A stretch of DNA of 64,000 nucleotides from a virus. Its lineage: Duplodnaviria > Caudoviricetes. How positions within the stretch are numbered: the first letter of the stretch is position 1; each line of letters begins with the position of its first letter. Below are positions 1-64,000 of this stretch, piece by piece. A program made the translations under genes and the position numbers. A model generated the notes under the pieces. It ran no database searches. It saw nothing but the letters and a program-made list of their open reading frames with translations, and was not told the DNA's origin. Where the stretch lies: the IMG/VR virus record IMGVR_UViG_3300037484_000435, positions 32,001 through 96,000 of that record; one strand, given 5' to 3'.

Positions 1-10
1 TTACCGAGGT

Positions 11-1840
11 GTGAAAGTAATTGCTGACTTGAGGGCTGTTCCTAAGTCAACTTGGTACTTAATAACTAAAATGGATGAGTCTGAAGTTCTAAGGGAAGTA
101 TACTACCACGGAATTGTTATCTTACTTTTTGCTTCTTTGTTTATCTTGTTAGCCACGTCAGTGGTAGGCTTTGTTTATAGAGGCCAACGTGTTCACGTAT
201 ATTTAAAACTATACCAAGCAGAGCAAGATAAACGGGAGGCTGAAGAAACATCCAAAGCAATTCTATACAGCATAGGGGATGGAGTAATCACTACAAACAC
301 CGAAGGACTAATTGTTCAAATGAACCCTGTGGCTGAGCATCTTACAGGTTGGACCGAACAAGAAGCCATAAGTAAACCCCTCAAAGAAGTGTTTGTCATA
401 ATAGACCAGCAGACTAGACAATCTTGCATGAATCCTGTTCAGAAAGTTATAGAAAGCGGGCGGGTTGAGGGCCTCGCTAACTGCACCTTGTTGATAAGTC
501 GTGATGGGACTGAGCGTATTCTAGCAGATAGCGGGGCCCCTATTTGGAACGACAATGGTGATATGTCAGGAGTAGTTCTAGTATTTAGAGATGTTTCTGA
601 GAAGTCGAAAATTGAGGAGAAGTTTAGGAGTTCGGAAATTAGATACAGAAGGCTATTCGAGTGCGCGCAAGACGGGATCCTCATACTTGATTTTGATGAC
701 GGAAAAATAATAGATGCAAACCCGTATCTAATAAAGATGCTGGGCTACTCCCATGAAGATTTCCTAGAAAAGTTTCTTTGGGAGGTCAGCCCATTCAAGG
801 ACACCACACTGAACAAGGACGCTTTCTCAGAATTACAACAAAAGGGTTACGTCCGCTATGAAGATTTGCCGCTTGAAACCGGCGACGGGCGGTCCATAGA
901 GGTGGAATTTGTTAGTAATTCTTACACAGTAAAGGGTGCCAGTTATATACAATGTAATATTCGGGACATAAGCGACCGCAAATTCGCGGAGCAGGCGTTA
1001 GCTGAAAGTAAAGACCAACAGAGCAAACAACAACTCGTTATACAAAAAACAGAAGATCGTATAAAGACACTAGAAATAGCCAAGACAAAAGACTTACTAG
1101 AATCATCCCGTCTTCTGAATTCTGGTATAGCCCACGAATTACGCTCACCTATGCAAGCTCTTCTAAATTGCTTTGAGTTAATCAAGGAAGAAACTTGTGT
1201 TGAATGCCCCGTAATTAATTGTGAAAAAAGACAGGAGTGTTTAGATAAAGCACAAAACATTATAGACTATGTAACAGACGGCATAGAACGATCAGAATAC
1301 TCTATTAAAGTATTAAATTCTTTAGCAGAGTACTCAAAAACCGCGAGTAATAGCGATCTGCACTCAATAGATGTAGTAGCTGAACTCAAAACAATTATGA
1401 AAGCCCTTATGTTTACAAATCAATTCAAGGGCTTGAGTGAGGAAGAGTTTTCTTTGGAATCCACAATAGGATGCAGAATTCTAATAAATAGGATTGATTT
1501 CACTCAACTGATAAGCAATTTATGCCGAAACTCATTGGAAGCTATTACGCCAAAGGAACCGCGTATAAAAATTGCAGTATACTTAGAATCCCCCAACATA
1601 AAGATTATAGTAACTGACAATGGGAAAGGAATAGACAAAACCTTGGGCGATAAGATATTTGAACCCTACTTTTCAACAAAAGAAAACCCAGAAGAATTTA
1701 ATCAGGGTTTGGGCTTGGCTATGGTTAGGGATATAACCTCCGCTTACGGCGGGAGTGTCAGGTATACAAGCGAACCGGGCCATACTGAGTTCACAGTTAC
1801 GTTCCCCTGTAGTTACGCGGAGACAATGAAATGTGTATAG
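11..1840 (+). CDS. PAS-domain sensor histidine kinase (possibly N-terminally truncated by the window edge)
   Basis: TM helix, two PAS/PAC domains, H-box GIAHELRSP, N-box NLCRNS, G1 DNGKG, F-box FEPYFSTK, G2 GLGLA. Confidence 0.92.
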   Translation: MKVIADLRAVPKSTWYLITKMDESEVLREVYYHGIVILLFASLFILLATSVVGFVYRGQRVHVYLKLYQAEQDKREAEETSKAILYSIGDGVITTNTEGLIVQMNPVAEHLTGWTEQEAISKPLKEVFVIIDQQTRQSCMNPVQKVIESGRVEGLANCTLLISRDGTERILADSGAPIWNDNGDMSGVVLVFRDVSEKSKIEEKFRSSEIRYRRLFECAQDGILILDFDDGKIIDANPYLIKMLGYSHEDFLEKFLWEVSPFKDTTLNKDAFSELQQKGYVRYEDLPLETGDGRSIEVEFVSNSYTVKGASYIQCNIRDISDRKFAEQALAESKDQQSKQQLVIQKTEDRIKTLEIAKTKDLLESSRLLNSGIAHELRSPMQALLNCFELIKEETCVECPVINCEKRQECLDKAQNIIDYVTDGIERSEYSIKVLNSLAEYSKTASNSDLHSIDVVAELKTIMKALMFTNQFKGLSEEEFSLESTIGCRILINRIDFTQLISNLCRNSLEAITPKEPRIKIAVYLESPNIKIIVTDNGKGIDKTLGDKIFEPYFSTKENPEEFNQGLGLAMVRDITSAYGGSVRYTSEPGHTEFTVTFPCSYAETMKCV

Positions 1841-2086
1841 ATATATGTGACGAGAATTGGAAAGAGCATGCTAGGAAAGGCTTCGAAGATGCTGACAATA
1901 ACTTTAGAGACTTGCGTTATGGCAACAGAGAACCAGACCCAGAAAACGAAACGGATAATGAAATGTATTGGAGAGGAAGACGGGATGGCTTTGGTAGTTT
2001 CATTTTTAAGAAAATCAAACCATCTAAGAAGTTTGCTCACACCAATACAGAAATAACATATCACCACCGAGAAGATTAACATTTTA

Positions 2087-2608
2087 GTGGTAAGCCTCGC
2101 GGGAGGGGAAACAATAACACGCGTGCCGAGGGTTCGAGCCCTTCCTTACCACTATTTAAAGAAAGACACACCAATGAAACTACTATTACTCGTCGCTATG
2201 ATGATTACTTTCACTGTAAGCTATGCAGGTGCCGATGAGATAGACGTGCTTGAACAGGCACTCAACTCCTATATAAATTATTGGTGTAAAAGAGACCCAG
2301 GAACACAAGGTTTTCCTAACGCCGAGAACTTCAAAAACATTACGCAAGCCAAGCTTAACATTGAATTGCTCAAGAAGGAACGAAAGGAGCCCCCTCTTGC
2401 TTCCGTGCCCACCCCCTCCTTGCCTTTTCTAGCTCCTCAATATAAGCTAGACATTAAACCAGAAGCAGAGTCCTTTGAGCTCATACCTATCATCTCTCCA
2501 GAAGTAGCCCGAGCTAAAGAAAAAGCTGAGGAGGAGAAGCTCTTACGTAAAAGATTGGAGTGGAAGGATTGGGAGAAAAAGAGAGATACTCTTTGGAGGA
2601 CAAGGTAA
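2087..2608 (+). CDS. hypothetical protein, probable signal peptide
   Basis: ORF track; hydrophobic MKLLLLVAMMITFTVSYAG suggests a later internal start. Confidence 0.5.
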   Translation: MVSLAGGETITRVPRVRALPYHYLKKDTPMKLLLLVAMMITFTVSYAGADEIDVLEQALNSYINYWCKRDPGTQGFPNAENFKNITQAKLNIELLKKERKEPPLASVPTPSLPFLAPQYKLDIKPEAESFELIPIISPEVARAKEKAEEEKLLRKRLEWKDWEKKRDTLWRTR

Positions 2609-2611
2609 ATC

Positions 2612-3460
2612 ATGATATTCGTTTTCTTTCGAATGATTCTGGCCCGTCGAAAACTGCGTATCACCCTTATAGGTGTGTTGTCATTGATAGTTGTGTTAAG
2701 TGTCTCTACACTAGGTTTTAACTACTTAGAGTCGGAACAGAACTTGTCACTGATGGATAGTCTTTGGCTCAGTGTAGTTACAATGACCACCGTAGGTTAC
2801 GGCGACGTCTCTCCTAAAACGCCCGCGGGCAAAATCTTTGCTATGACCTTTACTATGTTCTGTGGGATTGGAGTCATGGCTTATCTGGTGTCACTATTGG
2901 CTACAGCAGTAATAGAAAGAGAGGCAAAACTTGTGAGCGGGGAACTAGAGCTGGATTGTAAAAACCATATTCTAATAGTCAACATGCCTAACGAGCAGAT
3001 GGTACATGCTATCTTGGACGAGTTACGTAAAGATAATAACTCGCACAGCGTACCTATAGTTTTGATAGCGGACAGTGTAGACAAATGTCCTGCTCTTCTT
3101 CTGAATAGAAAGAACTTCTACTTCATCAAAGGGAACCCCACGTGGAGGGCCACCTTACAGAGGGCTAACGCGTCGGAAGCCTTACAAGCAGTCATATTAC
3201 CGAAGGACCCGAAAGACCCCACATCAGATGGGCTAACAACGCAGACGGCGATCATATTGAAAAGTATGCATGATAAGGCAGAAAGCCTTTTCTATATGGT
3301 TGCCGAAGTTATTTCTCAAGATTCGGTGGAACCGTTAGAACTAGTCGGTTGTCACAATGTAGTATGCTTACAGAAAGTAATCCCTACCAAGTTAGCAGGA
3401 ATCTTGAAAGACAGAATCACTGAAGATGCAGAAAAATTTACAGGCTTCAAATGTGATTAA
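2612..3460 (+). CDS. potassium channel (two-TM pore plus RCK/TrkA-N domain)
   Basis: K+ filter TMTTVGYGD between two TM helices; C-terminal RCK-like domain (FIKGNPT...LQRANA). Confidence 0.9.
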   Translation: MIFVFFRMILARRKLRITLIGVLSLIVVLSVSTLGFNYLESEQNLSLMDSLWLSVVTMTTVGYGDVSPKTPAGKIFAMTFTMFCGIGVMAYLVSLLATAVIEREAKLVSGELELDCKNHILIVNMPNEQMVHAILDELRKDNNSHSVPIVLIADSVDKCPALLLNRKNFYFIKGNPTWRATLQRANASEALQAVILPKDPKDPTSDGLTTQTAIILKSMHDKAESLFYMVAEVISQDSVEPLELVGCHNVVCLQKVIPTKLAGILKDRITEDAEKFTGFKCD

Positions 3461-3718
3461 AGGAATGTTACATGCCAGAAACACCCAAAATGAATTGGAA
3501 GACGATTAAATGGGAGGACGAGTATCGTTCCTCGTTCTTTGACTTAAAGTTCTGGCTGAAACGTATACACCCTTCGTTGTGGCTGTTACGCGTAAAACAT
3601 CCAGAAGATAAGGGCTGGCGTACAGTTGGAACAGTAGGTCGCATATGTGGGAACTATGAGCTAATGCGGAACGCCAAGCAATACGCTTGGAACTACCACA
3701 AAAGTAGGAGGAGTGTAG

Positions 3719-4000
3719 ATGCCTGACCTTGCACAAGTGATATGGTTTACTATGGACGAGGACGTATTGTGGGATTCCTTTATGGAAAAAGTAAATCAGG
3801 GAAGCCTTATCAACATTGTCGACTTGGCACACGAACTGACTGGTGATTCTAAATCACAGTGCAGGCGTCTAATTAAGGATGGTGCATTCAAATGGAACGG
3901 AGTCAAGTTACAAGATGAACAAACGTGGGTAGATATTAAGTCAGGGCAGTTCTACCGCATCGACCTAAAAGAATTATCTAAACTGGCGGAGCAAAAATGA
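3719..4000 (+). CDS. S4-like RNA-binding domain protein
   Basis: SKSQCRRLIKDGAFKWNGVKL resembles the S4 motif of the TyrRS C-terminus. Confidence 0.6.
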   Translation: MPDLAQVIWFTMDEDVLWDSFMEKVNQGSLINIVDLAHELTGDSKSQCRRLIKDGAFKWNGVKLQDEQTWVDIKSGQFYRIDLKELSKLAEQK

Positions 4001-4852
4001 TTAGACCGAAGACGTTGAAAGAAACCAAGATACGTAGTACGCATTCTATAGGGCTCGTCCAGATAGGAAGAATATATGCGGTAGCTGACTGGCAAGTAGA
4101 CGGTTCGGGTTACTACTACTTTGACGAGCATGAGTTAGCCGAAGCCGAAGAGTTGTTTGCTGAGATGTCAGCTTACGAGTTGGAAACCAACCAACTATTT
4201 GATGAGGAGGACCAAGAGCTGCACTCAATCGATGAAGTGTCTGGTTCCCCTGCAATGACTAGAGCTATAACGAAACTCCGCAAAAAGTATCAGCGAAAGC
4301 ACATGGCTCTGCACGACAAGTATGTGGGGCTATTCCAAAAGTTGTATGAAAAGGAAAGTTAATGGCAGAATGGTTTCAAGAATTATTGTGTCCCTATTGT
4401 GACCGGAATCAAGATGCTGACTACTGGGAACCAGAAAAGATGATTTTACATCGGTGTGAACATTGTGGGCGTAAGTTTGTTGTACACACGCTGGCCACAA
4501 TCGTATTCAGCACAGAGAAGTTTGATTCTGGGGAAGAGGAAGAGGAAGATGAATGAGCAAAGCTGGGTAACAAACGGTCATAAATTCGTGCTAAGTAATG
4601 ACTACCCAGATATTGAACCAACCTTGATAATATATAGCGAGGTAATCCCAGTATATATGGCATTCACTTATAATGGCCCGCCAGCAACGTTTGAACAGAT
4701 ACAAGCTGGACTTATGTTCTACGGGTGGGAAAAGTGCCAAGAAGATTGGAGACAAGAGGAATACGGGATACCAGCATAACGGGGGTTGTCTTTCGAATTA
4801 ACTTACTTGCTGTTTACAATAGAATACTTTCGAAACTGGAGGTTCGTTGTAG

Positions 4853-5554
4853 ATGGAAGCAAGCCCAAGGCTAATTGAGGCTAATCAAAGGATTGGGAGA
4901 GAGTTAAGGCAGAGGTCCTTAGATAAATACTATGCAGACCCGAATTATTGTTTGAATTGTGGTGAGGTTATCCAAGTAAAGGATAACGAGGTCCCTGCAG
5001 CTACACGATCAAGGAAATTTTGTAGTAGGTCATGTGCGGCACATTGCAACAATCATCTTTACCCCAAGAGAAAAGCTGGCGTGCTTGTAGTCGACTCACA
5101 AGAGGGGACCGTCAGTCGTGTCTGCCGTAAGTGTGGAATCGTATTTGAGGTAGGTCGTTACTCAAGTGGAAAACCTAAGTGGAGGAAACATTGTGACACC
5201 TGTGTCTCAAAAACACGTTCTGAGAAATCACGAGAAATTTGTGAACGAAACGGAACATCTTTACCAAAGCCTGTTGGGGATATGACTAAGAAGGAATTGA
5301 GAGAACATTATGCTTGGCATTTGCATTACAAAACTACGATAGGTAAACACGCAAAGAAAGTTTTTCTTCTAAGCGGACAGGAGAAGGTTTGTAAGAACTG
5401 TGGATTCATTCACGGGGTTCAAATTTGTCACATCAAAGGTATAGCAACTTTTGCAGATGAGTCTTTGGTTTCTGAGATAAATGATGCCTCAAATCTCACC
5501 CCCTTATGCCCAAATTGTCATTGGCTTTTTGACCATGACCTTCTAAAACTTTGA
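4853..5554 (+). CDS. HNH homing endonuclease (family copy 1)
   Basis: N-terminal YC.NCG..I...KFCSRSC zinc motif; C-terminal C..CG...ICHIK...EIN...NL..LCPNCHW.FD. Confidence 0.8.
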   Translation: MEASPRLIEANQRIGRELRQRSLDKYYADPNYCLNCGEVIQVKDNEVPAATRSRKFCSRSCAAHCNNHLYPKRKAGVLVVDSQEGTVSRVCRKCGIVFEVGRYSSGKPKWRKHCDTCVSKTRSEKSREICERNGTSLPKPVGDMTKKELREHYAWHLHYKTTIGKHAKKVFLLSGQEKVCKNCGFIHGVQICHIKGIATFADESLVSEINDASNLTPLCPNCHWLFDHDLLKL

Positions 5555-5564
5555 TAATAGCAGG

Positions 5565-5651
5565 GCGGTAGTAGCTCAGTCAGGCAGAGCACGACTCTTC
5601 CAAAGTCGAGGCGAATAGTTCACGCAGGTTCAAATCCTGTCTACCGCTCCA
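5565..5651 (+). tRNA. tRNA-Gly(TCC) with atypical 15-nt variable arm
   Basis: GCGGTAG/CTACCGC acceptor, U73, CCA; anticodon arm CGACT-CTTCCAA-AGTCG; T-arm GCAGG-TTCAAAT-CCTGT. Confidence 0.88.
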
Positions 5652-5917
5652 CACCCCATTTAACATGGAGAACCAAATGGAATGTACCATCACTCTTGAT
5701 GTGGATTTCTTTCATTATGCGGGGGATACTCCGTCTCCTGAAGATGTGGCTGGGGTAATTTGTCACCTTATCAACACCTATCCAAACTTCGCAGGGTATG
5801 ATGGAATAAAAATAGAAAAGGTGGAACCAACCAACTCTGAGTTTATTCCTGAAAGTAAATAACTATGGAGGTACCCTGTACAGTTAAGGTTATGTACTCG
5901 GGGGACCTTGTAAGGTT

Positions 5918-7114
5918 ATGGATAAATGTAGTGCTGTAAACAATAAACCCACAATGATATCTGAGCAGGCGACAGAGACGATTGACCTAAGCCAACTTAT
6001 TGGTGAGGGTATGACTGAATCTGGCAGTTTTGCTGTCTTGGGGCAAAGCTCTAAGATTATTAGTAATATTTTTGACGCCCTCCCTATCCCCATCTTGTGC
6101 ATTAACAAGGATTTTGTGGTACAATTTGCTAATAAATCCTGTGCAAAAATAACATTGGATTTTCAAAGTATCGTAGGGAAATCAATCCTAAACATTCTGC
6201 CAAGAGAAAAAGATGTTCGTTTGATTAAGTCTTCAGTAGAAGCGACTTTTGCAACCCGACAGTCACAAAAGGCTGATGGGGCAATACAAATGGACTCTGG
6301 ATATATGTGGGGCAGGTTTCATTTTAGGTCTTTGAGGGTCTTAGGTGTGCAATTAGTGCTGGTACAAATCGAAGACTTAACTTACGAGAAGAAGCAAATA
6401 GTGCTAAGAGTAAAACACCACAAAGAACTCCAAAAAAGTATAGGTGAGGTTAAACAAGAACTCAAACAACGCCACCAAGTCGAACGAGCATTGAAGGACA
6501 GCCTAGCCAAGTTTAAAACAACTCTAGATGGTGTCCTTAAGTCATTAGCGACACTAGTCGAACGAAAAGACCCTTACACGGCGGGGCACCAATTACGAGT
6601 AGCTCGGCTCTCAACAGCAATAGCTAAGCAAATGGGACTACCTGCGGACCAGATTCGCGGGATTAACATAGCTGCTTCTATGCATGATATTGGTAAGGTG
6701 TGTGTACCAGCAGAGCTGTTGAGCAAACCGGGCCGTTTGAATGAGCACGAATATGGTATTATAAGAGCTCACCCCGAGATAGGTTACGACATACTAAAGG
6801 GTGTAGAATTCCCATGGCCCTTTGCAGATATTGCCTTACAACACCACGAGAGAATGAATGGAAGTGGCTACCCACGAGGACTTAAAGGGGATGCTATTCG
6901 TATAGAGTCACGGATAGTTGCTGTTGCTGATGTCGTAGAAGCTATGCTATCACACAGGCCTTACCGACCTAAACTTCCGCTTAAGGAAGCCATTAAAGAA
7001 CTTCAAGATAACAGGGGAACCCTTTACGACAGCGACGTAGTAGACGCATGTTTAATAGTGTTGCGTAGACTTTCTGATTGGGTTCAACAAAAGAAAAACA
7101 AAAAAGAGATATAG
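5918..7114 (+). CDS. PAS plus HD-GYP cyclic-di-GMP phosphodiesterase
   Basis: KDPYTAGHQ, MHDIGK, HHERMNGSGYP, ADVVEAM..HRPYR. Confidence 0.92.
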   Translation: MDKCSAVNNKPTMISEQATETIDLSQLIGEGMTESGSFAVLGQSSKIISNIFDALPIPILCINKDFVVQFANKSCAKITLDFQSIVGKSILNILPREKDVRLIKSSVEATFATRQSQKADGAIQMDSGYMWGRFHFRSLRVLGVQLVLVQIEDLTYEKKQIVLRVKHHKELQKSIGEVKQELKQRHQVERALKDSLAKFKTTLDGVLKSLATLVERKDPYTAGHQLRVARLSTAIAKQMGLPADQIRGINIAASMHDIGKVCVPAELLSKPGRLNEHEYGIIRAHPEIGYDILKGVEFPWPFADIALQHHERMNGSGYPRGLKGDAIRIESRIVAVADVVEAMLSHRPYRPKLPLKEAIKELQDNRGTLYDSDVVDACLIVLRRLSDWVQQKKNKKEI

Positions 7115-7449
7115 GTGTCTAAACACTGCATGAGAGGAGAGTATGAAACACAAACTTACAGATAGGTCTGGTATAGCGTGCGACTTCCTATTTTATAGCT
7201 GTCCAGAGATGTTAGGGTCACGTGACTTCTCAATGGGATTTACTATAGGAGCACTCTACAAGGATATGTGTGCGGAACAACAGGATATTGTGGAAATTAT
7301 TACGGACGCTCGGGAAAAGGAGATCGCGATAGAACTGGGAAAGCGTCTGGACTACTTTATCATAGAGGATGTGGATGTAGGTGCGGGATGTTCTCGCCTA
7401 CGCTTCCGGTTGGGTAAAAGTCACAAACATTTGAATATTGTTAAATGAT

Positions 7450-7527
7450 GCGGGCATAGCTCAGTCAGGCTAGAGCGTCTGCTTGCCAAGCAGAAGGTCG
7501 CGGGTTCAAATCCCGCTGTCCGCTCCA
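7450..7527 (+). tRNA. tRNA-Gly(GCC)
   Basis: cloverleaf; TCTGC-TTGCCAA-GCAGA; U73-CCA. Confidence 0.95.
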
Positions 7528-7810
7528 AGAAAGAAAAAATGGAATTATCACCAGAAGCAAAGATAGCAATAGATTTTTGTAGAAGAGCTCCTGCTATACT
7601 TATCCACCCAATAACAGCTGGAATAGCCATAAGCTTAGGCAAGAGTGTTTGTTACAAACCCAAGTGGTGGGACCCAACTCCTCATCTAGTATGTTCCCCA
7701 AGGAGTTTCAAAGAATTACAACAGGCGGGCTTACTTATATGTATCCCTGAGAGATACGCAACACATGCGGAACAAGTTTACACAGTAAATGGAAAGTAGA
7801 AGGGACGGTA

Positions 7811-8077
7811 ATGGAATTAATTCCTTCCTTAATTTTTGTATTAATCGCGGCAACAATCTTGTGGTTTGTTAAACCTTTTTTCATCGCTACTGCTGCGGTC
7901 TCGGTGTTGTTTCTACTAATTGGCTTGGGTACGTGGTGGCGGTTACCATATGAAAGTCACCCAATGATACTGGGAGTTCTAGTATCTATTCCGGCCTTCT
8001 TTATTGGATTCCTATTCCTGCTTGTATTTGCGATTACCATTTTCACAACAGGAGTAGTCGTGGTCACCATCCCATGA
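7811..8077 (+). CDS. small membrane protein
   Basis: almost entirely hydrophobic ORF. Confidence 0.5.
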   Translation: MELIPSLIFVLIAATILWFVKPFFIATAAVSVLFLLIGLGTWWRLPYESHPMILGVLVSIPAFFIGFLFLLVFAITIFTTGVVVVTIP

Positions 8078-8087
8078 AGGAAAAACA

Positions 8088-8339
8088 ATGCCAATAGTAG
8101 CATTTTATCTTTTGATAGCCTTGGTTCCCGTTCTCCTTGTTAAAACAACGATTGTGGGAATAGCGATTTCAGGTTTAGTCTACCTATTGTTTGGAATCTT
8201 ATTTGCCCTAACAATTCCTACAGATGCCACATTCACTATCTATGTAACTTGGCCCTTCCTTATCTTAGGTGGTGGATTTATTTTAGGTGCGATAGGGGCG
8301 GGGCTTTACACTGGAATAATTACAATCACATTACCCTAG
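8088..8339 (+). CDS. small membrane protein
   Basis: hydrophobic ORF similar in size and character to the upstream neighbour. Confidence 0.5.
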   Translation: MPIVAFYLLIALVPVLLVKTTIVGIAISGLVYLLFGILFALTIPTDATFTIYVTWPFLILGGGFILGAIGAGLYTGIITITLP

Positions 8340-8347
8340 AGATGTTA

Positions 8348-8794
8348 ATGCCACATAGAACAGCAATATCAAGAAAAAAACCATCATTACCCGCAAGATT
8401 ATTAAGTGAAATGGGTCTACTAAAGGGCCGCGTTTTGGATTATGGGTGTGGTCGCGGGAAGGATGCTGAATACTTTGGGTTAGAGAAATGGGACCCACAC
8501 TTTAGTCCTGAAAGACCTAAAGGGCGGTTCGACACAGTGATGTGTAACTACGTATTATGTGTCACACCCTTTGAGGAAGAAGCAAACATCCTGCAAGACA
8601 TACAGCGTTATTTAACCCCAGAAGGTACAGCATATATAAGCATACGTAATGATATTAGCCAGTCCAGTATAACTAAAATAGGCACTATCAGACGTTGTGT
8701 TAATCTCTGTTACCTGCCTAGTTTATGTTACAAGCCGTCTTTCGCGATACACTGGATGCAGAGAGGCTACAAGGTCTACTGTGGGACAAGTTGA
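8348..8794 (+). CDS. class I SAM-dependent methyltransferase-like protein
   Basis: motif I VLDYGCGRGKD, FDTVMCNYVLCV; start moved to ATG 8348 (inferred). Confidence 0.7.
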   Translation: MPHRTAISRKKPSLPARLLSEMGLLKGRVLDYGCGRGKDAEYFGLEKWDPHFSPERPKGRFDTVMCNYVLCVTPFEEEANILQDIQRYLTPEGTAYISIRNDISQSSITKIGTIRRCVNLCYLPSLCYKPSFAIHWMQRGYKVYCGTS

Positions 8795-9128
8795 CCACGA
8801 AAGGTCACCGTATGTTCGACCATAAATTTATAATCAAATTCGCTTGGCTTAAACTATACCAACGTTATATGAAGGGCTTCCAAACACCAGAGGAGATGCT
8901 AGATATTTGGGAAAAAATAGTTTGGAATTCCCGACTACATCCCTATTATGCGGACACTTCCTATCTACGAGAACGCATACTCAGAGTTTTGAGGTCTCGT
9001 AAAACTTTTGACTTAAACACAGACTGGCCTTACCTACCAGATGTACCATATGTCCCCACCTATCACGAAATCTGTAACATGATAGATAGTGGGATACTAA
9101 AAGAAAATGAAAAAGGAGTAGTAACATT

Positions 9129-9722
9129 ATGAAATCAGGTTATTGTCACATTCACACTATATTGGACCGCTCAGGGTCTATGCAGTCCATTCGGGATGAT
9201 GTTATCGGTGGGTTCAATACGTTCGTTGAGGACCAAAAGAAAGTGGCGGGGGAAGCCTCTATCACGCTGGTACAGTTTGATGAGCAAGACCCCTACGAAA
9301 TCATCTATGACTTCGCGAAACTGTCAGATGTTCGTCCCCTGACTGCTGAAACTTTTGTACCCCGAGGGTGGACACCCTTGTTGGATGCAATTGGTAGGGG
9401 TATCAATGATTGCGGCCAACGTCTCGCACAAATACCAGAGTCCGAGCGTCCCGAGAAGGTGATATTCTGCATCATCACTGACGGACAGGAAAACCGTAGC
9501 AAAGAATTCAAGAAAGAGCAGATTACCAAAATGGTCAAGGAACAAACTGACCAATGGAAGTGGGAATTTCTGTTCCTGAGTTGCGATCTGGCCGCTATTG
9601 ATGACGCTGTCTCTTATGGTATCGCTAAGGGTAACACTATGTCATTCCTGAAAACAAAGGACGGCACTCGTGCTGGTTACACCACACTGAGTAATATGGT
9701 GAAAACTTCAAGAACTTCTTAA
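9129..9722 (+). CDS. von Willebrand factor A (VWA) domain protein
   Basis: MIDAS motif ILDRSGSM, TPLLDAIG, IITDGQENRS. Confidence 0.85.
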   Translation: MKSGYCHIHTILDRSGSMQSIRDDVIGGFNTFVEDQKKVAGEASITLVQFDEQDPYEIIYDFAKLSDVRPLTAETFVPRGWTPLLDAIGRGINDCGQRLAQIPESERPEKVIFCIITDGQENRSKEFKKEQITKMVKEQTDQWKWEFLFLSCDLAAIDDAVSYGIAKGNTMSFLKTKDGTRAGYTTLSNMVKTSRTS

Positions 9723-10331
9723 TCGGAGACTCGTTTGACAAAAGAAAAAGATACAGCAGTAATCCCGAAAGGGATTTACTGCTACTCCCACACAGGGAAG
9801 ATGGTTAAAGTTTACCACCCGGAAATCGATCAAGTAGTTGAGGTTCCGGGATTAGTTTACTGTCCCTATTGGGCTAGTTGGCCCGACAAACCTGAACAGG
9901 AAAATGGTTATTGTCATTACCTAGAAGAAGGGGATTGGGAAGTAGAGGGGCTTGGCCTCTTGTGGGACCAAGTAAAAGCATGCGGAATAAATGACGAGTG
10001 TGATGAGGAGGAAGAATAATGGAAGGTGAAAGAACTCCTTGTGTTATATGTGCTTGGCGAGGAACTTGTAACAAGAAGTTTTCGATGAGTAGTAGCTCAA
10101 CAATACGTTGTCCTGAATATACGCGGGATGTCACACTGGTTGAAAAGAAAGAAAAAAAGACATGGGAGCAAGAAGCAATCGAAATCATAGACGCTTGGGC
10201 AAATGAACACGCTACGGGTAAACGTTGTCCAGAGGGGAATATGTTTACGATTTACGCCGCGGGGCGTACCTGTGTTGCTCTTGCCCGCGAAGCATTAAAA
10301 CGTGGGGTTACTCTACCAAAGGAGGAGTAGT

Positions 10332-10883
10332 ATGTCAAAAACCGAAGTAAGCAAACTCTTGGCTTATGTCCTCCGCCACAACCCCGCGGATATCGGCATT
10401 GAGCTCGACGTAGAGGGATGGACGGACGTGGATATACTCTTGGGTCAATTGTTCAAACGCAAGGGTGTACAGCTCTCTCGTTTCGCTTTAGAGGAGGTTG
10501 TCAACGAGGACAAGAAAGGGCGTTACACAATCCAAGGTAAACGCATCCGAGCTAACCAAGGACATAGTCTAAAAAACATAATGGCTATTGACTTAACTCC
10601 TACAACTCCTCCAGACATTCTGTATCATGGCACATTCTTGAAAGCGTGGCATGATATCAAGCGGACAGGCGGACTCAGCAAGATGAATAGGCATCACGTT
10701 CACTTGTCCGCAGACTTCCAGACGGCAGAGATAGTGGCCAAGAGGAGACGTAACCAAACTCCTTGGATTTTATCTATTAATGCCAAACAAATGGTGCAGG
10801 ATGGTTTCCATTTCTTTATTTCGGATAATGGTGTGTGGATGACCGATACGGTTCCTCTCAAATACCTCCGTGTGGTGTCATAA
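10332..10883 (+). CDS. kptA: RNA 2'-phosphotransferase (Tpt1/KptA family)
   Basis: SKLLAYVLRHNP, DVEGW, DKKGRY, IRANQGHS, LYHGT, RHHVHLS, SDNGVW; ATG 10332 follows GGAGG. Confidence 0.92.
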   Translation: MSKTEVSKLLAYVLRHNPADIGIELDVEGWTDVDILLGQLFKRKGVQLSRFALEEVVNEDKKGRYTIQGKRIRANQGHSLKNIMAIDLTPTTPPDILYHGTFLKAWHDIKRTGGLSKMNRHHVHLSADFQTAEIVAKRRRNQTPWILSINAKQMVQDGFHFFISDNGVWMTDTVPLKYLRVVS

Positions 10884-11244
10884 TGTGTGAATATTGCGGA
10901 GACAACGAGCACGATTGCAGTATGGTTAGACATTGTGATTGGTGCCAAAGTGAAGAACGTTGTGAGTTAATCCCTTTGATGGGCTACTCAGAATGGTTAT
11001 GTCGAAGATGTGCGGCGTATGCGTACAGAAGTGAGCAAGCAGTATGATATTTGAGAACAAACAGAAGCAATGCCCTACCGTAGGTCAGCTTTATGCATTT
11101 GCCAGCAGGCAGCTTATGGATTATCCAGAAGACACAGCAAAAGAGGTGGTGTGGCATGTGTACACATGCAAAACCTGCCAAGAGTATGTAAAAGACTTGC
11201 AGGAGAAGCTCCCCTCTTTACAACCTAAATAGGAGAAAACTACC

Positions 11245-12093
11245 ATGCCCCAGATAGTATCAGCCAGCAGGCGTACAGACCTTCCTGCCTTCCAATCTGA
11301 CGAGTTCATGGCGGATGTGAGGAAAGGTTACCGTGACCTCCAAAACCCCTACACAGGCAAAATAGACCGCTATTTGTTGACACCCGAAGAAGTTATCTGT
11401 TTTGTATTTTGGACAAAGAATCCTCAGCCGATGATTAATCATGGTCACCTACTTGAGCTCCAAGATAGAGGGTACTCTTTCTATTTTAACTTCACCATTA
11501 CTGGTTTAAACTCTGTTGACTCTGGGATAGAGCCGGGTGTACCTCGGTTGAGTGAACAGTTGAATAGTGCTATGGCTATTGCCGAAAAGTTCCCTGGGTC
11601 GGTACGTTGGAGGTATGACCCGATTCTTCTCACAGAAAACACTTACTACAAGTGGCACGAGACTAACTTTGCTTACATCTGTAAAACATTCAACCAGATG
11701 GCCCCATCTATTACGGACTGTATTTTTAGTTTTTATCAGGACTATAGGAAGGCCGCGAATCGCATGCAAAGTAGAGATATCTCTTACTTCATGCCTACCA
11801 ACGACCAACAGATAGATATGATTCGAAGTCTGTCTGGTATCGCGAGTAGTTATGGAATACGCATGCTGTCATGTTCACAACCCCTGTTCGAGGCGGTCCC
11901 AGAGATAGGGCAGTCACGTTGTGTGGACCCAGATGTTATCTCACGGTTGGTTCCGTGGGAGAAGTTGCAAGTAATCACAAACCTCAAGAAAGATAAAGGA
12001 CAAAGGAAAGCGTGTGGTTGCATTAAGTCCGTGGACATAGGTGTGTATAATACCTGCCCGCATGATTGTGCTTACTGCTATGCTAATGTGTAA
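11245..12093 (+). CDS. DUF1848-family protein
   Basis: IVSASRRTDLPAF, VFWTKNP, WRYDPI, GQRKACGC..SVDIGVYNTCPHDCAYCYAN. Confidence 0.85.
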   Translation: MPQIVSASRRTDLPAFQSDEFMADVRKGYRDLQNPYTGKIDRYLLTPEEVICFVFWTKNPQPMINHGHLLELQDRGYSFYFNFTITGLNSVDSGIEPGVPRLSEQLNSAMAIAEKFPGSVRWRYDPILLTENTYYKWHETNFAYICKTFNQMAPSITDCIFSFYQDYRKAANRMQSRDISYFMPTNDQQIDMIRSLSGIASSYGIRMLSCSQPLFEAVPEIGQSRCVDPDVISRLVPWEKLQVITNLKKDKGQRKACGCIKSVDIGVYNTCPHDCAYCYANV

Positions 12094-12410
12094 TAATGAA
12101 ATGCCTCACATGTAAACAAGAAGTCGAACCAGAATTAAAGAAGGTTCCTATGACAGCAATGCTCTATGTGTGCCCTCACTGCAATGACGTCATCGAAGAT
12201 GATGATTTACACCAAGACACAAAAGGCATTCTTTCTCAAGCATTAAACGACCTATCAATGGAAGATAATATTTGGTCAGTCATCTGGGCTATGCCCCACG
12301 ACCACCCCGAATTTATTGAGGGGCATAGAGACGCTGCCAAATACAGAAACAAGGCAATAAATCTTCTAGAAAAACTTCTAGAGACATACTCTCAACATTG
12401 AAAGGGAAAC

Positions 12411-12902
12411 ATGGCTAAACGCAAAGTTCTGGTTGATGCAGCAATGTGTAAACGCTGTGGTGGTAAATGTTGTAAGCAATTTCCCGGTTTCATGTTGCCT
12501 GAGGATTTACGTAGGGTAAATAGGAAAACTTTGGAGGAACTATTCTCTACTGGAAATTATTCCATAGACCAAGAAGAGCAGGTCAGGGTAAACAGAACCA
12601 AGAGAATCAGAGGATACTTTGTAAGACCCAAACGAATAAAATCATCAGGGGAATTACCCAAAGTGTTTGACCCTGCGATAGATAATGGTAACTGTGTCTT
12701 CTGGAAACCTATGGACGGTTGCAGTTTGTCACACGCAGAACGTCCGTGGGAGTGTAGGACATTAGTGCCAGAAATAGGAGAGTGCAACAAACATTGCCCA
12801 CCTATCAGAGGAGACTCACGTAGGTTTGCGGCCCGCAAGTGGGCACCCTACGAAAATATTATTGAGGAGATACTGCGGGAGGAGAAGGCTAATGGCACAT
12901 AA
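12411..12902 (+). CDS. YkgJ-like Cys-cluster (Zn/Fe-binding) protein
   Basis: CKRCGGKCC ... CVFW ... CSL..AERPWEC. Confidence 0.65.
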   Translation: MAKRKVLVDAAMCKRCGGKCCKQFPGFMLPEDLRRVNRKTLEELFSTGNYSIDQEEQVRVNRTKRIRGYFVRPKRIKSSGELPKVFDPAIDNGNCVFWKPMDGCSLSHAERPWECRTLVPEIGECNKHCPPIRGDSRRFAARKWAPYENIIEEILREEKANGT

Positions 12903-13520
12903 TTTAGCATTCGTAGGTATAGGTGTGGTTATACCCGAAAAGGATGTAGCACACCTACAGGTCAACGCAATCGCGGACGGTATTGGTGGGTTATATGTGG
13001 ACTGGATCGAGTATGCATGCGGTCATTATGGTACCAGCAATAACGTCTACATCATAACCTTAGAAGCCAGCAGGAAAGAAATTTACGAGGATAACTACTC
13101 GTGCGATATTTATCCCGAGGGCGGGGTGAGGCTGGACTTTATACGAGAAGGCCGAGAGAAGTTCAAAGAGTTATCCGAGAAACTTTCTATAGACCTGTTG
13201 GAACGTTGGGTAATTGCCCAATACAGAATGTAAGGAACAAAAAGAAGTGAAAGGGGTCTAAGGAAAGATGCGAAAGATACTCTTATCAATTTTGGTATTG
13301 GTTATGTGTGTCGGTTGTGGGTCAATGGTAGCCACCACTACACCTAGCCAGTCAACGATTGACAGCATCAAGAAAGACCTTGCCTATTTCAGGAAAGATG
13401 ACCGCTGTTATGCAGTGTCAGTTTTCGCAGGTAGTCAGGGTGTCATAGGATACTATTCCATTACATGGATACCTTGTGATGATAGTATAAAGTAAAGGAT
13501 AAGAAAATCGTTATAACAGT

Positions 13521-13598
13521 GGGGAATTAGCTCAGTTTTGGGAGAGCGGGGGCTTTGCAAGTCTCAGGTCGCGAGTTCGATTCTCGCATTCTCCACCA
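13521..13598 (+). tRNA. tRNA-Ala(TGC)
   Basis: GGGGAAT/ATTCTCC acceptor with G3:U70, TGC anticodon, A73-CCA. Confidence 0.93.
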
Positions 13599-14206
13599 AA
13601 TTCAATAACTTAGGAAAGGAAACTAAAGTGGCGATATCTAGGGCACAAATTAAAGTAGCACGTAGTAACCAAATGGAAATATTTATAGAGCAAATGGAGG
13701 CTACCATTGATGTCCTTCTTAGAGACTCCTTTGATGAAGATACTCATCTTTATAGTTGGAACCTCCGAGATAAATGGGGTGAACTCGTAGTACCACAGGG
13801 AAGCATAAGAGAGGACATTATTAAAAAGCTAGAGCCTCGCTACAAAGAGGCGGGCTGGGACTTGTCTTATGATAACAAAAGTGGAATCCTCATAATAACA
13901 GAAGGGTAATCCAAAGGAGTACATTAGTGGACCACATAAAAAAATGGCTCAAGACAAAACGTTCAAAGGAAGAGTTTACTACTGAACAACAAGAAATCTA
14001 CGATAGTCTTGCTGATAGGCCCGCCTTCCAGAGGTCATTTAAAGCTAGGTTTTTGGAACCGTTTATGGCTTACTACCAAGAGGGTGATGAAATCTGGTAT
14101 TTTAAAAGCCCTAAAGAAGATTGGGACCGTCTAATGGGCCGAGCTGGTAACGCAATTATCCGTAACGGGGAATGTGTTTATTATCAGGTCACAGAACTTA
14201 ACTAAT

Positions 14207-14280
14207 GGGGAATTAGCTCAGACTGGGAGAGCGCTATACTGGCCGTATAGAGGGCACGCGTTCAAACCGCGTATTCTCCA
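14207..14280 (+). tRNA. tRNA-Ala(GGC), CCA not encoded
   Basis: CTATA-CTGGCCG-TATAG anticodon arm; G3:U70. Confidence 0.88.
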
Positions 14281-15125
14281 CAAGAAAGGATTAGTTATGC
14301 GAATAGAAGACGTGATACAAATTGGGGTAGCACTTGATACAACTAATGCAGGCCGTCTTCCTGATAAGTGTTACACTACTACAGTTACAACAAGAGAGTG
14401 GGTGTATAGCTTGTGCAACTACAGAACTTTGGGTGAGGCCCTTAGGAATCTGAATGCTGATTTTATCGATTGGACATACAATGATGACTCGTGGTACTCC
14501 CGCGTGGGTACAAAGCCCTCTGCAAAGGTGTAAAGATGTTTGCCAACTTTATTTGGTTGTGGTCACACAGAGAGATGTGCCTAACGGAAGGAGAGATAGC
14601 AGACATGATGCAAGAGGGATTAACTGGCATGGTTGAGCATCATCGTACAAGGATGCCCATGCCGATATCTAGTGACTATATAGCGTATGCTTGGGGCCTG
14701 TGTCTTGCCCCTATAGAAAGGAGTCATAAAGTGATAGGATTAGCAGGTGCAATTCGTAGGGCGGAAGATGCAGAGAGGCTTTTACGTGGTATTAGGGAGG
14801 CTCTCACAACTACCCCCACCGATTTACCAGAAGTGGCTATGGATGTAGCCCAAGTTGCACAAAACATATCAGATATAGCTGACTATGTAGGTTCAAGGTA
14901 TGTGGGGTCAAGATTGGAAGCGGAGAAATCCTGATGGAAATATGCCCTCATACCCTAACCATATTTGATGGGACTGAGAATCAGGCTTATGTTACACTAC
15001 ACCAAGTGAAGCCCAATCTTTGGTTTGTATTGATGGAAGATAATAATGACGGTCATGTAGAATGGAAATTCTTCAACGACCTCGAAGAAGCACGGAAATG
15101 TTTCCGAGATTGGGCAGATAGGTAA

Positions 15126-15201
15126 GGTCCAGTAGCTTAGCTTGGTCTAAAGCGACGTTCTCTAAAAACGTTTATCGTAGGTTCAAATCCTACCTGGATC
15201 A
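15126..15201 (+). tRNA. amber-suppressor tRNA (anticodon CTA)
   Basis: GGTCCAG/CTGGATC acceptor; D-arm GCTT/AAGC; anticodon arm ACGTT-CTCTAAA-AACGT; T-arm GTAGG-TTCAAAT-CCTAC. Confidence 0.85.
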
Positions 15202-16168
15202 CAGGGAAAGGAAGAAAATTAAATATGTCTATCTTGGTAAAGAAAACCGAAATGAAGAGCGATAAGGAAGGAAACTACACTGTGGTTTACAACTTGATGC
15301 CTTTCAAGTGCCCAGAATGTGGGAGTGATATGACAGATAGGGCTTGGGAGCATGCCAAGGGTTATTACGATAGGAATACGGCCTATTCTTGTGATGAGTG
15401 TAGTTGCCAAATACTCACAGAGATGTATAGAAACACTGGGGCGGATAAAAACCTTGTCACATTTGTGTTGAGGTATTTTGAAAAAGCCAAAGCAGAGGGT
15501 TTGGTACAAACCAATGACTGAAAGAGAAATGTTCGAAAAATCACTTGAAAGACCTAGTAATTTTCGTAAGTTGTCCTCTGAGGAACAGTGGGACATTGAC
15601 AAACGTCTAGGAATCCTCGACTGGCAAGGTGAAGGTTTAACTGATGAAGATTGGAAAAGAATTAAGGAACATTACGAATAAATGATTAAACCCATAGCAC
15701 ATAGGCTAGACATAATAGTAAAGGGAATATATTACCATTTCAAAATCTTGATAAGAAAAGAAATGGAAGACACAGATTATATCTGGGTAATTTACTGTCT
15801 GGAGTTAGACCTTGTCACAGCAGCTAAAAACCGTTACCAAGCTTGGCGGGATATGAAGGATGTTGTGAGGGCACACATAGGCTTTGCTATGGAAAATGAC
15901 AACATGAAACACTGTTTTCATTCGGCCCCGCAGGAACTGTGGACAGATTATTTTAAAGCTGTAAGCAGGAAGAGAAAGAGAAATGGATAGTGACTCACCA
16001 GTGTTTACAACTTTAGTGCTACTCTTGCTATTTATTAGCGTAGCCTTATTCCCGATAGAGATGGTAAAGTGGTTTATACTCGGCGTCCTGTTCATCTGGA
16101 CATTCGAAATTTTTGTGTTCACGCTATTACTAATAGGATTTCTTCTAGAAAATAGAAAACAAAATAGT

Positions 16169-16243
16169 GGCGGCATGGCCGAGTAGTTAGGTCCAGGGCT
16201 GCAAACTCTGGTTACGTGGGTGCAATTCCTACTGCCGCCTCCA
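16169..16243 (+). tRNA. tRNA-Cys(GCA)
   Basis: GGCGGCA/TGCCGCC acceptor, U73-CCA, GCA anticodon. Confidence 0.93.
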
Positions 16244-16904
16244 CAAGAGAGGATTAAAAAATGAAGATGAAAGACCTGTTAACCTTGGAACCAAGTAGTA
16301 ACAAGGATTTTGACTCATTGGCACGGAATCTCTTTATCGAAATGGGTAAATGGATTGTCGATCTTCAGAATCAGATTAAGGAACAGGACGAACGCATCCG
16401 TGCTTTGGAGAAGGTAAACCAATGAAAACAATAGAAGCAGAAGCACGAGCATTTATGGAGAGTCTAAACACACCAGACCCTGTGCCACCCAAAGACATGT
16501 CTCAATCAAATATGTATTATGTGGAACCTAAGGAAGACAAGATGACGAGGTTACGTGAGATGCTAAATCTTCCCGAGCCCATACCTGAGAATAACACACT
16601 AGAACTACTTAAACTCTTTTGTAGTTGGATTAGTGCTATTAATCACAAAGTCGATGTGTTATCCGAACGTATAGACCTCATTGATGAGCGGGTAGAACAC
16701 CTTGAGTAAAAAGGAAAACATAAAGCCCTTATGGGAAAAAGAGATGGAGGAATACATTAACGGTATGTCTGAGGAAGAGTGGAAACAGTTCCTCATAGAC
16801 ACCGATTTTGAGTATTACAACAGCGAACACTTCCGCAAAATGAAAGTAATCTATCCACAATGGTTGCAAGAATTGGTGGATAAAGCCAATGAAGGGAGAA
16901 ATAA

Positions 16905-17756
16905 ATGAAGATTCTCCACACGTCTGACCTACATGGTTATCAAGCCAAATATGGAAAAGTTCTGAAGCATGCCACCCAAAGGAAGGTGGATGTTGTGGTG
17001 CTGCCGGGCGACCTTCTTACTGGTAGAGACCCTCTGATTGCAGAGCAACGTAAATTCTGCCAGTGGTTGCGGGACTGGATGTATACCCTAACAGAAAGGG
17101 GTATCCATGTGGTCTACATCTTGGGGAATGATGACCTCGCGATAATGGACAAAGTGATGTTGTCCTATGTCAGGGGTAATCCTATGGTCCACTGGATTGA
17201 TGGGCAAGCAACTACAATAGGAGATTATACTTTCGTGGGTATGAGCCAAGTCAAAGACCTTCCTTACGGACTAAAAGACCGTGCTCGGCTAGACTATGAT
17301 ATCGATGACCCCCTCGATATATTCCAGCCCCACACAGCCTACCTCAGCCAAACCGACTACAGTGGGGACGAGTTTGTAGAGATGCCTGTGGAGCGGTGGG
17401 TAGAGCATGTAAAGACTCTCCCAACTCTAGCAAAAATGCTGTGGAGACTGCCAGTGGAGGATTGGAGCAAAACCGTTCTGGTTACACACGACCCACCGTT
17501 TGGTATTGGTTTGGACATGACAGCCAATGGAGAGCAAGTAGGTTCTAAGGCGGTACTGGAATTTATTGAGGACACACAGCCCTACCTTACCTTGCATGGT
17601 CACATTCACGAGTCTCCTAACCGAACTGGTATATGGAGAGCAGAAGTTAACAACACCGTATGTGTACAGGTAGGACAACCTTGGCGGGACTTGAGTGCCG
17701 CAATCATAGACCTCGAAACTAGAGAGGTAGAAAGGATTCTGGATAAAATTACATGA
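16905..17756 (+). CDS. calcineurin-like metallophosphoesterase
   Basis: SDLHG, GDLL, GNDD, THDPP, HGHIHE. Confidence 0.9.
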   Translation: MKILHTSDLHGYQAKYGKVLKHATQRKVDVVVLPGDLLTGRDPLIAEQRKFCQWLRDWMYTLTERGIHVVYILGNDDLAIMDKVMLSYVRGNPMVHWIDGQATTIGDYTFVGMSQVKDLPYGLKDRARLDYDIDDPLDIFQPHTAYLSQTDYSGDEFVEMPVERWVEHVKTLPTLAKMLWRLPVEDWSKTVLVTHDPPFGIGLDMTANGEQVGSKAVLEFIEDTQPYLTLHGHIHESPNRTGIWRAEVNNTVCVQVGQPWRDLSAAIIDLETREVERILDKIT

Positions 17757-18914
17757 ACATAACGTGTTATGCAATCGTAGTGGATAGTTGTGAACTATCG
17801 CCAGAAGATTTTAAAGAAGCTCTCGTAAAATGCTACGCGAGTAATGATTCCTTCTGGTCACAAGTGAAAGTTCAAGAGGGGTATTACACGAAACAACGTA
17901 GAATAATTGTGTACGAACGCAAGTACATTCCTGACGTCCTTCAGGCATTAGACATTCTTTTGGGAAAGGTATAACAATGGAAGCTCTTTTCATAATAGCT
18001 CTTGTGTTGACTGGCCTATTCATTTTGTTCGCTTGTTTAGAAGCCGAGACATGGACTCCTGTTGTGTTTGGAGTAATCTCCTTTGTGTCTTTTACTGTTG
18101 GCTTATATTTCTACCTACAAACAGAACCAACAGCTACCCAATACACAACGATTACCGATCGTTTAGAACTCAACAGCGGTAATAATGGGAAGTATTTAAT
18201 ATTCCCCAAACCAACCCACATAAAGGTTACATTCAAGAAACGATGGGGTTCAGCAGATAGTGAAACCATCTACACAGTGCTGGGGGAATGAGATGCAAGA
18301 ACCATGGATAAAAACAACTATCATAGAACGGGAAAACGGGCCCACTGTGGAGACCGAGATTGTGACTCCACAGGGGTCTCTTTCTATACACCATGATGGC
18401 ATTCATGTGGTGTATATCTCTGGGAAAACCAGATTCATAGGTAGAATATTTACGTGGAAAGACATCTTCGACTTAATAAAAGATAAGTTAGAAGTCATAA
18501 GCAAAGAACAATAAACGAAAGGAAAGGAAAAGGACATGGACCCATTTAGTGGAACAGTTGGGGCAATATGCCTCACGATAATCGCAGTGGCGTTTTTCTA
18601 TTTTACCAGTAGGTAAACTAAGATGATTAGTGCAGGAAAATTTGAAAAGCTCCCGCCCGCGATCGAGGCGTTCAATTATGCTCTCGCAAATCTATCAGTG
18701 TGTGATAAATTTACAATGCATCGAGGTTTGCCAGGAGAAGTTATAAGTTCTTTACCGGATGCTCAGCGGGACGCCCTCAAAGGTCTTACTGCCACCCTCA
18801 TGAATCGTTATCGCTTCTCTCCTTGGCAGGCACATCCGTATAATCTACATGATTGGAATAGGTTCGTGCGGGAGCGAGAGAATAACCAGACGAACAGAAA
18901 GTTGAGGCAAGAAT

Positions 18915-19484
18915 TTGACCAAAAAATACTTAGTAGTCGTAAGCATGTTGCTACTATTTGCGGGGCCGACTAGCGCTCTGGAGATATATGTGAGTAGTAG
19001 CAACTATGACTTGATAGTGGCTGAGGGCCAACAAGGTTTGTTCCGTTGTTATGTGGGGCTAGGGTCACGAGAATTTCCTACACCAATAGGAGAGTATTTT
19101 ATCACACACACTTTTAGAGACCCTTGGTGGATACCCAACCCGAAACGCCCTTGGGCTTATGGAATGAAGCCAAGCAAGGCCGTGTACGGTGGTACAATGG
19201 CCCCACTTTTGAGGAAATCTAAGCCCCGAACGTTGTTTGATGGGGAAGACTTTATCGCGATGGAATACGAGTGGGTAGACAACGATTATCGACTCCACGG
19301 CACTAATCAAAAAATGTCGATTGGTGCCGCAACTAGTCATGGCTGTATTCGTATGTTTCCTCAAGACGCTAAAAGAGTTGTTGATATAATTGAGGAATAT
19401 GTGGGTGTGTGTGGTAAGGGACAAACAGAAAATGGCCCGTTTGTCGTCTTATGTAGGCCTGTCCGATTAGTTATTTTGAGATAG
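18915..19484 (+). CDS. L,D-transpeptidase (YkuD family), with signal peptide
   Basis: FPTPIGEY, YRLHGTN, TSHGCIRM catalytic His/Cys. Confidence 0.85.
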   Translation: MTKKYLVVVSMLLLFAGPTSALEIYVSSSNYDLIVAEGQQGLFRCYVGLGSREFPTPIGEYFITHTFRDPWWIPNPKRPWAYGMKPSKAVYGGTMAPLLRKSKPRTLFDGEDFIAMEYEWVDNDYRLHGTNQKMSIGAATSHGCIRMFPQDAKRVVDIIEEYVGVCGKGQTENGPFVVLCRPVRLVILR

Positions 19485-19543
19485 AAATTAATTAGTTATC
19501 CTCCTGACTCAGATAAAGACTATTTTAGTGAGGAGGGGGATAA

Positions 19544-20230
19544 ATGACACAAGAGGAAATTCTAAGTCTTGGAAGAAAAACACGTATCGAACAACGCAAG
19601 GTTCTCCGAGAAGGGCAAGTTAAAGAATATTATAAAAACCCAGAAATTTGCAAGAATTGTCACAAGATAATTGAGGTTAAGGACTATGATAGTGTAGCAG
19701 TAACTCGCAAAAAGAAATTCTGCTGTCTTTCATGTGTATCCACTTATTCAAATTTGCATCGTCCCAAAAAAGTTTTGAAAGATTACAAAGTAGCTAATTG
19801 TCAAAGTTGTGGAACAGAGATTACTTGGAAACGATGTCCTAACGGAAACTTTAGTCCGAAAAAGTACTGCGATGAATGTTTGGGAGAGCGGATGCGTGAA
19901 GTTTGGTCAATGAATGAGATAGCCAATAAAACTAAAGGGGAAATAAAGGCACAAGCCCGCAACAAACAACTATGGAGAACGTATTTTACGTCGCATTCCC
20001 ACAGGGTCTATTTTGCGTCTAATGTTGGGGATAAGTGTGAAATTTGTGGTTATCCACACCACGTTGTGGTTTGCCATGTCAAACCCATTGCATCTTTCCC
20101 TGATGAAGCAAAGGTATCTGAGATAAATTCGGTTGTCAATCTGGTTGGTCTATGTCCTAACTGTCATTGGGAGTTAGACCACGGATTATTGGAAGACACC
20201 AAAAAAGAACTACTTCAACGCCACATTTAA
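19544..20230 (+). CDS. HNH homing endonuclease (family copy 2)
   Basis: same zinc N-terminus and CHVKPI...EIN...LCPNCHWELD C-terminus. Confidence 0.8.
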   Translation: MTQEEILSLGRKTRIEQRKVLREGQVKEYYKNPEICKNCHKIIEVKDYDSVAVTRKKKFCCLSCVSTYSNLHRPKKVLKDYKVANCQSCGTEITWKRCPNGNFSPKKYCDECLGERMREVWSMNEIANKTKGEIKAQARNKQLWRTYFTSHSHRVYFASNVGDKCEICGYPHHVVVCHVKPIASFPDEAKVSEINSVVNLVGLCPNCHWELDHGLLEDTKKELLQRHI

Positions 20231-21253
20231 AAAAGAAAGGGAGGTAGAGGTGTGTGATTCAGCTGATACAGTAGGAGAACTTGTTGCGGTAATCTTGTGT
20301 ATCATTTTTGGGATAGGCCTAGCCGTAATAATGAGTAACGAATCCATAATGTTTATAGTAGGAATGACCGTAGGAGTCCTGTTACTATCCTTGGTAATAG
20401 TCTTGACTGGCTCAAACTACTATAATGGGTATGAACAGGCATATCGAGACTCTAAAAAAGGAACCATCGAAGAAAAAATTAAGAAGCGATTCCCAGATGT
20501 CTGGATAGAATACAACGCCCCACTAAAAGGAGAGGAGAAGCCACATGGGAGATGAGATAGGTGCGTTTGGTGCCGTAGTTCTCGCGTCTATATTTTGGTT
20601 TGTCGTGCTTCTTTTCTCGGTGAATGGTGCGTATAACGTGGGTTACGAGCAAGCTTATAAAGATATGCACACGGGCAAGATAGAAAGTGTAGTTCAACGG
20701 GACTATCCAGCAGTGTGGATAAAATATAATGTCACCGAACCAAAACGATAGGATGATTAAAACATGAATCTGGTTGATGTTAAAGAAAAGATGTTGGAGA
20801 CTAAACATCAAATAGAAACTTCTCAACAAGCAAGACTGGATAGCGTGGAGGATTATATTGATGACCTCCGCGACCTAATCAAGGACTGCAATGCAGATAT
20901 GCTTCGTCTCGTCAACTATCTCATGGAGTCCAACGGTCACTATACAAAGGAAGAAATTGAAAGAGAGGATTTATACCGATGCCTGTCGAAGCAGTAAAAA
21001 GACACAGTTTTGTATTTAACCCAAATGAAAACGGGGGAGAGCAGATTATACTGATGACTCAATTCTTTCCTGCAAGTCCTACAAGCAAAGATGTATTCGC
21101 TGTTTGCGAATTAAGTTTGCAGTCGCAGGGTAACAGTGCTACTTTTACCCTAGGCGGAGATATTTTTTCTCCTGAAAATCTCAGGGAATTAGCCAACCAA
21201 CTGGATGTGGCACGGAACGAAGCGAAGGCAAAGTTGTCTAAATAGTTTTATGT

Positions 21254-21329
21254 GGGGCGCTCATCCAGTGGTTTAGGATAGTGGTTTTTCAAGCCACCAA
21301 CAGGAGTTCAATTCTCCTGCGCCCTACCA
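21254..21329 (+). tRNA. tRNA-Glu(TTC)
   Basis: GTGGT-TTTTCAA-GCCAC anticodon arm; CCA. Confidence 0.88.
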
Positions 21330-21549
21330 CCTAAACAAAGGTTTGTATGAGAGAAATCTTCTTAAAATTTTGTGCATTTGTTTTGTATGTTGGGTATTTC
21401 CCTGTGTTCTTTATGGTGTTCATGATAGCGACCGTTAATGAGGAGTTCAGTTGTGGGTGTCCTTTCGACCGATCACACCGATGGATGGAAAAATATTTTC
21501 CTAAATACGGTTGGGCGCAACACTACAAAAGTAAAGAGGTTTAATCCAT

Positions 21550-21624
21550 CCCTACGAGGCCGAAAAGTGAGGCGCGGCTCTCATAAAGCCGTTGCAGAAA
21601 GTGCGATACTTTCCGTAGGGACCA
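21550..21624 (+). tRNA. tRNA-CAT (elongator Met or lysidine Ile2), divergent T-loop
   Basis: CCCTACG/CGTAGGG acceptor, A73-CCA; CGGCT-CTCATAA-AGCCG; T-arm GAAAG-TGCGATA-CTTTC; lacks initiator hallmarks. Confidence 0.78.
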
Positions 21625-23202
21625 ACCATAAGAAAGGAAATCAATGTACCTATATCTACAAGAAGAAGTGACTGGGCATTGCGGTGACTACATCGAATCT
21701 GTGGGGCATCTTATTAACCTAGATAGCCTCCCTGTCGAGGGGGAGGATAGACAAGTCGCTCAAAAAGAACTTTACGAGGTAGCTTATGGGTGGATTTTTG
21801 ATAAGCTTGTAGATGACCCATCGGGATGTTCACCAGACTCTACGTGGGAATACAATCAAGAAACAAAGAAATGGGTCGAGACACAATTAACCACGTCTGA
21901 ACAACGTCAAGAAGAACGCAATAAAATGTGGAGAATCTAATGAAAACCGAGTTCCCGCATACAGACCTGCTGTTGGCCGAAATGCGTCTGAAGAAACAAG
22001 CAAACGCTATCTCGGAATTGCGGGAACGGTGTTTGTTCCTTAAGATAAAAGAAAAGAAAATGGCCAGAGCCATTACAAGAAAACATGAGTGGGCTAGAAA
22101 ATTACGAGCCCAACTAATTGTGGCAGGCATCGAGCCCGCGAAAGAAAAATAGGAGCGAGTATGATTAAACTCACTATAGAAGACCTCGAAACGTTACAGT
22201 CTGAGTTTGCAGATGTCAACAAGGAAGACGTCGAAGCTGAAATTGACCGCATGGTTATGGAGGTGGATAACGCTTGTGATCGCGAAGTTAAGGCGTGGGC
22301 GAAAAAATATGCTGCCAATACTATGCTCTCGGCCCTGTTGACAGGTGCAACACCCATGGAAATGGTTTACCAAAGTATGTTAATAGGTCTCTATATGGGT
22401 GCCCGTATGCAGGAAGGTAAGTCAGGACAAACAATGACTGTGAGGTTGCAATTCCAACCCGGCGGAACCAATCTGCACTAGGAGAAGGCTATGTCCGATG
22501 TAGTAAAAGTAGAGAGAATCAAATGGAATGTTGCCTCAGGAGAAGGTTGGGGCCGAAAACTATCATTCGGATACTTTGTAGAAGTTATTCAATGTAGATG
22601 GAAACCTGATGGTTACTCCCAATCTGTTTCCGTAAAACAAAAAGTGTCCTTAGAAAATCCCGACGAGTTAATAGAAGAACTTGTTACTGCAAAACGGTTC
22701 TTAGAAACGAGCAAACCACATTTCAAATTTAGAGGTGAGAAGAGCGGATGAGTTGGAACTACAGGGTCCTAAAAAGAAATAATGGCAAGAGCGACTATTA
22801 CGCCATTCACGAGGTGTATTACAGGCCCGATGACACTCCAGAATATTGGACCACCGCCAGCATCAGGCCTTACGGCAGATCTCCAGCGGAATTGCAAGAA
22901 GATTTGTCACATATGCGGGAGGCACTGCAACAGCCAATTCTTCAGGAAGTAACAAAAAACGGTGAAGAAATACTGGAAGAAATTAACTAACGATTTCCCC
23001 ATTTGCAGACGTTCCCTTTCGGTGGGCGCGTCTGCATTAAAAACAAAATTCAAAAGTATAAGGCCTTAGAGTCCTTCTCTAGGACGAGAAGGCCGTCCCA
23101 CTAACCCATCTTAAAAGATATATTTAAGGAATCTTCGGGTTAATGATAATTTAACTATGCTCCTGTGTAAGGTAGTGAACTTACACTAGGAGGATAGAAT
23201 TC

Positions 23203-24003
23203 ATGAATGAAAAACTTCGACAGGTCAAACTGGAGAATTTGAAGAAGGGCAGAGAGAAACAATCTCAAGAGGCCATTGAAAGGTATTATCGGGACCCAGC
23301 AATTTGTGAACAGTGCGGAAAAATAATCGAATTGGATGGGAAGCAAAAGCCTGCTGACATAAAACAAAAAAAGTTTTGCGACAGGTCTTGTGCCGCAAAA
23401 TTCAACAATTTGGGAAAAGACAGATGGGCAGACAAAAGAGTAAAACCAAAACGGCCCGAACACACCCAGAGAACTGTCCACACGTCTGATGGATCGCCTA
23501 TCCCGTTCGTGTGCCAAATGTGTAACTCAACTGAAAGTATAATACCAAGACCGAGAAAAGGCAGAGTGGGCCAATACTGGTATTATTCCAAAAAGTATTG
23601 TAATAAATGTGCCAGAGTAGTAGCGACCAGTAACAAGGAGTGTACTAGGCAAAAACTACTTAGCAGAGGAGAAACCACTGGAATTGGAATTCTCAAAGAT
23701 ACTCTCTACACTCTAATAGACAAGGGTATCACGAAAGGCGAATTGAGAACTGCATCAAAGACTTTCCAGTATTACCAGATCTATGTGAATAGGCATGCGA
23801 GAAAGGTATACAATGAATCTGAAAAACCTGCCCACTGTAAAGTGTGTGGTTATAGTTTACACACAGAAGTGTGTCATATAAAAGGACTGAAGTCTTTTCA
23901 TGATGATGTTCCTGTCAAAGAGATAAATGATATTTCCAATCTTGAAAGATTGTGTCGGAACCATCATTGGGAATTTGATAATGGACACATTTCTTTGGAT
24001 TAA
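23203..24003 (+). CDS. HNH homing endonuclease (family copy 3)
   Basis: YYRDPAICEQCG..KKFCDRSC; CKVCGY..EVCHIK...LCRNHHWEFD. Confidence 0.8.
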   Translation: MNEKLRQVKLENLKKGREKQSQEAIERYYRDPAICEQCGKIIELDGKQKPADIKQKKFCDRSCAAKFNNLGKDRWADKRVKPKRPEHTQRTVHTSDGSPIPFVCQMCNSTESIIPRPRKGRVGQYWYYSKKYCNKCARVVATSNKECTRQKLLSRGETTGIGILKDTLYTLIDKGITKGELRTASKTFQYYQIYVNRHARKVYNESEKPAHCKVCGYSLHTEVCHIKGLKSFHDDVPVKEINDISNLERLCRNHHWEFDNGHISLD

Positions 24004-24010
24004 ATGTTAA

Positions 24011-24085
24011 TGTGGAATACCCGAGAGGAAAGGGGCGATCCTGTTAAGATCGAAGCCGTGGGTTCGAATCCTACTTCCACAGCCA
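24011..24085 (+). tRNA. tRNA-Asn(GTT)
   Basis: TGTGGAA/TTCCACA acceptor, G73-CCA; CGATC-CTGTTAA-GATCG. Confidence 0.92.
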
Positions 24086-24095
24086 GAAAATCTAA

Positions 24096-24173
24096 TCCCC
24101 GTTAGCTCAGTGGAAGAGCCGTGGGCCGTTAACCCATGTGATGTCCTTGGTTCGAACCCAAGACGGGGAGCCA
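24096..24173 (+). tRNA. tRNA-Asn(GTT), second copy with C33
   Basis: TCCCCGT/ACGGGGA acceptor, G73-CCA; GTGGG-CCGTTAA-CCCAT. Confidence 0.9.
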
Positions 24174-25026
24174 AAAAATAGTGGTCCAAGTTTTCTCTTG
24201 GGTCACACAAGAAAGTAAATACAATGACTAAACAGACTTTGTTCTCAGAAGATGACCTTCTTAATCTTTATAAAAGGTTTGAAAGAAGTGAGGTTAGCTA
24301 TGATAAAGATAAACCTAAACATTACCCATGTGTTGTTGTGATGGAAAGACGGAAGCTTCCTGGTTACAAGGAATTCCACTTCGATTTTGAATACGTCTAT
24401 CTAAGTGACTTCGAATAATTTTCTCACAAAATATGAAGAGGTAGAAAGGGATTCAATATGTACACTGGTGGAAATAAATCTGAGCAAATCCAAGAGTTAA
24501 AAAAAGAAATAAACCACATCGAAGAATTACTTACTCTCCACACCTTACCTCTCCGACTCGATTGGTTTGGGTCTTACCGACGACAGCATCTGGAGGGGTA
24601 TCTCAGAAAAAAGAAACGCAAACTTGGTAGGTTGGAAAAACAGGTAAGGCAATGAAACTACATATGGACATAGAATGTGGTGGCCTCTCAGAGAATTTAA
24701 CGTCTTTCTTTTCAAAGAATAGACGTTTTATTAGACGACTACTCCAGAGACATATAAGAGAAGGAAAGACAGGCTTCATTCTACGAGACAACCACAACGT
24801 TGCATTCCTGAGAGACATAGGAAAGGAGTTTAAATTTAATGCTATTTTATCCCCGCGAGTATGCTGATGACTCAGAGGCTTTCGGTTTTTGGGTAGCCCT
24901 CAAACTAACCTTACGAGGTTGTGAAGTGTGGGTTAGCCCTTGGAAACCATATTCCCACAGACAATACAGAACACTCCATTTGATTTCTAAAATTAGGAAA
25001 TTTATCACCAGAAAGGAATTCATTCA

Positions 25027-25713
25027 ATGCTTACCAACTCAGGATGGTCAAAAGATAGAATACTAACCATAGTCCCAACTAGCAAAGACGTTACCTACAT
25101 TCACCCCGTTTGCCCTAAATGTGGCAGAGACCAATCTATACCTCTCCGAAAAGAGGGAGAAATGGTATGTAAGTATTGTCAATATGTTTTAGCAACAGTG
25201 GTTCATTACCAACTACCATTACCCAAAAAATCATCTGAGTGGTCTGAAGAGAATTTAATTATGCTCCAAGAGCGAGATGTTCTGGACTTGACTGGGATAG
25301 AGTGTCCAGCATGTGGTCACAGACAAAGTCATAAAATAAAGGGGTCAATTTTAAGGGGAAGACCAGCCCGACTCCCTTGCGAGAAATGCCAATATATTTT
25401 GTCTACTATAAAGCCTTTCCCCAAAGAGGAATGCGAACTAGACCACCCAGAATCAGTCTATCCAGAAGGGAAAATAATTCGACTTACTAACCGAGACCGA
25501 TTGGCCTTGGAATCCGTATGTCCTTACTGCCACACTGAACAAGTAGTGTTGGCAAACACCTCAAACTACCGTCCCATCGGAACATTAGTAAGATGTATCC
25601 ACTGTGATTTGGTTTGGAGATTATCTATCCATCTAAAGAATACACCACTCCCAGAACAAGAAATAGAGTGGCAACAGATGTACAAAAAGGGTTGGAGGAA
25701 ACCAAAAGTTTGA
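25027..25713 (+). CDS. multi zinc-ribbon protein
   Basis: six CxxC pairs (CPKC/CKYC, CPAC/CEKC, CPYC/CIHC) in three repeats. Confidence 0.6.
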   Translation: MLTNSGWSKDRILTIVPTSKDVTYIHPVCPKCGRDQSIPLRKEGEMVCKYCQYVLATVVHYQLPLPKKSSEWSEENLIMLQERDVLDLTGIECPACGHRQSHKIKGSILRGRPARLPCEKCQYILSTIKPFPKEECELDHPESVYPEGKIIRLTNRDRLALESVCPYCHTEQVVLANTSNYRPIGTLVRCIHCDLVWRLSIHLKNTPLPEQEIEWQQMYKKGWRKPKV

Positions 25714-28026
25714 TGGACTCGTCAGAAATAATTCGGAATCGTCGCAGTAAGAGGGCTAAACGCCGTAAAGCATCTCATCTGAAACAAAAGAAATTAGAGC
25801 ACTATCTCTTTCGTACATGTAAATGGTCTGCTCTTAACGCTCCTGAACATCTAACAGAGATTGCTAGGAAAGACCGTGACCACTACGACGGGGAGAGTCG
25901 TCACATTAGAGAATGGGACCACGCCCACCCAAAGTACGATTGGTTAGTTGCTGAAAAACAAGATGATACTCTGGGCGATCTGAAAAAAGAAATAAACGCT
26001 GTGGGATTGGAGAAGGAAGAAGAAAATGATTCCCGAGATTCAGGCGAACATCTATTGGAGCCCCCTGCTGGAGAAGTGGGTGGCTGAAATTAAAGAACTC
26101 ACGCATGAAGAAACGTGTGTGTTTTACAAGGAGCATGTCGACAGGAATCTGGTACTGTTTGAAGTTTCCAGATTCTTTGCCGAGCAAACAAACACAAATG
26201 CCAGAACTGTATATTAACATTTATTTTACCGATGACGGGTGGGAGGGGGTTATTGTGGAAGACCGTGACGTAGGAGATACAACAGTGTTCCGTTCCACAT
26301 CCCCTAACTACACAGAGGTAGTCCAAGCCATAGCCGAGTTTCTCTTGGGAAAAGTATCATGAAACCTACGCCAGATATATTACGAGATGTCGCCCACGCT
26401 CTTTTAGATTCTCCCAACTTCGGTTCTATGTTAATACTGGGAGCAAGTGTTTATGTGAAACTTCCAGATGGAAGAATAGGTAGAGTAATAGTATCTGTTC
26501 CCAACAAAACCTATCTGAAGAAGCATGGTGTCTATGAGTGGGCAACCAACTATAAGGAAGAAGCATGATAACATATTTTGCGGATATTAAACTTAGAATA
26601 GAAGTGGATGATGGGGCCGACTGCGGGGCAAGAGACCTTAAGAATGAAATTTATAAACACCTTAGCGGGTTTGTTGAGAAACAAGCGAGCATTGAAGGTG
26701 ACGGGACGAAAGTCATCATTGATGTATTAAAAGTTGAAGAATCCAAACACGGGTTTAGGGTGCAAGATACAGACGGTAATTGGACAGAACCTTCTGATGC
26801 TTTTGCTGAGATGGTTAAGAGAGATATCGCAAAAATAAATGCATTTCAGAAGAAAAGGGAAAGATAATGCCCGATGGGCAACCAATTACAAAGATGAAGA
26901 AATACAAAGCAAACATACAATTGACGATTGAGACCGAAGACAACCATGGGTGGGGCAGTGCCCGCCAATTTGAGATTGATTTAGGAAGATGGATAGGAGC
27001 ATGGTGGGAACAATTCGAAGGTTGCGAAGATGATGAATATGTTGGGGGCTCTTTCGACTTAATCAAGGTGAAGGAGATGTGGCGGGACCGAGAATTCATT
27101 CCATGCGACGAGGTTATCTTAAAAAGCGAGGATACACAATGGACCAGCCTAGTGCCAAAGAAGGAATAGCGGCATACATAAACAATATGACGGACGAGGA
27201 ACTGGAAGAGTCTCTCCAACGAGCAGGGATAGACCACTACAAGCACATAAAAATGAAAATTTTTAGCCCGAGCCCCGACTACAGGGGTTTGTGGTATGAC
27301 CTTTACGAGATAGCTTGCGGTCAAGCTCACGTTAACAACCCTTATTTAAAAAACATCATGGAAGAAATGGACCCCAGTATCAACGATGACTTTGAGGAAG
27401 AGTGTGAACCCAAACAATTTGTGAGGCTGGGGAAACGCTGTTGTGGAGCTTATGCCAAGGCCACGGCGGACCCTCTGAATTGTTATGATGAATACTGGGT
27501 TACTTATGACCGACACGGCCAGCAAATTGGGAAAGCAGTTTGTGTCGATTGTGGTAAAGAAACTGACGAGAAATTTACGGACTAATTTCCCCCAAATTTA
27601 CGGGAACCTTTTAATTAACCAAGTGTCTCAATTCACAATGGCTGATTATGAGGTTCCTGACATAGATTTGGGGATACTCAAACAGCAAACCCCATGTGGG
27701 TATCATAATACATCATATCCTTCTTGGTTAGTACCCTCTAACCCAATAAGGTATATTTAAGATATGAAGGGTAAGAAAAAGAAACTACATGTGTGCACGG
27801 AGAAAATCTACCGTGCCGAAGAGTAGATCGATCGACGAAAAAGATTCAAAAGCAGACGACAAAATAAGAATGAATAAACATCAAAAACAAATCTTTTTCT
27901 TACCCAATTTTCGATACAAAAAATTTATTGGATGGCGGTGTCAACAACTTCATCATACAAACTTAAAATTTGAACATGACAAACCTGTTGTTGAGCAAGT
28001 TTCCTCCGATAACAAAATAAGGTAAA

Positions 28027-28851
28027 ATGGCCAAAAGAATTTACGCCGTTAACGACAATTATTTTGATGATTTGAACTCGGAAGGCCCCTCTTATTGGTT
28101 GGGTGTTTTGAGTGCTGATGGCTACGTTTGGGAAAACCGAAACAGCGTGAATCTAACAGTGAAAGAATCCGATCGTGAGTGGTTGGAGATGTACAAGAAG
28201 GCTCTCGGAATAGAAGCACCGATTCTGGAAGGTTATCCTAAGGGATGTATAAGAGTAATTTTTACGTCAGGGCGGATCGTTCAAAATCTGTATCGTTACG
28301 GGATACACCAGAAAAAGTCACTTGATTTATGTTTTTGTCAAGATGTTACAGAACAACAAGTAAGGCATTATATTCGTGGGTTAATAGACGGGGATGGCTC
28401 TCTCACACTCACAAATAGGTCATGTATGATTTCCTTGACAGGAACTGAGGATATTACGTCACGTGTTGCTAGTTATTTGGCAAGGTACACAACAAAGAAT
28501 AGCCAGAAGTTACGCTCAAAAAATTTAGTGCGTAAAAAACACCAAACTAAAAATACTTTTTGTGTAAGTTGGGGTGGGCTACAAAATGTATCGGGAATTA
28601 TAGAACATCTCTATAATAAATCTGATTATTTTCTACTAAGAAAAAAAGAGATTGCACAAAAAATGACTTCTCAAGCAAGTGTTGATATACATAACCAATC
28701 TAGTATGTATTCAGACCTGACGGGGGAAGACTTAATGGATTTTTACAAGGAGCACAAGAGTTGGAGAGGAGTCGCAAGATTTTTAGGTGTGAGACACTGT
28801 GCTTTTATTGATTATAAAATCAAAGTTCTAGGAAGAGAAAAAAGAAAATGA
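28027..28851 (+). CDS. LAGLIDADG homing endonuclease (double motif)
   Basis: YWLGVLSADG and YIRGLIDGDG motifs. Confidence 0.88.
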   Translation: MAKRIYAVNDNYFDDLNSEGPSYWLGVLSADGYVWENRNSVNLTVKESDREWLEMYKKALGIEAPILEGYPKGCIRVIFTSGRIVQNLYRYGIHQKKSLDLCFCQDVTEQQVRHYIRGLIDGDGSLTLTNRSCMISLTGTEDITSRVASYLARYTTKNSQKLRSKNLVRKKHQTKNTFCVSWGGLQNVSGIIEHLYNKSDYFLLRKKEIAQKMTSQASVDIHNQSSMYSDLTGEDLMDFYKEHKSWRGVARFLGVRHCAFIDYKIKVLGREKRK

Positions 28852-28926
28852 CGGATAGCGGTAGTCAAGCGTTACTTCTTACAATTGGTGTAAACACAAA
28901 GCCACGCTGACAATCAACTTCTTCCG
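28851..28926 (+). ncRNA. structured repeat unit 1 (short insert)
   Basis: ACGGA/TCCGT terminal stem; TAGCGGTAG; GTTACTTC; 3' CAATCAACTTCT. Confidence 0.6.
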
Positions 28927-28980
28927 TTTATCCCGCACGTGGCTCCTAAGCGGGTTAACAATTTGGAGTTTAGAGAAATG

Positions 28981-29057
28981 ATGGGTAGCGACAGCGGTCG
29001 GGTTACTTCTATATTATGTAAATATAACCAAAGCACCCCCGCGATACCTTCTCCCAT
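28981..29057 (+). ncRNA. structured repeat unit 2
   Basis: ATGGG/CCCAT stem; TAGCGAC; GGTTACTTC; 3' GATACCTTCT. Confidence 0.6.
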
Positions 29058-29067
29058 TAACAAGAAT

Positions 29068-29213
29068 ACCGAGTAGCGGTAGAGAGGACTTCTTCATTTG
29101 TTTATATCACAAACGGCCTGGGTTCGAGTCCCAGTGGTCACCCCAAAAATCTATGGTGGCCATAGCTCAACTGGTAGAGAAAAAAGTTATGCCTTTCGAT
29201 TCATTCTCTCGGT
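29068..29213 (+). ncRNA. repeat unit 3 with circularly permuted tRNA body (His-like acceptor)
   Basis: ACCGAG/CTCGGT stem; T-arm CTGGG-TTCGAGT-CCCAG (29118-29134), 3' acceptor TGGTCAC-C-CCA, linker, then 5' acceptor (G)GTGGCCA and D-arm TAGCTCAACTGGTAGAG. Confidence 0.75.
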
Positions 29214-29225
29214 AACAAATAGAAT

Positions 29226-29289
29226 TTAGGTGGCGTCGTAAGAGTTACTTCTTGGAAATGAAAAACACTCTTACAACAACTTCCCCTGA
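29226..29289 (+). ncRNA. structured repeat unit 4 (minimal unit)
   Basis: TTAGG/CCTGA outer stem, TGGCGTC, perfect inner stem GTAAGAG/CTCTTAC, TTACTTC, 3' AACAACTTCC. Confidence 0.65.
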
Positions 29290-29325
29290 TTCATAACAAG
29301 TGTGTCACACGAGTGTTCTTTGAAA

Positions 29326-29604
29326 TTTGAGTGGCGTGAACGAGGAGTACTTCTATACTTATAAAGACAAAAGAAGTGACGATCGTAGCTTCAAGGTGCC
29401 CAAAAGGCACGCGACAGAACGATCCGTGAAATAGTTGCACGTAAATAAATGACTCAGGCAAGCACACCTGATAAACGACTCAGACAAGATTTCCATCTGT
29501 ATGAAATTGGAATCTGTGCTAACGACTACCATAAAAATAGTGGTAGCTGATTTCGGCACATAATAAAATGAAATCAGGTCTCCTTATTCAAACATTCCCT
29601 CAAA
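29326..29604 (+). ncRNA. structured repeat unit 5 (large multi-hairpin insert)
   Basis: TTTGA/TCAAA stem, GTGGCGTG, AGTACTTC, 3' AAACATTCCC. Confidence 0.55.
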
Positions 29605-29656
29605 GAAAAGTCCTGAGCAGACTCTAAAATGTTCATTGTGTGTTTCCTTTAAAACT

Positions 29657-29754
29657 GTATCAGCGGTGATCGATTCGGCTACTTCATTTATAAGATGACC
29701 ATCTGGCTTAATTCGCCAGATAACAATAACCGAATCAAATAGCTACCCTGATAC
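29657..29754 (+). ncRNA. structured repeat unit 6
   Basis: GTATCAG/CTGATAC and GATTCGG/CCGAATC stems, CTACTTC, insert hairpin ATCTGGC-TTAATTC-GCCAGAT. Confidence 0.65.
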
Positions 29755-29854
29755 CCAAGAACGAAAAAGGGAGTCTGGTCTGATCAATTGGGCGAACCTG
29801 TGGGTCCTTTTCTGCAGGAGGGACTGCCAGTAAAAAACGAGTGCGTCATTATTA

Positions 29855-29920
29855 GGTTGTGTAGCTCAGTAGGAGAGCGTCTGTAGTGGAAGGTCAAGGG
29901 TGCGAGCCCCTTCACGACCG
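29855..29920 (+). ncRNA. tRNA-like element with shrunken anticodon arm
   Basis: GGTTGTG/CACGACC acceptor, D-arm GCTC-AGTAGGA-GAGC, T-arm AAGGG-TGCGAGC-CCCTT; only 17 nt between D and T arms. Confidence 0.6.
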
Positions 29921-29991
29921 AAAATGCCTATATCTCAGTCAAGTAACTGGCAACACCGCTGTGGTCCTAGCGTAATTTGGCCAAGAACAAA

Positions 29992-30055
29992 TGGGACTGA
30001 CCTTGGCGGTTACGGGGATGGCCATCCGTAGTCGGTTCGATTCCAGACCGTCCCA
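29992..30055 (+). ncRNA. degenerate tRNA-like element
   Basis: TGGGAC/GTCCCA acceptor-like stem, GGTTCGATTCC T-loop, TACGG/CCGTA central stem. Confidence 0.45.
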
Positions 30056-30150
30056 CAAGAAACGAAATGTGTGGAAAAATAATTACCCTCTTAAACAGGG
30101 CCCAATAGGGAAGGAAGACGTTCCTTAATATTAAAACAGTCCACACAGAA

Positions 30151-30260
30151 TATTGAGCGGTGATTTTGAGAGTTACTTCAAACCATGAATCTTGACTACT
30201 GTGGTTCGAGTCCACGTTGACGGGCGGGTGCCCTTTCTCTCATTCAAGCTTCCCTCAATA
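30151..30260 (+). ncRNA. repeat unit 7 with T-arm insert
   Basis: TATTGAG/CTCAATA and TGAGAG/CTCTCA stems, TTACTTC, T-arm GTGG-TTCGAGT-CCAC. Confidence 0.65.
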
Positions 30261-30509
30261 CAAGTAAGTTTCGACGTCAGTCAGTAACTGTCAATAGGAC
30301 TTAATGAGTGCACAAGGTTCTGACTTTCGGAGATAAGGATGGAGTCCCCAGCAACGACGGTTGCCTTGTAACGGGATGTCTGGTCGCAGCGGGAGGCGTA
30401 GTCTCCCCCATCCAACTATATGCCACTTGGTTGCTAGCGTATCTAGCTGAGAACAGCAACGCCCAACTAAGTCCCATAGAGGGATAAAAATTATAATGAA
30501 GGCATTAAA

Positions 30510-30704
30510 CTGGGTCTCAGCCCCCAGTATAAAGAACTGGTTGGGTGGCGGAAGAAAGTAAAGGACACTCAGCCTTTACTACCTCTGGGTCTTAACCCTC
30601 AGGCTAAAGAATTGGTTAAGTGGCGGCGAATAGGGACCTGTGCCAACTCGTCCTGACTTCCTCTGGGTCTCAATTCCCAGGCTAAAGAACTGATTGAGTG
30701 GTGG
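30510..30704 (+). repeat. three 42-nt direct repeats with pseudoknot potential, separated by 33- and 36-nt hairpin spacers
   Basis: repeats at 30510-30551, 30585-30626, 30663-30704; consensus CTGGGTCTyArYyCyCAG.CTAAAGAAyTGrTTrrGTGGyGG. Confidence 0.8.
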
Positions 30705-30825
30705 GGAGGGAAAGCGTTTACCAAAACGCCGCACCCCAGTCTGCTCGACTTAAAGAGCATGGTGCCTTGAAGCCTTGGTTAATTTCCAAAAGAGCAGTAA
30801 GCTTAACAGCAGATGGGCACATTTT

Positions 30826-30930
30826 AATCGAGTGGTGATAAGTGAGGTTACTTCTAAACTAAATTATCATTTTTAAACAAAAAAGATAAAGACCTCGGGA
30901 GATTGCATGATTCAACAATTTCCACCTGTT
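30826..30930 (+). ncRNA. structured repeat unit 8 (boundaries uncertain)
   Basis: GAGTGGTGAT, GAGG-TTACTTC (30846-30854); ACCTC downstream; closing stem unclear. Confidence 0.45.
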
Positions 30931-31153
30931 TACAGGCGTCTACGGTCTGTGCGAGAAACGAGCTTGCTCGGCTAGAGGCACATTAAATAAAGATAGCGCA
31001 GTAATACTTCACTAATGGCTTCCCTCGATATTAAAGCCCCAGACCTGAGTAAGTCAGCAATGAAACTACTCCACCGACAAGAGGCTGTGCTACGATGTAG
31101 GCAGGGTGTAAAACTTCCTCTCTCAAGAAAAATATTACTTTGAAGATAGGTAA

Positions 31154-31960
31154 ATGGGGAAGAGACTCTACACTGTTAATGACAATTATTTTGATGATTT
31201 GAACTCAGAGGGACCATCTTACTGGTTGGGTGTCCTGAGTGCAGATGGGTATATTAGGGGTAACAGTATAAATCTCACTGTCAAAGAAGCTGATATTGAA
31301 TGGCTTACCTTATATAAAGAGGCTTTAGAGATTGAGGCTCCGATCCAAAAAGGACCAAAGGGATGTATTCGCGTCGTCTTTACCTCTAAACGTGTTGCTC
31401 AAAACTTGGTGTCCTACGGACTTGTGCAAAGGAAATCACTAACACTATCATTTTGTAGACAAGTTCCCGTTCCTCAAGTAAAACACTACGTCAGAGGACT
31501 AATAGACGGCGACGGGTCTTTGAGTCTGTCAAGTAAGATAGTCAGAATTGGCCTCACAGGAACCAAAGACATTGTTACATGTACAGACAATTATCTACGC
31601 CAATTTACAACTGCACGGAGCCAATTGAGACGCTCTTCCCGTTCAGTGGGTAAGGAATCTGGTGTTAACAAAGCATTTAGAGTTAATTGGTGTGGACGGC
31701 AAAATGTCGGGCAAATTGTCAAGCATCTCTATAACGAGTCCTCCTACTTTTTAGGTAGAAAGAAAATGTTAGCTGACAAAATAATCAAAGCAAACAAGAA
31801 TACAAAAGAAGGAATTTGTGAACATCTTTCAGAAACTGACCTTAAATCATTGTATTTTGTGCACGGCAGTTGGAGAAAAGTTGCGAGGGAATTGGGTATA
31901 AGTCAAAAAACATTTTCTGATTACAAAATAAAGATGATCGGAAAAGATAAGGTCTGTTAG
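31154..31960 (+). CDS. LAGLIDADG homing endonuclease (paralog of 28027..28851)
   Basis: near-identical N-terminus VNDNYFDDLNSEGPSYWLGVLSADG; YVRGLIDGDG. Confidence 0.88.
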   Translation: MGKRLYTVNDNYFDDLNSEGPSYWLGVLSADGYIRGNSINLTVKEADIEWLTLYKEALEIEAPIQKGPKGCIRVVFTSKRVAQNLVSYGLVQRKSLTLSFCRQVPVPQVKHYVRGLIDGDGSLSLSSKIVRIGLTGTKDIVTCTDNYLRQFTTARSQLRRSSRSVGKESGVNKAFRVNWCGRQNVGQIVKHLYNESSYFLGRKKMLADKIIKANKNTKEGICEHLSETDLKSLYFVHGSWRKVARELGISQKTFSDYKIKMIGKDKVC

Positions 31961-32026
31961 CATAGCGGCTAGTGCGCCACGTTGTCAGCGTGGATTACGT
32001 CGGTTCGAGTCCGATACAGACCGCCA
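31951..32026 (+). tRNA. tRNA-Asp(GTC), overlapping the LAGLIDADG stop codon
   Basis: GGTCTGT/ACAGACC acceptor, G73-CCA; CCACG-TTGTCAG-CGTGG. Confidence 0.93.
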
Positions 32027-32037
32027 AAAGAATTTAG

Positions 32038-32216
32038 CTGAGTGGCGTTACATATAGCTACTTCATAACGGTCCTAAGGTTAGGCTTTGATTGCAAAGCA
32101 CTATTATCGACTGCTAACCTTAATAGGTTAGTTAGGATGGCCGCAAACCCGACGCAATCCGTGTTAGAGGCACGTTAAATAGGGTAGTTCATGCTTTATG
32201 GACAGGCTTCCCTCAG
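32038..32216 (+). ncRNA. structured repeat unit 9 (large insert)
   Basis: CTGAG/CTCAG stem, TGGCGTT, CATATAG/CTTTATG inner stem, CTACTTC, 3' GACAGGCTTCC. Confidence 0.55.
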
Positions 32217-32294
32217 ACACAAGAAAATAAATAACTTACCTCTTACCTAAGTGAGACGAAAGTTTCAAAACACTTATGCAGAGAGGTAAGGAAA

Positions 32295-32903
32295 TTGAAT
32301 ATTAAAAGAGAAGAAGCCTTATCCAGTTATTATAAAGACCCGTCGGTTTGCCAGCATTGTGGGCAAATTATAGGGGTTAAGGATAAGCAAAAAATAAATG
32401 AGGTCAAGAAGAAGAAGTTCTGCGATCGGTCTTGTGCGGCAAAATATAACAACTCTGCTTTTCCAAAGCGAAATCCTACTAAGGTAGTGCTTTGTAAAAA
32501 CTGTGGAAAAGAAGTTAAATTAACACCCCGTTCTAACTCAGTTGGTGGCTACATAAAGAGAGAATTTTGTAATGAGTGTAAACATCTAAACATAGGCAAA
32601 AGCGGGAAGTACTCAGACTTGGGTACGCTGACTAAGGGAGAACTGAAGGAGTTATTCCCAACATCGTGGAGATCACTAATAAGTTACAATGCTAGGTGTG
32701 TATATTTGCCCCGCGGGTTAGAAGAACCAAATTGTTATTTATGTGATTATGATAGTCACGTTGATGTTTGCCACATCAAGGCAGTTTCTAAATTTGGAGC
32801 ATCTGCTAAAATTGAGGAAATCAATTCCCCAGACAATCTAGTCTTTCTATGCCCGAACCATCATTGGGATATGGACCACGGCAAAGTCTGTGTTTTGAAA
32901 TAA
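32295..32903 (+). CDS. HNH homing endonuclease (family copy 4)
   Basis: YYKDPSVCQHCG..KKFCDRSC; CYLCDY..VDVCHIK...LCPNHHWDMD. Confidence 0.8.
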   Translation: MNIKREEALSSYYKDPSVCQHCGQIIGVKDKQKINEVKKKKFCDRSCAAKYNNSAFPKRNPTKVVLCKNCGKEVKLTPRSNSVGGYIKREFCNECKHLNIGKSGKYSDLGTLTKGELKELFPTSWRSLISYNARCVYLPRGLEEPNCYLCDYDSHVDVCHIKAVSKFGASAKIEEINSPDNLVFLCPNHHWDMDHGKVCVLK

Positions 32904-32979
32904 TTTAGCGTTGCACTCCTGTAAGTAATTCGTGAGAGAATATCTAGGGTGCTATTTGGCAACGCGGTAGCACCACTAC

Positions 32980-33089
32980 GGGACGGTAGTTGCTATGAAA
33001 GAACATCTCTTGATTAGGGAAGAAATTAGTTCTAGACAAAGAACATCTCTAAAGGAGAAGAAAGTGTGGTTTAATTCCCATACGTCCCA
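32980..33089 (+). ncRNA. tRNA-like element with expanded centre
   Basis: GGGACG/CGTCCC acceptor-like stem, T-like hairpin GTGTGG-TTTAATTC-CCATAC, centre contains AAGAACATCTCT twice. Confidence 0.4.
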
Positions 33090-33365
33090 CAAGTTACGTA
33101 CTCGGTTACGAACTGGCGGAAGGGCTAATTATTGCAGATCGCGAAATCTCTGTGTATTAATTAGTCTCTAGAGACAATGGCCAGCAAACCACCTCTAGCG
33201 TCTTGTCGGTACGACGTAAAACAATCCGAAGCGGTTACGGTGTTCACTGATAACTTGGTTTGGTCCCAGTTTCTATTCCACAAAAACTCGGGGGTTTACT
33301 GCTTAACCAAAAACAGCGGGGATTTCGGTTGTGTTTATCCAGAAAAACACACCGCGCAATAATAC

Positions 33366-33516
33366 TTACGTAGCGGTGAATGAAGGGTTACTTCAAAGTA
33401 AACAGTCCCGAAAGGGTGCAGGTATCGAATCCTGCCGTTCTGTAATAGGAACGTGGCGGAAGTGGTTTAAATAGACGCACTGTAGTATCAACCTTTCAAA
33501 TAGCTTCCCTATGTAA
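33366..33516 (+). ncRNA. repeat unit 10 with permuted Leu-type tRNA body
   Basis: TTACGTAG/CTATGTAA stem, GGTTACTTC, ACAGT/ACTGT anticodon-stem equivalent, V-arm CCC-GAAA-GGG, T-arm GCAGG/CCTGC, acceptor hairpin CGTTC/GAACG, Leu-like D-arm TGGCGGAA...TAGACGC. Confidence 0.75.
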
Positions 33517-33526
33517 CAAGAATCTT

Positions 33527-33624
33527 TTGTGGTGGCGGTGGTTAAGGATTTCTTCTAAAAGTGCCTTGGAAAAGCACAGGAGGTGTAAGAGATTTCCATA
33601 TGCCTTACCGAATTATCCCCACAA
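33527..33624 (+). ncRNA. structured repeat unit 11
   Basis: TTGTGG/CCACAA stem, TGGCGGTG, TAAGG/CCTTA inner stem, ATTTCTTC. Confidence 0.6.
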
Positions 33625-33632
33625 TACAGAAA

Positions 33633-33772
33633 TTTCATGGCGGCGTCAGTAATCGGTTACTTCCTCGTTTAAAGGTGTGGTCACAGGTTCGAGTCCTGTC
33701 GCGGTCCCAGCGGATCGTGTAGCTCAGTTGGCAGAGCACATTGTTACCGTTACACCCAGTTACCCCATGAAA
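33633..33772 (+). ncRNA. repeat unit 12 with permuted tRNA body
   Basis: TTTCATGG/CCATGAAA stem, GGTTACTTC, T-arm ACAGG-TTCGAGT-CCTGT, acceptor CGCGGTCC-CAGC-GGATCGTG, D-arm TAGCTCAGTTGGCAGAGC. Confidence 0.78.
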
Positions 33773-33952
33773 CAAATCAGACGGCGTTTAAAATCATCTC
33801 CTAGGGAAACCTAGGAACGCCGACCAGTTTGGGAAAAGGTTCGTGGCCAGAATACCATTGCAAGACAGGGACGAAGTGATGGGTAAGAAGCTGGAATGTT
33901 GGATATTAGAAAGAGTCCCCCAACATGCTTCACCTTTTCCTAATAAAAATAA

Positions 33953-34111
33953 ACTAGGCAGCGGCAGAGATGGATACTTCATAGGAACCGCCGTCCTGAA
34001 ATACGGACATGTAGGTGCAAGTCCTACCTGCTCCCCAACATCTATGGGAGCAGTGGTGAAATTAGTATACACAGCGGTAAGTAAGACACCTTCTCAAACT
34101 TTTCTCCTAGT
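33953..34111 (+). ncRNA. repeat unit 13 with permuted Leu-type tRNA body
   Basis: ACTAGG/CCTAGT stem, GATACTTC, CCGC/GCGG, V-arm GTCC/GGAC, T-arm GTAGG-TGCAAGT-CCTAC, acceptor CTGCTCCC/GGGAGCAG, D-arm TGGTGAAATTAGTATACAC. Confidence 0.78.
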
Positions 34112-34189
34112 AACAAGAAATCTGCGGAGACGTATTGCCTCTAAACCAAGGTAGGGAACGTTTGCTCCTAAGCCTTGGGCAGATAGAAA

Positions 34190-34340
34190 TATTGAGTGGC
34201 GATAGAAAGGATTTCTTCATCCAATCTTTCGGTCGTAGGTTCGAGTCCTACTGCTCCTTCGTTGTTTACAGCGTGGGGAGTGTAGCTCAGTTGGCAGAGC
34301 AAAAGACAATAATAGTGCCTTTCGATTTTTACCCTCAATA
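34190..34340 (+). ncRNA. repeat unit 14 with permuted tRNA body
   Basis: TATTGA/TCAATA and GAAAGG/CCTTTC stems, ATTTCTTC, TCTTT/AAAGA, T-arm GTAGG-TTCGAGT-CCTAC, extended acceptor hairpin, D-arm TAGCTCAGTTGGCAGAGC. Confidence 0.78.
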
Positions 34341-34579
34341 ACACTAGCGGGTCACTTCAGCCTGTTATCGACCCGCTCAACCAAAACATAATGGGCTCGC
34401 TCGGCCACAGAGCGATAGAATAGTGGCGATTTAGCTTTTATTTTTTTAGACAAATGGCTAGGACTAAATGGGCATACGCTACCGCTCCTGATTCTCGATG
34501 GAGGACATAAGGGTGCCATTGCGAGCTTTGACAAAAGCAAAGCCAAGAGGTAGTAGTTCTAGCCACAAGATAAATCAGT

Positions 34580-34654
34580 GATCCCATCGTCTAGAGGCCA
34601 GGATACATGGTTCTCAGCCATGAGACAGGAGTTCAAATCTCCTTGGGATTGCCA
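34580..34654 (+). tRNA. tRNA-Glu(CTC)
   Basis: CATGG-TTCTCAG-CCATG; G73-CCA. Confidence 0.92.
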
Positions 34655-34663
34655 AAAAAGATG

Positions 34664-34781
34664 AAGGCGTAGCGACCGAATGGGTTACATCAATGGTTAA
34701 TAAACAATCCTAATAAGACTGTTTTAAACGGTTCGAATCCGTGCTCGCAAGAGCTATACCTGTTCAATATATTCTCGCCTT
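34664..34781 (+). ncRNA. repeat unit 15 with T-arm and mini acceptor hairpin
   Basis: AAGGCG/CGCCTT stem, TAGCGACC, GGTTACATC, ACGG-TTCGAAT-CCGT, GCTC-GCAA-GAGC. Confidence 0.62.
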
Positions 34782-35096
34782 TTTAAATGAACCATTAGAA
34801 ATTGCCTCTGACCGTCCGAGCGTTTCGACGGGCCAACGGGATGACGAGGCAGAATTGTGGAATTACATCATTAGGCTACGACCTCACCGCCGGTCAGAAA
34901 TTCTATCTACACACCTAACCACGATATAGAATTACTGAACCAGCGGAGACGACAGCCGCCTAAAGATTCCATTTTGTAATGGTTACAACAAGAAAAATAG
35001 ATGCATTAAGGAGTGGGTTATAACTTTGTTATAACGATTCCCTCCCGCTCACTAACGAGCAGGTAAATATTTCCCCTTAAAAGGAGGCACAACATT

Positions 35097-36683
35097 ATGG
35101 CTAGATTCAACGTAACACCGGAAAATCCCCGTAAGACTGTCAATCATGAAGGAGCTTTGGCTTGGAGCATGACAGATGATATGCGTCTGTATGCGACCGC
35201 CGCCACCTCAACCCTGTCAGGCAAGTTCTATGAGCCCGCCAGCCCAACAGAACGTGTGAAGGGTCGAAGAGGTCGTAGCTATGGCTCTAGTGACTACGAC
35301 AAGAAAGCTGAGATGGAGAGGGTAAAGAAAATCATAGCGATGTGCGACAAATGTTCTCCAGACTTTGTTGCAAACCTCGCTGAGTACATTCGTTCAGATA
35401 TGTACCTGCGTAGCGTTCCTATGGTTATGCTTGTATCCTTGGCTCAACGCGGGGCCCTCAAGCGACAGAGTGTGTCTAGGGTCGTTCAGCGTCCGGACGA
35501 AATCACGGAGCTGCTCGCCATCTGGCAGGCAGTAAGTGGTAGGTCCGCATTGAAGAAAATGCCTAACGCCTTGAAGAAAGGTATTGGTGATTGCTTCAAT
35601 AAGTTCGACGCTTACGGCTTCAGGAAATATAACCGAGGCGGAAAAGGTGCTGTAACGTTCCTCGATGCAATGAGGCTTACGCACCCGTCTCCCAGGTCTG
35701 AAGAGCAGAACGCAACATTCCAAGCGATCAAGGATGGAACACTTCCTCCTATTGAAACTTGGGAAACCATGATTTCTGCGGCGGGCCCAGATGCGGACGC
35801 TAAAAGGAAAGCATGGGAACACCTGATCGATCAGGGTGCCAAGGGTCTTCCCTACATGGCTGCTCTGAGGAATATCAGGAACATCTTGCAGGCTGGCGTC
35901 AGCGGAGCACATATGCAGAAGCTGGTAGCCGAGTTGACGGACCCGAATCTGATTGCGAAAAGCAAGCAGTTCCCGTTCCGTTGGCACTCCGCCTACAAAA
36001 TGTTGCGTGAGGAGCTCCAGAAGATGGGTAGTCCTTATTTCAAGGCAGTCATGGACGCTTGTGAAAAGGCTATCGTGTCCTCAGTTGTGAACATTCCCGG
36101 TTTCGATGAGATTCAGGATAAGAGGTTCCTGATTGCATGCGACACTTCTGGGTCTATGCAGGACCTATTCTCCACGAACTCCACGGTAAAGCGTTACGAG
36201 ATCGCACTGACGTTGGGGCTTTTGCTTCAGCAGAAGTTAAATTTCGTTACGATTGGTGCTTTTGGAGAGACGTGGAAAGTGTATCCCCCTTCTCCTGTGG
36301 TCTTGTCTGCTGTTGGAACAACGGTAGGTAAGATTGGTGAAGTGGGTCACGCAACCAACGGATACAAAGTTATCAAGTGGGCAAGAGACACGAAGACAGT
36401 CTACGACTACATCGTGCTGTTCTCTGACTTGCAACTTTGGAATTCCCACAGCATGGGTAACAGCCCAGAGACCTTCAGCTCGGAATGGGAACAGTATAAA
36501 CGAGATGTCAACCGAGATGCTCGCTTGGTGCTCTTTGACCTCGCTGGCTACGGCACGACTCCCGTTGATGCTGTGCGTAAGGACGTCTTCCTGATTGCTG
36601 GCTTCTCTGAGAAGATATTCCAAGTTCTTCCAAAGCTGGCTGAAGGACAGAAGTTCTTGCAGCAGTTCCATCGTCCTGTTTAG
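35097..36683 (+). CDS. Ro60/Rsr ortholog (TROVE domain plus VWA)
   Basis: TVNHEGA, LAEYIRSDMYLRSVP, VQRPDEITELL, KGIGDCFNKFDAYGFRKY, LTHP, ETWE, LPYMAALRNIRNI, SKQFPFRW..AY, IACDTSGSM; AGGAGG RBS. Confidence 0.93.
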   Translation: MARFNVTPENPRKTVNHEGALAWSMTDDMRLYATAATSTLSGKFYEPASPTERVKGRRGRSYGSSDYDKKAEMERVKKIIAMCDKCSPDFVANLAEYIRSDMYLRSVPMVMLVSLAQRGALKRQSVSRVVQRPDEITELLAIWQAVSGRSALKKMPNALKKGIGDCFNKFDAYGFRKYNRGGKGAVTFLDAMRLTHPSPRSEEQNATFQAIKDGTLPPIETWETMISAAGPDADAKRKAWEHLIDQGAKGLPYMAALRNIRNILQAGVSGAHMQKLVAELTDPNLIAKSKQFPFRWHSAYKMLREELQKMGSPYFKAVMDACEKAIVSSVVNIPGFDEIQDKRFLIACDTSGSMQDLFSTNSTVKRYEIALTLGLLLQQKLNFVTIGAFGETWKVYPPSPVVLSAVGTTVGKIGEVGHATNGYKVIKWARDTKTVYDYIVLFSDLQLWNSHSMGNSPETFSSEWEQYKRDVNRDARLVLFDLAGYGTTPVDAVRKDVFLIAGFSEKIFQVLPKLAEGQKFLQQFHRPV

Positions 36684-36728
36684 TTCATAAACCTAGGTGG
36701 AGGACTACAAACTCCACCTCAACTCTAT

Positions 36729-36819
36729 GGTAGCCGTTGACGAATTGGTAGAGTCGCTGGGTTGTGGCCCCAGTGGGAAGTTCCTTCCCTTGAGAGTTCG
36801 AACCTCTCCGGTTACCCCA
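36729..36819 (+). tRNA. tRNA-His(GTG) with G-1 and 18-nt variable arm
   Basis: G-1:C73, CTGGG-TTGTGGC-CCCAG, V-arm GGGAA/TTCCC, CCA. Confidence 0.9.
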
Positions 36820-36828
36820 AACTTCTGC

Positions 36829-36915
36829 AGATGCGTGGCCTAGTATGGGGGGCAGCGGTCTCCAAAACCGTGTGACGAAAGTCCAATGCAGGTTCGAATC
36901 CTGTCGCATCTGCCA
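36829..36915 (+). tRNA. tRNA-Trp(CCA) with 16-nt variable arm
   Basis: AGATGCG/CGCATCT acceptor, G73-CCA, GCGGT-CTCCAAA-ACCGT, V-arm GAC-GAAA-GTC. Confidence 0.9.
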
Positions 36916-36988
36916 TAAAAAACCTATCGCATTTTTCTCTCCTCTCTCCGTTCCAAACAACCAAGATTTATTAATTATTCAATCATAG

Positions 36989-37777
36989 ATGTCAAACTAT
37001 GAAAATTACACGAAAAGGAAAAGTAGTATGTCAGATAATAAAGTAGTGAGTCTGTTAGACGCATTCACGTGGATTCTCACGCTGGTGGGATTCGGTAAAG
37101 GTATTGGTGCAGTGTTATCACAGATAGCCGCGACGACTGTCACAGAGGCCAAGACGGCAAGCGAAGCAGTGCTGAACGCCCTTGCAGCCGGTAAGGACGT
37201 TATCGCGGAAATGTGTTCCAACGACTTCAAAAGTTGGATTAACCTGTGTATGAGTGAGTTCATACAAGAGGCTCAATCAAAAGGTTGGACCGTACGAAAA
37301 ATTATGAGGGAGCTCAACAAGGTAGTTGGTAAGCAACACGCTCTTGATGGGAAACTCTTGGAGGCTCTGGTAATCATAGCACTAGCTCAGTTCCTAGGAA
37401 AAGAGAACCTAGTGTTCAGCACCCAAACTATCACTGGTTCTAGATTGGGTGGACACACGGATGTCGAGGTAGCTATCGGTGACGGTCGCTTCTTGCTTGA
37501 GCCCAAGTCCTTCTTGGGTGTCGACTGGAAGCGAGCTATAATCGAGCACGCCGTACAGAACGACAAGGGAGAGACTGTGCAGCAGCCGTTCTTCCTTATC
37601 ACCCCTTCAGTGAGCTTGAAGGCACAGTGGGTTGAGGAAATGAAAAACCTCAACTGCCAGCCTGTCTCGATCTCTCCTTCAGTAATTGACGGTGTAATAC
37701 ACCTAGACGCATTAGTAGCAGCTCTGAAGAAAGAGATAGACCGAGTTGCGGAACAAAAGAAGAACCTGACTGTCTAA
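36989..37777 (+). CDS. hypothetical protein, possible PD-(D/E)xK nuclease fold
   Basis: TDVEVAIGDGRFLLEPK resembles D...(D/E)xK spacing. Confidence 0.4.
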   Translation: MSNYENYTKRKSSMSDNKVVSLLDAFTWILTLVGFGKGIGAVLSQIAATTVTEAKTASEAVLNALAAGKDVIAEMCSNDFKSWINLCMSEFIQEAQSKGWTVRKIMRELNKVVGKQHALDGKLLEALVIIALAQFLGKENLVFSTQTITGSRLGGHTDVEVAIGDGRFLLEPKSFLGVDWKRAIIEHAVQNDKGETVQQPFFLITPSVSLKAQWVEEMKNLNCQPVSISPSVIDGVIHLDALVAALKKEIDRVAEQKKNLTV

Positions 37778-37810
37778 TAGGCAGTAACGTTCTTGGAGAG
37801 AGGAACTAAT

Positions 37811-37853
37811 AAGCAAGGCCGTTAGGGTACATATACCTACGGTCTTGCTTTTC
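37811..37853 (+). terminator. putative intrinsic terminator
   Basis: AAGCAAGGCCGT...CGGTCTTGCTT stem followed by T-rich tail. Confidence 0.6.
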
Positions 37854-37952
37854 ATTTCAATGAAAAGAAAGAGCCACGCACGGTAATCGAACTAAAAAAT
37901 TATAATTAACTTTGTGTCCTACATAGAACTTCAGCTCGTGTAGGAGGCAAAG

Positions 37953-38762
37953 ATGACAAGAAGTGAAGCAGGAAGGTTAGGTGGAATAATTACAGCCAAG
38001 AAATTACGACAACAGGCTATAGAAAAATATTATGCTGACCCTAATTATTGTAAAAACTGTGACAAAGTAATCGAAGTAGGAGAAAAAGAAAGCGTATCTC
38101 ACACAAGAGAAAAAAGGTTCTGTAACCACTCCTGCTCCGCACAATTTAATAACTTGGGTAGTTGTAAAAATCGTGATGGTAATAACGGAACTAGGACGCC
38201 ATCTTCCAAGAACACAGGAAAGTGGGTTAGCAAGAACGCGAAATCCTATGTGTGTAAATACTGTAATACGGAATTCGTTGTAGAAAGAGTAAAAAAGAAG
38301 ATAGCAAAAAGACAAATTTGTGATCGGTGCTCTCGGTTAAGGCTTTATGTGCCCAGTCGCGACGAGTCCGAGACTTTACAAGAGCTGATGGGTCGACTCG
38401 GTGTGGAAACTATGAGTGATCAAAGATTGCGTAGTGTGATAGTAACACATGCAAGACGGACATATAGACGAAACGACAAAAAATTTGTTTGCGAGATCTG
38501 TGGATACGATAAACATGCCAATGTTTGTCACATCCAACCTTGGACCAAATTCCCAAAAACTGCAAGCTTGGGAGAAATCAATAACATTGATAATCTTATT
38601 GCCCTCTGCCCTAATCACCATTGGGAATTTGATCACAACCTATTAGACGATACTGACAAGGCCCGTGTAGCTCAACGGACAAGAGCAACTCTTTTGTATG
38701 GAGAAGGCTGGGGGTTCAAATCCTCTCACGGGCTCCAACGCACCACTAGTTCAACTGGCTAG
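37953..38762 (+). CDS. HNH homing endonuclease (family copy 5); 3' end overlaps the tRNA-Thr genes
   Basis: YYADPNYCKNC..KRFCNHSC; CEICGY..ANVCHIQP...LCPNHHWEFD. Confidence 0.8.
   Translation: MTRSEAGRLGGIITAKKLRQQAIEKYYADPNYCKNCDKVIEVGEKESVSHTREKRFCNHSCSAQFNNLGSCKNRDGNNGTRTPSSKNTGKWVSKNAKSYVCKYCNTEFVVERVKKKIAKRQICDRCSRLRLYVPSRDESETLQELMGRLGVETMSDQRLRSVIVTHARRTYRRNDKKFVCEICGYDKHANVCHIQPWTKFPKTASLGEINNIDNLIALCPNHHWEFDHNLLDDTDKARVAQRTRATLLYGEGWGFKSSHGLQRTTSSTG
38661..38737 (+). tRNA. tRNA-Thr(TGT)
   Basis: GCCCGTG/CACGGGC acceptor, loop TTTGTAT, CCA. Confidence 0.85.
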
Positions 38763-38815
38763 AATACGACCCTCGTAAAGTTGAGATGGTTTGGGTTCAA
38801 GTCCCCCGTGGTGCT
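38740..38815 (+). tRNA. tRNA-Thr(CGT), imperfect stems
   Basis: GCACCAC/GTGGTGC acceptor, loop CTCGTAA; mismatches in anticodon and T stems. Confidence 0.7.
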
Positions 38816-39494
38816 CAAGAAAGGACAACATCTGTGGGATGGACAGTTGAAGAAAAAAAGTCAGACTTGGAAACGGTGTTAAATGTTTACAAGGACGGTA
38901 AGATAAAGGGCGTTATTGATGTCACCCTTTATGCCAACGGACCTTGCGTAAAGTACTTGACCGCAATAACCAGTGAAGATGGACCTGCCATGGTGCAGAT
39001 CGCCACACAATACCTCCAAGAACATTACGGTTATCCCTATGGGGTATTTGCTTATGTCTATGACTACAAGGAATATGAAAAGGATTGGTTAGAGAAAGCT
39101 GATTTCAAATTCTTCCGTAACATGGACGAAGGCAAAAGGCTAATGTTCAAATTGGAACCTCCCTTGGTAAACTAGGAAAACTATGTTATCACCAGAAATC
39201 ATCAAAGAAATATCAAAAATAGAAACACATGAGGATTGCAAAGAAGCTTGGGACCTGATTCGAATAAGGCTATCTAGAATAGTAGCCTCAGAGGCTCAAA
39301 ACTTTAGAGTCGGACAAAAAGTTTGGTTCATGTCTAAAAAGCTGGGCGGAAATCGTATTATGGGGACCGTAACAAGGATTAACAAAAAGTCTATCTCTGT
39401 AGAGACTACGTTGGGAAAATGGAATGTTGCCCCATCCCTTTTGAATCCTGTCGAAACTAAAAACAAGACGGCCTAACAAGAAAGGAAACACAAA

Positions 39495-41288
39495 ATGAAA
39501 TTCGGAAAAGTAGCACTGATTGGTATTCTTGCTTTATCAGTTCTCATTTTCACAGGCCCAGACCTCACCGTTTACGCAAAGGGAGGTGGCGGGAGTTCTA
39601 GTAGTAGCAGGAGTAGTTCAAGTAGCTTCTCCTCAAGCAAAAGCAGTTTCTCCTCTTCGTCTTCCTATTCCAAACCTTCTCTCCCCTCTTCCAGCTCGGG
39701 CTATTCTAAGCCTACTACAAGCACTTGGGGTGGACGTAGCGGAGATGGAGTAGTAAGCAAACCTGCGGTTGCAACGAGTTCTGGTTATACAAAACCCACA
39801 AGCAGTAATGCTGCAAAGACGCCAGCGGGTTCTAGCGGGTACACAAAACCTAGTAGCAGTACCACCACAGCCACAACCGTAACAGCACAAAAGGTTTCGT
39901 TCTCTGGAGCAGGGAAGTCTACTTTTGATAAGGGTGCAACTACCTCTATACAGAGACAGAAGTCTGCTGAGTCACTCTCAGCTTACAAAGCAGAACAATC
40001 CAAGTTCAAACAACCAGAAAAACCATTTGATAAGAACACTTACGCTAACAACGGGCTGTACAAGAGTGCCCCAGTGTACAGTGGCTACAGTGCAAAGACA
40101 CAGATAACGGTTAGGAACAACTACTATGGCGGCATGGGCTATTCCCCGCCGATGTACTACACTTCATTTAGCCCTTCCTACGGTGTCTTTGATACAATGT
40201 TCATGTTCTGGATGCTTGATAGCATGCACACAAATGCTGAAGCTAGGGCGATGGCACATAACTACCGCAATGACCCTGGTTACCAACAGTGGAGAAGGGA
40301 CGCGGATAAACAAGCAGACACGAACGCTGAACTGAAAGCCAAGCTGGCGTCTATGGATGCCGAAATGGCCAAACTAAAAGACCAGCCTGTAAACCCTAAC
40401 TATGTACCGAAAGGAATACCTTCCGAAGCAATCGTAGCCCCGCAGGCTATGATGGCGAAGACTCCTGCTACGGCACCCTTGGTTTTTGCTAGCGGGCAAA
40501 AGTCTGGGAAGTATTTCATGTTCGCGGAAGCACTAAAGGGCAATGCAAATACGGTTGGTGTAAAAGTGGAGGCGACCGCGGGCTCTATGGAAAACCTTAA
40601 ACTGCTAATAGCGGGAAAAGCTGATATGGCTCTGGTGCAATCCGATGCGTTAGCAATGTTTGATAAGGAATTTCCGAATCAGAAACTGTCTTGTGAACAG
40701 ACTATAATCTACCCCGAATACATGCAGTTGATTGTCAATTCGAGTAGTGGTATTAAATCAATCAACGACATGCTGGATGGAAAGACAGAAGTCTGTTTTC
40801 CTAAGGGAAGTGGTAGTGCGGTATCGTGGGACGCCTTGTGCGAAAAGGACCCGAAGTATAAAAAGATACCAGTCAGACATATCCTGATGAATAGTGAGAG
40901 TGTTAATGAAGTCGCAAAGAACTCTAAACTTGCTCTCTTTCTGGTTGCGGGACTTAATGCCCCAGCTATGCAACAAGCAGAAAAGATTGCGAAAGAAAAG
41001 GGAACTCTGCAGTTGGCTTCTATTGAAGACACACACATGCTGGACAAAACAGACAGCCACGGGAACAAAGTTTACACCTATTACGAGATTACCAAAGATA
41101 CTTATCCCGCTCTACAAAAGGGCTGGTGGTTCTTCAAGCGTGACGTAAAGACCTTGGGTGTTGACGCTGTATTGGTTTTGCGTACAGCATGGGTTGAACA
41201 GTATGGGCAGGAAGCTCTTGAGGCCCTTACTCTATCGGTTTTGGAAACAAAGTCTGAAGTTGACCGAACAATCATAGCAAAAAGGTAA
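39495..41288 (+). CDS. secreted Ser/Thr-rich protein fused to a TAXI-type periplasmic solute-binding domain
   Basis: signal peptide, GGGGSSSS low-complexity tract, C-terminal FASGQKSGKY, TAGSMENLKLL..GKADMALVQSDA, IYPEYMQLIV, INDML.GK.VCFPKGSG. Confidence 0.7.
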   Translation: MKFGKVALIGILALSVLIFTGPDLTVYAKGGGGSSSSSRSSSSSFSSSKSSFSSSSSYSKPSLPSSSSGYSKPTTSTWGGRSGDGVVSKPAVATSSGYTKPTSSNAAKTPAGSSGYTKPSSSTTTATTVTAQKVSFSGAGKSTFDKGATTSIQRQKSAESLSAYKAEQSKFKQPEKPFDKNTYANNGLYKSAPVYSGYSAKTQITVRNNYYGGMGYSPPMYYTSFSPSYGVFDTMFMFWMLDSMHTNAEARAMAHNYRNDPGYQQWRRDADKQADTNAELKAKLASMDAEMAKLKDQPVNPNYVPKGIPSEAIVAPQAMMAKTPATAPLVFASGQKSGKYFMFAEALKGNANTVGVKVEATAGSMENLKLLIAGKADMALVQSDALAMFDKEFPNQKLSCEQTIIYPEYMQLIVNSSSGIKSINDMLDGKTEVCFPKGSGSAVSWDALCEKDPKYKKIPVRHILMNSESVNEVAKNSKLALFLVAGLNAPAMQQAEKIAKEKGTLQLASIEDTHMLDKTDSHGNKVYTYYEITKDTYPALQKGWWFFKRDVKTLGVDAVLVLRTAWVEQYGQEALEALTLSVLETKSEVDRTIIAKR

Positions 41289-41295
41289 ATAAAAA

Positions 41296-42027
41296 ATGGC
41301 AAGTACTTGGGCATTGTTCCGAGAAATAGCCAAAAAAAAGTTGACTTGGGGGAGTAGCACTGTCGAGAAACCACGTATCGACCGTGACCTCCCCTTAGGA
41401 CTTCGTATTGGCTCGTTGGTAAGTATTATGTCGGTGGACGCAATACTCGCAGGCGATCAGCTTAAAATCAAAATGCCTACACAAGACCTTATGGTTGTGG
41501 CGTATGGCAAGTTCGATGTGAACCCATTTAAGGGCCACCGATTCTATCTGTCGGCAGATTCGGGGGAACTTTTCACCCTACAGGTTGTCACAAATACAAA
41601 GGGCGAGATAGATGACTGCAAACTATTCTCCCTCCACGACGAAATCATCACAAATGACTGGGACTTCTGGCTCAACGAACGAGACGGATATATTGGGTAC
41701 AGCGTTTTCCAATTAAAACCAGAAGATGGTGGTGTTACTTATTTCCGTGCTTGGGATAACGAACTGGAACAGGTTGTTATTGAACAAAACGAAGAAGGAA
41801 ATATTACACGTATTCCCCCTGTCGAACTTACTGAAACAATTTATGGTGACCCGTTTGCTGGTGAAGTTAGAAGAGTAAAACACACGTCCATGCTCTATGG
41901 GCGTGACGTTACTGACTCGGTACAAGAATACATGATGGTGTCCGTCGCTGAAGACAAAGACGGTGCTAGCATCCAAATTATTATCGGGCTCCCATTGGAA
42001 CCCGCATCTATCAAAGTTCTATTCTAA
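41296..42027 (+). CDS. DUF2491 (YjfK-like) family protein
   Basis: LPLGLRIGSLV, HRFYL, LQV, WDFWL...GYIG, HTSMLYGR, EYMMVS; next to a PspA-like gene. Confidence 0.6.
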   Translation: MASTWALFREIAKKKLTWGSSTVEKPRIDRDLPLGLRIGSLVSIMSVDAILAGDQLKIKMPTQDLMVVAYGKFDVNPFKGHRFYLSADSGELFTLQVVTNTKGEIDDCKLFSLHDEIITNDWDFWLNERDGYIGYSVFQLKPEDGGVTYFRAWDNELEQVVIEQNEEGNITRIPPVELTETIYGDPFAGEVRRVKHTSMLYGRDVTDSVQEYMMVSVAEDKDGASIQIIIGLPLEPASIKVLF

Positions 42028-42039
42028 AGGAGACAACAA

Positions 42040-42792
42040 ATGGCAGGAGTATTTGGTTTTCTGAGTTCATTTGGTAAGGAAAAAGCAAAGGATGCTCAAG
42101 AAGGTTTCTTGCAGAAACTGGTTGCTTGGGACCCTGAAACTGCTTCAAGAGCAGAGATTGAGGAAATGATTAAGGAACTCGATCAGATTACAATCGAAGC
42201 AGGAAAAGCCAGTGCCGAGTTCAAGAAAGAAAAGGCAGAAGCGGAAGCCGCTAACGCTAATTATAAAAAGTATCTGGCGGCAGCAGAACTTCTGAATTCA
42301 CAGGTAGAATCTGGTGATACAAACAAGCAGGCGAGCCTAGAGAAATTGCTGGCAGAACTGGAAACCCTAAGACCCGAAGTCGAGAGGGAAGAAAGAGAAG
42401 CGAAAGAGGCCGAAGAATATTACCTCCAAGTGAAAGACTTGGCAGAAGCTACTGCGGCCAAACTGAAGACAGCTCAGTCTACCCTGGAAAGAGCTAAGAA
42501 AGACATGCGTTCCGCCGAGATCGAGAAGCAAAGAGCGGAACAGAGAGCTGCAAAAGCAGAACAGTTGGCTGGCCTACGAAAGGACTCCAGCAGTATGGGT
42601 ATTGCGTTGGCAGCAATGAACAAGCAAGCAGAGAAGGCACGCGCCGAGGCTGCTGCGTCTGGGATGAAAGCCACGCTGTTAGGTGACATGAAGAAGGAAG
42701 ACCCGAACATCGCGGAGGCCTTGAAGACCGTGGGTGGGGAAGCCCCTAAGAATGCGTCAGTAACTGAGCGTTTAGCAGCGTTACGTAAATAA
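42040..42792 (+). CDS. PspA/IM30-like coiled-coil protein
   Basis: long Ala/Glu/Lys heptad coiled coil ending ERLAALRK. Confidence 0.55.
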   Translation: MAGVFGFLSSFGKEKAKDAQEGFLQKLVAWDPETASRAEIEEMIKELDQITIEAGKASAEFKKEKAEAEAANANYKKYLAAAELLNSQVESGDTNKQASLEKLLAELETLRPEVEREEREAKEAEEYYLQVKDLAEATAAKLKTAQSTLERAKKDMRSAEIEKQRAEQRAAKAEQLAGLRKDSSSMGIALAAMNKQAEKARAEAAASGMKATLLGDMKKEDPNIAEALKTVGGEAPKNASVTERLAALRK

Positions 42793-42879
42793 CATCTCAT
42801 CATTGACCTTGCCTTGCCAATGAGAACTGGGAGTCCGCTTTATGCGGGCTCTCACAACAAAAAAGAAAAGAGGAAACAC

Positions 42880-43506
42880 ATGGATTTTTTCACCATCGTT
42901 ATAATATTGTCTGTCGTTGTCGTTGTGGGTGTGGGAGTCATTGGTTACGCTTTGTTCTTTGGAAAGAAAGAAGAAGTAGGCGTGGATGCAGAGGATGTCA
43001 CACTTCTATCAGCAGGCCTTCAAGACCCCATGTTGGGAGTAGCTGCTTACACAGCGGGTAAAGCCTCACAAAAACGTAAACGAGTAGGCTGCTGTGGAGA
43101 TGATTGCAGTTGTGGAACAGATATAGATATTGCTGACGACTTTGCCGCAGCTATGGTTACTTCACTTACTGATGACCCGCCCTCAGATAGTGAATTCATA
43201 GTGGAGGAACCAGAGCCCCCTGTAGCATATAGTCATGCAAATATACTTCAAGCAGAAGACCTGACGCCGAACCCAGTATTCCATCATGTGGACCTAGGTA
43301 AGACTGAAGAACCGAGCCCTACCGTGGAAGAATCTAGGCCGTCATGGGAAGACACCCCAGCAAGTAGCTCTAGCTTTTCCCACGCTGAATACGGGAGTTC
43401 CGAAAGCTCTTCGTCCTCATCAAGCTACTCTGATAGTGGTAGTTCTTCGAGCTCATGTGATTCTGGTAGCTCGTGTGATTCTGGCGGAGGATGCGGAGGG
43501 GATTAA
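42880..43506 (+). CDS. membrane-anchored acidic protein with Ser-rich tail ending SSCDSGGGCGGD
   Basis: N-terminal TM helix after AGGA RBS; low-complexity C-terminus. Confidence 0.55.
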   Translation: MDFFTIVIILSVVVVVGVGVIGYALFFGKKEEVGVDAEDVTLLSAGLQDPMLGVAAYTAGKASQKRKRVGCCGDDCSCGTDIDIADDFAAAMVTSLTDDPPSDSEFIVEEPEPPVAYSHANILQAEDLTPNPVFHHVDLGKTEEPSPTVEESRPSWEDTPASSSSFSHAEYGSSESSSSSSSYSDSGSSSSSCDSGSSCDSGGGCGGD

Positions 43507-43551
43507 CTAACCTTATATAGGAAAACACAGTCTTTAAACTGTTTACGCAGT

Positions 43552-43639
43552 GCGAGAGTGCTGGAATTGGTAGTCAACTATGTTTTAGAGGCATAGGCAC
43601 AACATGTGCGTGGGAGTTCGAGTCTCCCCTCTCGCACCA
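43552..43639 (+). tRNA. tRNA-Leu(TAG)
   Basis: TATGT-TTTAGAG-GCATA, long V-arm, A73-CCA. Confidence 0.92.
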
Positions 43640-43643
43640 TAAT

Positions 43644-43727
43644 GCCGGGGTGTTGGAATTGGTAGTCTTGCGAGACTCAAAATCTTGTGTCCGAAAGGGC
43701 GTGGGGGTTCGAGTCCCCCTCCCGGTA
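43644..43727 (+). tRNA. tRNA-Leu(CAA)
   Basis: CGAGA-CTCAAAA-TCTTG, long V-arm, A73. Confidence 0.92.
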
Positions 43728-43731
43728 CAAC

Positions 43732-43816
43732 CTATCTGTTGGCGAGTCTGGTACGCCACTGGCTTTGGGAGCCAGCTTCCGCAAGGGAATCGCAGGTTCA
43801 AATCCTGCCAGATAGA
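43732..43816 (+). tRNA. tRNA-Pro(TGG) with 16-nt variable arm
   Basis: CTATCTG/CAGATAG acceptor, A73, CTGGC-TTTGGGA-GCCAG, V-arm TTCC-GCAA-GGGA. Confidence 0.88.
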
Positions 43817-43878
43817 CAAGACTCGAATTAACTAACTTCCTAGATACTACAAAAGATTCAGTTCTAGGAGGTTGGTTA

Positions 43879-44847
43879 ATGAGTAGAGTAGAGCACTTCG
43901 AAAGCATAAGACATCTTGGTACAGTGGCTAACAGCAACAAACGTCGGGCCGATTATTATAATAACCCGAATTACTGTAAAAATTGTGGTAAAGTAATAGA
44001 AATAAAAGAGGGGCAGAAACCCTCAGAAGTAAGGGTTAAGAAGTTCTGTAACACATCCTGTGCGGCATCTTACAACAACACAGGAATAAACAGACATGCC
44101 CGCCACGAGTTAGCTCCGGATAAATCAAACTCCGCGAAGGTTGGTGCGACGAAAGCGGCAGCAAATAGGCGTTGGAGGGCACTACGAGATTATTACCAAG
44201 ATCCGCACTACTGTAATTATTGTGGTTACTTAATCGAAGTTAGAGTTGACGAGCAAGTTAGTGATACCAAGAAAAGAAGGTTCTGTAATCAAACATGCAA
44301 GGAATTACACCACGCTAGTGGTATAATGAGGCGGGGACCAGACGAAACTGTACATACAGCAAAAAAGGTAGTTTCTAAAAGAAAAAAATTCTCTACCTCT
44401 GTAAAGACACCTTACGGAAAATGTGAGAGATGTGGGTCGAGAGTCTTTTATAGGTCGCATACTACAAAACTAGGATTTTATAAATCTCGTCAATATTGTG
44501 ATGAGTGCCTTAAAGTTATTAGATCGGAAGCATCGAAGAAGGGAAATGGTAAAAATGCTTTACCTAAACCTATTGTGGAATATACAAAAGGGGAACTCTT
44601 AGACCTAAAAGGCTACACCCGTTACAAGAACTTGTTAATAAAACATGCAAATAAGACTTTTGATGAGTCAGGGCGGGAAAGAGTGTGCGTTAAGTGTGGT
44701 TACTCCCTCGTGGATATATGCCACATTAAAGATGTGTCAGATTTCTCGGAGGATTCTCTAATAAAAGAGATTAATGATATTGCAAATTTGGTGGCTTTGT
44801 GTCCCACGCATCATCGAGAGTTCGACAAGAAATTATTTAACCTCTAG
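43879..44847 (+). CDS. HNH homing endonuclease (family copy 6) with duplicated N-terminal zinc module
   Basis: YY..P.YC..CG..I......FCN..C occurs twice; CVKCGY..VDICHIK...LCPTHHREFD. Confidence 0.8.
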   Translation: MSRVEHFESIRHLGTVANSNKRRADYYNNPNYCKNCGKVIEIKEGQKPSEVRVKKFCNTSCAASYNNTGINRHARHELAPDKSNSAKVGATKAAANRRWRALRDYYQDPHYCNYCGYLIEVRVDEQVSDTKKRRFCNQTCKELHHASGIMRRGPDETVHTAKKVVSKRKKFSTSVKTPYGKCERCGSRVFYRSHTTKLGFYKSRQYCDECLKVIRSEASKKGNGKNALPKPIVEYTKGELLDLKGYTRYKNLLIKHANKTFDESGRERVCVKCGYSLVDICHIKDVSDFSEDSLIKEINDIANLVALCPTHHREFDKKLFNL

Positions 44848-45581
44848 AGGAACAAAACAAATGTCTGAATCTATCTATTTTCAGGTAGAAGCCAACTTCG
44901 GAAAAGAGTGGCAAAGGAACGGGCAGAAACACACAACTTTTGAAATGGCAGCAAGTATGGCTAAACATTTTCAACGTATGGCCCGAGTAAGGATAGTCAA
45001 AACTACTGAGGAAATTCAAGAAGAGATTATCACTTTAGAAGGAACGTAAACAAAAGGAGGCAAAATCATGGCCGAATTAGATATGGACCACACAGTTACC
45101 ATACGAGAGCTGGTCCACCTAGCACACTTTCTCAGGTCTGAGCACGGTGAAAACGACGAATACGATCGGGCTTTGCTAGAGCTCGTAACAGACGCGGCAC
45201 ACATTCCTCAAAATGATAGAACTATTGTTGCGAGGGCAATAGGTATACCTGACTACATTCATAGGAAATGAGCCATGACACACTGGACAGAAAGAAGCAC
45301 AGAAGACTATCTCTACAGTATTGTCGCTGATTTTGCTTTACAGATTGAAGAACTGTGCGAAGAAGACAACCTTGAAGAAGGTTTTATGGAAGAGCCCGAG
45401 ACAATCACATTAGAAAAGATTATCAAATTGGCTCGTTCTAAAAAGATGAAGGTGGCTTTGGTTGCCTACGACGACAATGACCCTGATAACGAACGTGGTC
45501 CAGTAAATGCGGATATCTTTCGGATATGCTGGGAGAAGTGTGGTAAACCAACAACCTTTTTTGACCTAGAAGAGACGTAAT

Positions 45582-45666
45582 GCGGACGTGATGGAATTGG
45601 TAGTCAACAAAGTCTGAGAGGCTTTGGCACATATTGTGCGTAGGAGTTCGACTCTCCTCGTCCGCA
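45582..45666 (+). tRNA. tRNA-Leu(GAG)
   Basis: AAAGT-CTGAGAG-GCTTT, long V-arm, A73. Confidence 0.92.
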
Positions 45667-47636
45667 CAAGAAAGGAACATATTATGAGTATAAGTTTTGG
45701 TTCCAAAATAGTAAGGGACAAAGACGGTAGTGAACACCTTGTCGCTACCATACGTGTAGGTTCTGGGGGACATATAGTTCCTGCCTCTATCAAGGTAGAG
45801 CAAAAAGAAGAAGGAAAGGATACAAAATGAAAACATTTTTGATTACATGCATACTGTTGGTGTGCTTCGCAGGAGTTGGGTTTTGTGAAGAGGCTAAACA
45901 GCTTACGGGACCTCAGGCACTGATAGCGGGACCCCAAACAGTTGTTGGAAAAGAAATAGTTGCGGTCGCACAAAGCATCACGACAGTCTCCGAAGATTTT
46001 ATGAAAACCTCCATCGGAAGTGTTGCCTACTACGCACTGATGTGGAAACTACTGATAAAGCCTGTCCTCAACATTGCATTGGGTATCCCTATCTGGGCCC
46101 TGCTGAATTACTTGTTGTGGGTGTTGACCATGAAATTCTTCGGAACAGAACGAGTAGAGACCAACTGGGCAGATGGTAAGAAGGATGTTAGTTACGTTCC
46201 CACATTTACGTTTCGAAATGATGGGGCAGTGGGAGCCGGAATAGCTCTTGCGAGTCTTGCGTGTATTGTGAATACATGTGGATTCCTTGTTGTGTTCTGT
46301 TAAGGATATAAAATGTCAGCAGTAAAACCCATAACGCCAGACGAGGTTGTTGAAAGAAAAAAGGAAACTATTCCTGATATAGTATTTGAAGTATTCAATT
46401 ACCTTATAGCGGAAAACTTTAATGGCCACTCTGCCACAATCTTACAAAAAGAAGTCGACGCCTTACTTAAAAAGAAAAAGGTAAACGTAGATGAAGCTTA
46501 TAAGAGACACTGGTTAGACGTCGAGGACATTTATCGTGGGGCTGGGTGGGATGTAGCTTACGACAAACCTGCGTATAATGAAACTTACGAAGCCAGTTTT
46601 GAATTTCGGCCCGCCAAGAAGCGAAAGGCCCAATTCTTTGAGCGGAGGGGTTAACATATGGAACAAACCAAGATGGACTTCTCTCCAGATTTTCCTGAGC
46701 TTTCTTTTACTTCTCGTAAGAAAGTCGTTACTGAACATAGGGTAACTATTTTTGGAAAGGATATGGATGCTGTAGATTTTTATGATTGGTTGAGCTGGCT
46801 AGCAGGCTCTCGCTACACCGAAGACTTTCCACCTTCGCCTAGCTCTAGGATTTATGATGACGACAGAGATTTATTCCAGAAGTTAGGCTTGGTAGACCAA
46901 CGTGACAATTGGGTATGGGAAAGGCTAGATAAATTTCTGGAATACTTTGGGGAGATTTTTGAAAAGTTAGAGGAAAACGAAGACCCAGATTATTATCTGG
47001 ACGAGGAATAAATGGAAATTGTGAAAGATAATACGGACGTATTCGTAGGGGAACCTGTAGAGAGTAATCTATGGGATATACCCCTGTTTCAAACAACTAG
47101 AGAAGAGGACCAATACGTTACAAGTATTGTAGACGAACTCTTTCCTGAACAAGGGAAAGAAAGAATTCATGCTTTGCATCTGATTGACCGCCTATATTAT
47201 GAGGCCAAACTGAAATGTCAACAGCAGTTATTAACGATGTTCCAGACGAGGTCGGCAAAATAATGGAGCCACATTCAGACGAATATCTCAGAGAAAACGG
47301 ATTAATCCGAGAAATGATGCAACAGGGAGAATTTGCCTGTCTAGTAGAGGTCGTTAAGGAACCTTACAGCACTTTCATTGTCCAATGGTGGTGTAGGAAG
47401 ACGGATAAAGAGTATGAGGCTAGTGCAGATAAGCTGTTAGACGCCTTAGCTAGCGTATTAGGGCAAGCACATGTAGACCCCAAACCTTGGGTAACCGAGG
47501 AAGAGTGTGCAGAGACAGCGGAGAGATGTAAAATAAAAATCTATATACCTGACCCTGAGCATCCGTTCAGGCCTAGGCATTTAGATTAAGTATTAGCTAA
47601 CCTCCTAGTTATGATAAAAGCACTGGGAGGTCGAAC

Positions 47637-48452
47637 ATGGGGATTGACAGAAGGACGTGGACGGACAAACAATTGGTTGAAGCGGTCGCTTCCTGTACAA
47701 GTATGTCTGCAGTTATTAGGAAACTGGGTCTAAAAGTTCACTCAGGAAATTATAGGACTTTACGGTATTATATTGACCAACTAGAGTTGGATACAGGACA
47801 TTGGGTACCATGGACTTTACCTGCCCAAGAACTCACCAACAAGATGTCTTTACAAGATGCCTTAGTTGCTGATAGCCCTTACAAAAATAATACTCATCTG
47901 AAGAAACGCTTGTTACGGGAAGGAATACTAGCTAATAAATGTGTACAATGTGGTCTTGAAGGTATGTGGTGTGAAGAACCAATAGTTATGAGGTTAGACC
48001 ATATTAATGGAAACTGCAGGGACAATAGATTAGAAAATCTTAGAATACTTTGTCCCAATTGTGATAGCCAGACAGATACATTTGCGGGTCGAAATAACAA
48101 AAATGTAAAAAAGGTTCGTTTTTGTTCCTCGTGCGAAAAACCAGTTACAAATAACTCGAAGACTGGTTTATGTAGGAACTGTTCCCTTACACAGAATAGA
48201 GCAAGGATTCCTAAAAATGAATACCCTATCTGCAATCTACCTGAATGCGGTGTAAGAGTAACTCGTAGAAGTAATAAGTATTGTTCTTCAGAATGCGCGA
48301 GTAAGAGCAGACGGTTGGTAGAACGGCCATCAAAGGAACAATTGCAAAAAGATATTCAATCTTTGAATTTTCTTACCTTAAGCAAGAAGTACGGAGTATC
48401 GGATAACGCGGTAAGGAAATGGGCACAAAGTTACAATTTGTCGTATAAATAA
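47637..48452 (+). CDS. HNH endonuclease (different subfamily) with C-terminal HTH
   Basis: CVQCG..W....I.MRLDHING..RDNRLENLRILCPNCDSQT; YGVSDNAVRKW. Confidence 0.88.
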   Translation: MGIDRRTWTDKQLVEAVASCTSMSAVIRKLGLKVHSGNYRTLRYYIDQLELDTGHWVPWTLPAQELTNKMSLQDALVADSPYKNNTHLKKRLLREGILANKCVQCGLEGMWCEEPIVMRLDHINGNCRDNRLENLRILCPNCDSQTDTFAGRNNKNVKKVRFCSSCEKPVTNNSKTGLCRNCSLTQNRARIPKNEYPICNLPECGVRVTRRSNKYCSSECASKSRRLVERPSKEQLQKDIQSLNFLTLSKKYGVSDNAVRKWAQSYNLSYK

Positions 48453-48456
48453 CAAT

Positions 48457-48540
48457 GGGCAGGTAGGGAAACGGCTTACCCCACCTCGCTGTAAACGAGG
48501 CGCTTCGGCTTTGGAGGTTCAAATCCTCCCCTGCCCACCA
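48457..48540 (+). tRNA. tRNA-Tyr(GTA)
   Basis: CCTCG-CTGTAAA-CGAGG, V-arm, A73-CCA. Confidence 0.93.
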
Positions 48541-48870
48541 CAAGCATAGGAGCAAATATGAGCAACGATATTGGGTCACGTTTTCGATCGATCGCAACAC
48601 ACCAACTAATGGCAATAAGTGGTGCCGCAAAAATGTACAGTGTAGACGAGGTAGTATTTGTTAAGAGGGCTCTCGGAGAAAAAGCTACCTATCTGACACA
48701 GGTCGCTGACCTATGTTACAATGACGCGGTTTTGGTTTTAGAATACGCTAGAAGTCTTATGGCTATTAAAGATGGCGTCCGAGAAGGCGAGCTCGTAATG
48801 AAGATAGCAGACCTAGATGAACGTCTTAGGTACGTCGAAAGCCTACACGAACCCCCGAGAGGATAATACT

Positions 48871-49461
48871 TTGTTTGATCGACCAGCAACAATCGTTGGC
48901 CTTGGAAATCCGGGACCAGACTATGAACACACACGTCACAATATAGGGTTCATGGTTTTGGATAAGTTGTCTAACAATGTGGGGTTTGGTTACTGGCCTT
49001 CAGTGGACAACGCTAAACTACACGCGATCGTAATCAACGAATGTCCTGTTCTCCTTGTTAAACCACAAACCTTTATGAACACTAGTGGTGAAGCTGTAAA
49101 ATTAGTTGCGGACGGCCTCGGCTCTGATGAAATCATTATCATACACGATGACCTAGACCTTCCTTTTGGTAGTGTAAGAATCAAGCGTGGTGGAAGTGAT
49201 GGGGGCCACCGAGGCATTCGTTCAATCATAAAAGAACTCGGTTCAAAAGATTTTATTCGAATTCGCCTAGGTATTGGGCACCCCCCTGAAGGAACAGATG
49301 TCCTAGACTTTGTCCTTTCTCCTTTCCTCCCAGAAGAACAAGAAACCTTAGATGAATTTGTAAGCAGGGGAAAAGAGGCAGTGGAACTTATCGTTCGTGA
49401 AGGTGTCTCATACGCACAGAACACACTGAACGGGATTAATATAAAGAATGGGGAGTGCTAA
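48871..49461 (+). CDS. pth: peptidyl-tRNA hydrolase
   Basis: IVGLGNPG..YE.TRHNIGF, LVKPQTFMN.SG, IHDDLDLPFG, GGSDGGHRGIRSI, RIRLGIG; TTG start inferred after GAGGA. Confidence 0.95.
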   Translation: MFDRPATIVGLGNPGPDYEHTRHNIGFMVLDKLSNNVGFGYWPSVDNAKLHAIVINECPVLLVKPQTFMNTSGEAVKLVADGLGSDEIIIIHDDLDLPFGSVRIKRGGSDGGHRGIRSIIKELGSKDFIRIRLGIGHPPEGTDVLDFVLSPFLPEEQETLDEFVSRGKEAVELIVREGVSYAQNTLNGINIKNGEC

Positions 49462-49761
49462 AGAGGAATGCACAAATGCTAGATTGGCTACCCAACACAA
49501 ACGAAGAAATGCAACCTGACGATTACTACAGGGCCGCGTTAGAAGTGACAGAAAATGGCTACTTGAGTTGGAAGTATATTGCTCCTAAGCACCACAAAAC
49601 AGAAAGCCCGCTTACAGCAATATCGTTTGAGCTAGAGGATACCGTATTTACGTGCAGAAAAAACAAAAAAGTTCTGATTAAAATACGATTAAACTCAGAA
49701 ACAGCGGAGGCACTGTGGTCTGTTATATACAAAAGTACACAATAAAATAGGGGAGATTTAA

Positions 49762-50118
49762 ATGTCTGACAACGATGAACTAAACAAGACTATAAAGAAC
49801 TACGTTCCGCCAACACCGAGTCCCAAGGTTTGTCCTGGGTGTGAGGGTAAAGGTTGGCAGGCGCGTAATGATGGAATGAGAGACACATGTCCTATGTGTG
49901 GGGGTACAGGTACCTTTATGCCAGCAGGCACAATCATCTTTACTGTTATGCCTCCCCAACCAGTCTACATAGTTCCTAACCCGCATGAAACACAACCGAG
50001 GCCCTCACCTGGATGGGAATATATGCCTCCCCCAACAGTAGACCCCTATCCGTGGGATCGACATTATACGGGGGATGACCCAAGGGATTGGCATGGACCA
50101 CCTAAAGTAATTTGTTAG
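49762..50118 (+). CDS. DnaJ-type zinc-finger, Pro-rich protein
   Basis: CPGCEGKG ... CPMCGGTG. Confidence 0.55.
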   Translation: MSDNDELNKTIKNYVPPTPSPKVCPGCEGKGWQARNDGMRDTCPMCGGTGTFMPAGTIIFTVMPPQPVYIVPNPHETQPRPSPGWEYMPPPTVDPYPWDRHYTGDDPRDWHGPPKVIC

Positions 50119-50125
50119 TTTGTAA

Positions 50126-50203
50126 GGGTCGCTAACTCAGTGGTATTAGAGTATCGCCCTTTTAAGGCGAGAGTCCTGGGTTCGAATCCCAGGCGACCCA
50201 CCA
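50126..50203 (+). tRNA. tRNA-Lys(TTT)
   Basis: TCGCC-CTTTTAA-GGCGA, A73-CCA. Confidence 0.95.
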
Positions 50204-50251
50204 CAAAAGAAAGAAAGCAATATGGCTGACCTTGGGGGAGTACCTGAATAA

Positions 50252-50683
50252 ATGAACTCTGTATTCGCGAGAGAACTAGCAAATAGGGCACATGAAGGGC
50301 AGACTGATTTAGCAGGAGAACCTTACATAGGCCATATCTACACAGTCGTAGCAGGAGTAGAGTCTGAGGACGCTAAGACAGTTGCGTATCTGCACGATAT
50401 CGTAGAAGATACCCATTACACACTGGATGACCTACGGAACTACTTCCCCCCGCATATTGTGGATGCTGTGGAGCATCTAACGCGACGGGAGGGGGAATCT
50501 TACACGGACTTCATACGCCGAGTGAGACAAAACAAACTCGCAACTGAAGTGAAGGTGGCCGACCTCGAACATAACATGCTAATCAGACGTATCCCCACCC
50601 CTACAGCAAAAGACTACCAGCGTGTGGAAAAATATTATAAGGCTAGGCAAGAGCTTCTCAGAGAGGAAAAGCACAATGACTAA
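50252..50683 (+). CDS. stand-alone RelA/SpoT-type HD hydrolase (Mesh1/SAH-like)
   Basis: AHEGQTD..GEPYIGH, LHDIVEDT, VKVADLEHN. Confidence 0.8.
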   Translation: MNSVFARELANRAHEGQTDLAGEPYIGHIYTVVAGVESEDAKTVAYLHDIVEDTHYTLDDLRNYFPPHIVDAVEHLTRREGESYTDFIRRVRQNKLATEVKVADLEHNMLIRRIPTPTAKDYQRVEKYYKARQELLREEKHND

Positions 50684-50931
50684 CGCAAGAAAGATAATGC
50701 TTGAGGCTGTCAAAAAAATAAACTTAAAAATGCGTGAGTCACAAAGGGCTGTAGACATAGCTCGCCTGTATCACATAGCAGCACAATTAACCATAGCAAC
50801 CAGTACAAAAGAACCCCGCTCGGGTTACAGCTCAAGCAAAGACCAACAAGACTTATTCGCAAATCATTTTGTTTTTCTAGTTGACCACGCGATTGACTTG
50901 ATTGATTTAGAATTGCAAGGACAATAACTAT

Positions 50932-51408
50932 ATGGCATTAAAACCAAACGGCAAAAGGAAAATAGGAAAAATTAAAAACATTGCTCTGGTTGCTCACGAC
51001 TCCCGAAAGCCTGACATTCTGGAGTGGGCCAAGTTCAATCGAGGGAGCCTAGAAACACATAACCTCTGGGCCACAGGCACCACGGGAAAACTCTTGGAAA
51101 AGACATTGGGTTTAGAAATAAATAAACTTAAGAGCGGGCCCATGGGAGGGGACCAACAGATCGGGGCTATGATCGCTGAAAATAAACTAGATGCGGTTGT
51201 TTTCTTTTGGGACCCCCTATCCTCCCACGTGCACGATGTAGATATTAAGGCTCTGGTCCGAATAGCGGCAGTGCATAATATCATTATGGCCTGCGACCGA
51301 GCTACAGCAGATTTCGTTTTCTCTTCTCCGCTAATGCATTCAGAATACGAAATCATTATGAAGGACTACTCATCTTATATTGATAGGTTTGAGGACGGTC
51401 TAATTTAA
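50932..51408 (+). CDS. mgsA: methylglyoxal synthase
   Basis: IALVAHD..K, ATGTTG, SGPMGGDQQIGA, FFWDPL..H.HDVDIKALVR, ATADF. Confidence 0.95.
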   Translation: MALKPNGKRKIGKIKNIALVAHDSRKPDILEWAKFNRGSLETHNLWATGTTGKLLEKTLGLEINKLKSGPMGGDQQIGAMIAENKLDAVVFFWDPLSSHVHDVDIKALVRIAAVHNIIMACDRATADFVFSSPLMHSEYEIIMKDYSSYIDRFEDGLI

Positions 51409-51946
51409 CAAAAATCGGAACTAATTACTAGATTCGAGAACCAAATTACTAAGGAAAAAGAAATTGGATAAGACAAAGAAACAAATCGAGACCTTATTTA
51501 CAATGGTAAGGGAACGTAGCATGAGTCCCATGTGGAGCCACTACTACCGTACCAATAAAAGAGGACAAAAAGTATTAGCAGCTACTTCCTGTGTGTTGCT
51601 TAACGAAAACTTGAAACCAGTAAGTCGCGGAATCGCTGTGGTATCCCTAAAGGATAATGGTGCAAAAGCTTACGGCAGATTGCTTTCCCTAAAGAGAGCA
51701 TTCCGAGTAGTAGCTAGTGATAAAGTCGACACAACAGAACTACTATCTACCCGTAAGATTGAGGGGTTTTTAAGCTCCACTCAAAAGAAGCAGGCACGAC
51801 TTGACCCTGCAGACTGGGAATCTTACGTTACCGATCTAGAATATGATCGTATCGTCAGTAAAATCAAGCGTGACTCAAAATCTAAATTAGAAGCCTACCA
51901 AGCTTCAAAAGCGATGACTGTATAACTGATAAAATTAGCGGAGAAA

Positions 51947-52075
51947 AGGTAGCCCTCATACGGGGCTACCTAAATAAATAATATAATAATCAAAGCCCTG
52001 TATACTAAACCCCTTTAGTAAAAGGGCTTTAGGTAAGTGTACCACTTACCCCACTATATATTAAAAGAGTGGTAG
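51947..52075. repeat. cluster of consecutive inverted repeats in an AT-rich intergenic region
   Basis: AGGTAGCCC/GGGCTACCT; AAAGCCCT/AGGGCTTT enclosing TACTAAA/TTTAGTA; GGTAAGTG/CACTTACC; CCACT/AGTGG. Confidence 0.6.
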
Positions 52076-52621
52076 GGGAAATATATAAAAAGGTTGTTTA
52101 AATATACCTTCTGTGATTTTATTCCCCGTTACAAAAAAGGAGTTTACTGAAATGTAAGGATAAACAAAAAAGAAAGGTTGGTTATGTAGTGCAAGACAAA
52201 AGAATAATCTTGGTGATTTTAAAAGATAGAGACGAGTATTAACTTTAACTTAGGGGCAACCTAGCAGGAAAAAATTTGTCTCTCTCTATTTGGCACCAAG
52301 ACCGAAAGTATTATGGTAAGTCAGGCTTGAAAAGCACAAAACGGAACTCCCACTTACACGCAGATACCCGAACAGCTGTTAGCATGGTCTCAGTTTTTGG
52401 GCAGTTAGCAGGTATCCTACTTTGGGGATTTGTTAGTTACTTTTTAGGGTCTGGTAAGAGTAATCCGTATAATTTGCCAAAATAATACAAGGAGGTTTTT
52501 ATAGTTCTGAGTTTGTTGATTAATTGCTTGGATTTTTTACACTAAATTGATAATTAATTAAAAAATTGCTAATTTGATTTATGGACGCGTGTTCGCACGC
52601 AAGGAGAATTGTGTTTTGTCG

Positions 52622-53083
52622 ATGAATAAAGACGAATTTTATGTCAAAATTGTTGGTAACTTGATTACCGACCCCAAACTCGCAGAAGATGAGGAAGGAA
52701 ACAAAGTATGTTATTGCCGGATCGCTACTAACCCTAGGGCCAAGAAGGTAGATCCACGAACAGGGAAGACCCTGACCGAAAAGGAAAGAACTCGCTTGAG
52801 AACTTTCGCTGAACTTAAAATCCCCAAAACAGCTGCCGCAGAGAAGTTTTATGAAAACCTGCGGGACAAAGACCGTGTATGGATTGAAGGGGAAGGTGGT
52901 ACCAAACGAGTACCTAAAATGCTCTGGTCTGAAGAGGAAGGGCGTTACACCGAGTACCTAGTTGATGTTGATGGGGATGAAAAACATTACCAACCATTAC
53001 TCGAAGATCGTTTAGTTATTCGAGTTTATAGGTTTGGTAAGATAATAAAGCAAGACGAGAATTCGATCGCATCCTACGTTTAA
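52622..53083 (+). CDS. single-stranded DNA-binding (OB-fold) protein
   Basis: VKIVGNLITDPKL, CRIATN, RVWIEG; upstream of a helicase. Confidence 0.6.
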   Translation: MNKDEFYVKIVGNLITDPKLAEDEEGNKVCYCRIATNPRAKKVDPRTGKTLTEKERTRLRTFAELKIPKTAAAEKFYENLRDKDRVWIEGEGGTKRVPKMLWSEEEGRYTEYLVDVDGDEKHYQPLLEDRLVIRVYRFGKIIKQDENSIASYV

Positions 53084-54221
53084 TGTATCCTAATGTAGTA
53101 TAGTAGACGACTACTTAGGAGGAAAAAATGAGAGAATTGACTAATGAAGAGCGGATAGTAAAAGTAGTACATGTTGCTCAAAAATGGTTAGAACAGATAA
53201 TAGGAAACAGTTCGCTAGAAGAAGCGGTTCTCGAACTTGCATTTCTTAAAGCTACTGAGATATCTCAACAAATAACCCACGAGCTCCAGTTTAACCAACT
53301 CCAAGAAGAGGAATGGGTAGAAACATGGGTGCAGATAGGTATATTTGCTGGATTCATTTCTGGTTGTAACGCGTTCAAGTTTGTATCGAAAAGCGGACAA
53401 CCGGTATCTGACGCAGTAGCCTTCGATAACGCGACACAAGTCGCATACAAAATATCAGATAAGGTAATAGAACATTTAACTTCTGAGCCGAAGAGTGTAC
53501 TGGTTTCGGGGCTCCACGAAACACAGATAGCATTTATTAAAGAAGCTCTGGAACGTTCATTGTTTTCTGGTTACCTAGAAGGCATAGAATACGCAGGAGA
53601 GATTAGTAATAAAAGTTTAGCCTCTCTTGTTTTGGATCCAACTATAGAAGTATAAACTTCTATCTAGTAATAGGATAATGATAATGGCAAAAGTACTTAA
53701 GGTAGTAAAGAAGCCAGTAAGAGCTCTCGGAGAATACTTGCAGGCAAAAGCAGATAAAATGTTTGCTCGTAAACAACTCGACGAAGAGTATATTAAAACA
53801 CGTAAGGCAGCAGAGTGGCATCTACGGATGTGGGCTTGGCAAAAAACTACACCCGCTTGGAAACTTCCTGGTAATGAAGAGGAAGAACATAGAGCCATAG
53901 CATGCAAAAAAGTAAAATGTCCCCATCTACCTGCCGGTAGCGAGCAGTGCAGAGCTGGGACGTGCCCATAATAATATAAGGCACTCGGCACGGAGGCGGA
54001 TACCCCGTGTCACAAATGGAGGAAAAACATGGAATGATTAAACTTATGGTTTTTCTTTTCATCCTGATAACATTATCAGGATGTTCATGCGTACAGAAAG
54101 CGAGGCAACAATGCTACGAGGATTGTGAGAAACAAATTTGGGTCGGGAGTGTCCAACAGTATAGAGGACAATGCTCAGCATCTTGTGCTTACCAAATTTG
54201 TAACCCTTTCTGAGGAGGTAT

Positions 54222-55670
54222 ATGGTCAGGATTGTAATTGATAATTACACCCGAATTTCGGGCTTGCCGAGGAACGTCTTCGAAGAAGTAAGAAAAAGAT
54301 TGACCTACCCAAATCCTAAGTATGAGGAAGCCCTGAAGCACAGAAAGCGAGGCCGTGTCTGGGGAGAGCCAGCAACTATCCGTTCGTGGGACTACGATAA
54401 AGAAGAACAGGAAATACTATTACCACGAGGAGTCTTTCTGGAATTCATGGATTACATAGGTCGCTTGGGATTAGAATTTGAATTAATTGATAGACGTCAG
54501 AAAACACACATAAAAGTTCCTAAACAATTACTAAAACTCAGGTCCTACCAAGAGAAGTTGGCTTACGAAGGCTCCCTGTACCCCGGTCCTGGTTATATGC
54601 TGCAGTCACCTCCTGGAACGGGAAAAACAATCATGGCCTTGGAGTTAGCTCGACGCGAAGAACGAAAAACACTATGGGTTGTAAACAAGAATCCGTTAGC
54701 TATGCAAGCTTTGCATGCGGCGTCAGATGAAGCTGAAGTGCAAGTACTTGGACTACCTAAAAAAGAAATAGGTCTGATAGGGGCTGGTACCAAGAAACCT
54801 CGAATTGGTGAATTCTTAACTATCGCCACTATTCAAACTATCAATAGTAAGAAGGAAGAGTTCGCTCGATACAAGTATGAGTTCGGAACAATAATAATAG
54901 ACGAAGCCCACCATGCCCCCGCCGCTACTTGGAAGTCTTGTGCTCATATGTTCGCACCTAAGCTGACTATTGGATTGACAGCAACGTCTTATCGAACAGA
55001 TGGGCTGACCCAAATGCTATTCGATTGTATTGGACCAGTGGTTTCTATTGCGGATAAGGAATTGTTAAAGGCTGAAGGTGTTCTAGTAGTCCCGACCTAT
55101 TGTAACCTATACACTAACCTCCGTTACTTTGGGAAGTCTTTCAACGATATAGTCTCTAAACTCATCAACGACCCGAGACGCAATCATATCTTACTAAATG
55201 TTATACAAGAAGTGCTATCAGAAAATGACACAAACGTAGTACTCTTGATGAGCGGACGAGTAAGCCACGTTGAAGATTTATCAATGATGTGCTATAACGC
55301 GGGCCTATCACCGATTAAGTTAATCGGGACACTCAGTAAATTAGAGCGGAATTTAGCATTCGAACAATTAAAAGCAGGACGTCCTCGTCTATTAGTTTCT
55401 ACATACGATTTGTTATCAGAAGGATTCGACTACCCACCTATTAGTCATGTTGTTTACGGCACACCGTTTAAAAATGAAATACGTTTAGAACAGACTGTTG
55501 GGAGGGCACAACGAACCGAACCATTAAAACAAGAAGCTTGGATAATAGACCTCAATGATGAAAACCGAATGCTATACAAACAAGCAAATTTTAGAAGAGC
55601 ATACGCTACAGGCTTAGGAATGCCTGTAGTTGTTTACAACTCAAACATATTTCGGAGAGAGTATAAATGA
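54222..55670 (+). CDS. superfamily II DNA/RNA helicase (UvsW/Rad25-like)
   Basis: LRSYQ, PGTGKT, IIDEAHH, GLTAT, EGFD, QTVGRAQR. Confidence 0.92.
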   Translation: MVRIVIDNYTRISGLPRNVFEEVRKRLTYPNPKYEEALKHRKRGRVWGEPATIRSWDYDKEEQEILLPRGVFLEFMDYIGRLGLEFELIDRRQKTHIKVPKQLLKLRSYQEKLAYEGSLYPGPGYMLQSPPGTGKTIMALELARREERKTLWVVNKNPLAMQALHAASDEAEVQVLGLPKKEIGLIGAGTKKPRIGEFLTIATIQTINSKKEEFARYKYEFGTIIIDEAHHAPAATWKSCAHMFAPKLTIGLTATSYRTDGLTQMLFDCIGPVVSIADKELLKAEGVLVVPTYCNLYTNLRYFGKSFNDIVSKLINDPRRNHILLNVIQEVLSENDTNVVLLMSGRVSHVEDLSMMCYNAGLSPIKLIGTLSKLERNLAFEQLKAGRPRLLVSTYDLLSEGFDYPPISHVVYGTPFKNEIRLEQTVGRAQRTEPLKQEAWIIDLNDENRMLYKQANFRRAYATGLGMPVVVYNSNIFRREYK

Positions 55671-56617
55671 TATCATCAAAAATTAACAGCTTCAAGCAAG
55701 CTCTGCGTAGCGATAATACATGTGAGCTTACGCGGGAAGCCAAAGAAGCTATCATCAGTCTACTCCCCGCCTTACGGCCTTTAACCTTACAGTGTCTTCC
55801 TGAGACATGTAATCGCCAAGACTTTGAAGACGCGGAAGCAGATGCAATCGCTAATGGCGTAAGATACGCCCAAATATCCCTGAAATCCAACATGGATAGC
55901 AGGAGGTGGAGTAAGACAGAGTGGAGACGTAGACTTTACAGCAGGTTCTTAGACGCTGTGTTGGAAAGTGCTAGGTATTTATTGTATCCTATGAACATTC
56001 CCCGCCCGCTTCGCTTTAGTCTAAAGAAATACTCAGAAGCAGTATCCATCATACGGAAATATGCACATGAAGAGCAGATACACAGCTCCCACTTGTACCA
56101 AGCATTTTTCTATCATGAATGCAACCTACACAAGGTAAATAAATGCAGGATATGTGAGCTGGGGCTATCAGAGTGCCCAATCCTAGACATGGAAGCATCT
56201 GATATGATAAAGATACATAAGCTGCTCTCTGGGGCAAGAAAGAGTTTGACTTACTATGGTAAACTTTATCGGAAGTCTTACAAAGACTGGGTAAGAATAC
56301 TAGAGTCAGTTAAATCTCTGGCCGCCAGCTCTCTCTTATCACCAGATAAGGAGGTATTTCCTGACATGGATAAATACCTAGTACTGAAGCAGCTCAAAGA
56401 GAAGATGGTTGGCATACATCCCGACCTATTTGAAATTTATTGCCATGCAATGTCAGATGTTGATGTCAACAATCTAAACGTAACCCATACTGTGCAGACT
56501 CCGCGCGGTTGGTTGAATAAAGATATTAAAGACCGCTTTGGAATCGAATCTACTGAGTTTCGCTGTCTTCTTGAAGAAGGGGACAAGCTATTAAATGAAT
56601 TTAGGTCATATGAAGGA
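55667..56617 (+). CDS. exon 1 of an intron-split gene (the annotated ORF reads on into intron 1)
   Basis: in-frame GGA codon ends at 56617 just before GTGCG; last 6 nt GAAGGA complement intron EBS1 TCCTTC (56921-56926). Confidence 0.7.
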
Positions 56618-58859
56618 GTGCGACGAGAAGTTTCGATAATGATTCCGTAATGGTTATTGCATTAGAATGCTTTAACTTAAACGGCCATCAAACTGCTGGT
56701 GCGTGCCTAGGGAAGCATGCGTTTATACATCATGTGTATAGGGGTGTGAAGCCTTCCTAACAATGTACCGAAACCTGCTAGCATTTAAGTGGATTAGGGC
56801 TAGGCAAAAAAAAAGTAATATGGTTAACGAAAGTGAACTGCTGTTTAAATTCCGTCAATGACAACAAGCCAAACATGCTGATAGGCTTGAACCAAAAGGT
56901 AAATGGGTAAACATAAATTTTCCTTCTATTTATGTTGCAGTTAATACTCCCATCGGAAAAGAGGCAGAACCTAAGTTACTCAAATTTATCATTATTGGAA
57001 AACTCGGTAAACCTGTTGAGGGGTTAGTGTATATGCATTAACACACCTGAGAGCAATCGGAGGTTATCTCTCAGCAGGTAAAGGATGTAGTAAAAAGCGA
57101 ATGCCTGCTTGTAACGAGCAGGATAGTTGATTTAATGTTGGTGGCGAAGAGAGTTGCACCCTTTGGGGAAAGCAGGCACGCTAAAACGTGTTGAATCGCA
57201 CCATCTGAAAGGGTGGGGACGTGGGTTCGAATCCTACCCAACATTATCATTCAATACTACGAAAGTAGGCTGACTTACTACTGGTCTCTCACTGCAGGAG
57301 CTTCTTGCAGATAACAAACTTTTGGAGGTACGCATTATGAATATACACAATAGTGTAGATTTGGCAACTTCCAGCAAATTCTCGACGTGGAGTCCAATTG
57401 AATTGGAAGAAGTCGAGAAGTTTGTTAGGAAACTGCAAGTTGCAATTGCAGAAGCAACTAAAGCTAGAAAATGGCATGAGGTTAGAAAACTCCAGTTCAA
57501 GCTGGTCAATTCTTTCCGTGCAAAATTACTCGCGGTTAAAGTTGTAACATCAAACAAAGGTAAAAACACTCCAGGTGTTGATGGTCAAACTTGGAATAGT
57601 AAAGCAGAAAAGCTGAATGGTGCCATAAGTCTTACGGCAACTGGGTATAAACCCTCCCCGTTAAGACGAGTAGAAATTCCAAAAAGAAACGGGAAAACGA
57701 GACCCCTAGGAATTCCTACCATGCGAGATCGAGCAATGCAGTATCTCTATAAACTCGCTTTAGAACCTGTTGCTGAAATTTTGGCAGATAAGGATAGTTA
57801 TGGGTTTCGTCCCAAACGCAGTTGCCAAGATGCAATAGACCAATGCTTCATCGTGTTTAGCAAGAAGTGGTCTGCCCAATGGGTTCTAGAAGGTGACATA
57901 GAGAAATGCTTTGATAAGATTTCGCACGAATGGCTACTAAACAATGTAGTAATGGATAAAACTATTTTAGGTAAATGGCTGAAGGCAGGGTTTGTGTGGA
58001 ACGGAGAATTATTTCCTACTGACGAGGGTACACCTCAAGGTGGGATTATATCACCTATTCTAGCAAATCTTGCTTTAGACGGCATTGAAGCTGAGCTAAC
58101 GTCTAAATTTGGAAGAAAAAGTGTAAGAAGAGTATCTCTTAAATTAAACGTTGTAAGATACGCAGATGATTTCATAATCTCCTGTTCTGATAAAGATGTT
58201 CTGGAAAAGGAAGTGAAACCTTTACTGGACAAATTCCTAGAGCAAAGAGGTTTGAAATTATCTGAAGAGAAAACAAAGATTACTCACATTGATGATGGAT
58301 TCGACTTTCTTGGATTTAATATCCACAAATATAAAGGAAAGTTACTCATCAAACCCGCTAAGAAGTCTGTCATCAGATTTCTGAGAGAAGTGAAAGAAAT
58401 CTTTAACTCTAATAAAACAATGATTCAAGGGGATATGATTCTGTTACTTAATCTGAAAATAAGGGGGTGGTGTAATTACTATAGGCACGTTGTGTCTGGT
58501 GATGCATTCTCCTACGTAGGATTTAGACTCTGGCAAATGTGCTGGAGATGGAGTGTTCGTAGGCATCCTAATAAGAGTAAGACATGGGTCAAAGATAAGT
58601 ATTTTAAGTCTGTAAAAGGAAGTAATTGGAGATTTGCGGATTTTGAAACAGAGGACTACCTAATAGTTCCTGCTTCTATACCTATCGAAAGACACATAAA
58701 GATTTTAAAGGATGCAGAAGTATTTAACCCCTCGTGGAACAAATACTTTGAAGAAAGATAAAGTTTGATGTTATTGAGAGGCTTGAGCTGTATGCGGTGA
58801 AAGTCGCACGTACAGTTCTTAGGGGAGGGTGGGCTAGTAATAGTCTGCTCTTACCCGAC
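56618..58859 (+). mobile_element. group II intron 1 (IIB/chloroplast-like) encoding RT/maturase
   Basis: 5' GTGCG; domain V GAGCTGTATGCGGTGAAAGTCGCACGTACAGTTC; domain VI ending CCCGAC; EBS1/IBS1 match. Confidence 0.92.
57322..58761 (+). CDS. ltrA: group II intron reverse transcriptase/maturase, no HNH endonuclease domain
   Basis: RT0 TPGVDG, RPLGIPT..DR, SYGFRP.RSCQDA, EGDIEKCFD, GTPQGGIISP, YADD, FDFLGF, domain X RGWCNYY. Confidence 0.95.
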   Translation: MEVRIMNIHNSVDLATSSKFSTWSPIELEEVEKFVRKLQVAIAEATKARKWHEVRKLQFKLVNSFRAKLLAVKVVTSNKGKNTPGVDGQTWNSKAEKLNGAISLTATGYKPSPLRRVEIPKRNGKTRPLGIPTMRDRAMQYLYKLALEPVAEILADKDSYGFRPKRSCQDAIDQCFIVFSKKWSAQWVLEGDIEKCFDKISHEWLLNNVVMDKTILGKWLKAGFVWNGELFPTDEGTPQGGIISPILANLALDGIEAELTSKFGRKSVRRVSLKLNVVRYADDFIISCSDKDVLEKEVKPLLDKFLEQRGLKLSEEKTKITHIDDGFDFLGFNIHKYKGKLLIKPAKKSVIRFLREVKEIFNSNKTMIQGDMILLLNLKIRGWCNYYRHVVSGDAFSYVGFRLWQMCWRWSVRRHPNKSKTWVKDKYFKSVKGSNWRFADFETEDYLIVPASIPIERHIKILKDAEVFNPSWNKYFEER

Positions 58860-59355
58860 CTTCCCCCAATTCAAAGAAGATTTTGGGCAAAATCTGCTTA
58901 GCCCGAAACCATCTGAGAAAATAATAGAATGGCAAAAGGCTGGTCTTCTAAAGCGGTATATCCAGCCATTAGATAAATGTGTAGGAGTATTACAAGATAC
59001 AAAGTTTCATGTTGACGATGTATTTCAACATTGCATAAAGACATGCGATAACGTGCCTCCCATCTTGAGTCTAAGGTGGGCAGGGCTGTTACATGATACA
59101 GGAAAGGTGCCAACACGAGGTCATCACATACTATGTGGTTTAACCTATCCAAAGGAAAAGAAGGTTGTTTCATATTGTCGACGTAAAAAGAAGAGATGTT
59201 CCGCCAAATGTGAACATGCTATTGAGCGAATAACATTCTACAAACACGAGCTGGCTAGTGAGAAACTAGCAAAGGCAGTGCTAAAGATGTTTAAGGTGGA
59301 CCCTCAAGTATATGCAGAGGCAATGGGCCTGATCGCGAACCATATGTATATGTAT
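58860..59355 (+). CDS. exon 2: HD-domain segment resembling CCA-adding/poly(A) polymerase C-terminal region; 496 nt, one base out of register
   Basis: LLSPKPS.., GLL..YI..LD.C.GV.Q..K.H..DVF.H, WAGLLHDTGK, FYKHE..S, LIANHM. Confidence 0.7.
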
Positions 59356-61486
59356 GTGCGACGAGCAAAGATTTGTGTAATGATTCCGTAGTGATACGGC
59401 CAGAGAACTGCCTCTGCGTACCTAACCAAGCATGCGTTATTACATCCTGTGTAGTAGGGTATGGAGCCTTGGTGACAATGTAATTTATACTACGAGCATC
59501 AATGTGGTATAGATGCTAGGTAAAGAGAAAGCATGGTTAACGCAAGTGAACTACTAATAAACCTCGTTAACATGAACAGGCTAAAGATGCTGAAAAGCCT
59601 GTACCAAAAAGGTAAATGGGTTGTCATGTATTTGTATATTGTACATGATGCAGTCTACACTCCCATCGGGGAACAGGTAGAACCTACACTTTCTCGTATT
59701 ATCTTATACAAATAACTCGGTAAGCCTAATGAGTTGCGGTCGCAAGAACCGCTAGCCCGTGAGTAATCTGGGGTGATTTACTCAGTAGGTAGAAGATGTA
59801 GTAAAAAGCGAATGCCCGTGTGTAATGCACAGGATAGTTATAAATTATAGCGGAGACGTAATGGAGTTCCTTGTGGAGACCGCCCTTCACGGCGGAGCAG
59901 TCGCAAGGTCACCCAGTATAAGATATAACCCTCGAAAGAGGGCAGACTTACTACCGGTCTCTCACTGCAGGAATATCTGCAGAAACTTTAAGGAGGATTA
60001 GTTATGATACACTGTGAAAACAGCGTTGCTGCCTCCAACAAATTTGATACGTGGAGTTCCATTAATTGGAAAGAAGTTGAAGAATTTGTTAGGAATATGC
60101 AGATAAAGATTGCAGATGCTGCTAAAAAGGAAAAATGGAGAGAGATAAATAGGTTGCAATATACCTTGACACATTCTTTCCGTGCTAAACTTTTAGCGGT
60201 AAGAATAGTTACATCTAGCACGGGCAACCGTACTGCTGGTGTAGATGGACAGATTTGGAAACATGATGAAACCAAATTATCGGAAGCAAGAAACCTTGAT
60301 AGGAAAACTTATAAACCTTCTCCACTTAAAAGGGTAATCATTCCCAAACCAAATGGTGGGGAACGTGCATTGGGTATTCCTACGATGAGGGATAGAGCGA
60401 TGCAATGTCTTTATAAGTTCGCACTGGAACCTGTTGCAGAAGTGTTTGCAGACCAGTGTTCTTACGGATTTAGAAAGCATAGGTGTTGTCAAGATGCACT
60501 AGAGCATATTGTCGGTATTTTCCAAGGTACAAAAGGAGCGGAGTGGGTTCTTGAAGGTGATATAGAAAAATGTTTTGATAAAATTTCTCACGAATGGTTG
60601 CTGTCCAATATTCAAATGGACAAAAATCTGTTGGAGAAATGGCTCAAAGCGGGATTCGTCTTTCAAGACACACTGTTTCTTACGGAAGAAGGAACTCCTC
60701 AAGGAGGAGTAATATCTCCTATTCTTGCAAACCTTGCCTTGGATGGCCTAGAGAAACTTTTAAAGGATAGGTTTCCTCGTCATCACGGTAAGAAAGTTAA
60801 TTTGGTTAGATATGCTGATGATTTCATCATATCAGGTGTTTCTAAAGAAGTAATGGAGAACGAAGTTAAACCTCTAGTTGAGGAATTTCTTTCTGTCAGA
60901 GGATTAAAACTATCCGACTCCAAGACATCAATAACTCATATTGATGATGGTTTTGATTTCCTAGGTTTTACAGTACGAAAGTTCAAGGGTAAACTGATTA
61001 CTAAACCTAGCAAGAAATCAATAAAGAAATTCTTAAAGACAATCAAAGAGTTTCTTACTGATCATCGAACCAGCAAACAAACAGATATAATTATTCCACT
61101 CAATAAGAAAATTTCTGGCTGGAGTAACTACTTCAAGCATTGTAGTGCGAAGGTAACATTTAGTTACATCGATTTCCGCATTTGGAAAATGATTTGGCAA
61201 TGGTGCAAAAGAAGGCACCCCAATAAAAACAATAATTGGGTTAAAGCCAAATACTTCATTACGTTTAAAGGGCGTGATTGGCGTTTTAGTGCGGATGAAC
61301 ACTATCTCACTATCGCCGCGTCGTTCCCAATTACGCGATGGATAAAACTTCGTAAAGATGCTGAAGTATTTAACCCTGCTTGGGATGAGTATTTTGAATT
61401 AAGAGAGGCTTGAGCCGTGTGCGGGGAAACTCGCACGCACGGTTCTTAGGGGGCGGGGGTTATGTAAGTAACTCCTGCTACCCGAT
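59356..61486 (+). mobile_element. group II intron 2 (relative of intron 1) encoding RT/maturase
   Basis: 5' GTGCGACGAG; domain V GAGCCGTGTGCGGGGAAACTCGCACGCACGGTTC; ends CCCGAT; EBS1 GTATAT (59634-59639) pairs with IBS1 ATGTAT. Confidence 0.92.
60004..61413 (+). CDS. ltrA: group II intron reverse transcriptase/maturase, no HNH endonuclease domain
   Basis: TAGVDG, ALGIPTMRDR, SYGFR, GTPQGGVISP, YADD, FDFLGF, SGWSNYF. Confidence 0.95.
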   Translation: MIHCENSVAASNKFDTWSSINWKEVEEFVRNMQIKIADAAKKEKWREINRLQYTLTHSFRAKLLAVRIVTSSTGNRTAGVDGQIWKHDETKLSEARNLDRKTYKPSPLKRVIIPKPNGGERALGIPTMRDRAMQCLYKFALEPVAEVFADQCSYGFRKHRCCQDALEHIVGIFQGTKGAEWVLEGDIEKCFDKISHEWLLSNIQMDKNLLEKWLKAGFVFQDTLFLTEEGTPQGGVISPILANLALDGLEKLLKDRFPRHHGKKVNLVRYADDFIISGVSKEVMENEVKPLVEEFLSVRGLKLSDSKTSITHIDDGFDFLGFTVRKFKGKLITKPSKKSIKKFLKTIKEFLTDHRTSKQTDIIIPLNKKISGWSNYFKHCSAKVTFSYIDFRIWKMIWQWCKRRHPNKNNNWVKAKYFITFKGRDWRFSADEHYLTIAASFPITRWIKLRKDAEVFNPAWDEYFELREA

Positions 61487-61711
61487 GATTGTAGTTGGAC
61501 CGATAAAGCACTAACTAGGTTTGTAAGAAAGTCTGGAATTAAAGCCAGCGATCTGGAAAATCCTGATGAATTTCCTCTGTTTCAATTGAGGATAGCGGAT
61601 AGAATAAGCCGAGGCTTGGAACCAGTAACTACCAAACAACGAGATTTTGAAAATAGACTCAGAGGATACTTTAATCCCAATAAACAAGAGGAAATAATAT
61701 GCCAAAAATAA
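61487..61711 (+). CDS. exon 3 of the split HD-domain gene
   Basis: joins in frame to give HMYMY|DCSWTDKALTRF...LRIADR, matching the HM..Y...W.D.A..RF and L..ADR pattern of HD nucleotidyltransferase tails; TAA at 61709-61711. Confidence 0.75.
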   Translation, partial: DCSWTDKALTRFVRKSGIKASDLENPDEFPLFQLRIADRISRGLEPVTTKQRDFENRLRGYFNPNKQEEIICQK

Positions 61712-62450
61712 CAGCGATCGTAATTATGGTTCTGTTAATTTGTGCTCCACCAGTATTTGCTAAAAAGAAAGTGGATAATAGCCCTTTTCCGAAACAGCAA
61801 ATACAGATTGACCCCGGCGTATTGGCCGAACATCAAAAACGTTTTGGCCCCACCATAAGAAAAGCTCCGCCTCTGAACAAGAGAGCAGCACCTGCAGCAA
61901 TACAGACAGAGGTGGGGCGGTCATCAATCGACACAATTTTAGAAATGCCAGTATTACCCAAGATGGTGGGTGATGTTCCCTATGCTCCAAAGTATAAGTG
62001 GGGTAAACAACCAACACTCTCACAAATGCTACAAACTAAAGTAGGACCAAGAAAAAACCCCCAACCAGATAGTTTGGGAACAAAAACAACAATAGAAGAC
62101 CAACGATAGAAAGGCTTTTTGAGTAATGAGATACGCATGGTTACTTTTGATTTTGGTATTGGCCACAGTAATGTGTGGGTGCGACGAAGGAGATTGGAAA
62201 CGTCTATGTAGCACTGTAGAAGGTGTTGTAAAAGATGTTCGGATTACGATGACTCCCGCCGCCCTGCAGGGAGATGGTGGGCAATCTGCGTCCGTACACA
62301 CTGTTGTTACCTTTACAGACGACCGGACAATAATGTTTAAAGGTGCAAGCCCCCAACCAATACCCTTAGATAGTATGGTAAAAATTTATTATCGCAGCGA
62401 TAGAATCGTGGCTGTAGAATTATCAACAGCTAAAGGAACAACCCCTGATA

Positions 62451-63101
62451 ATGATAATGGAGAGACGAAAGGAGTTAAACCCTTATCCAATTGATTATCC
62501 AGTTCGTATTTCGAAAGGAAACCCAAAAATAGGTGACATACTTAATGTTAGTTTACCACCCATAGTATCATGCCAACCCAATGTGCCCTGTGCAAAGGGT
62601 GGCTGTTACTCTATGAAAGCGTGGAATTGTTATCCAGGTACTCGTCGTGCTCGGAGACATAATTGGAATAAGCTAAACCATAACAGAGAAGCTTACTTCC
62701 AAGATATCCATGACTGCTTGGTCATTCAGCCCCGCCAAAAGAAGTTCCCTGTATTCTTCCGATGGCATGTAGACGGAGACATTCCTGACCAAGATTATTT
62801 GGAGCGTATGAAAGACGTGGCCCGAGCACATTCTCAGGTAAGAATGTTGGCGTTCACGAAAAACTATAAACTTAATCGTGAGAATCTACCACAAAACCTT
62901 ACCGTTATTCCTTCGGCGTGGCCTAAACTAAAAATACCCAAAGAACTGAAGTCTACTAGAATGGCTTGGGTGTATGACCCCAAAAATGTCGATGAGCGTA
63001 TACTCGGAAATTACTATGTATGTTCTGGTGCATGCACGAATTGTTGGGCTTGTTGGCACATAGACCAAATGGACAAAGATGTGCTATTCCATAAGCACTA
63101 G
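62451..63101 (+). CDS. phage Gp88-like protein
   Basis: SLPPIVSC...PC..GCY, FFRWHVDGDI, AFTK, C.G.C.NC.ACW. Confidence 0.7.
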   Translation: MIMERRKELNPYPIDYPVRISKGNPKIGDILNVSLPPIVSCQPNVPCAKGGCYSMKAWNCYPGTRRARRHNWNKLNHNREAYFQDIHDCLVIQPRQKKFPVFFRWHVDGDIPDQDYLERMKDVARAHSQVRMLAFTKNYKLNRENLPQNLTVIPSAWPKLKIPKELKSTRMAWVYDPKNVDERILGNYYVCSGACTNCWACWHIDQMDKDVLFHKH

Positions 63102-63548
63102 GAGAAATAATGCAAACATTAAAAGGTAAAATCACGGGAGTGAAGTCTAGGTATTCAACCATAGGACAAGACCTTGTGGGTACAAATATTACTATTATGT
63201 TGGAAGAAAAAAACGACGTTTTGCTGTGGGACTTAGTGGCTGATAAAATCTTTAACGAATCTCCGCTAGTCCTACAAGTGAAACCTATACTCAAATAATG
63301 TATTACACGAACATTAAATTCAACTGCCCACGTTGCGGAGATGGCCAACCCATCTACGAAGCGTGGGGAAACGTGACCACGTTCCATTATGTGGACACAA
63401 TTGATGAAGACGGAATTATTGATATGACTGATATCGCGGAAGCAGAGTTTAGAAAAAGTGACCGAGACGGTTGCTATTGTGCAACCTGCTTTTCCTATAT
63501 TACTGATGATTTAAATAATTATATGAAAGAAAACCCCGACCTAATTAC

Positions 63549-63995
63549 ATGGGAGACAAGAGATTGAGAGCAGTATCAATTGGTATACAGAAAGCAATAG
63601 ACGAACTATACCGCACAAGGGAAGAAAGAAAGATTTTGCAGATGAAAGAGGAACAACTTTCGGATGCAATTAAAGACCACATGATGAGAGAGGGTCTGGA
63701 AATAATCGAGACTAAAGAGCATTGTGCTCTGCTGTCTGTTCGCTCAAGCGGGGCTATAGACCCCGAGGCTTATTACGAAGCCCTCGACGAAGACTTTGAT
63801 AAGTTTCTAGAAACTATATCGGTTAGAAAAGAAACCAACAAGAAGAAAGGTCATATAGGTGCGGATTATTATCTCAGTAAAGAGATGATTGAATCCATCA
63901 CAGCACCTGTAGACATTTCTGCTTTGCGTATAACAAAGATTACCGAAGTTCCCGAGCAGAAACCTGCCCCTAAACTCAAAGCGAAATATGCATGA
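63549..63995 (+). CDS. hypothetical phage protein
   Basis: complete ORF in + strand gene run. Confidence 0.5.
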   Translation: MGDKRLRAVSIGIQKAIDELYRTREERKILQMKEEQLSDAIKDHMMREGLEIIETKEHCALLSVRSSGAIDPEAYYEALDEDFDKFLETISVRKETNKKKGHIGADYYLSKEMIESITAPVDISALRITKITEVPEQKPAPKLKAKYA

Positions 63996-64000
63996 GCAAC

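What the first reader, a model, noticed from the sequence alone, without database searches (positions are those of the whole stretch)
28851..36683. Array of 15 scaffold-sharing structured RNAs upstream of a phage Ro60 (TROVE) gene: candidate expanded Y-RNA-like system
Seen: between 28.85 and 34.8 kb there is no credible coding other than two endonuclease genes. Fifteen units share one architecture: outer stem (5-8 bp, sequence differs but pairing is kept), RGCG-containing internal loop, inner stem, conserved (G/A)NT(A/T)CTTC, variable insert of about 16-230 nt, inner stem 3' strand, an ...(C/T)T(T/A)C(C/T) loop strand, outer stem 3' strand. Compensatory changes across units (e.g. GTAAGAG/CTCTTAC, GATTCGG/CCGAATC, TGAGAG/CTCTCA, GAAAGG/CCTTTC) indicate selection on RNA structure. 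Established: bacterial Ro60 (Rsr) binds Y RNAs encoded next to it, which combine a Ro-binding stem with an effector, often tRNA-like, module; usually only one or a few per locus. Inference: the scaffold is the Ro60-binding module and the inserts are a library of interchangeable effector or decoy domains. I do not recognise this as a named RNA family.
Basis: partly seen in the sequence, partly recalled or inferred. Interest (0 to 1): 0.95.

Follow-up and report, generated by a model that had tools for sequence, protein, structure and literature searches.

The report
Sixteen Y-RNA genes beside phage Ro60
A 545-kb phage carries 16 different small-RNA genes of the Y RNA type in a row upstream of its Ro60 gene, three or more times as many as in any of about 170 other Ro60 loci checked outside its own clade, so a known two-part RNA-protein system has here grown into a gene family.

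Summary

**The units are one family.**
- A covariance model trained on 8 units recovered the other 8 with exact boundaries.
- It hit nothing else in the 545-kb genome.
- The two scaffold helices pair in 93% of cells, against 42-53% when the partner columns are slid.

**The Y RNA reading is supported.**
- The same model hits next to Ro60 genes in 80 viral loci (112 of 112 hits on the Ro60 strand) and 80 bacterial loci (63 of 64).
- It also hits beside Ro60 in Bacillus phage G and Caulobacter phage CcrPW.
- Its hits enclose weak Rfam YrlA matches.
- The scaffold is therefore the general bacterial and phage Y RNA stem, not an unnamed family.

**What is new is the scale and the variety of inserts.**
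- This phage has 16 units and a related 658-kb phage has 21, against at most about 6 elsewhere.
- No two inserts within a genome are alike.

Contigs from a sediment metatranscriptome, from a close relative, lie almost only on the RNA genes. One is a closed 280-nt cycle equal to one unit.

Ro60 binding and function remain inferred. Other first-stage readers of this scan noted the same array before.

The parts
27927..28010 (+). Unit U0, short-hairpin insert.
   Evidence: R2 58.8 bits; training member; descriptor scan.
28027..28851 (+). LAGLIDADG homing endonuclease ORF lying between U0 and U1.
   Evidence: Pfam LAGLIDADG_3 5e-9.
28850..28928 (+). Unit U1, short insert.
   Evidence: R2 60.8 bits.
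28980..29058 (+). Unit U2, short insert.
   Evidence: R2 67 bits.
29068..29213 (+). Unit U3, full tRNA-like insert (variable hairpin, T arm, acceptor-like stem, D arm).
   Evidence: R2 40.7 bits, not in training; Rfam YrlA 18 bits; fold; ortholog V1 in L003 at 76%.
29225..29290 (+). Unit U4, shortest insert.
   Evidence: R2 56 bits.
29326..29604 (+). Unit U5, 230-nt multi-hairpin insert.
   Evidence: R2 22.9 bits, not in training. Metatranscriptome contig forms a closed 280-nt cycle joining 29606 to 29326.
29658..29753 (+). Unit U6, two-hairpin insert.
   Evidence: R2 68.6 bits; ortholog V5.
30152..30259 (+). Unit U7, T arm plus one hairpin, no D arm.
   Evidence: R2 54.4 bits; fold.
30827..31029 (+). 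Unit U8, 157-nt insert.
   Evidence: R2 37.9 bits, not in training. Precisely absent from a relative's contig, which joins 30817 to 31029.
31154..31960 (+). LAGLIDADG-like endonuclease ORF.
   Evidence: Pfam LAGLIDADG_3 8.5e-5 and HTH_50.
32037..32217 (+). Unit U9, long insert.
   Evidence: R2 20.6 bits, not in training; partial ortholog V10.
32295..32903 (+). HNH endonuclease ORF.
   Evidence: Pfam HNH_2 8.5e-8.
33368..33514 (+). Unit U10, tRNA-like insert with a long D-like loop.
   Evidence: R2 33 bits, not in training; ortholog V13 at 75%.
33527..33624 (+). Unit U11, short insert.
   Evidence: R2 50.4 bits; ortholog V12.
33635..33770 (+). Unit U12, full tRNA-like insert.
   Evidence: R2 25.6 bits, not in training; Rfam YrlA 38.2 bits, E 8.5e-6.
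33953..34111 (+). Unit U13, tRNA-like insert.
   Evidence: R2 27.8 bits, not in training; ortholog V15 at 80% with compensatory changes.
34191..34339 (+). Unit U14, full tRNA-like insert.
   Evidence: R2 34.8 bits, not in training; Rfam YrlA 38.8 bits, E 5.7e-6. In ortholog V16 the acceptor-like stem is replaced but still pairs.
34664..34781 (+). Unit U15, T arm plus hairpin; the unit nearest to Ro60.
   Evidence: R2 78.9 bits.
35097..36683 (+). Ro60 gene (TROVE ring plus vWA domain; the vWA-domain DxSxS residues D349, S351 and S353, which match the MIDAS pattern, are invariant).
   Evidence: Pfam; PDB 9KOP/9L5Y 4.3e-22, 2NVO 1.3e-6; invariant columns.
31951..32026 (+). tRNA-Asp(GUC) inside the array, same strand.
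   Evidence: ARAGORN; Rfam 58.7 bits.
34580..34654 (+). tRNA-Glu(CUC) inside the array, same strand.
   Evidence: ARAGORN; Rfam 54.3 bits.

Best explanation
These are 16 paralogous genes for Y RNA-type small RNAs of the YrlA/YrlB class, encoded on the Ro60 strand within 7.2 kb upstream of the phage Ro60 gene.

Each RNA closes with the same module:
- a 6-8 bp stem formed by its own 5' and 3' ends;
- a one-base pyrimidine bulge;
- two more pairs (RG:CY);
- an asymmetric internal loop with an invariant G on the 5' side and a U on the 3' side;
- a 5-9 bp inner stem;
- an invariant single-stranded U(A/U)CUUC.

Shown here: the module is conserved and covaries, and the same module occurs beside Ro60 genes in unrelated phages and bacteria.

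Inferred by homology with characterised Ro60-Y RNA pairs: the module is the Ro60 docking site, and the variable insert decides what the particle does or meets.

The inserts fall into four groups:
- five complete tRNA mimics without an anticodon loop;
- two with a T arm plus one hairpin;
- six short hairpins;
- three long multi-hairpin inserts.

The units are probably transcribed together with the interspersed tRNAs and cut out at the base of the terminal stem. This too is inferred, from the 7-13 nt A-rich AACAAGAA-type linkers, the absence of + strand terminators, and one metatranscriptome junction.

The most likely role is RNA quality control or repair of the phage's large tRNA set during infection, using host exonucleases, since the phage has no PNPase.
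For: - Family and boundaries.
- Covariation.
- Invariant unpaired letters.
- The neighbouring gene is Ro60.
- Linkage to Ro60 across loci: in 80 viral loci all 112 hits at E <= 1 are on the Ro60 strand and nearly all within about 2 kb; in 80 bacterial loci 63 of 64 are.
- Cultured phages: 5 units in the gap just upstream of the TROVE gene gp540 of Bacillus phage G (7 hits in the 17-kb locus), 6 weaker ones upstream of Ro60 in CcrPW, 2 in a crAss-like phage.
- Overlap with Rfam YrlA matches.
- A third pair type in Bacteroidota (GU:AC at the two post-bulge pairs) extends the covariation.
- The array is conserved with turnover: L003 has 21 units and L006 has 2. Seven or eight units are orthologous at 70-80%. 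Six pairs match over most of their length and two only partly. Substitutions are fewer in the consensus-predicted stems (4-23 in 48-82 paired columns) than in unpaired columns (14-38 in 48-92).
- No two units in one genome share an insert.
- Expression hint: metatranscriptome X3 contigs fall on ncRNA territory. I took 13 of 15 from the tool's tables, which list only part of the contigs; by chance P is about 5e-6. None lies on the Ro60 ORF.
- RNA-repair context: RtcB and a CCA-adding-type enzyme are present elsewhere in the genome, and no RNase PH/PNPase domain.
Against: - No unit reaches the Rfam YrlA gathering score (69 bits; best 38.8).
- The exact published GNCGAAN0-1G motif is absent from all 16 units.
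- Only 5 of 16 units carry the defining tRNA-like domain.
- Binding to Ro60 is not tested.
- The alignments used for covariation were fitted to the model, which inflates pairing somewhat.
- The RNA evidence comes from one run, from contigs only, and from a relative 90-95% alike. One X3 contig also lies on a coding ORF (37145-37386), so DNA carry-over is not excluded.
- U0 lies 7.1 kb from Ro60, beyond the 4 kb used in PMC4201824.
Confidence: 0.82

Rival explanations
1. The tRNA-like units act mainly on their own, as competitive inhibitors or decoys for host enzymes that attack tRNAs. Ro60 is only a stabilising chaperone, or irrelevant.
For: - Five units mimic the tRNA elbow and acceptor but have no anticodon loop to be cut.
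- The array sits in a tRNA island with 22 tRNA genes.
- The genome carries RtcB and a CCA-adding-type enzyme.
Against: - Nine of 16 units lack a full tRNA mimic yet keep the scaffold and its invariant unpaired letters.
- The scaffold tracks Ro60 genes across phyla.
Confidence: 0.1
2. The units are tRNA-derived processing or punctuation elements of a long tRNA precursor, or decayed permuted tRNA genes. Their position next to Ro60 is a coincidence.
For: - tRNAs and a tRNA-like gene are interspersed on the same strand.
- Linkers between units are short and A-rich.
- ARAGORN calls a false tRNA inside U3.
Against: - The other 40-plus kb of the tRNA island, and the rest of the genome, have no R2 hits.
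- The same scaffold lies by Ro60 in bacteria where no tRNA cluster was detected in the 20 loci scanned, apart from L114.
- Strand and distance bias: 112 of 112 and 63 of 64 hits on the Ro60 strand.
Confidence: 0.04
3. The units are a selfish repeat family (MITE-like, or spread with the homing endonucleases) with no RNA function.
For: - Three homing endonuclease ORFs lie inside the array.
- Unit content differs between related phages, and U8 is absent with exact boundaries in a relative.
Against: - There are no near-identical copies: inserts are all different within a genome.
- Pairing is kept by compensatory change while the sequence diverges.
- Orientation is strictly one strand.
- Units are confined to one locus.
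Confidence: 0.03

Closest known systems
YrlA / YrlB Y RNAs of bacteria (Rfam RF02553; Chen et al. 2014, PMC4201824)
   Same: - Encoded next to Ro60 on the same strand.
- 5' and 3' ends pair into a stem that carries a GNCG-type motif.
- A YUAY-type motif follows the second stem (UUAC here).
- T arm, acceptor-like stem and D arm come in permuted order, with no anticodon loop, in 5 units. The short units resemble YrlB.
- Weak RF02553 matches, like those of Bacteroidota Ro60 loci.
   Different: - 16 genes instead of the one or two (YrlA and YrlB, Yrn1 and Yrn2) described per species in the Chen 2014 text read here.
- All score below the Rfam gathering score.
- The AA of GNCGAA is not kept.
- Three units carry 150-230 nt inserts of unknown fold.
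Thermus phage phiLo Ro60 with Yrl1 and Yrl2 (PMC12135203; PDB 9KOP, 9L5Y)
   Same: - A phage-encoded Ro60 with Y-like RNAs just upstream.
- It is the closest solved structure to this protein (E 4.3e-22).
- The paper reports that the phage protein binds its RNAs and host PNPase.
   Different: - Two RNAs there, 16 here.
- phiLo is a small phage with no tRNA island.
- I did not test the phiLo RNAs against model R2.
Ro60 loci of cultured large phages: Bacillus phage G, Caulobacter phage CcrPW (Colossusvirus), Arthrobacter phage Atuin
   Same: - Ro60 sits in or beside a tRNA island.
- Several R2-type units lie directly upstream on the same strand: phage G has 5 in the 1-kb gap before gp540 plus 2 more, and CcrPW has 6 weaker hits.
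   Different: - Five to seven units at most.
- None of these units is among the features listed for the GenBank records.
- Ro60 is under 32% identical.
Metazoan Y RNAs (hY1-hY5, Xenopus Y3)
   Same: By recall plus PMC4201824 and PMC12135203: a terminal stem made by both ends, a single bulged pyrimidine, two further pairs, an asymmetric internal loop, then a second stem. Ro60 reads the 5' strand of that helix.
   Different: - No Rfam Y_RNA match.
- Different loop sequences.
- Animal Y RNAs have no tRNA-like module.

Membership tests
Bacterial Y RNA, YrlA type (PMC4201824; Rfam RF02553) | Encoded near a Ro60/TROVE gene (within about 4 kb) on the same strand. | tested here: met
   All 16 units are on the Ro60 strand. 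U8-U15 lie within about 4.3 kb upstream of the gene; U0-U7 extend to 7.2 kb as one uninterrupted array.
Bacterial Y RNA, YrlA type (PMC4201824; Rfam RF02553) | GNCGAAN0-1G motif near the 5' end. | tested here: not met
   The exact motif is in 0 of 16 units and 1 of 39. A related core R-G-Y-G is at the same place. In the 39 units it is G in 27 and A in 12, then G in 39, then C in 33 and T in 6, then G in 39. The AA is not conserved.
Bacterial Y RNA, YrlA type (PMC4201824; Rfam RF02553) | YUAY motif after the second stem. | tested here: met
   A YUAY match occurs in 11 of 16 units. The wider U(A/U)C(A/U)UC is in 16 of 16, and in all 39 when a C is allowed at the fifth letter.
Bacterial Y RNA, YrlA type (PMC4201824; Rfam RF02553) | tRNA-like domain: T arm, acceptor-like stem, D arm, no anticodon loop. 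| tested here: inconclusive
   Complete in U3, U10, U12, U13 and U14. T arm plus hairpin only in U7 and U15. Absent in 9 units, which resemble YrlB-type short Y RNAs.
Bacterial Y RNA, YrlA type (PMC4201824; Rfam RF02553) | Score at or above the Rfam gathering threshold (69 bits). | tested here: not met
   Best scores are 38.8, 38.2 and 18 bits. Ro60-adjacent RNAs of Hymenobacter, Chitinophaga and others, and of phage G and Gordonia phage Neville, also score only 31-51 bits.
Bacterial Y RNA, YrlA type (PMC4201824; Rfam RF02553) | Bound by Ro60 in vivo or in vitro. | not testable with these tools
   No tool offered here models protein-RNA binding. Needs EMSA or immunoprecipitation.
tRNA (RF00005) | Cloverleaf with an anticodon arm, in canonical order. 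| tested here: not met
   No unit matches RF00005 even at E <= 10. ARAGORN's tRNA-Tyr(ata) at 29073-29145 lies inside U3 and is a miscall of the permuted tRNA-like insert.
Ro60 protein family (for ORF 35097-36683) | TROVE HEAT-repeat ring plus a C-terminal vWA domain with a MIDAS motif. | tested here: met
   Pfam TROVE 80.1 bits and vWA_Ro60 37.8 bits, both over their cut-offs. PDB relatives. The vWA-domain DxSxS residues (D349, S351, S353), which match the MIDAS pattern, are invariant in 17 homologs.

The most novel reading that the evidence does not exclude
A clade of 0.5-0.66 Mb phages has turned the Ro60-Y RNA pair into a multi-adaptor system. One Ro60 ring is served by 16-21 different Y RNAs, each with its own cargo domain. 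At least some of these are closed into circles after excision, perhaps by the phage's RtcB ligase. This would let the phage direct RNA surveillance or repair to many targets, or block many host tRNA-directed defences at once.
Probability: 0.2. Interest if true: 0.85.

Novelty: new variant of a known kind. Interest (0 to 1): 0.62.

Why it matters
Y RNAs are thought to act as adaptors that decide what Ro60 touches. In the systems read about here (PMC4201824, PMC12135203) a locus has only one or two of them, which makes the adaptor idea hard to test.

Here a single Ro60 comes with 16 natural variants that share the docking module and differ only in cargo. A sister phage carries 21, partly orthologous. 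That amounts to a ready-made comparison set:
- which cargo binds which partner;
- whether tRNA mimicry is needed;
- what the invariant UACUUC contacts.

The covariance model built here also finds unannotated Y RNA-type genes next to Ro60 in cultured phages (phage G, CcrPW, a crAss-like phage) and in Bacteroidota, where Rfam's threshold misses them. Annotation could therefore be improved broadly.

The head-to-tail contig, if it reflects real RNA, would for the first time link Y RNAs to RNA ligation. That could help explain why Ro60, Y RNAs and RtcB share an operon in Salmonella (PMC7790460).

Tried and rejected
- **Loose structural descriptor.** A descriptor without the UACUUC motif gave as many hits on the - strand and outside the array. 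I dropped it for a covariance model.
- **MAFFT on whole units.** It misaligned the 3' halves. Four units trimmed to six-base arms aligned correctly.
- **Megablast of the locus against GenBank phages.** No match.
- **Single-protein scan of IMG/VR.** No relative. The alignment-based scan worked.
- **Three close contigs (P0001, P0005, P0006).** Listed without DNA.
- **Rfam at gathering scores.** No YrlA either here or in 20 Bacteroidota loci.
- **Promoter and terminator scan.** No enrichment: 21 against 16.6 promoter-like sites and 7 against 9.9 terminator-like sites. The sigma-70 consensus may not fit the host.
- **Papers not held.** The Wolin reviews PMC10870794 and PMC6047535, and the supplement tables of PMC4201824, are not in the library. 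I could not check how many Y RNAs per phage were already listed.
- **Bulge-helix-bulge splice motif.** Considered as a reading of the scaffold and rejected, because the geometry is one bulged base and two pairs, not 3-4-3.
- **Pseudoknot repeats as permuted scaffolds.** Considered for the three repeats at 30510-30740. R2 does not hit them and the partner CC is not where it would need to be, so this is left open.

Full report
**Setting.** The window is bases 32001-96000 of a 545,322-bp IMG/VR virus record rated complete. Most of window 5-50 kb is an island of RNA genes. ARAGORN finds 22 tRNAs, and Rfam finds group II intron domains near 56-61 kb. ORF 35097-36683 is a Ro60 protein. Pfam finds TROVE at 2.6e-22 and the Ro60 vWA domain at 2.3e-9. 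The nearest solved structures are Thermus phage phiLo Ro60 (4.3e-22), Deinococcus Rsr and Xenopus Ro60.

I then built a covariance model in two rounds:
- R1 came from four short units with a structure I wrote by hand. It found four more full-length units at E 9e-6 to 0.014.
- R2 came from those eight units. With filters off over the window it found exactly 16 hits at E <= 0.043. All are on the + strand and all lie between 27927 and 34781. The next hit scores 11.9 bits (E 2.8).
- The eight units that R2 had never seen (U3, U5, U8, U9, U10, U12, U13, U14) were returned with the same ends I had marked by hand, despite inserts of 95-230 nt.
- In the whole genome, nothing outside the array matches at E <= 1.

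**Covariation.**
- On the 16 units, 93.3% of cells in the 15 scaffold pairs are standard pairs. Fourteen of the 15 pairs change on both sides. There are 72 double changes against 20.5 +/- 3.9 in shuffles. Sliding the partner by 1-3 columns drops pairing to 42-53%.
- Adding 21 units from a related phage and 2 from another gives the same picture: 93.0% paired and 185 against 56 double changes.
- These alignments were fitted to the model, which favours pairing. The slid controls and the recovery of untrained units argue that the signal is real.
The first is G:C in 27 units and A:U in 12, and never unpaired. In Bacteroidota relatives the second pair is U:A instead of G:C.
- Several unpaired positions are invariant in all 39 units: the last G of RGYG, and U, C and the final C of U(A/U)CUUC. 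A 3'-strand U is kept in 38 of 39. That is what one expects of protein or tertiary contacts.

**What is it?** Three lines tie the scaffold to Ro60.

1. *Relatives within the clade.* Proteins 80% and 77% identical to this Ro60 exist on other contigs.
   - The locus from the 658-kb phage (L003) has 21 R2 units in the 7.7 kb upstream of its Ro60.
   - A 13-kb contig (L006) has 2 units in the 624 nt available.
   - Seven or eight units are orthologous between the two large phages at 70-80% identity, and the others are unique to one.
   - In orthologous pairs, substitutions are fewer in the consensus-predicted stems than in unpaired columns. No pair of the consensus structure is broken, which is partly by construction. 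In U14 and V16 the acceptor-like stem has a different length and sequence, yet still pairs.
   - Within one genome no two units share an insert. These are old, distinct genes, not recent duplicates.

2. *Distant loci.*
   - R2 run over 80 IMG/VR loci centred on Ro60 genes of 28-45% identity gave 112 hits at E <= 1. All are on the Ro60 strand and nearly all lie within about 2 kb.
   - Over 80 bacterial loci, mostly Bacteroidota, it gave 64 hits, 63 on the Ro60 strand and mostly just downstream.
   - Cultured phages show the same. Five units lie in the gap before the TROVE gene of Bacillus phage G, plus two more nearby. Six weaker hits lie in the intergenic kilobase before Ro60 of Caulobacter phage CcrPW. 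There are two in a crAss-like phage and several in Arthrobacter phage Atuin.

3. *The named family.*
   - Rfam YrlA matches U14, U12 and U3 at 38.8, 38.2 and 18 bits, below its 69-bit threshold.
   - Ro60-adjacent RNAs in Hymenobacter, Chitinophaga and others, and in phage G and Gordonia phage Neville, score in the same 31-51 bit range.
   - Where both models hit, the R2 match encloses the YrlA match: L100 5292-5419 around 5303-5416, L155 4624-4754 around 4641-4747, and phage G 5480-5635 around 5520-5606.
   - Chen et al. (PMC4201824) defined YrlA by adjacency to Ro60, a GNCGAA-type motif near the 5' end, a YUAY motif, and T and D stem-loops with an acceptor-like stem between them. They reported it in 254 bacteria and 22 phages.
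   - Here the RGYG core sits where GNCG sits and UUAC is the YUAY. Five units have the full tRNA-like domain.

The units are therefore divergent members of the bacterial Y RNA class. The short ones resemble YrlB.

**How unusual is the array?**
- With default filters, no other viral locus among the 80 had more than 5 R2 hits, and no bacterial locus more than 3. Rfam adds a few more per bacterial locus.
- With filters off, phage G gave 7 and CcrPW gave 6.
- This phage has 16 and its relative has 21.
- The counts are not fully comparable, because filters differed. The search on the phage's own genome, which is not run with filters off, still found 12.

**How it most likely works.**
- *Shown:* a conserved, covarying closing module; diverse inserts; a single orientation; tight packing; linkage to Ro60.
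- *Packing:* six of the fifteen gaps between neighbouring units are only 7-13 nt long and are AACAAGAA-like linkers. There are no + strand terminators in the array.
- *Inferred from characterised systems (PMC4201824, PMC12135203):* Ro60 docks on the bulged helix, chiefly on its 5' strand. The insert tethers or gates.
- *Genome context:* the phage encodes RtcB and a CCA-adding-type enzyme far from this locus, but no RNase PH or PNPase domain. Any exonuclease partner would have to come from the host, as proposed for phiLo.

**RNA evidence.**
- No RNA run holds the locus itself.
- A sediment metatranscriptome (X3) holds contigs 90-95% alike, which means a close relative.
- The listed contigs lie almost entirely on unit and tRNA territory. 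None lies on the 1.6-kb Ro60 ORF or on the endonuclease ORFs. One lies on a coding ORF (37145-37386).
- I counted 13 of 15 contigs on RNA-gene territory from the tool's tables, which show only part of them. By chance that placement has P of about 5e-6. It fits stable small RNAs better than DNA carry-over, but these are contigs from a single run.
- One 310-nt contig is a circular permutation of U5: 29471-29606, then the 5' start of a U5 ortholog, then 29360-29500.
- Its first and last 30 bases are identical. I read this as the k-1 overlap left by a 31-mer assembler on a closed cycle of about 280 nt; the word size and that behaviour are from my own recollection, not from a tool output.
- The junction joins two bases past the outer stem to the first base of the outer stem.
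- That maps the ends of a discrete RNA to the base of the stem, as in Y RNAs. It could mean a circular RNA, template switching between abundant molecules, or tandem identical DNA copies in the relative.
- A second cycle of about 196 nt contains U7 plus extra sequence and does not match unit ends, so the circle idea stays a lead.
- Another contig skips U8 exactly, joining 30817 to 31029. Units are therefore gained or lost as whole modules.

**Verdict.** It is wrong in calling the RNA unnamed. It is a new variant of a known kind, the largest Y RNA gene family I could find, with unusually diverse cargo, conserved in a clade of very large phages. Binding and function are untested. Other first-stage notes of this scan describe the same stretch; they were leads, not evidence.

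Noticed in passing
window 30510-30740 (and L003 6113-6218): Three tandem repeats of about 75 nt. Each can fold as an H-type pseudoknot (S1 5/5 pairs, S2 7/7 pairs, with S2 different in each copy but always pairing). Each is followed by T-GG(C/T)G-G and a copy-specific hairpin. One copy is conserved in the related phage, and a relative's contig has one copy instead of three. R2 does not hit them. Their relation to the Y scaffold is unclear.
   Followed up: partly
window 29855-29920: A tRNA-like gene inside the array. Rfam tRNA scores 45.2 bits, with normal acceptor, D and T arms but only 7 nt where the model expects 13 in the anticodon arm. It is probably another tRNA mimic rather than a decoding tRNA.
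   Followed up: partly
window 29073-29145: ARAGORN's 'tRNA-Tyr (ata)' is a miscall. It lies inside unit U3 and picks up the permuted T arm of its tRNA-like insert.
   Followed up: yes
window 29326-29606; 30109-30263: Metatranscriptome X3 contigs form closed cycles with 30-nt terminal overlap. One, of about 280 nt, equals unit U5 with its ends joined at the base of the outer stem. The other, of about 196 nt, contains U7 plus extra sequence. This could be circular RNA, template switching or tandem DNA copies; I could not tell which.
   Followed up: partly
window 34389-34579, 33835-33952, 33276-33364, 33030-33093: Non-coding blocks between units that are 76-82% identical to the related phage's array (L003) but match neither R2 nor Rfam. 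They may be further small RNAs or processing signals.
   Followed up: no
window 29930-30058 and 30260-30480: Further structured-looking non-coding stretches. One has a GGTTCGATTCC T-arm-like hairpin. They match no Rfam family and are not called by ARAGORN.
   Followed up: no
L169 (Bacillus phage G, 6957-7633), L172 (Caulobacter phage CcrPW, 2766-3956), L170 (crAss-like cr111_1, 4890-5326): Cultured or reference phages carry several unannotated R2-type Y RNA units directly upstream of their TROVE genes. In phage G, Atuin and Neville the Ro60 gene sits inside a tRNA island, as it does here.
   Followed up: partly
window 15126-15202; 56685-61486: A tRNA with anticodon CUA (an amber suppressor, called 'Pyl' by ARAGORN) and two group II introns (Rfam domain matches) elsewhere in the window.
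   Followed up: no
G000:C1:473977-475053 and 480894-481271: The phage encodes an RtcB RNA ligase and a CCA-adding-type nucleotidyltransferase about 400 kb from the Ro60 locus. No RNase PH or PNPase domain was found in the genome.
   Followed up: partly

What the first reader, a model, noticed from the sequence alone, without database searches (positions are those of the whole stretch)
29068..34340. Five circularly permuted tRNA bodies grafted onto the scaffold in place of the anticodon loop
Seen: units 3 (29068), 10 (33366), 12 (33633), 13 (33953) and 14 (34190) contain tRNA parts in the order [anticodon-stem 3' strand], variable arm, T-arm, 3' acceptor, short loop, 5' acceptor, D-arm, [anticodon-stem 5' strand], so the 3' half precedes the 5' half. 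The donors differ: His-like (G-1:C73 plus CCA) in unit 3, Leu-like D-arm and long V-arm in units 10 and 13, generic class I in units 12 and 14. Units 3 and 13 share a similar linker (CCAAAAATCTAT / CCAACATCTAT). No anticodon triplet is retained. Established: D. radiodurans Yrn1 has its termini in the Ro stem and a loop-closed acceptor stem; permuted tRNA genes are known in some algae and archaea. Inference: repeated independent capture of tRNA elbows as mimics (decoys for tRNA-targeting defences, or baits for RNase P, modification enzymes or ribosome factors), or precursors cleaved in the acceptor loop to give two-piece RNAs with CCA ends.
Basis: partly seen in the sequence, partly recalled or inferred. 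Interest (0 to 1): 0.88.

Follow-up and report, generated by a model that had tools for sequence, protein, structure and literature searches.

The report
Phage Y RNAs carrying rearranged tRNA look-alikes
Five small RNA genes just upstream of a giant phage's Ro60 gene each contain a real, conserved tRNA look-alike with its 3' half placed before its 5' half; this is the known YrlA design of bacterial Y RNAs, here in unusually many and varied copies, some with a built-in CCA end.

Summary
Units 3, 10, 12, 13 and 14 each carry: strand of an anticodon-like stem, (variable arm), T arm, 3' acceptor strand, loop or linker, 5' acceptor strand, D arm, closing strand. Re-ordered in silico, four of five are called tRNAs by ARAGORN; 0 of 2000 shuffles are. 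A related megaphage has orthologues with 12 compensatory and 0 disruptive stem changes.

The architecture is not new. It defines YrlA, the tRNA-like Y RNA bound by bacterial Ro60/Rsr and described in print as a circularly permuted tRNA with a loop-closed acceptor stem. A Ro60 gene (TROVE+vWA) lies directly downstream, and Rfam YrlA hits units 12 and 14 below its threshold. RNase P cleavage plus CCA addition is already shown for M. smegmatis YrlA.

What differs from published cases:
- There are 5 modules here and at least 7 in the relative, inside arrays of 15-20 Y-like RNAs.
- One subclass has a 7-bp acceptor, an encoded N73-CCA and a spacer like this phage's inter-tRNA spacers. Unit 3 also has G-1:C73, the tRNA-His marks.
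- Two modules are class II-like.

Function is inferred: Ro60-tethered tRNA mimics, with the CCA subclass probably cut by RNase P. No RNA data exist. This scan has noted similar Ro-linked arrays in other genomes. Verdict: new variant of a known kind.

The parts
28851..34790 (+). Array of 15 Y-RNA-like units (U1-U15). They share an outer helix, a bulged 5' GCGG/GGCG motif, UACUUC, a 3' CUUCCC-like strand and a UAACAAG-like tail. Three homing-endonuclease genes, two tRNA genes and a truncated tRNA-like gene (29855-29920) are interspersed.
   Evidence: Motif scan, folds, sequence, Pfam for the LAGLIDADG and HNH genes.
29067..29214 (+). Unit 3 (whole). The outer stem TACCGAG/CTCGGTA changes by a compensatory pair in the L001 orthologue (TACTGAG/CTCAGTA).
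29089..29186 (+). U3 tRNA-like module:
- connecting strand 29089-29095
- hairpin TTTGT/ACAAA with 7-nt loop, 29097-29113
- 4-nt variable loop
- T arm 29118-29134
- 3' acceptor strand 29135-29141
- C73 at 29142
- CCA 29143-29145
- spacer AAAATCTAT 29146-29154
- G-1 at 29155
- 5' acceptor strand 29156-29162
- D arm 29165-29180
   Evidence: ARAGORN on the re-ordered halves, ARAGORN on the native order, orthologue L001:2403-2499 with compensatory changes in the T, acceptor and hairpin stems, partial Rfam YrlA match.
33366..33516 (+). Unit 10 (whole).
33399..33484 (+). U10 class II-like module:
- anticodon-like strand 33402-33405
- variable arm CCC-GAAA-GGG 33407-33416
- T arm 33418-33435, with an 8-nt loop
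- 6-bp acceptor hairpin 33436-33453
- D arm 33456-33478
- closing strand 33480-33483
   Evidence: The minimum-energy fold is the permuted cloverleaf. In orthologue L001:7610-7699 the variable, T and D arms are nearly identical, while the acceptor is replaced by a different hairpin. ARAGORN does not call it.
33633..33772 (+). Unit 12 (whole).
33673..33743 (+). U12 canonical YrlA-type module:
- variable loop TGGTC
- T arm 33683-33699
- 8-bp acceptor closed by the CAGC tetraloop, 33700-33719
- D arm 33722-33737
- closing strand 33739-33743
   Evidence: Rfam YrlA 38.2 bits, ARAGORN on the re-ordered halves, genome scanner.
33953..34111 (+). Unit 13 (whole).
33987..34078 (+). U13 class II-like module:
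- anticodon-like strand 33987-33991
- variable arm 33993-34008
- T arm 34011-34027, loop TGCAAGT
- 3' acceptor strand 34028-34034
- C73 at 34035
- CAA + CATCTAT 34036-34045
- G-1 at 34046
- 5' acceptor strand 34047-34053
- 3-bp D arm 34056-34072
- closing strand 34074-34078
   Evidence: ARAGORN on the re-ordered halves, minimum-energy fold with z = -2.8, orthologue L001:8136-8226 with compensatory changes and an encoded C-CCA.
34190..34340 (+). Unit 14 (whole).
34225..34306 (+). U14 canonical YrlA-type module:
- anticodon-like stem TCTTT/AAAGA
- variable loop CGGTC
- T arm 34235-34251
- acceptor extended to a 12-bp hairpin, 34252-34282
- D arm 34285-34300
   Evidence: Rfam YrlA 38.8 bits, ARAGORN. 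Orthologue L001:8784-8851 has a 7-bp acceptor closed by TTCG and five compensatory pairs.
35097..36683 (+). Ro60/Rsr orthologue (528 aa, TROVE + Ro60 vWA). It is the only TROVE gene in the genome.
   Evidence: Pfam, whole-genome search, homologues.
30157..30262 (+). Unit 7: the same handle, with a T arm only (30200-30216). This is YrlB-like.
34666..34785 (+). Unit 15: the same handle carrying a tRNA body in native order (D loop, anticodon-like arm, T arm, GNRA hairpin). The handle replaces the acceptor stem, which is the Yrn1-like orientation.
   Evidence: Alignment with L001:9575-9725. Rfam tRNA matches L001:9612-9667 at model positions 8-63 with 37 bits.

Best explanation
The five elements are the effector domains of YrlA-class Y RNAs encoded by a 545-kb megaphage.

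Shared design. Each RNA has a handle: an outer helix formed by its 5' and 3' ends, with a bulged pyrimidine and a GG/CC step. This handle is inferred to bind the phage Ro60 ring, whose gene lies directly downstream. The inner end of the handle continues through an internal loop into an anticodon-like stem. That stem carries a tRNA elbow (D arm plus T arm) and an acceptor helix, so the RNA chain passes through a tRNA L-shape in permuted order.

Two subclasses.
- Closed-acceptor modules (U12, U14, U10) are like Salmonella YrlA. They are inferred to serve as handles for tRNA-recognising proteins such as modification, processing or repair enzymes or nucleases, bringing them to Ro60.
- CCA-spacer modules (U3, U13 and four in the related phage) have a 7-bp acceptor, N73, an encoded CCA and an 8-11-nt single-stranded spacer that resembles this phage's inter-tRNA spacers. 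They are inferred to be cut by host RNase P at the 5' acceptor strand and trimmed to CCA, as shown for M. smegmatis YrlA. The product would be a two-piece Y RNA held together by the acceptor and handle helices. U3 would then present the G-1:C73-CCA set of tRNA-His.

Transcription and role. The array sits in the phage tRNA island and is probably made and processed with the tRNAs. The likely role is RNA surveillance or repair, or control of tRNA-directed enzymes, during infection, alongside the phage's own RtcB ligase and CCA-adding enzyme.

Shown: the sequence anatomy, structural conservation, linkage to Ro60 and resemblance to YrlA. Inferred: Ro60 binding, processing, partners and role.
For: - Ro60 (TROVE+vWA) lies directly downstream on the same strand and is the only such gene in the genome.
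- Rfam YrlA matches U12 and U14 over the full model at 38 bits. Tandem-tRNA junctions in the same genome score 16-18 bits.
- ARAGORN recognises four of five re-ordered modules and 0 of 2000 shuffles.
- Orthologues exist in a phage whose Ro60 is 80% identical. Of 83 stem pairs compared, 59 are the same, 10 change on one side, 12 are compensatory and 0 are broken.
- Across 12 modules, stems pair in 93% of cells with a covariation score of 0.80, against 0.26 in shuffles.
- T and D arms are nearly invariant while acceptor, anticodon-like and variable parts vary. Wang et al. describe the same pattern for YrlA.
- N73-CCA plus a spacer recurs in six modules. The spacer AAAATCTAT resembles the tRNA-Asn/tRNA-Asn spacer GAAAATCTAA and the tRNA-His leader CTCTAT-G.
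- M. smegmatis YrlA, which has a 7-bp acceptor, is cut by RNase P and receives CCA in vivo (PMC4201824).
- A phage Ro60 binds phage-encoded Y-like RNAs and host PNPase in vitro (PMC12135203).
- The phage encodes RtcB and a CCA-adding enzyme.
Against: - No RNA data exist: no public RNA run holds the stretch. Expression, ends and cleavage are therefore unknown.
- The Rfam YrlA scores are far below the gathering score (38 against 69 bits). The Rfam alignment does not place the Ro-binding stem on the true handle.
- The handle's 5' motif only loosely resembles the published GNCGAAN0-1G motif.
- U10 has an 8-nt T loop. U13 has G55 and lacks the G18-G19 doublet, so their elbows may not form canonically.
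- CCA is degenerate (CAA) in U13.
- No effector of any YrlA tRNA-like domain is known, so the 'recruitment' step has no precedent with a named partner.
- RtcB and the CCA-adding enzyme lie about 100 kb from the array.
Confidence: 0.72

Rival explanations
1. Decoys or baits. The modules act mainly as substrate mimics that soak up or misdirect host tRNA-targeting defence nucleases or tRNA-modifying enzymes. Ro60 would serve only to stabilise them.
For: - Several different tRNA types are mimicked in one array.
- The phage invests heavily in tRNA supply and repair: 39 tRNAs, RtcB and a CCA-adding enzyme.
- tRNA-directed defences are an established pressure on phages (general knowledge).
Against: - Four of the five modules lack an anticodon loop, which is the usual target of anticodon nucleases.
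- The U3 hairpin loop is not conserved between orthologues (TTATATC against TTATGAC).
- The most conserved parts are the elbow arms, not nuclease target sites.
- No defence gene or target was identified here.
Confidence: 0.12
2. Non-functional debris. The modules are leftovers of tRNA genes scrambled by recombination and homing-endonuclease activity in a tRNA island.
For: - The region is rich in LAGLIDADG and HNH genes and in tandem tRNAs.
- Tandem tRNA junctions can mimic YrlA to a search model (the same caveat is raised in PMC4201824).
Against: - There are 12 compensatory and 0 disruptive stem changes between orthologues that are 71-81% identical.
- The acceptor strands of each module pair with each other through loops as tight as 4 nt, which is not expected of junctions between two different tRNAs.
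- Every module is framed by the same conserved handle.
- Such modules occur only upstream of Ro60 in 545 kb.
Confidence: 0.04
3. Permuted tRNA genes. The modules would be matured into decoding tRNAs by circularisation (for example by the phage RtcB) and re-cutting, as in Cyanidioschyzon merolae.
For: - The 3' half precedes the 5' half, joined at the acceptor ends, with flanks that pair.
- The phage encodes RtcB.
- U3 retains an anticodon-arm-like hairpin.
Against: - U10, U12, U13 and U14 have no anticodon loop.
- The U3 'anticodon' differs between orthologues (ATA against ATG) while G-1:C73 is kept. That would recode, so a decoding role is unlikely.
- Closed 4-nt acceptor loops (U12, and the L001 orthologue of U14) leave no room for CCA.
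Confidence: 0.03
4. Processing punctuation. The tRNA-like folds exist only to attract RNase P or RNase Z so that a long precursor is cut into individual Y RNAs.
For: - There is no excess of promoter-like or terminator-like sites in the array, which suggests a polycistronic precursor.
- Real tRNAs are interspersed among the units.
Against: - The modules lie inside each unit, enclosed by its handle helix, not between units.
- Ten of the 15 units lack a full module.
- Closed-acceptor modules are poor RNase P substrates: Chen et al. detected no cleavage of Salmonella YrlA (6-bp acceptor stem per Wang et al.), in vivo or in vitro.
Confidence: 0.05

Closest known systems
YrlA (Rfam RF02553), the tRNA-like Y RNA of Salmonella Typhimurium and more than 250 bacteria and phages, bound by Rsr/Ro60; crystal structure PDB 6CU1 (Chen et al. 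2014, PMC4201824; Wang et al. 2018, bioRxiv 10.1101/312249)
   Same: - It lies next to a Ro60 gene.
- The 5' and 3' ends form the protein-binding helix.
- The order is anticodon-like stem, variable loop, T arm, loop-closed acceptor stem, UA, D arm.
- T and D arms are conserved, while acceptor, anticodon-like and variable parts vary.
- The literature describes it as a circularly permuted tRNA.
   Different: - There are five modules per genome here, and at least seven in the relative, against one per locus in the published cases I could read.
- The modules sit within arrays of 15-20 handle-sharing RNAs.
- The handle motif differs from GNCGAAN0-1G.
- Some modules are class II-like, with long variable arms.
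- Some modules encode CCA plus a spacer.
- Scores are below the Rfam threshold.
Mycobacterium smegmatis YrlA (Chen et al. 2014)
   Same: It has a 7-bp acceptor stem. It is cut by RNase P and carries CCA in vivo, giving two halves that both stay with Rsr. This is the direct precedent for the proposed fate of U3 and U13.
   Different: - There, CA is added after cleavage; here the full CCA is encoded and followed by a spacer like an inter-tRNA spacer.
- U3 also has G-1:C73, the tRNA-His marks.
- Processing is not tested here.
Thermus phage phiLo phiRo60 with Yrl1 and Yrl2 (PMC12135203)
   Same: A phage-encoded Ro60 has Y-like RNA genes just upstream. The RNAs bind Ro60 and host PNPase in vitro.
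   Different: Only two RNAs were reported, and in the passages I read no tRNA-like domain was described for them. Its Ro60 is 28% identical to this one.
Deinococcus radiodurans Yrn1
   Same: It is a Ro60-bound Y RNA with tRNA-like T and D features.
   Different: Yrn1 keeps the native order (D, anticodon-like arm, T). That matches unit 15 here, not the five permuted modules.
Circularly permuted tRNA genes of Cyanidioschyzon merolae and Thermofilum pendens
   Same: The 3' half precedes the 5' half. The acceptor ends are joined by a short linker and the flanks pair with each other.
   Different: Those genes mature into decoding tRNAs with an anticodon. Here four of five modules lack an anticodon loop, and the one hairpin in that position is not conserved in its triplet.

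Membership tests
YrlA (RF02553) | Encoded next to, and co-oriented with, a Ro60/Rsr (TROVE) gene | tested here: met
   The array ends about 300 nt upstream of the TROVE+vWA gene at 35097-36683, on the same strand.
YrlA (RF02553) | Domain order: anticodon-like stem, variable loop, T arm, acceptor-like stem closed at its end, two-nucleotide connector, D arm | tested here: met
   All five modules have this order. In U3 and U13 the acceptor is closed by a 10-12-nt linker containing CCA rather than by a tight loop.
YrlA (RF02553) | Conserved tRNA tertiary nucleotides (U8, A14, G18-G19, T54-T55-C56, A58, pyrimidine 48) | tested here: inconclusive
   These are present in U12, U14 and U3 by reading the sequence. 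U10 has an 8-nt T loop. U13 has G55 and AG in place of G18-G19.
YrlA (RF02553) | Score at or above the Rfam gathering threshold (69 bits) | tested here: not met
   Scores are 38.8 bits (U14), 38.2 bits (U12) and 18 bits (U3, partial). U10 and U13 are not reported.
YrlA (RF02553) | Ro-binding helix with the GNCGAAN0-1G motif on the 5' strand | tested here: inconclusive
   The handle has a bulged helix with GGCG or AGCGG followed by an A/G-rich stretch, for example GGCGATAG in U14. This is similar to the published motif but not the same.
YrlA (RF02553) | Bound by Ro60; modified by TruB and DusA | not testable with these tools
   This needs immunoprecipitation and modification mapping.
Canonical tRNA | Cloverleaf in native 5'-3' order with an anticodon loop | tested here: not met
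   There is no Rfam tRNA match on any of the five units. The single ARAGORN call, on U3 (29073-29145), is a marginal hybrid with two acceptor mismatches.
Permuted tRNA genes (algal or archaeal type) | All tRNA parts, including a conserved anticodon, are present so that a decoding tRNA can be rebuilt | tested here: not met
   Four modules have no anticodon loop. The loop triplet of U3 differs between orthologues.

The most novel reading that the evidence does not exclude
The CCA-spacer modules may be living intermediates of the proposed 'dimeric tRNA' origin of YrlA: the 3' part of one tRNA, its CCA, a genuine inter-tRNA spacer, then the 5' part of the next tRNA. After RNase P cleavage, U3 would become a two-piece, Ro60-tethered RNA presenting a complete tRNA-His acceptor identity (G-1:C73-CCA). 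Host HisRS could then charge or be captured by it. That would be an aminoacylatable Y RNA linking Ro60 surveillance to a specific synthetase.
Probability: 0.15. Interest if true: 0.8.

Novelty: new variant of a known kind. Interest (0 to 1): 0.55.

Why it matters
The effector bound by the tRNA-like domain of YrlA is still unknown, and the origin of that domain is debated. These two megaphages offer a natural panel of 5-7 different tRNA-like domains on one common Ro60 handle: canonical, class II-like, His-marked, closed or CCA-ended.

This makes three questions directly testable:
- Which tRNA features matter for partner binding?
- Are some Y RNAs processed, or even charged, like tRNAs?
- Did YrlA arise from tandem tRNA transcripts?

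It also shows that standard annotation misses most of these RNAs. Rfam at its threshold finds none, and ARAGORN produces one false tRNA-Tyr call.

Tried and rejected
- Close relatives of the Ro60 gene were sought in IMG/VR and in JGI metagenome contigs. None was usable.
Covariation therefore rests mainly on one related phage lineage, plus a fragment of a third.
- No public RNA run holds the stretch, so expression and RNA ends could not be examined.
- ARAGORN does not call re-ordered U10, nor four of the seven L001 modules. My stem boundaries for those may be imperfect.
- A donor search among the phage's own 39 tRNAs, both whole and by halves, found only generic similarity. 'Capture from a specific phage tRNA' is therefore not supported.
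- The promoter and terminator scan shows no enrichment.
- Three published Ro60-encoding phages were checked with Rfam. Arthrobacter phage Atuin has one clear partial YrlA match (31.7 bits) and a weaker one (24.6 bits, in the range of tandem-tRNA junctions); LR745206 and Vibrio phage phiTY18 have none.
- I did not build a custom covariance model, because the MAFFT alignment of class I and class II modules was not structurally clean.
- The resemblance of the U3 5' half to E. coli tRNA-His is from memory only and was not tested.
- Two reviews (PMC10870794, PMC6047535) are not held, so the dimeric-tRNA model is cited through Wang et al..

Full report
**Setting**

The window is bases 32001-96000 of a single 545-kb virus record with 42% G+C. 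The record carries 40 ARAGORN tRNA calls, clustered around its ends, and comes from a sediment metagenome.

The ORF at 35097-36683 (+) is a Ro60/Rsr orthologue: TROVE at E 2.6e-22 and Ro60 vWA at E 2.3e-9. It is the only TROVE gene in the genome.

Upstream, 28851-34790 holds 15 co-oriented units that share a 5' motif, GCGG or GGCG followed by UACUUC. Each folds so that its 5' and 3' ends form an outer helix. Two LAGLIDADG genes, one HNH gene, two ordinary tRNA genes and a truncated tRNA-like gene (29855-29920) are interspersed.

**Checking the observation**

Reading the sequence and the folds, each of U3, U10, U12, U13 and U14 has the same order. This runs from a strand of an anticodon-like stem, through a variable loop or arm, T arm, 3' acceptor strand, loop or linker, 5' acceptor strand, U8-N9 and D arm, to the closing strand.

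- I joined the 5' half to the 3' half through an artificial 7-nt loop. ARAGORN then draws normal cloverleaves for U3, U12, U13 and U14 with three different loops.
- None of 2000 constructs with shuffled halves is called.
- U10 is not called, because it has an 8-nt T loop and a 6-bp acceptor. Its minimum-energy fold is nevertheless the permuted cloverleaf.
- A purpose-built scan of both strands of the genome for 'T arm, complementary 7-nt acceptor strands, U8, D arm' returns U12, U13 and U14, one tandem tRNA-Leu junction and two weak hits. Shuffled genomes give about 0.8 hits per strand.

The permuted bodies are therefore real, non-random and confined to the Ro60-proximal array.

**Conservation**

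The closest Ro60 with readable DNA (80% identity, P0003) lies in a 658-kb contig and in two further ENA assemblies (L001-L003). Its upstream 8 kb holds about 20 units with the same handle.

Orthologues of U3, U10, U13 and U14 are found at 71-81% identity. The alignments show compensatory changes in the T, acceptor, D, variable and anticodon-like stems. Of 83 compared pairs, 59 are unchanged, 10 change on one side, 12 change on both sides and none is broken.

- The acceptor of U10 is replaced wholesale by another hairpin, while its variable, T and D arms stay almost identical.
- The 12-bp acceptor of U14 corresponds to a 7-bp stem closed by TTCG.

L001 holds at least seven permuted modules, three of them without a counterpart in the window. 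The arrays therefore gain and lose units.

Over all 12 modules, RNAalifold recovers the T and acceptor helices, and 9 of 11 pairs show double changes. Pairing is 93% against 67% in shuffles and 42-53% in slid controls. The covariation score is 0.80 against 0.26, reached by 0 of 500 shuffles.

Independent assemblies and Logan contigs exclude an assembly artefact for U3, U13 and U14.

**What it is**

Rfam's YrlA model (RF02553) aligns end to end with U14 (38.8 bits) and U12 (38.2 bits), and with the L001 orthologue of U14 (39.8 bits). It aligns partly with U3. These scores are below the gathering score of 69. They are well above the 16-18 bits that tandem tRNA junctions reach in this genome.

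The literature describes YrlA as follows:
- It is a Y RNA encoded next to Rsr/Ro60.
- Its effector domain has T, acceptor-like and D stem-loops.
- It folds as a tRNA L-shape.
- Its T and D stems are highly conserved, while its acceptor, anticodon and variable parts are variable (PMC4201824; bioRxiv 10.1101/312249).

That is the pattern seen here.

**Two subclasses**

*Closed acceptor.*
- U12 has 8 bp closed by CAGC.
- U14 has a 12-bp hairpin.
- U10 has 6 bp with a 6-nt loop.

*CCA-spacer.*
- U3 reads TGGTCAC-C73-CCA-AAAATCTAT-G(-1)-GTGGCCA.
- U13 reads CTGCTCC-C73-CAA-CATCTAT-G(-1)-GGAGCAG.
- In L001, the U3 orthologue has C-CCA, the U13 orthologue has C-CCA, m8943 has G-CCA-CAAATCTAT and m9776 has C-CCA-AAAACAAT.

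The spacer resembles real spacers and leaders of this phage's tRNA genes. The tandem tRNA-Asn genes are separated by GAAAATCTAA. The true tRNA-His is preceded by CTCTAT-G(-1) and ends in C73-CCA-AA.

This fits the published proposal that YrlA arose from dimeric tRNA transcripts, with the T arm from the first tRNA and the D arm from the second. Here the junction still looks like a tRNA-to-tRNA junction.

M. smegmatis YrlA has a 7-bp acceptor, is cut by RNase P and carries CCA in vivo. By analogy, I infer that the CCA-spacer modules are processed into two-piece RNAs.

From established knowledge (not tested here), G-1:C73 is the hallmark and main HisRS identity set of bacterial tRNA-His, and RNase P leaves G-1 in place. 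The phage has no HisRS or PNPase-type gene of its own. It does encode RtcB and a CCA-adding enzyme elsewhere.

- *U3 hairpin.* The U3 hairpin (5 bp, 7-nt loop) is followed by 4 nt (5 nt, AGGTT, in L001) before the T arm. This is anticodon-arm plus class I variable-loop geometry, and it explains ARAGORN's spurious native call tRNA-Tyr(ata) at 29073-29145. Topologically the hairpin can also be read as a long variable arm; I cannot decide between the two. Its loop triplet differs between orthologues (ATA against ATG), which argues against decoding.
- *U13 identity.* U13 is class II-like, but it has C73 and G-1 and shares the TCTATG leader with the phage's own tRNA-His. That tRNA-His is itself class II-like, with a long variable arm. 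The phage's tRNA-Leu genes have A73.
- *Donors.* No module has a near-identical donor among the phage tRNAs. U12 and U14 share an identical D arm and T loop. 'Independent capture' is therefore unproven.

**How it probably works**

*Shown:* the modules are conserved structured RNAs of YrlA type on a common handle next to Ro60.

*Inferred:*
- The handle binds the phage Ro60.
- The tRNA-like domain engages tRNA-recognising proteins.
- The CCA-spacer class is cut by RNase P and ends in CCA.
- The array is transcribed with the tRNA island. There is no excess of promoter-like or terminator-like sites.

A phage Ro60 is known to bind phage Y-like RNAs and host PNPase in vitro (PMC12135203).

Rivals (decoys, debris, true permuted tRNA genes, processing punctuation) are weighed in their own section. 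Debris and decoding tRNAs are disfavoured by the covariation and by the missing or unconserved anticodons.

**Novelty**

Published phage cases that I could read report one or two Y-like RNAs. Of three deposited Ro60 phages checked, one has a clear partial YrlA match plus a weaker one in the tandem-junction range, and two have none.

Three things go beyond what I found described:
- five to seven tRNA-like domains per genome within arrays of 15-20 units;
- class II-like modules;
- encoded N73-CCA plus an inter-tRNA-like spacer, with His marks.

Earlier notes of this scan, unchecked by me, report similar Ro-linked arrays with permuted tRNA mimics in other genomes. Multiplicity as such may therefore be widespread, if unpublished. 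I file this as a new variant of a known kind.

Noticed in passing
window 29855-29920 (+): A tRNA-like gene in native order, with good acceptor, D and T arms. Its anticodon arm is cut down to about 7 nt. Rfam tRNA scores 45 bits, above threshold, but ARAGORN is silent. It lies inside the Y-RNA array.
   Followed up: partly
window 34666-34785 (U15) and L001:9585-9710: A handle-bearing unit that carries a tRNA body in native order (D loop, anticodon-like arm, T arm, then a GNRA hairpin). The handle replaces the acceptor stem, which is the opposite topology to the five permuted modules and resembles Yrn1. In L001, Rfam tRNA matches model positions 8-63 at 37 bits.
   Followed up: partly
window 30157-30262 (U7): A handle-bearing unit with a T arm only (TGTGG-TTCGAGT-CCACG) and no D arm, like YrlB.
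   Followed up: no
L001:4205-4281: A 77-nt stretch in the related phage's array matches the two ends of the Rfam tmRNA model (39.7 bits, E 4e-13). It may be a mini tmRNA-like tRNA domain. The window has a possibly similar element near 29985-30050, ending in CCGTCCCACA.
   Followed up: no
window 36730-36819 and other tRNA genes (5565, 36829, 43732; genome 506785, 506878, 484029 in window numbering): Several apparently genuine phage tRNAs of normally class I isotypes are 83-91 nt long. The tRNA-His clearly has a long variable arm (GGGAAG-TTCC-TTCCC) and a Leu-type D loop. There is also a CUA-anticodon (amber suppressor) tRNA at 15126-15202.
   Followed up: partly
window 30500-30760: Three successive segments of about 70 nt are similar to each other (…CTGGGTCT…CCCAGG…AAGAACTGGTTGGGTGGCGG…). 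Each ends in a handle-like GTGGCGG motif. They may be further small units. Tandem Repeats Finder did not report them.
   Followed up: no
3' end of most units, e.g. window 29213-29219, 33515-33521, 34110-34116: A conserved single-stranded tail, UAACAAG or UAACA, follows the outer helix directly. A conserved UACUUC follows the second handle stem. Neither has an explanation yet; they may be processing or protein-contact sites.
   Followed up: no
G000:C1:473977-475053 (-) and 480894-481271 (-): The phage encodes RtcB, matched in two pieces within one 400-aa frame, and a 531-aa CCA-adding-type nucleotidyltransferase. These are the same functional partners that accompany rsr-yrlA in the Salmonella RNA repair operon, but they lie about 100 kb from the array.
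   Followed up: partly
window 28027-28851, 31154-31960, 32295-32903; 56685-61486: Two paralogous LAGLIDADG genes and an HNH gene are inserted between Y-RNA units. Two group II introns lie further downstream.
   Followed up: no
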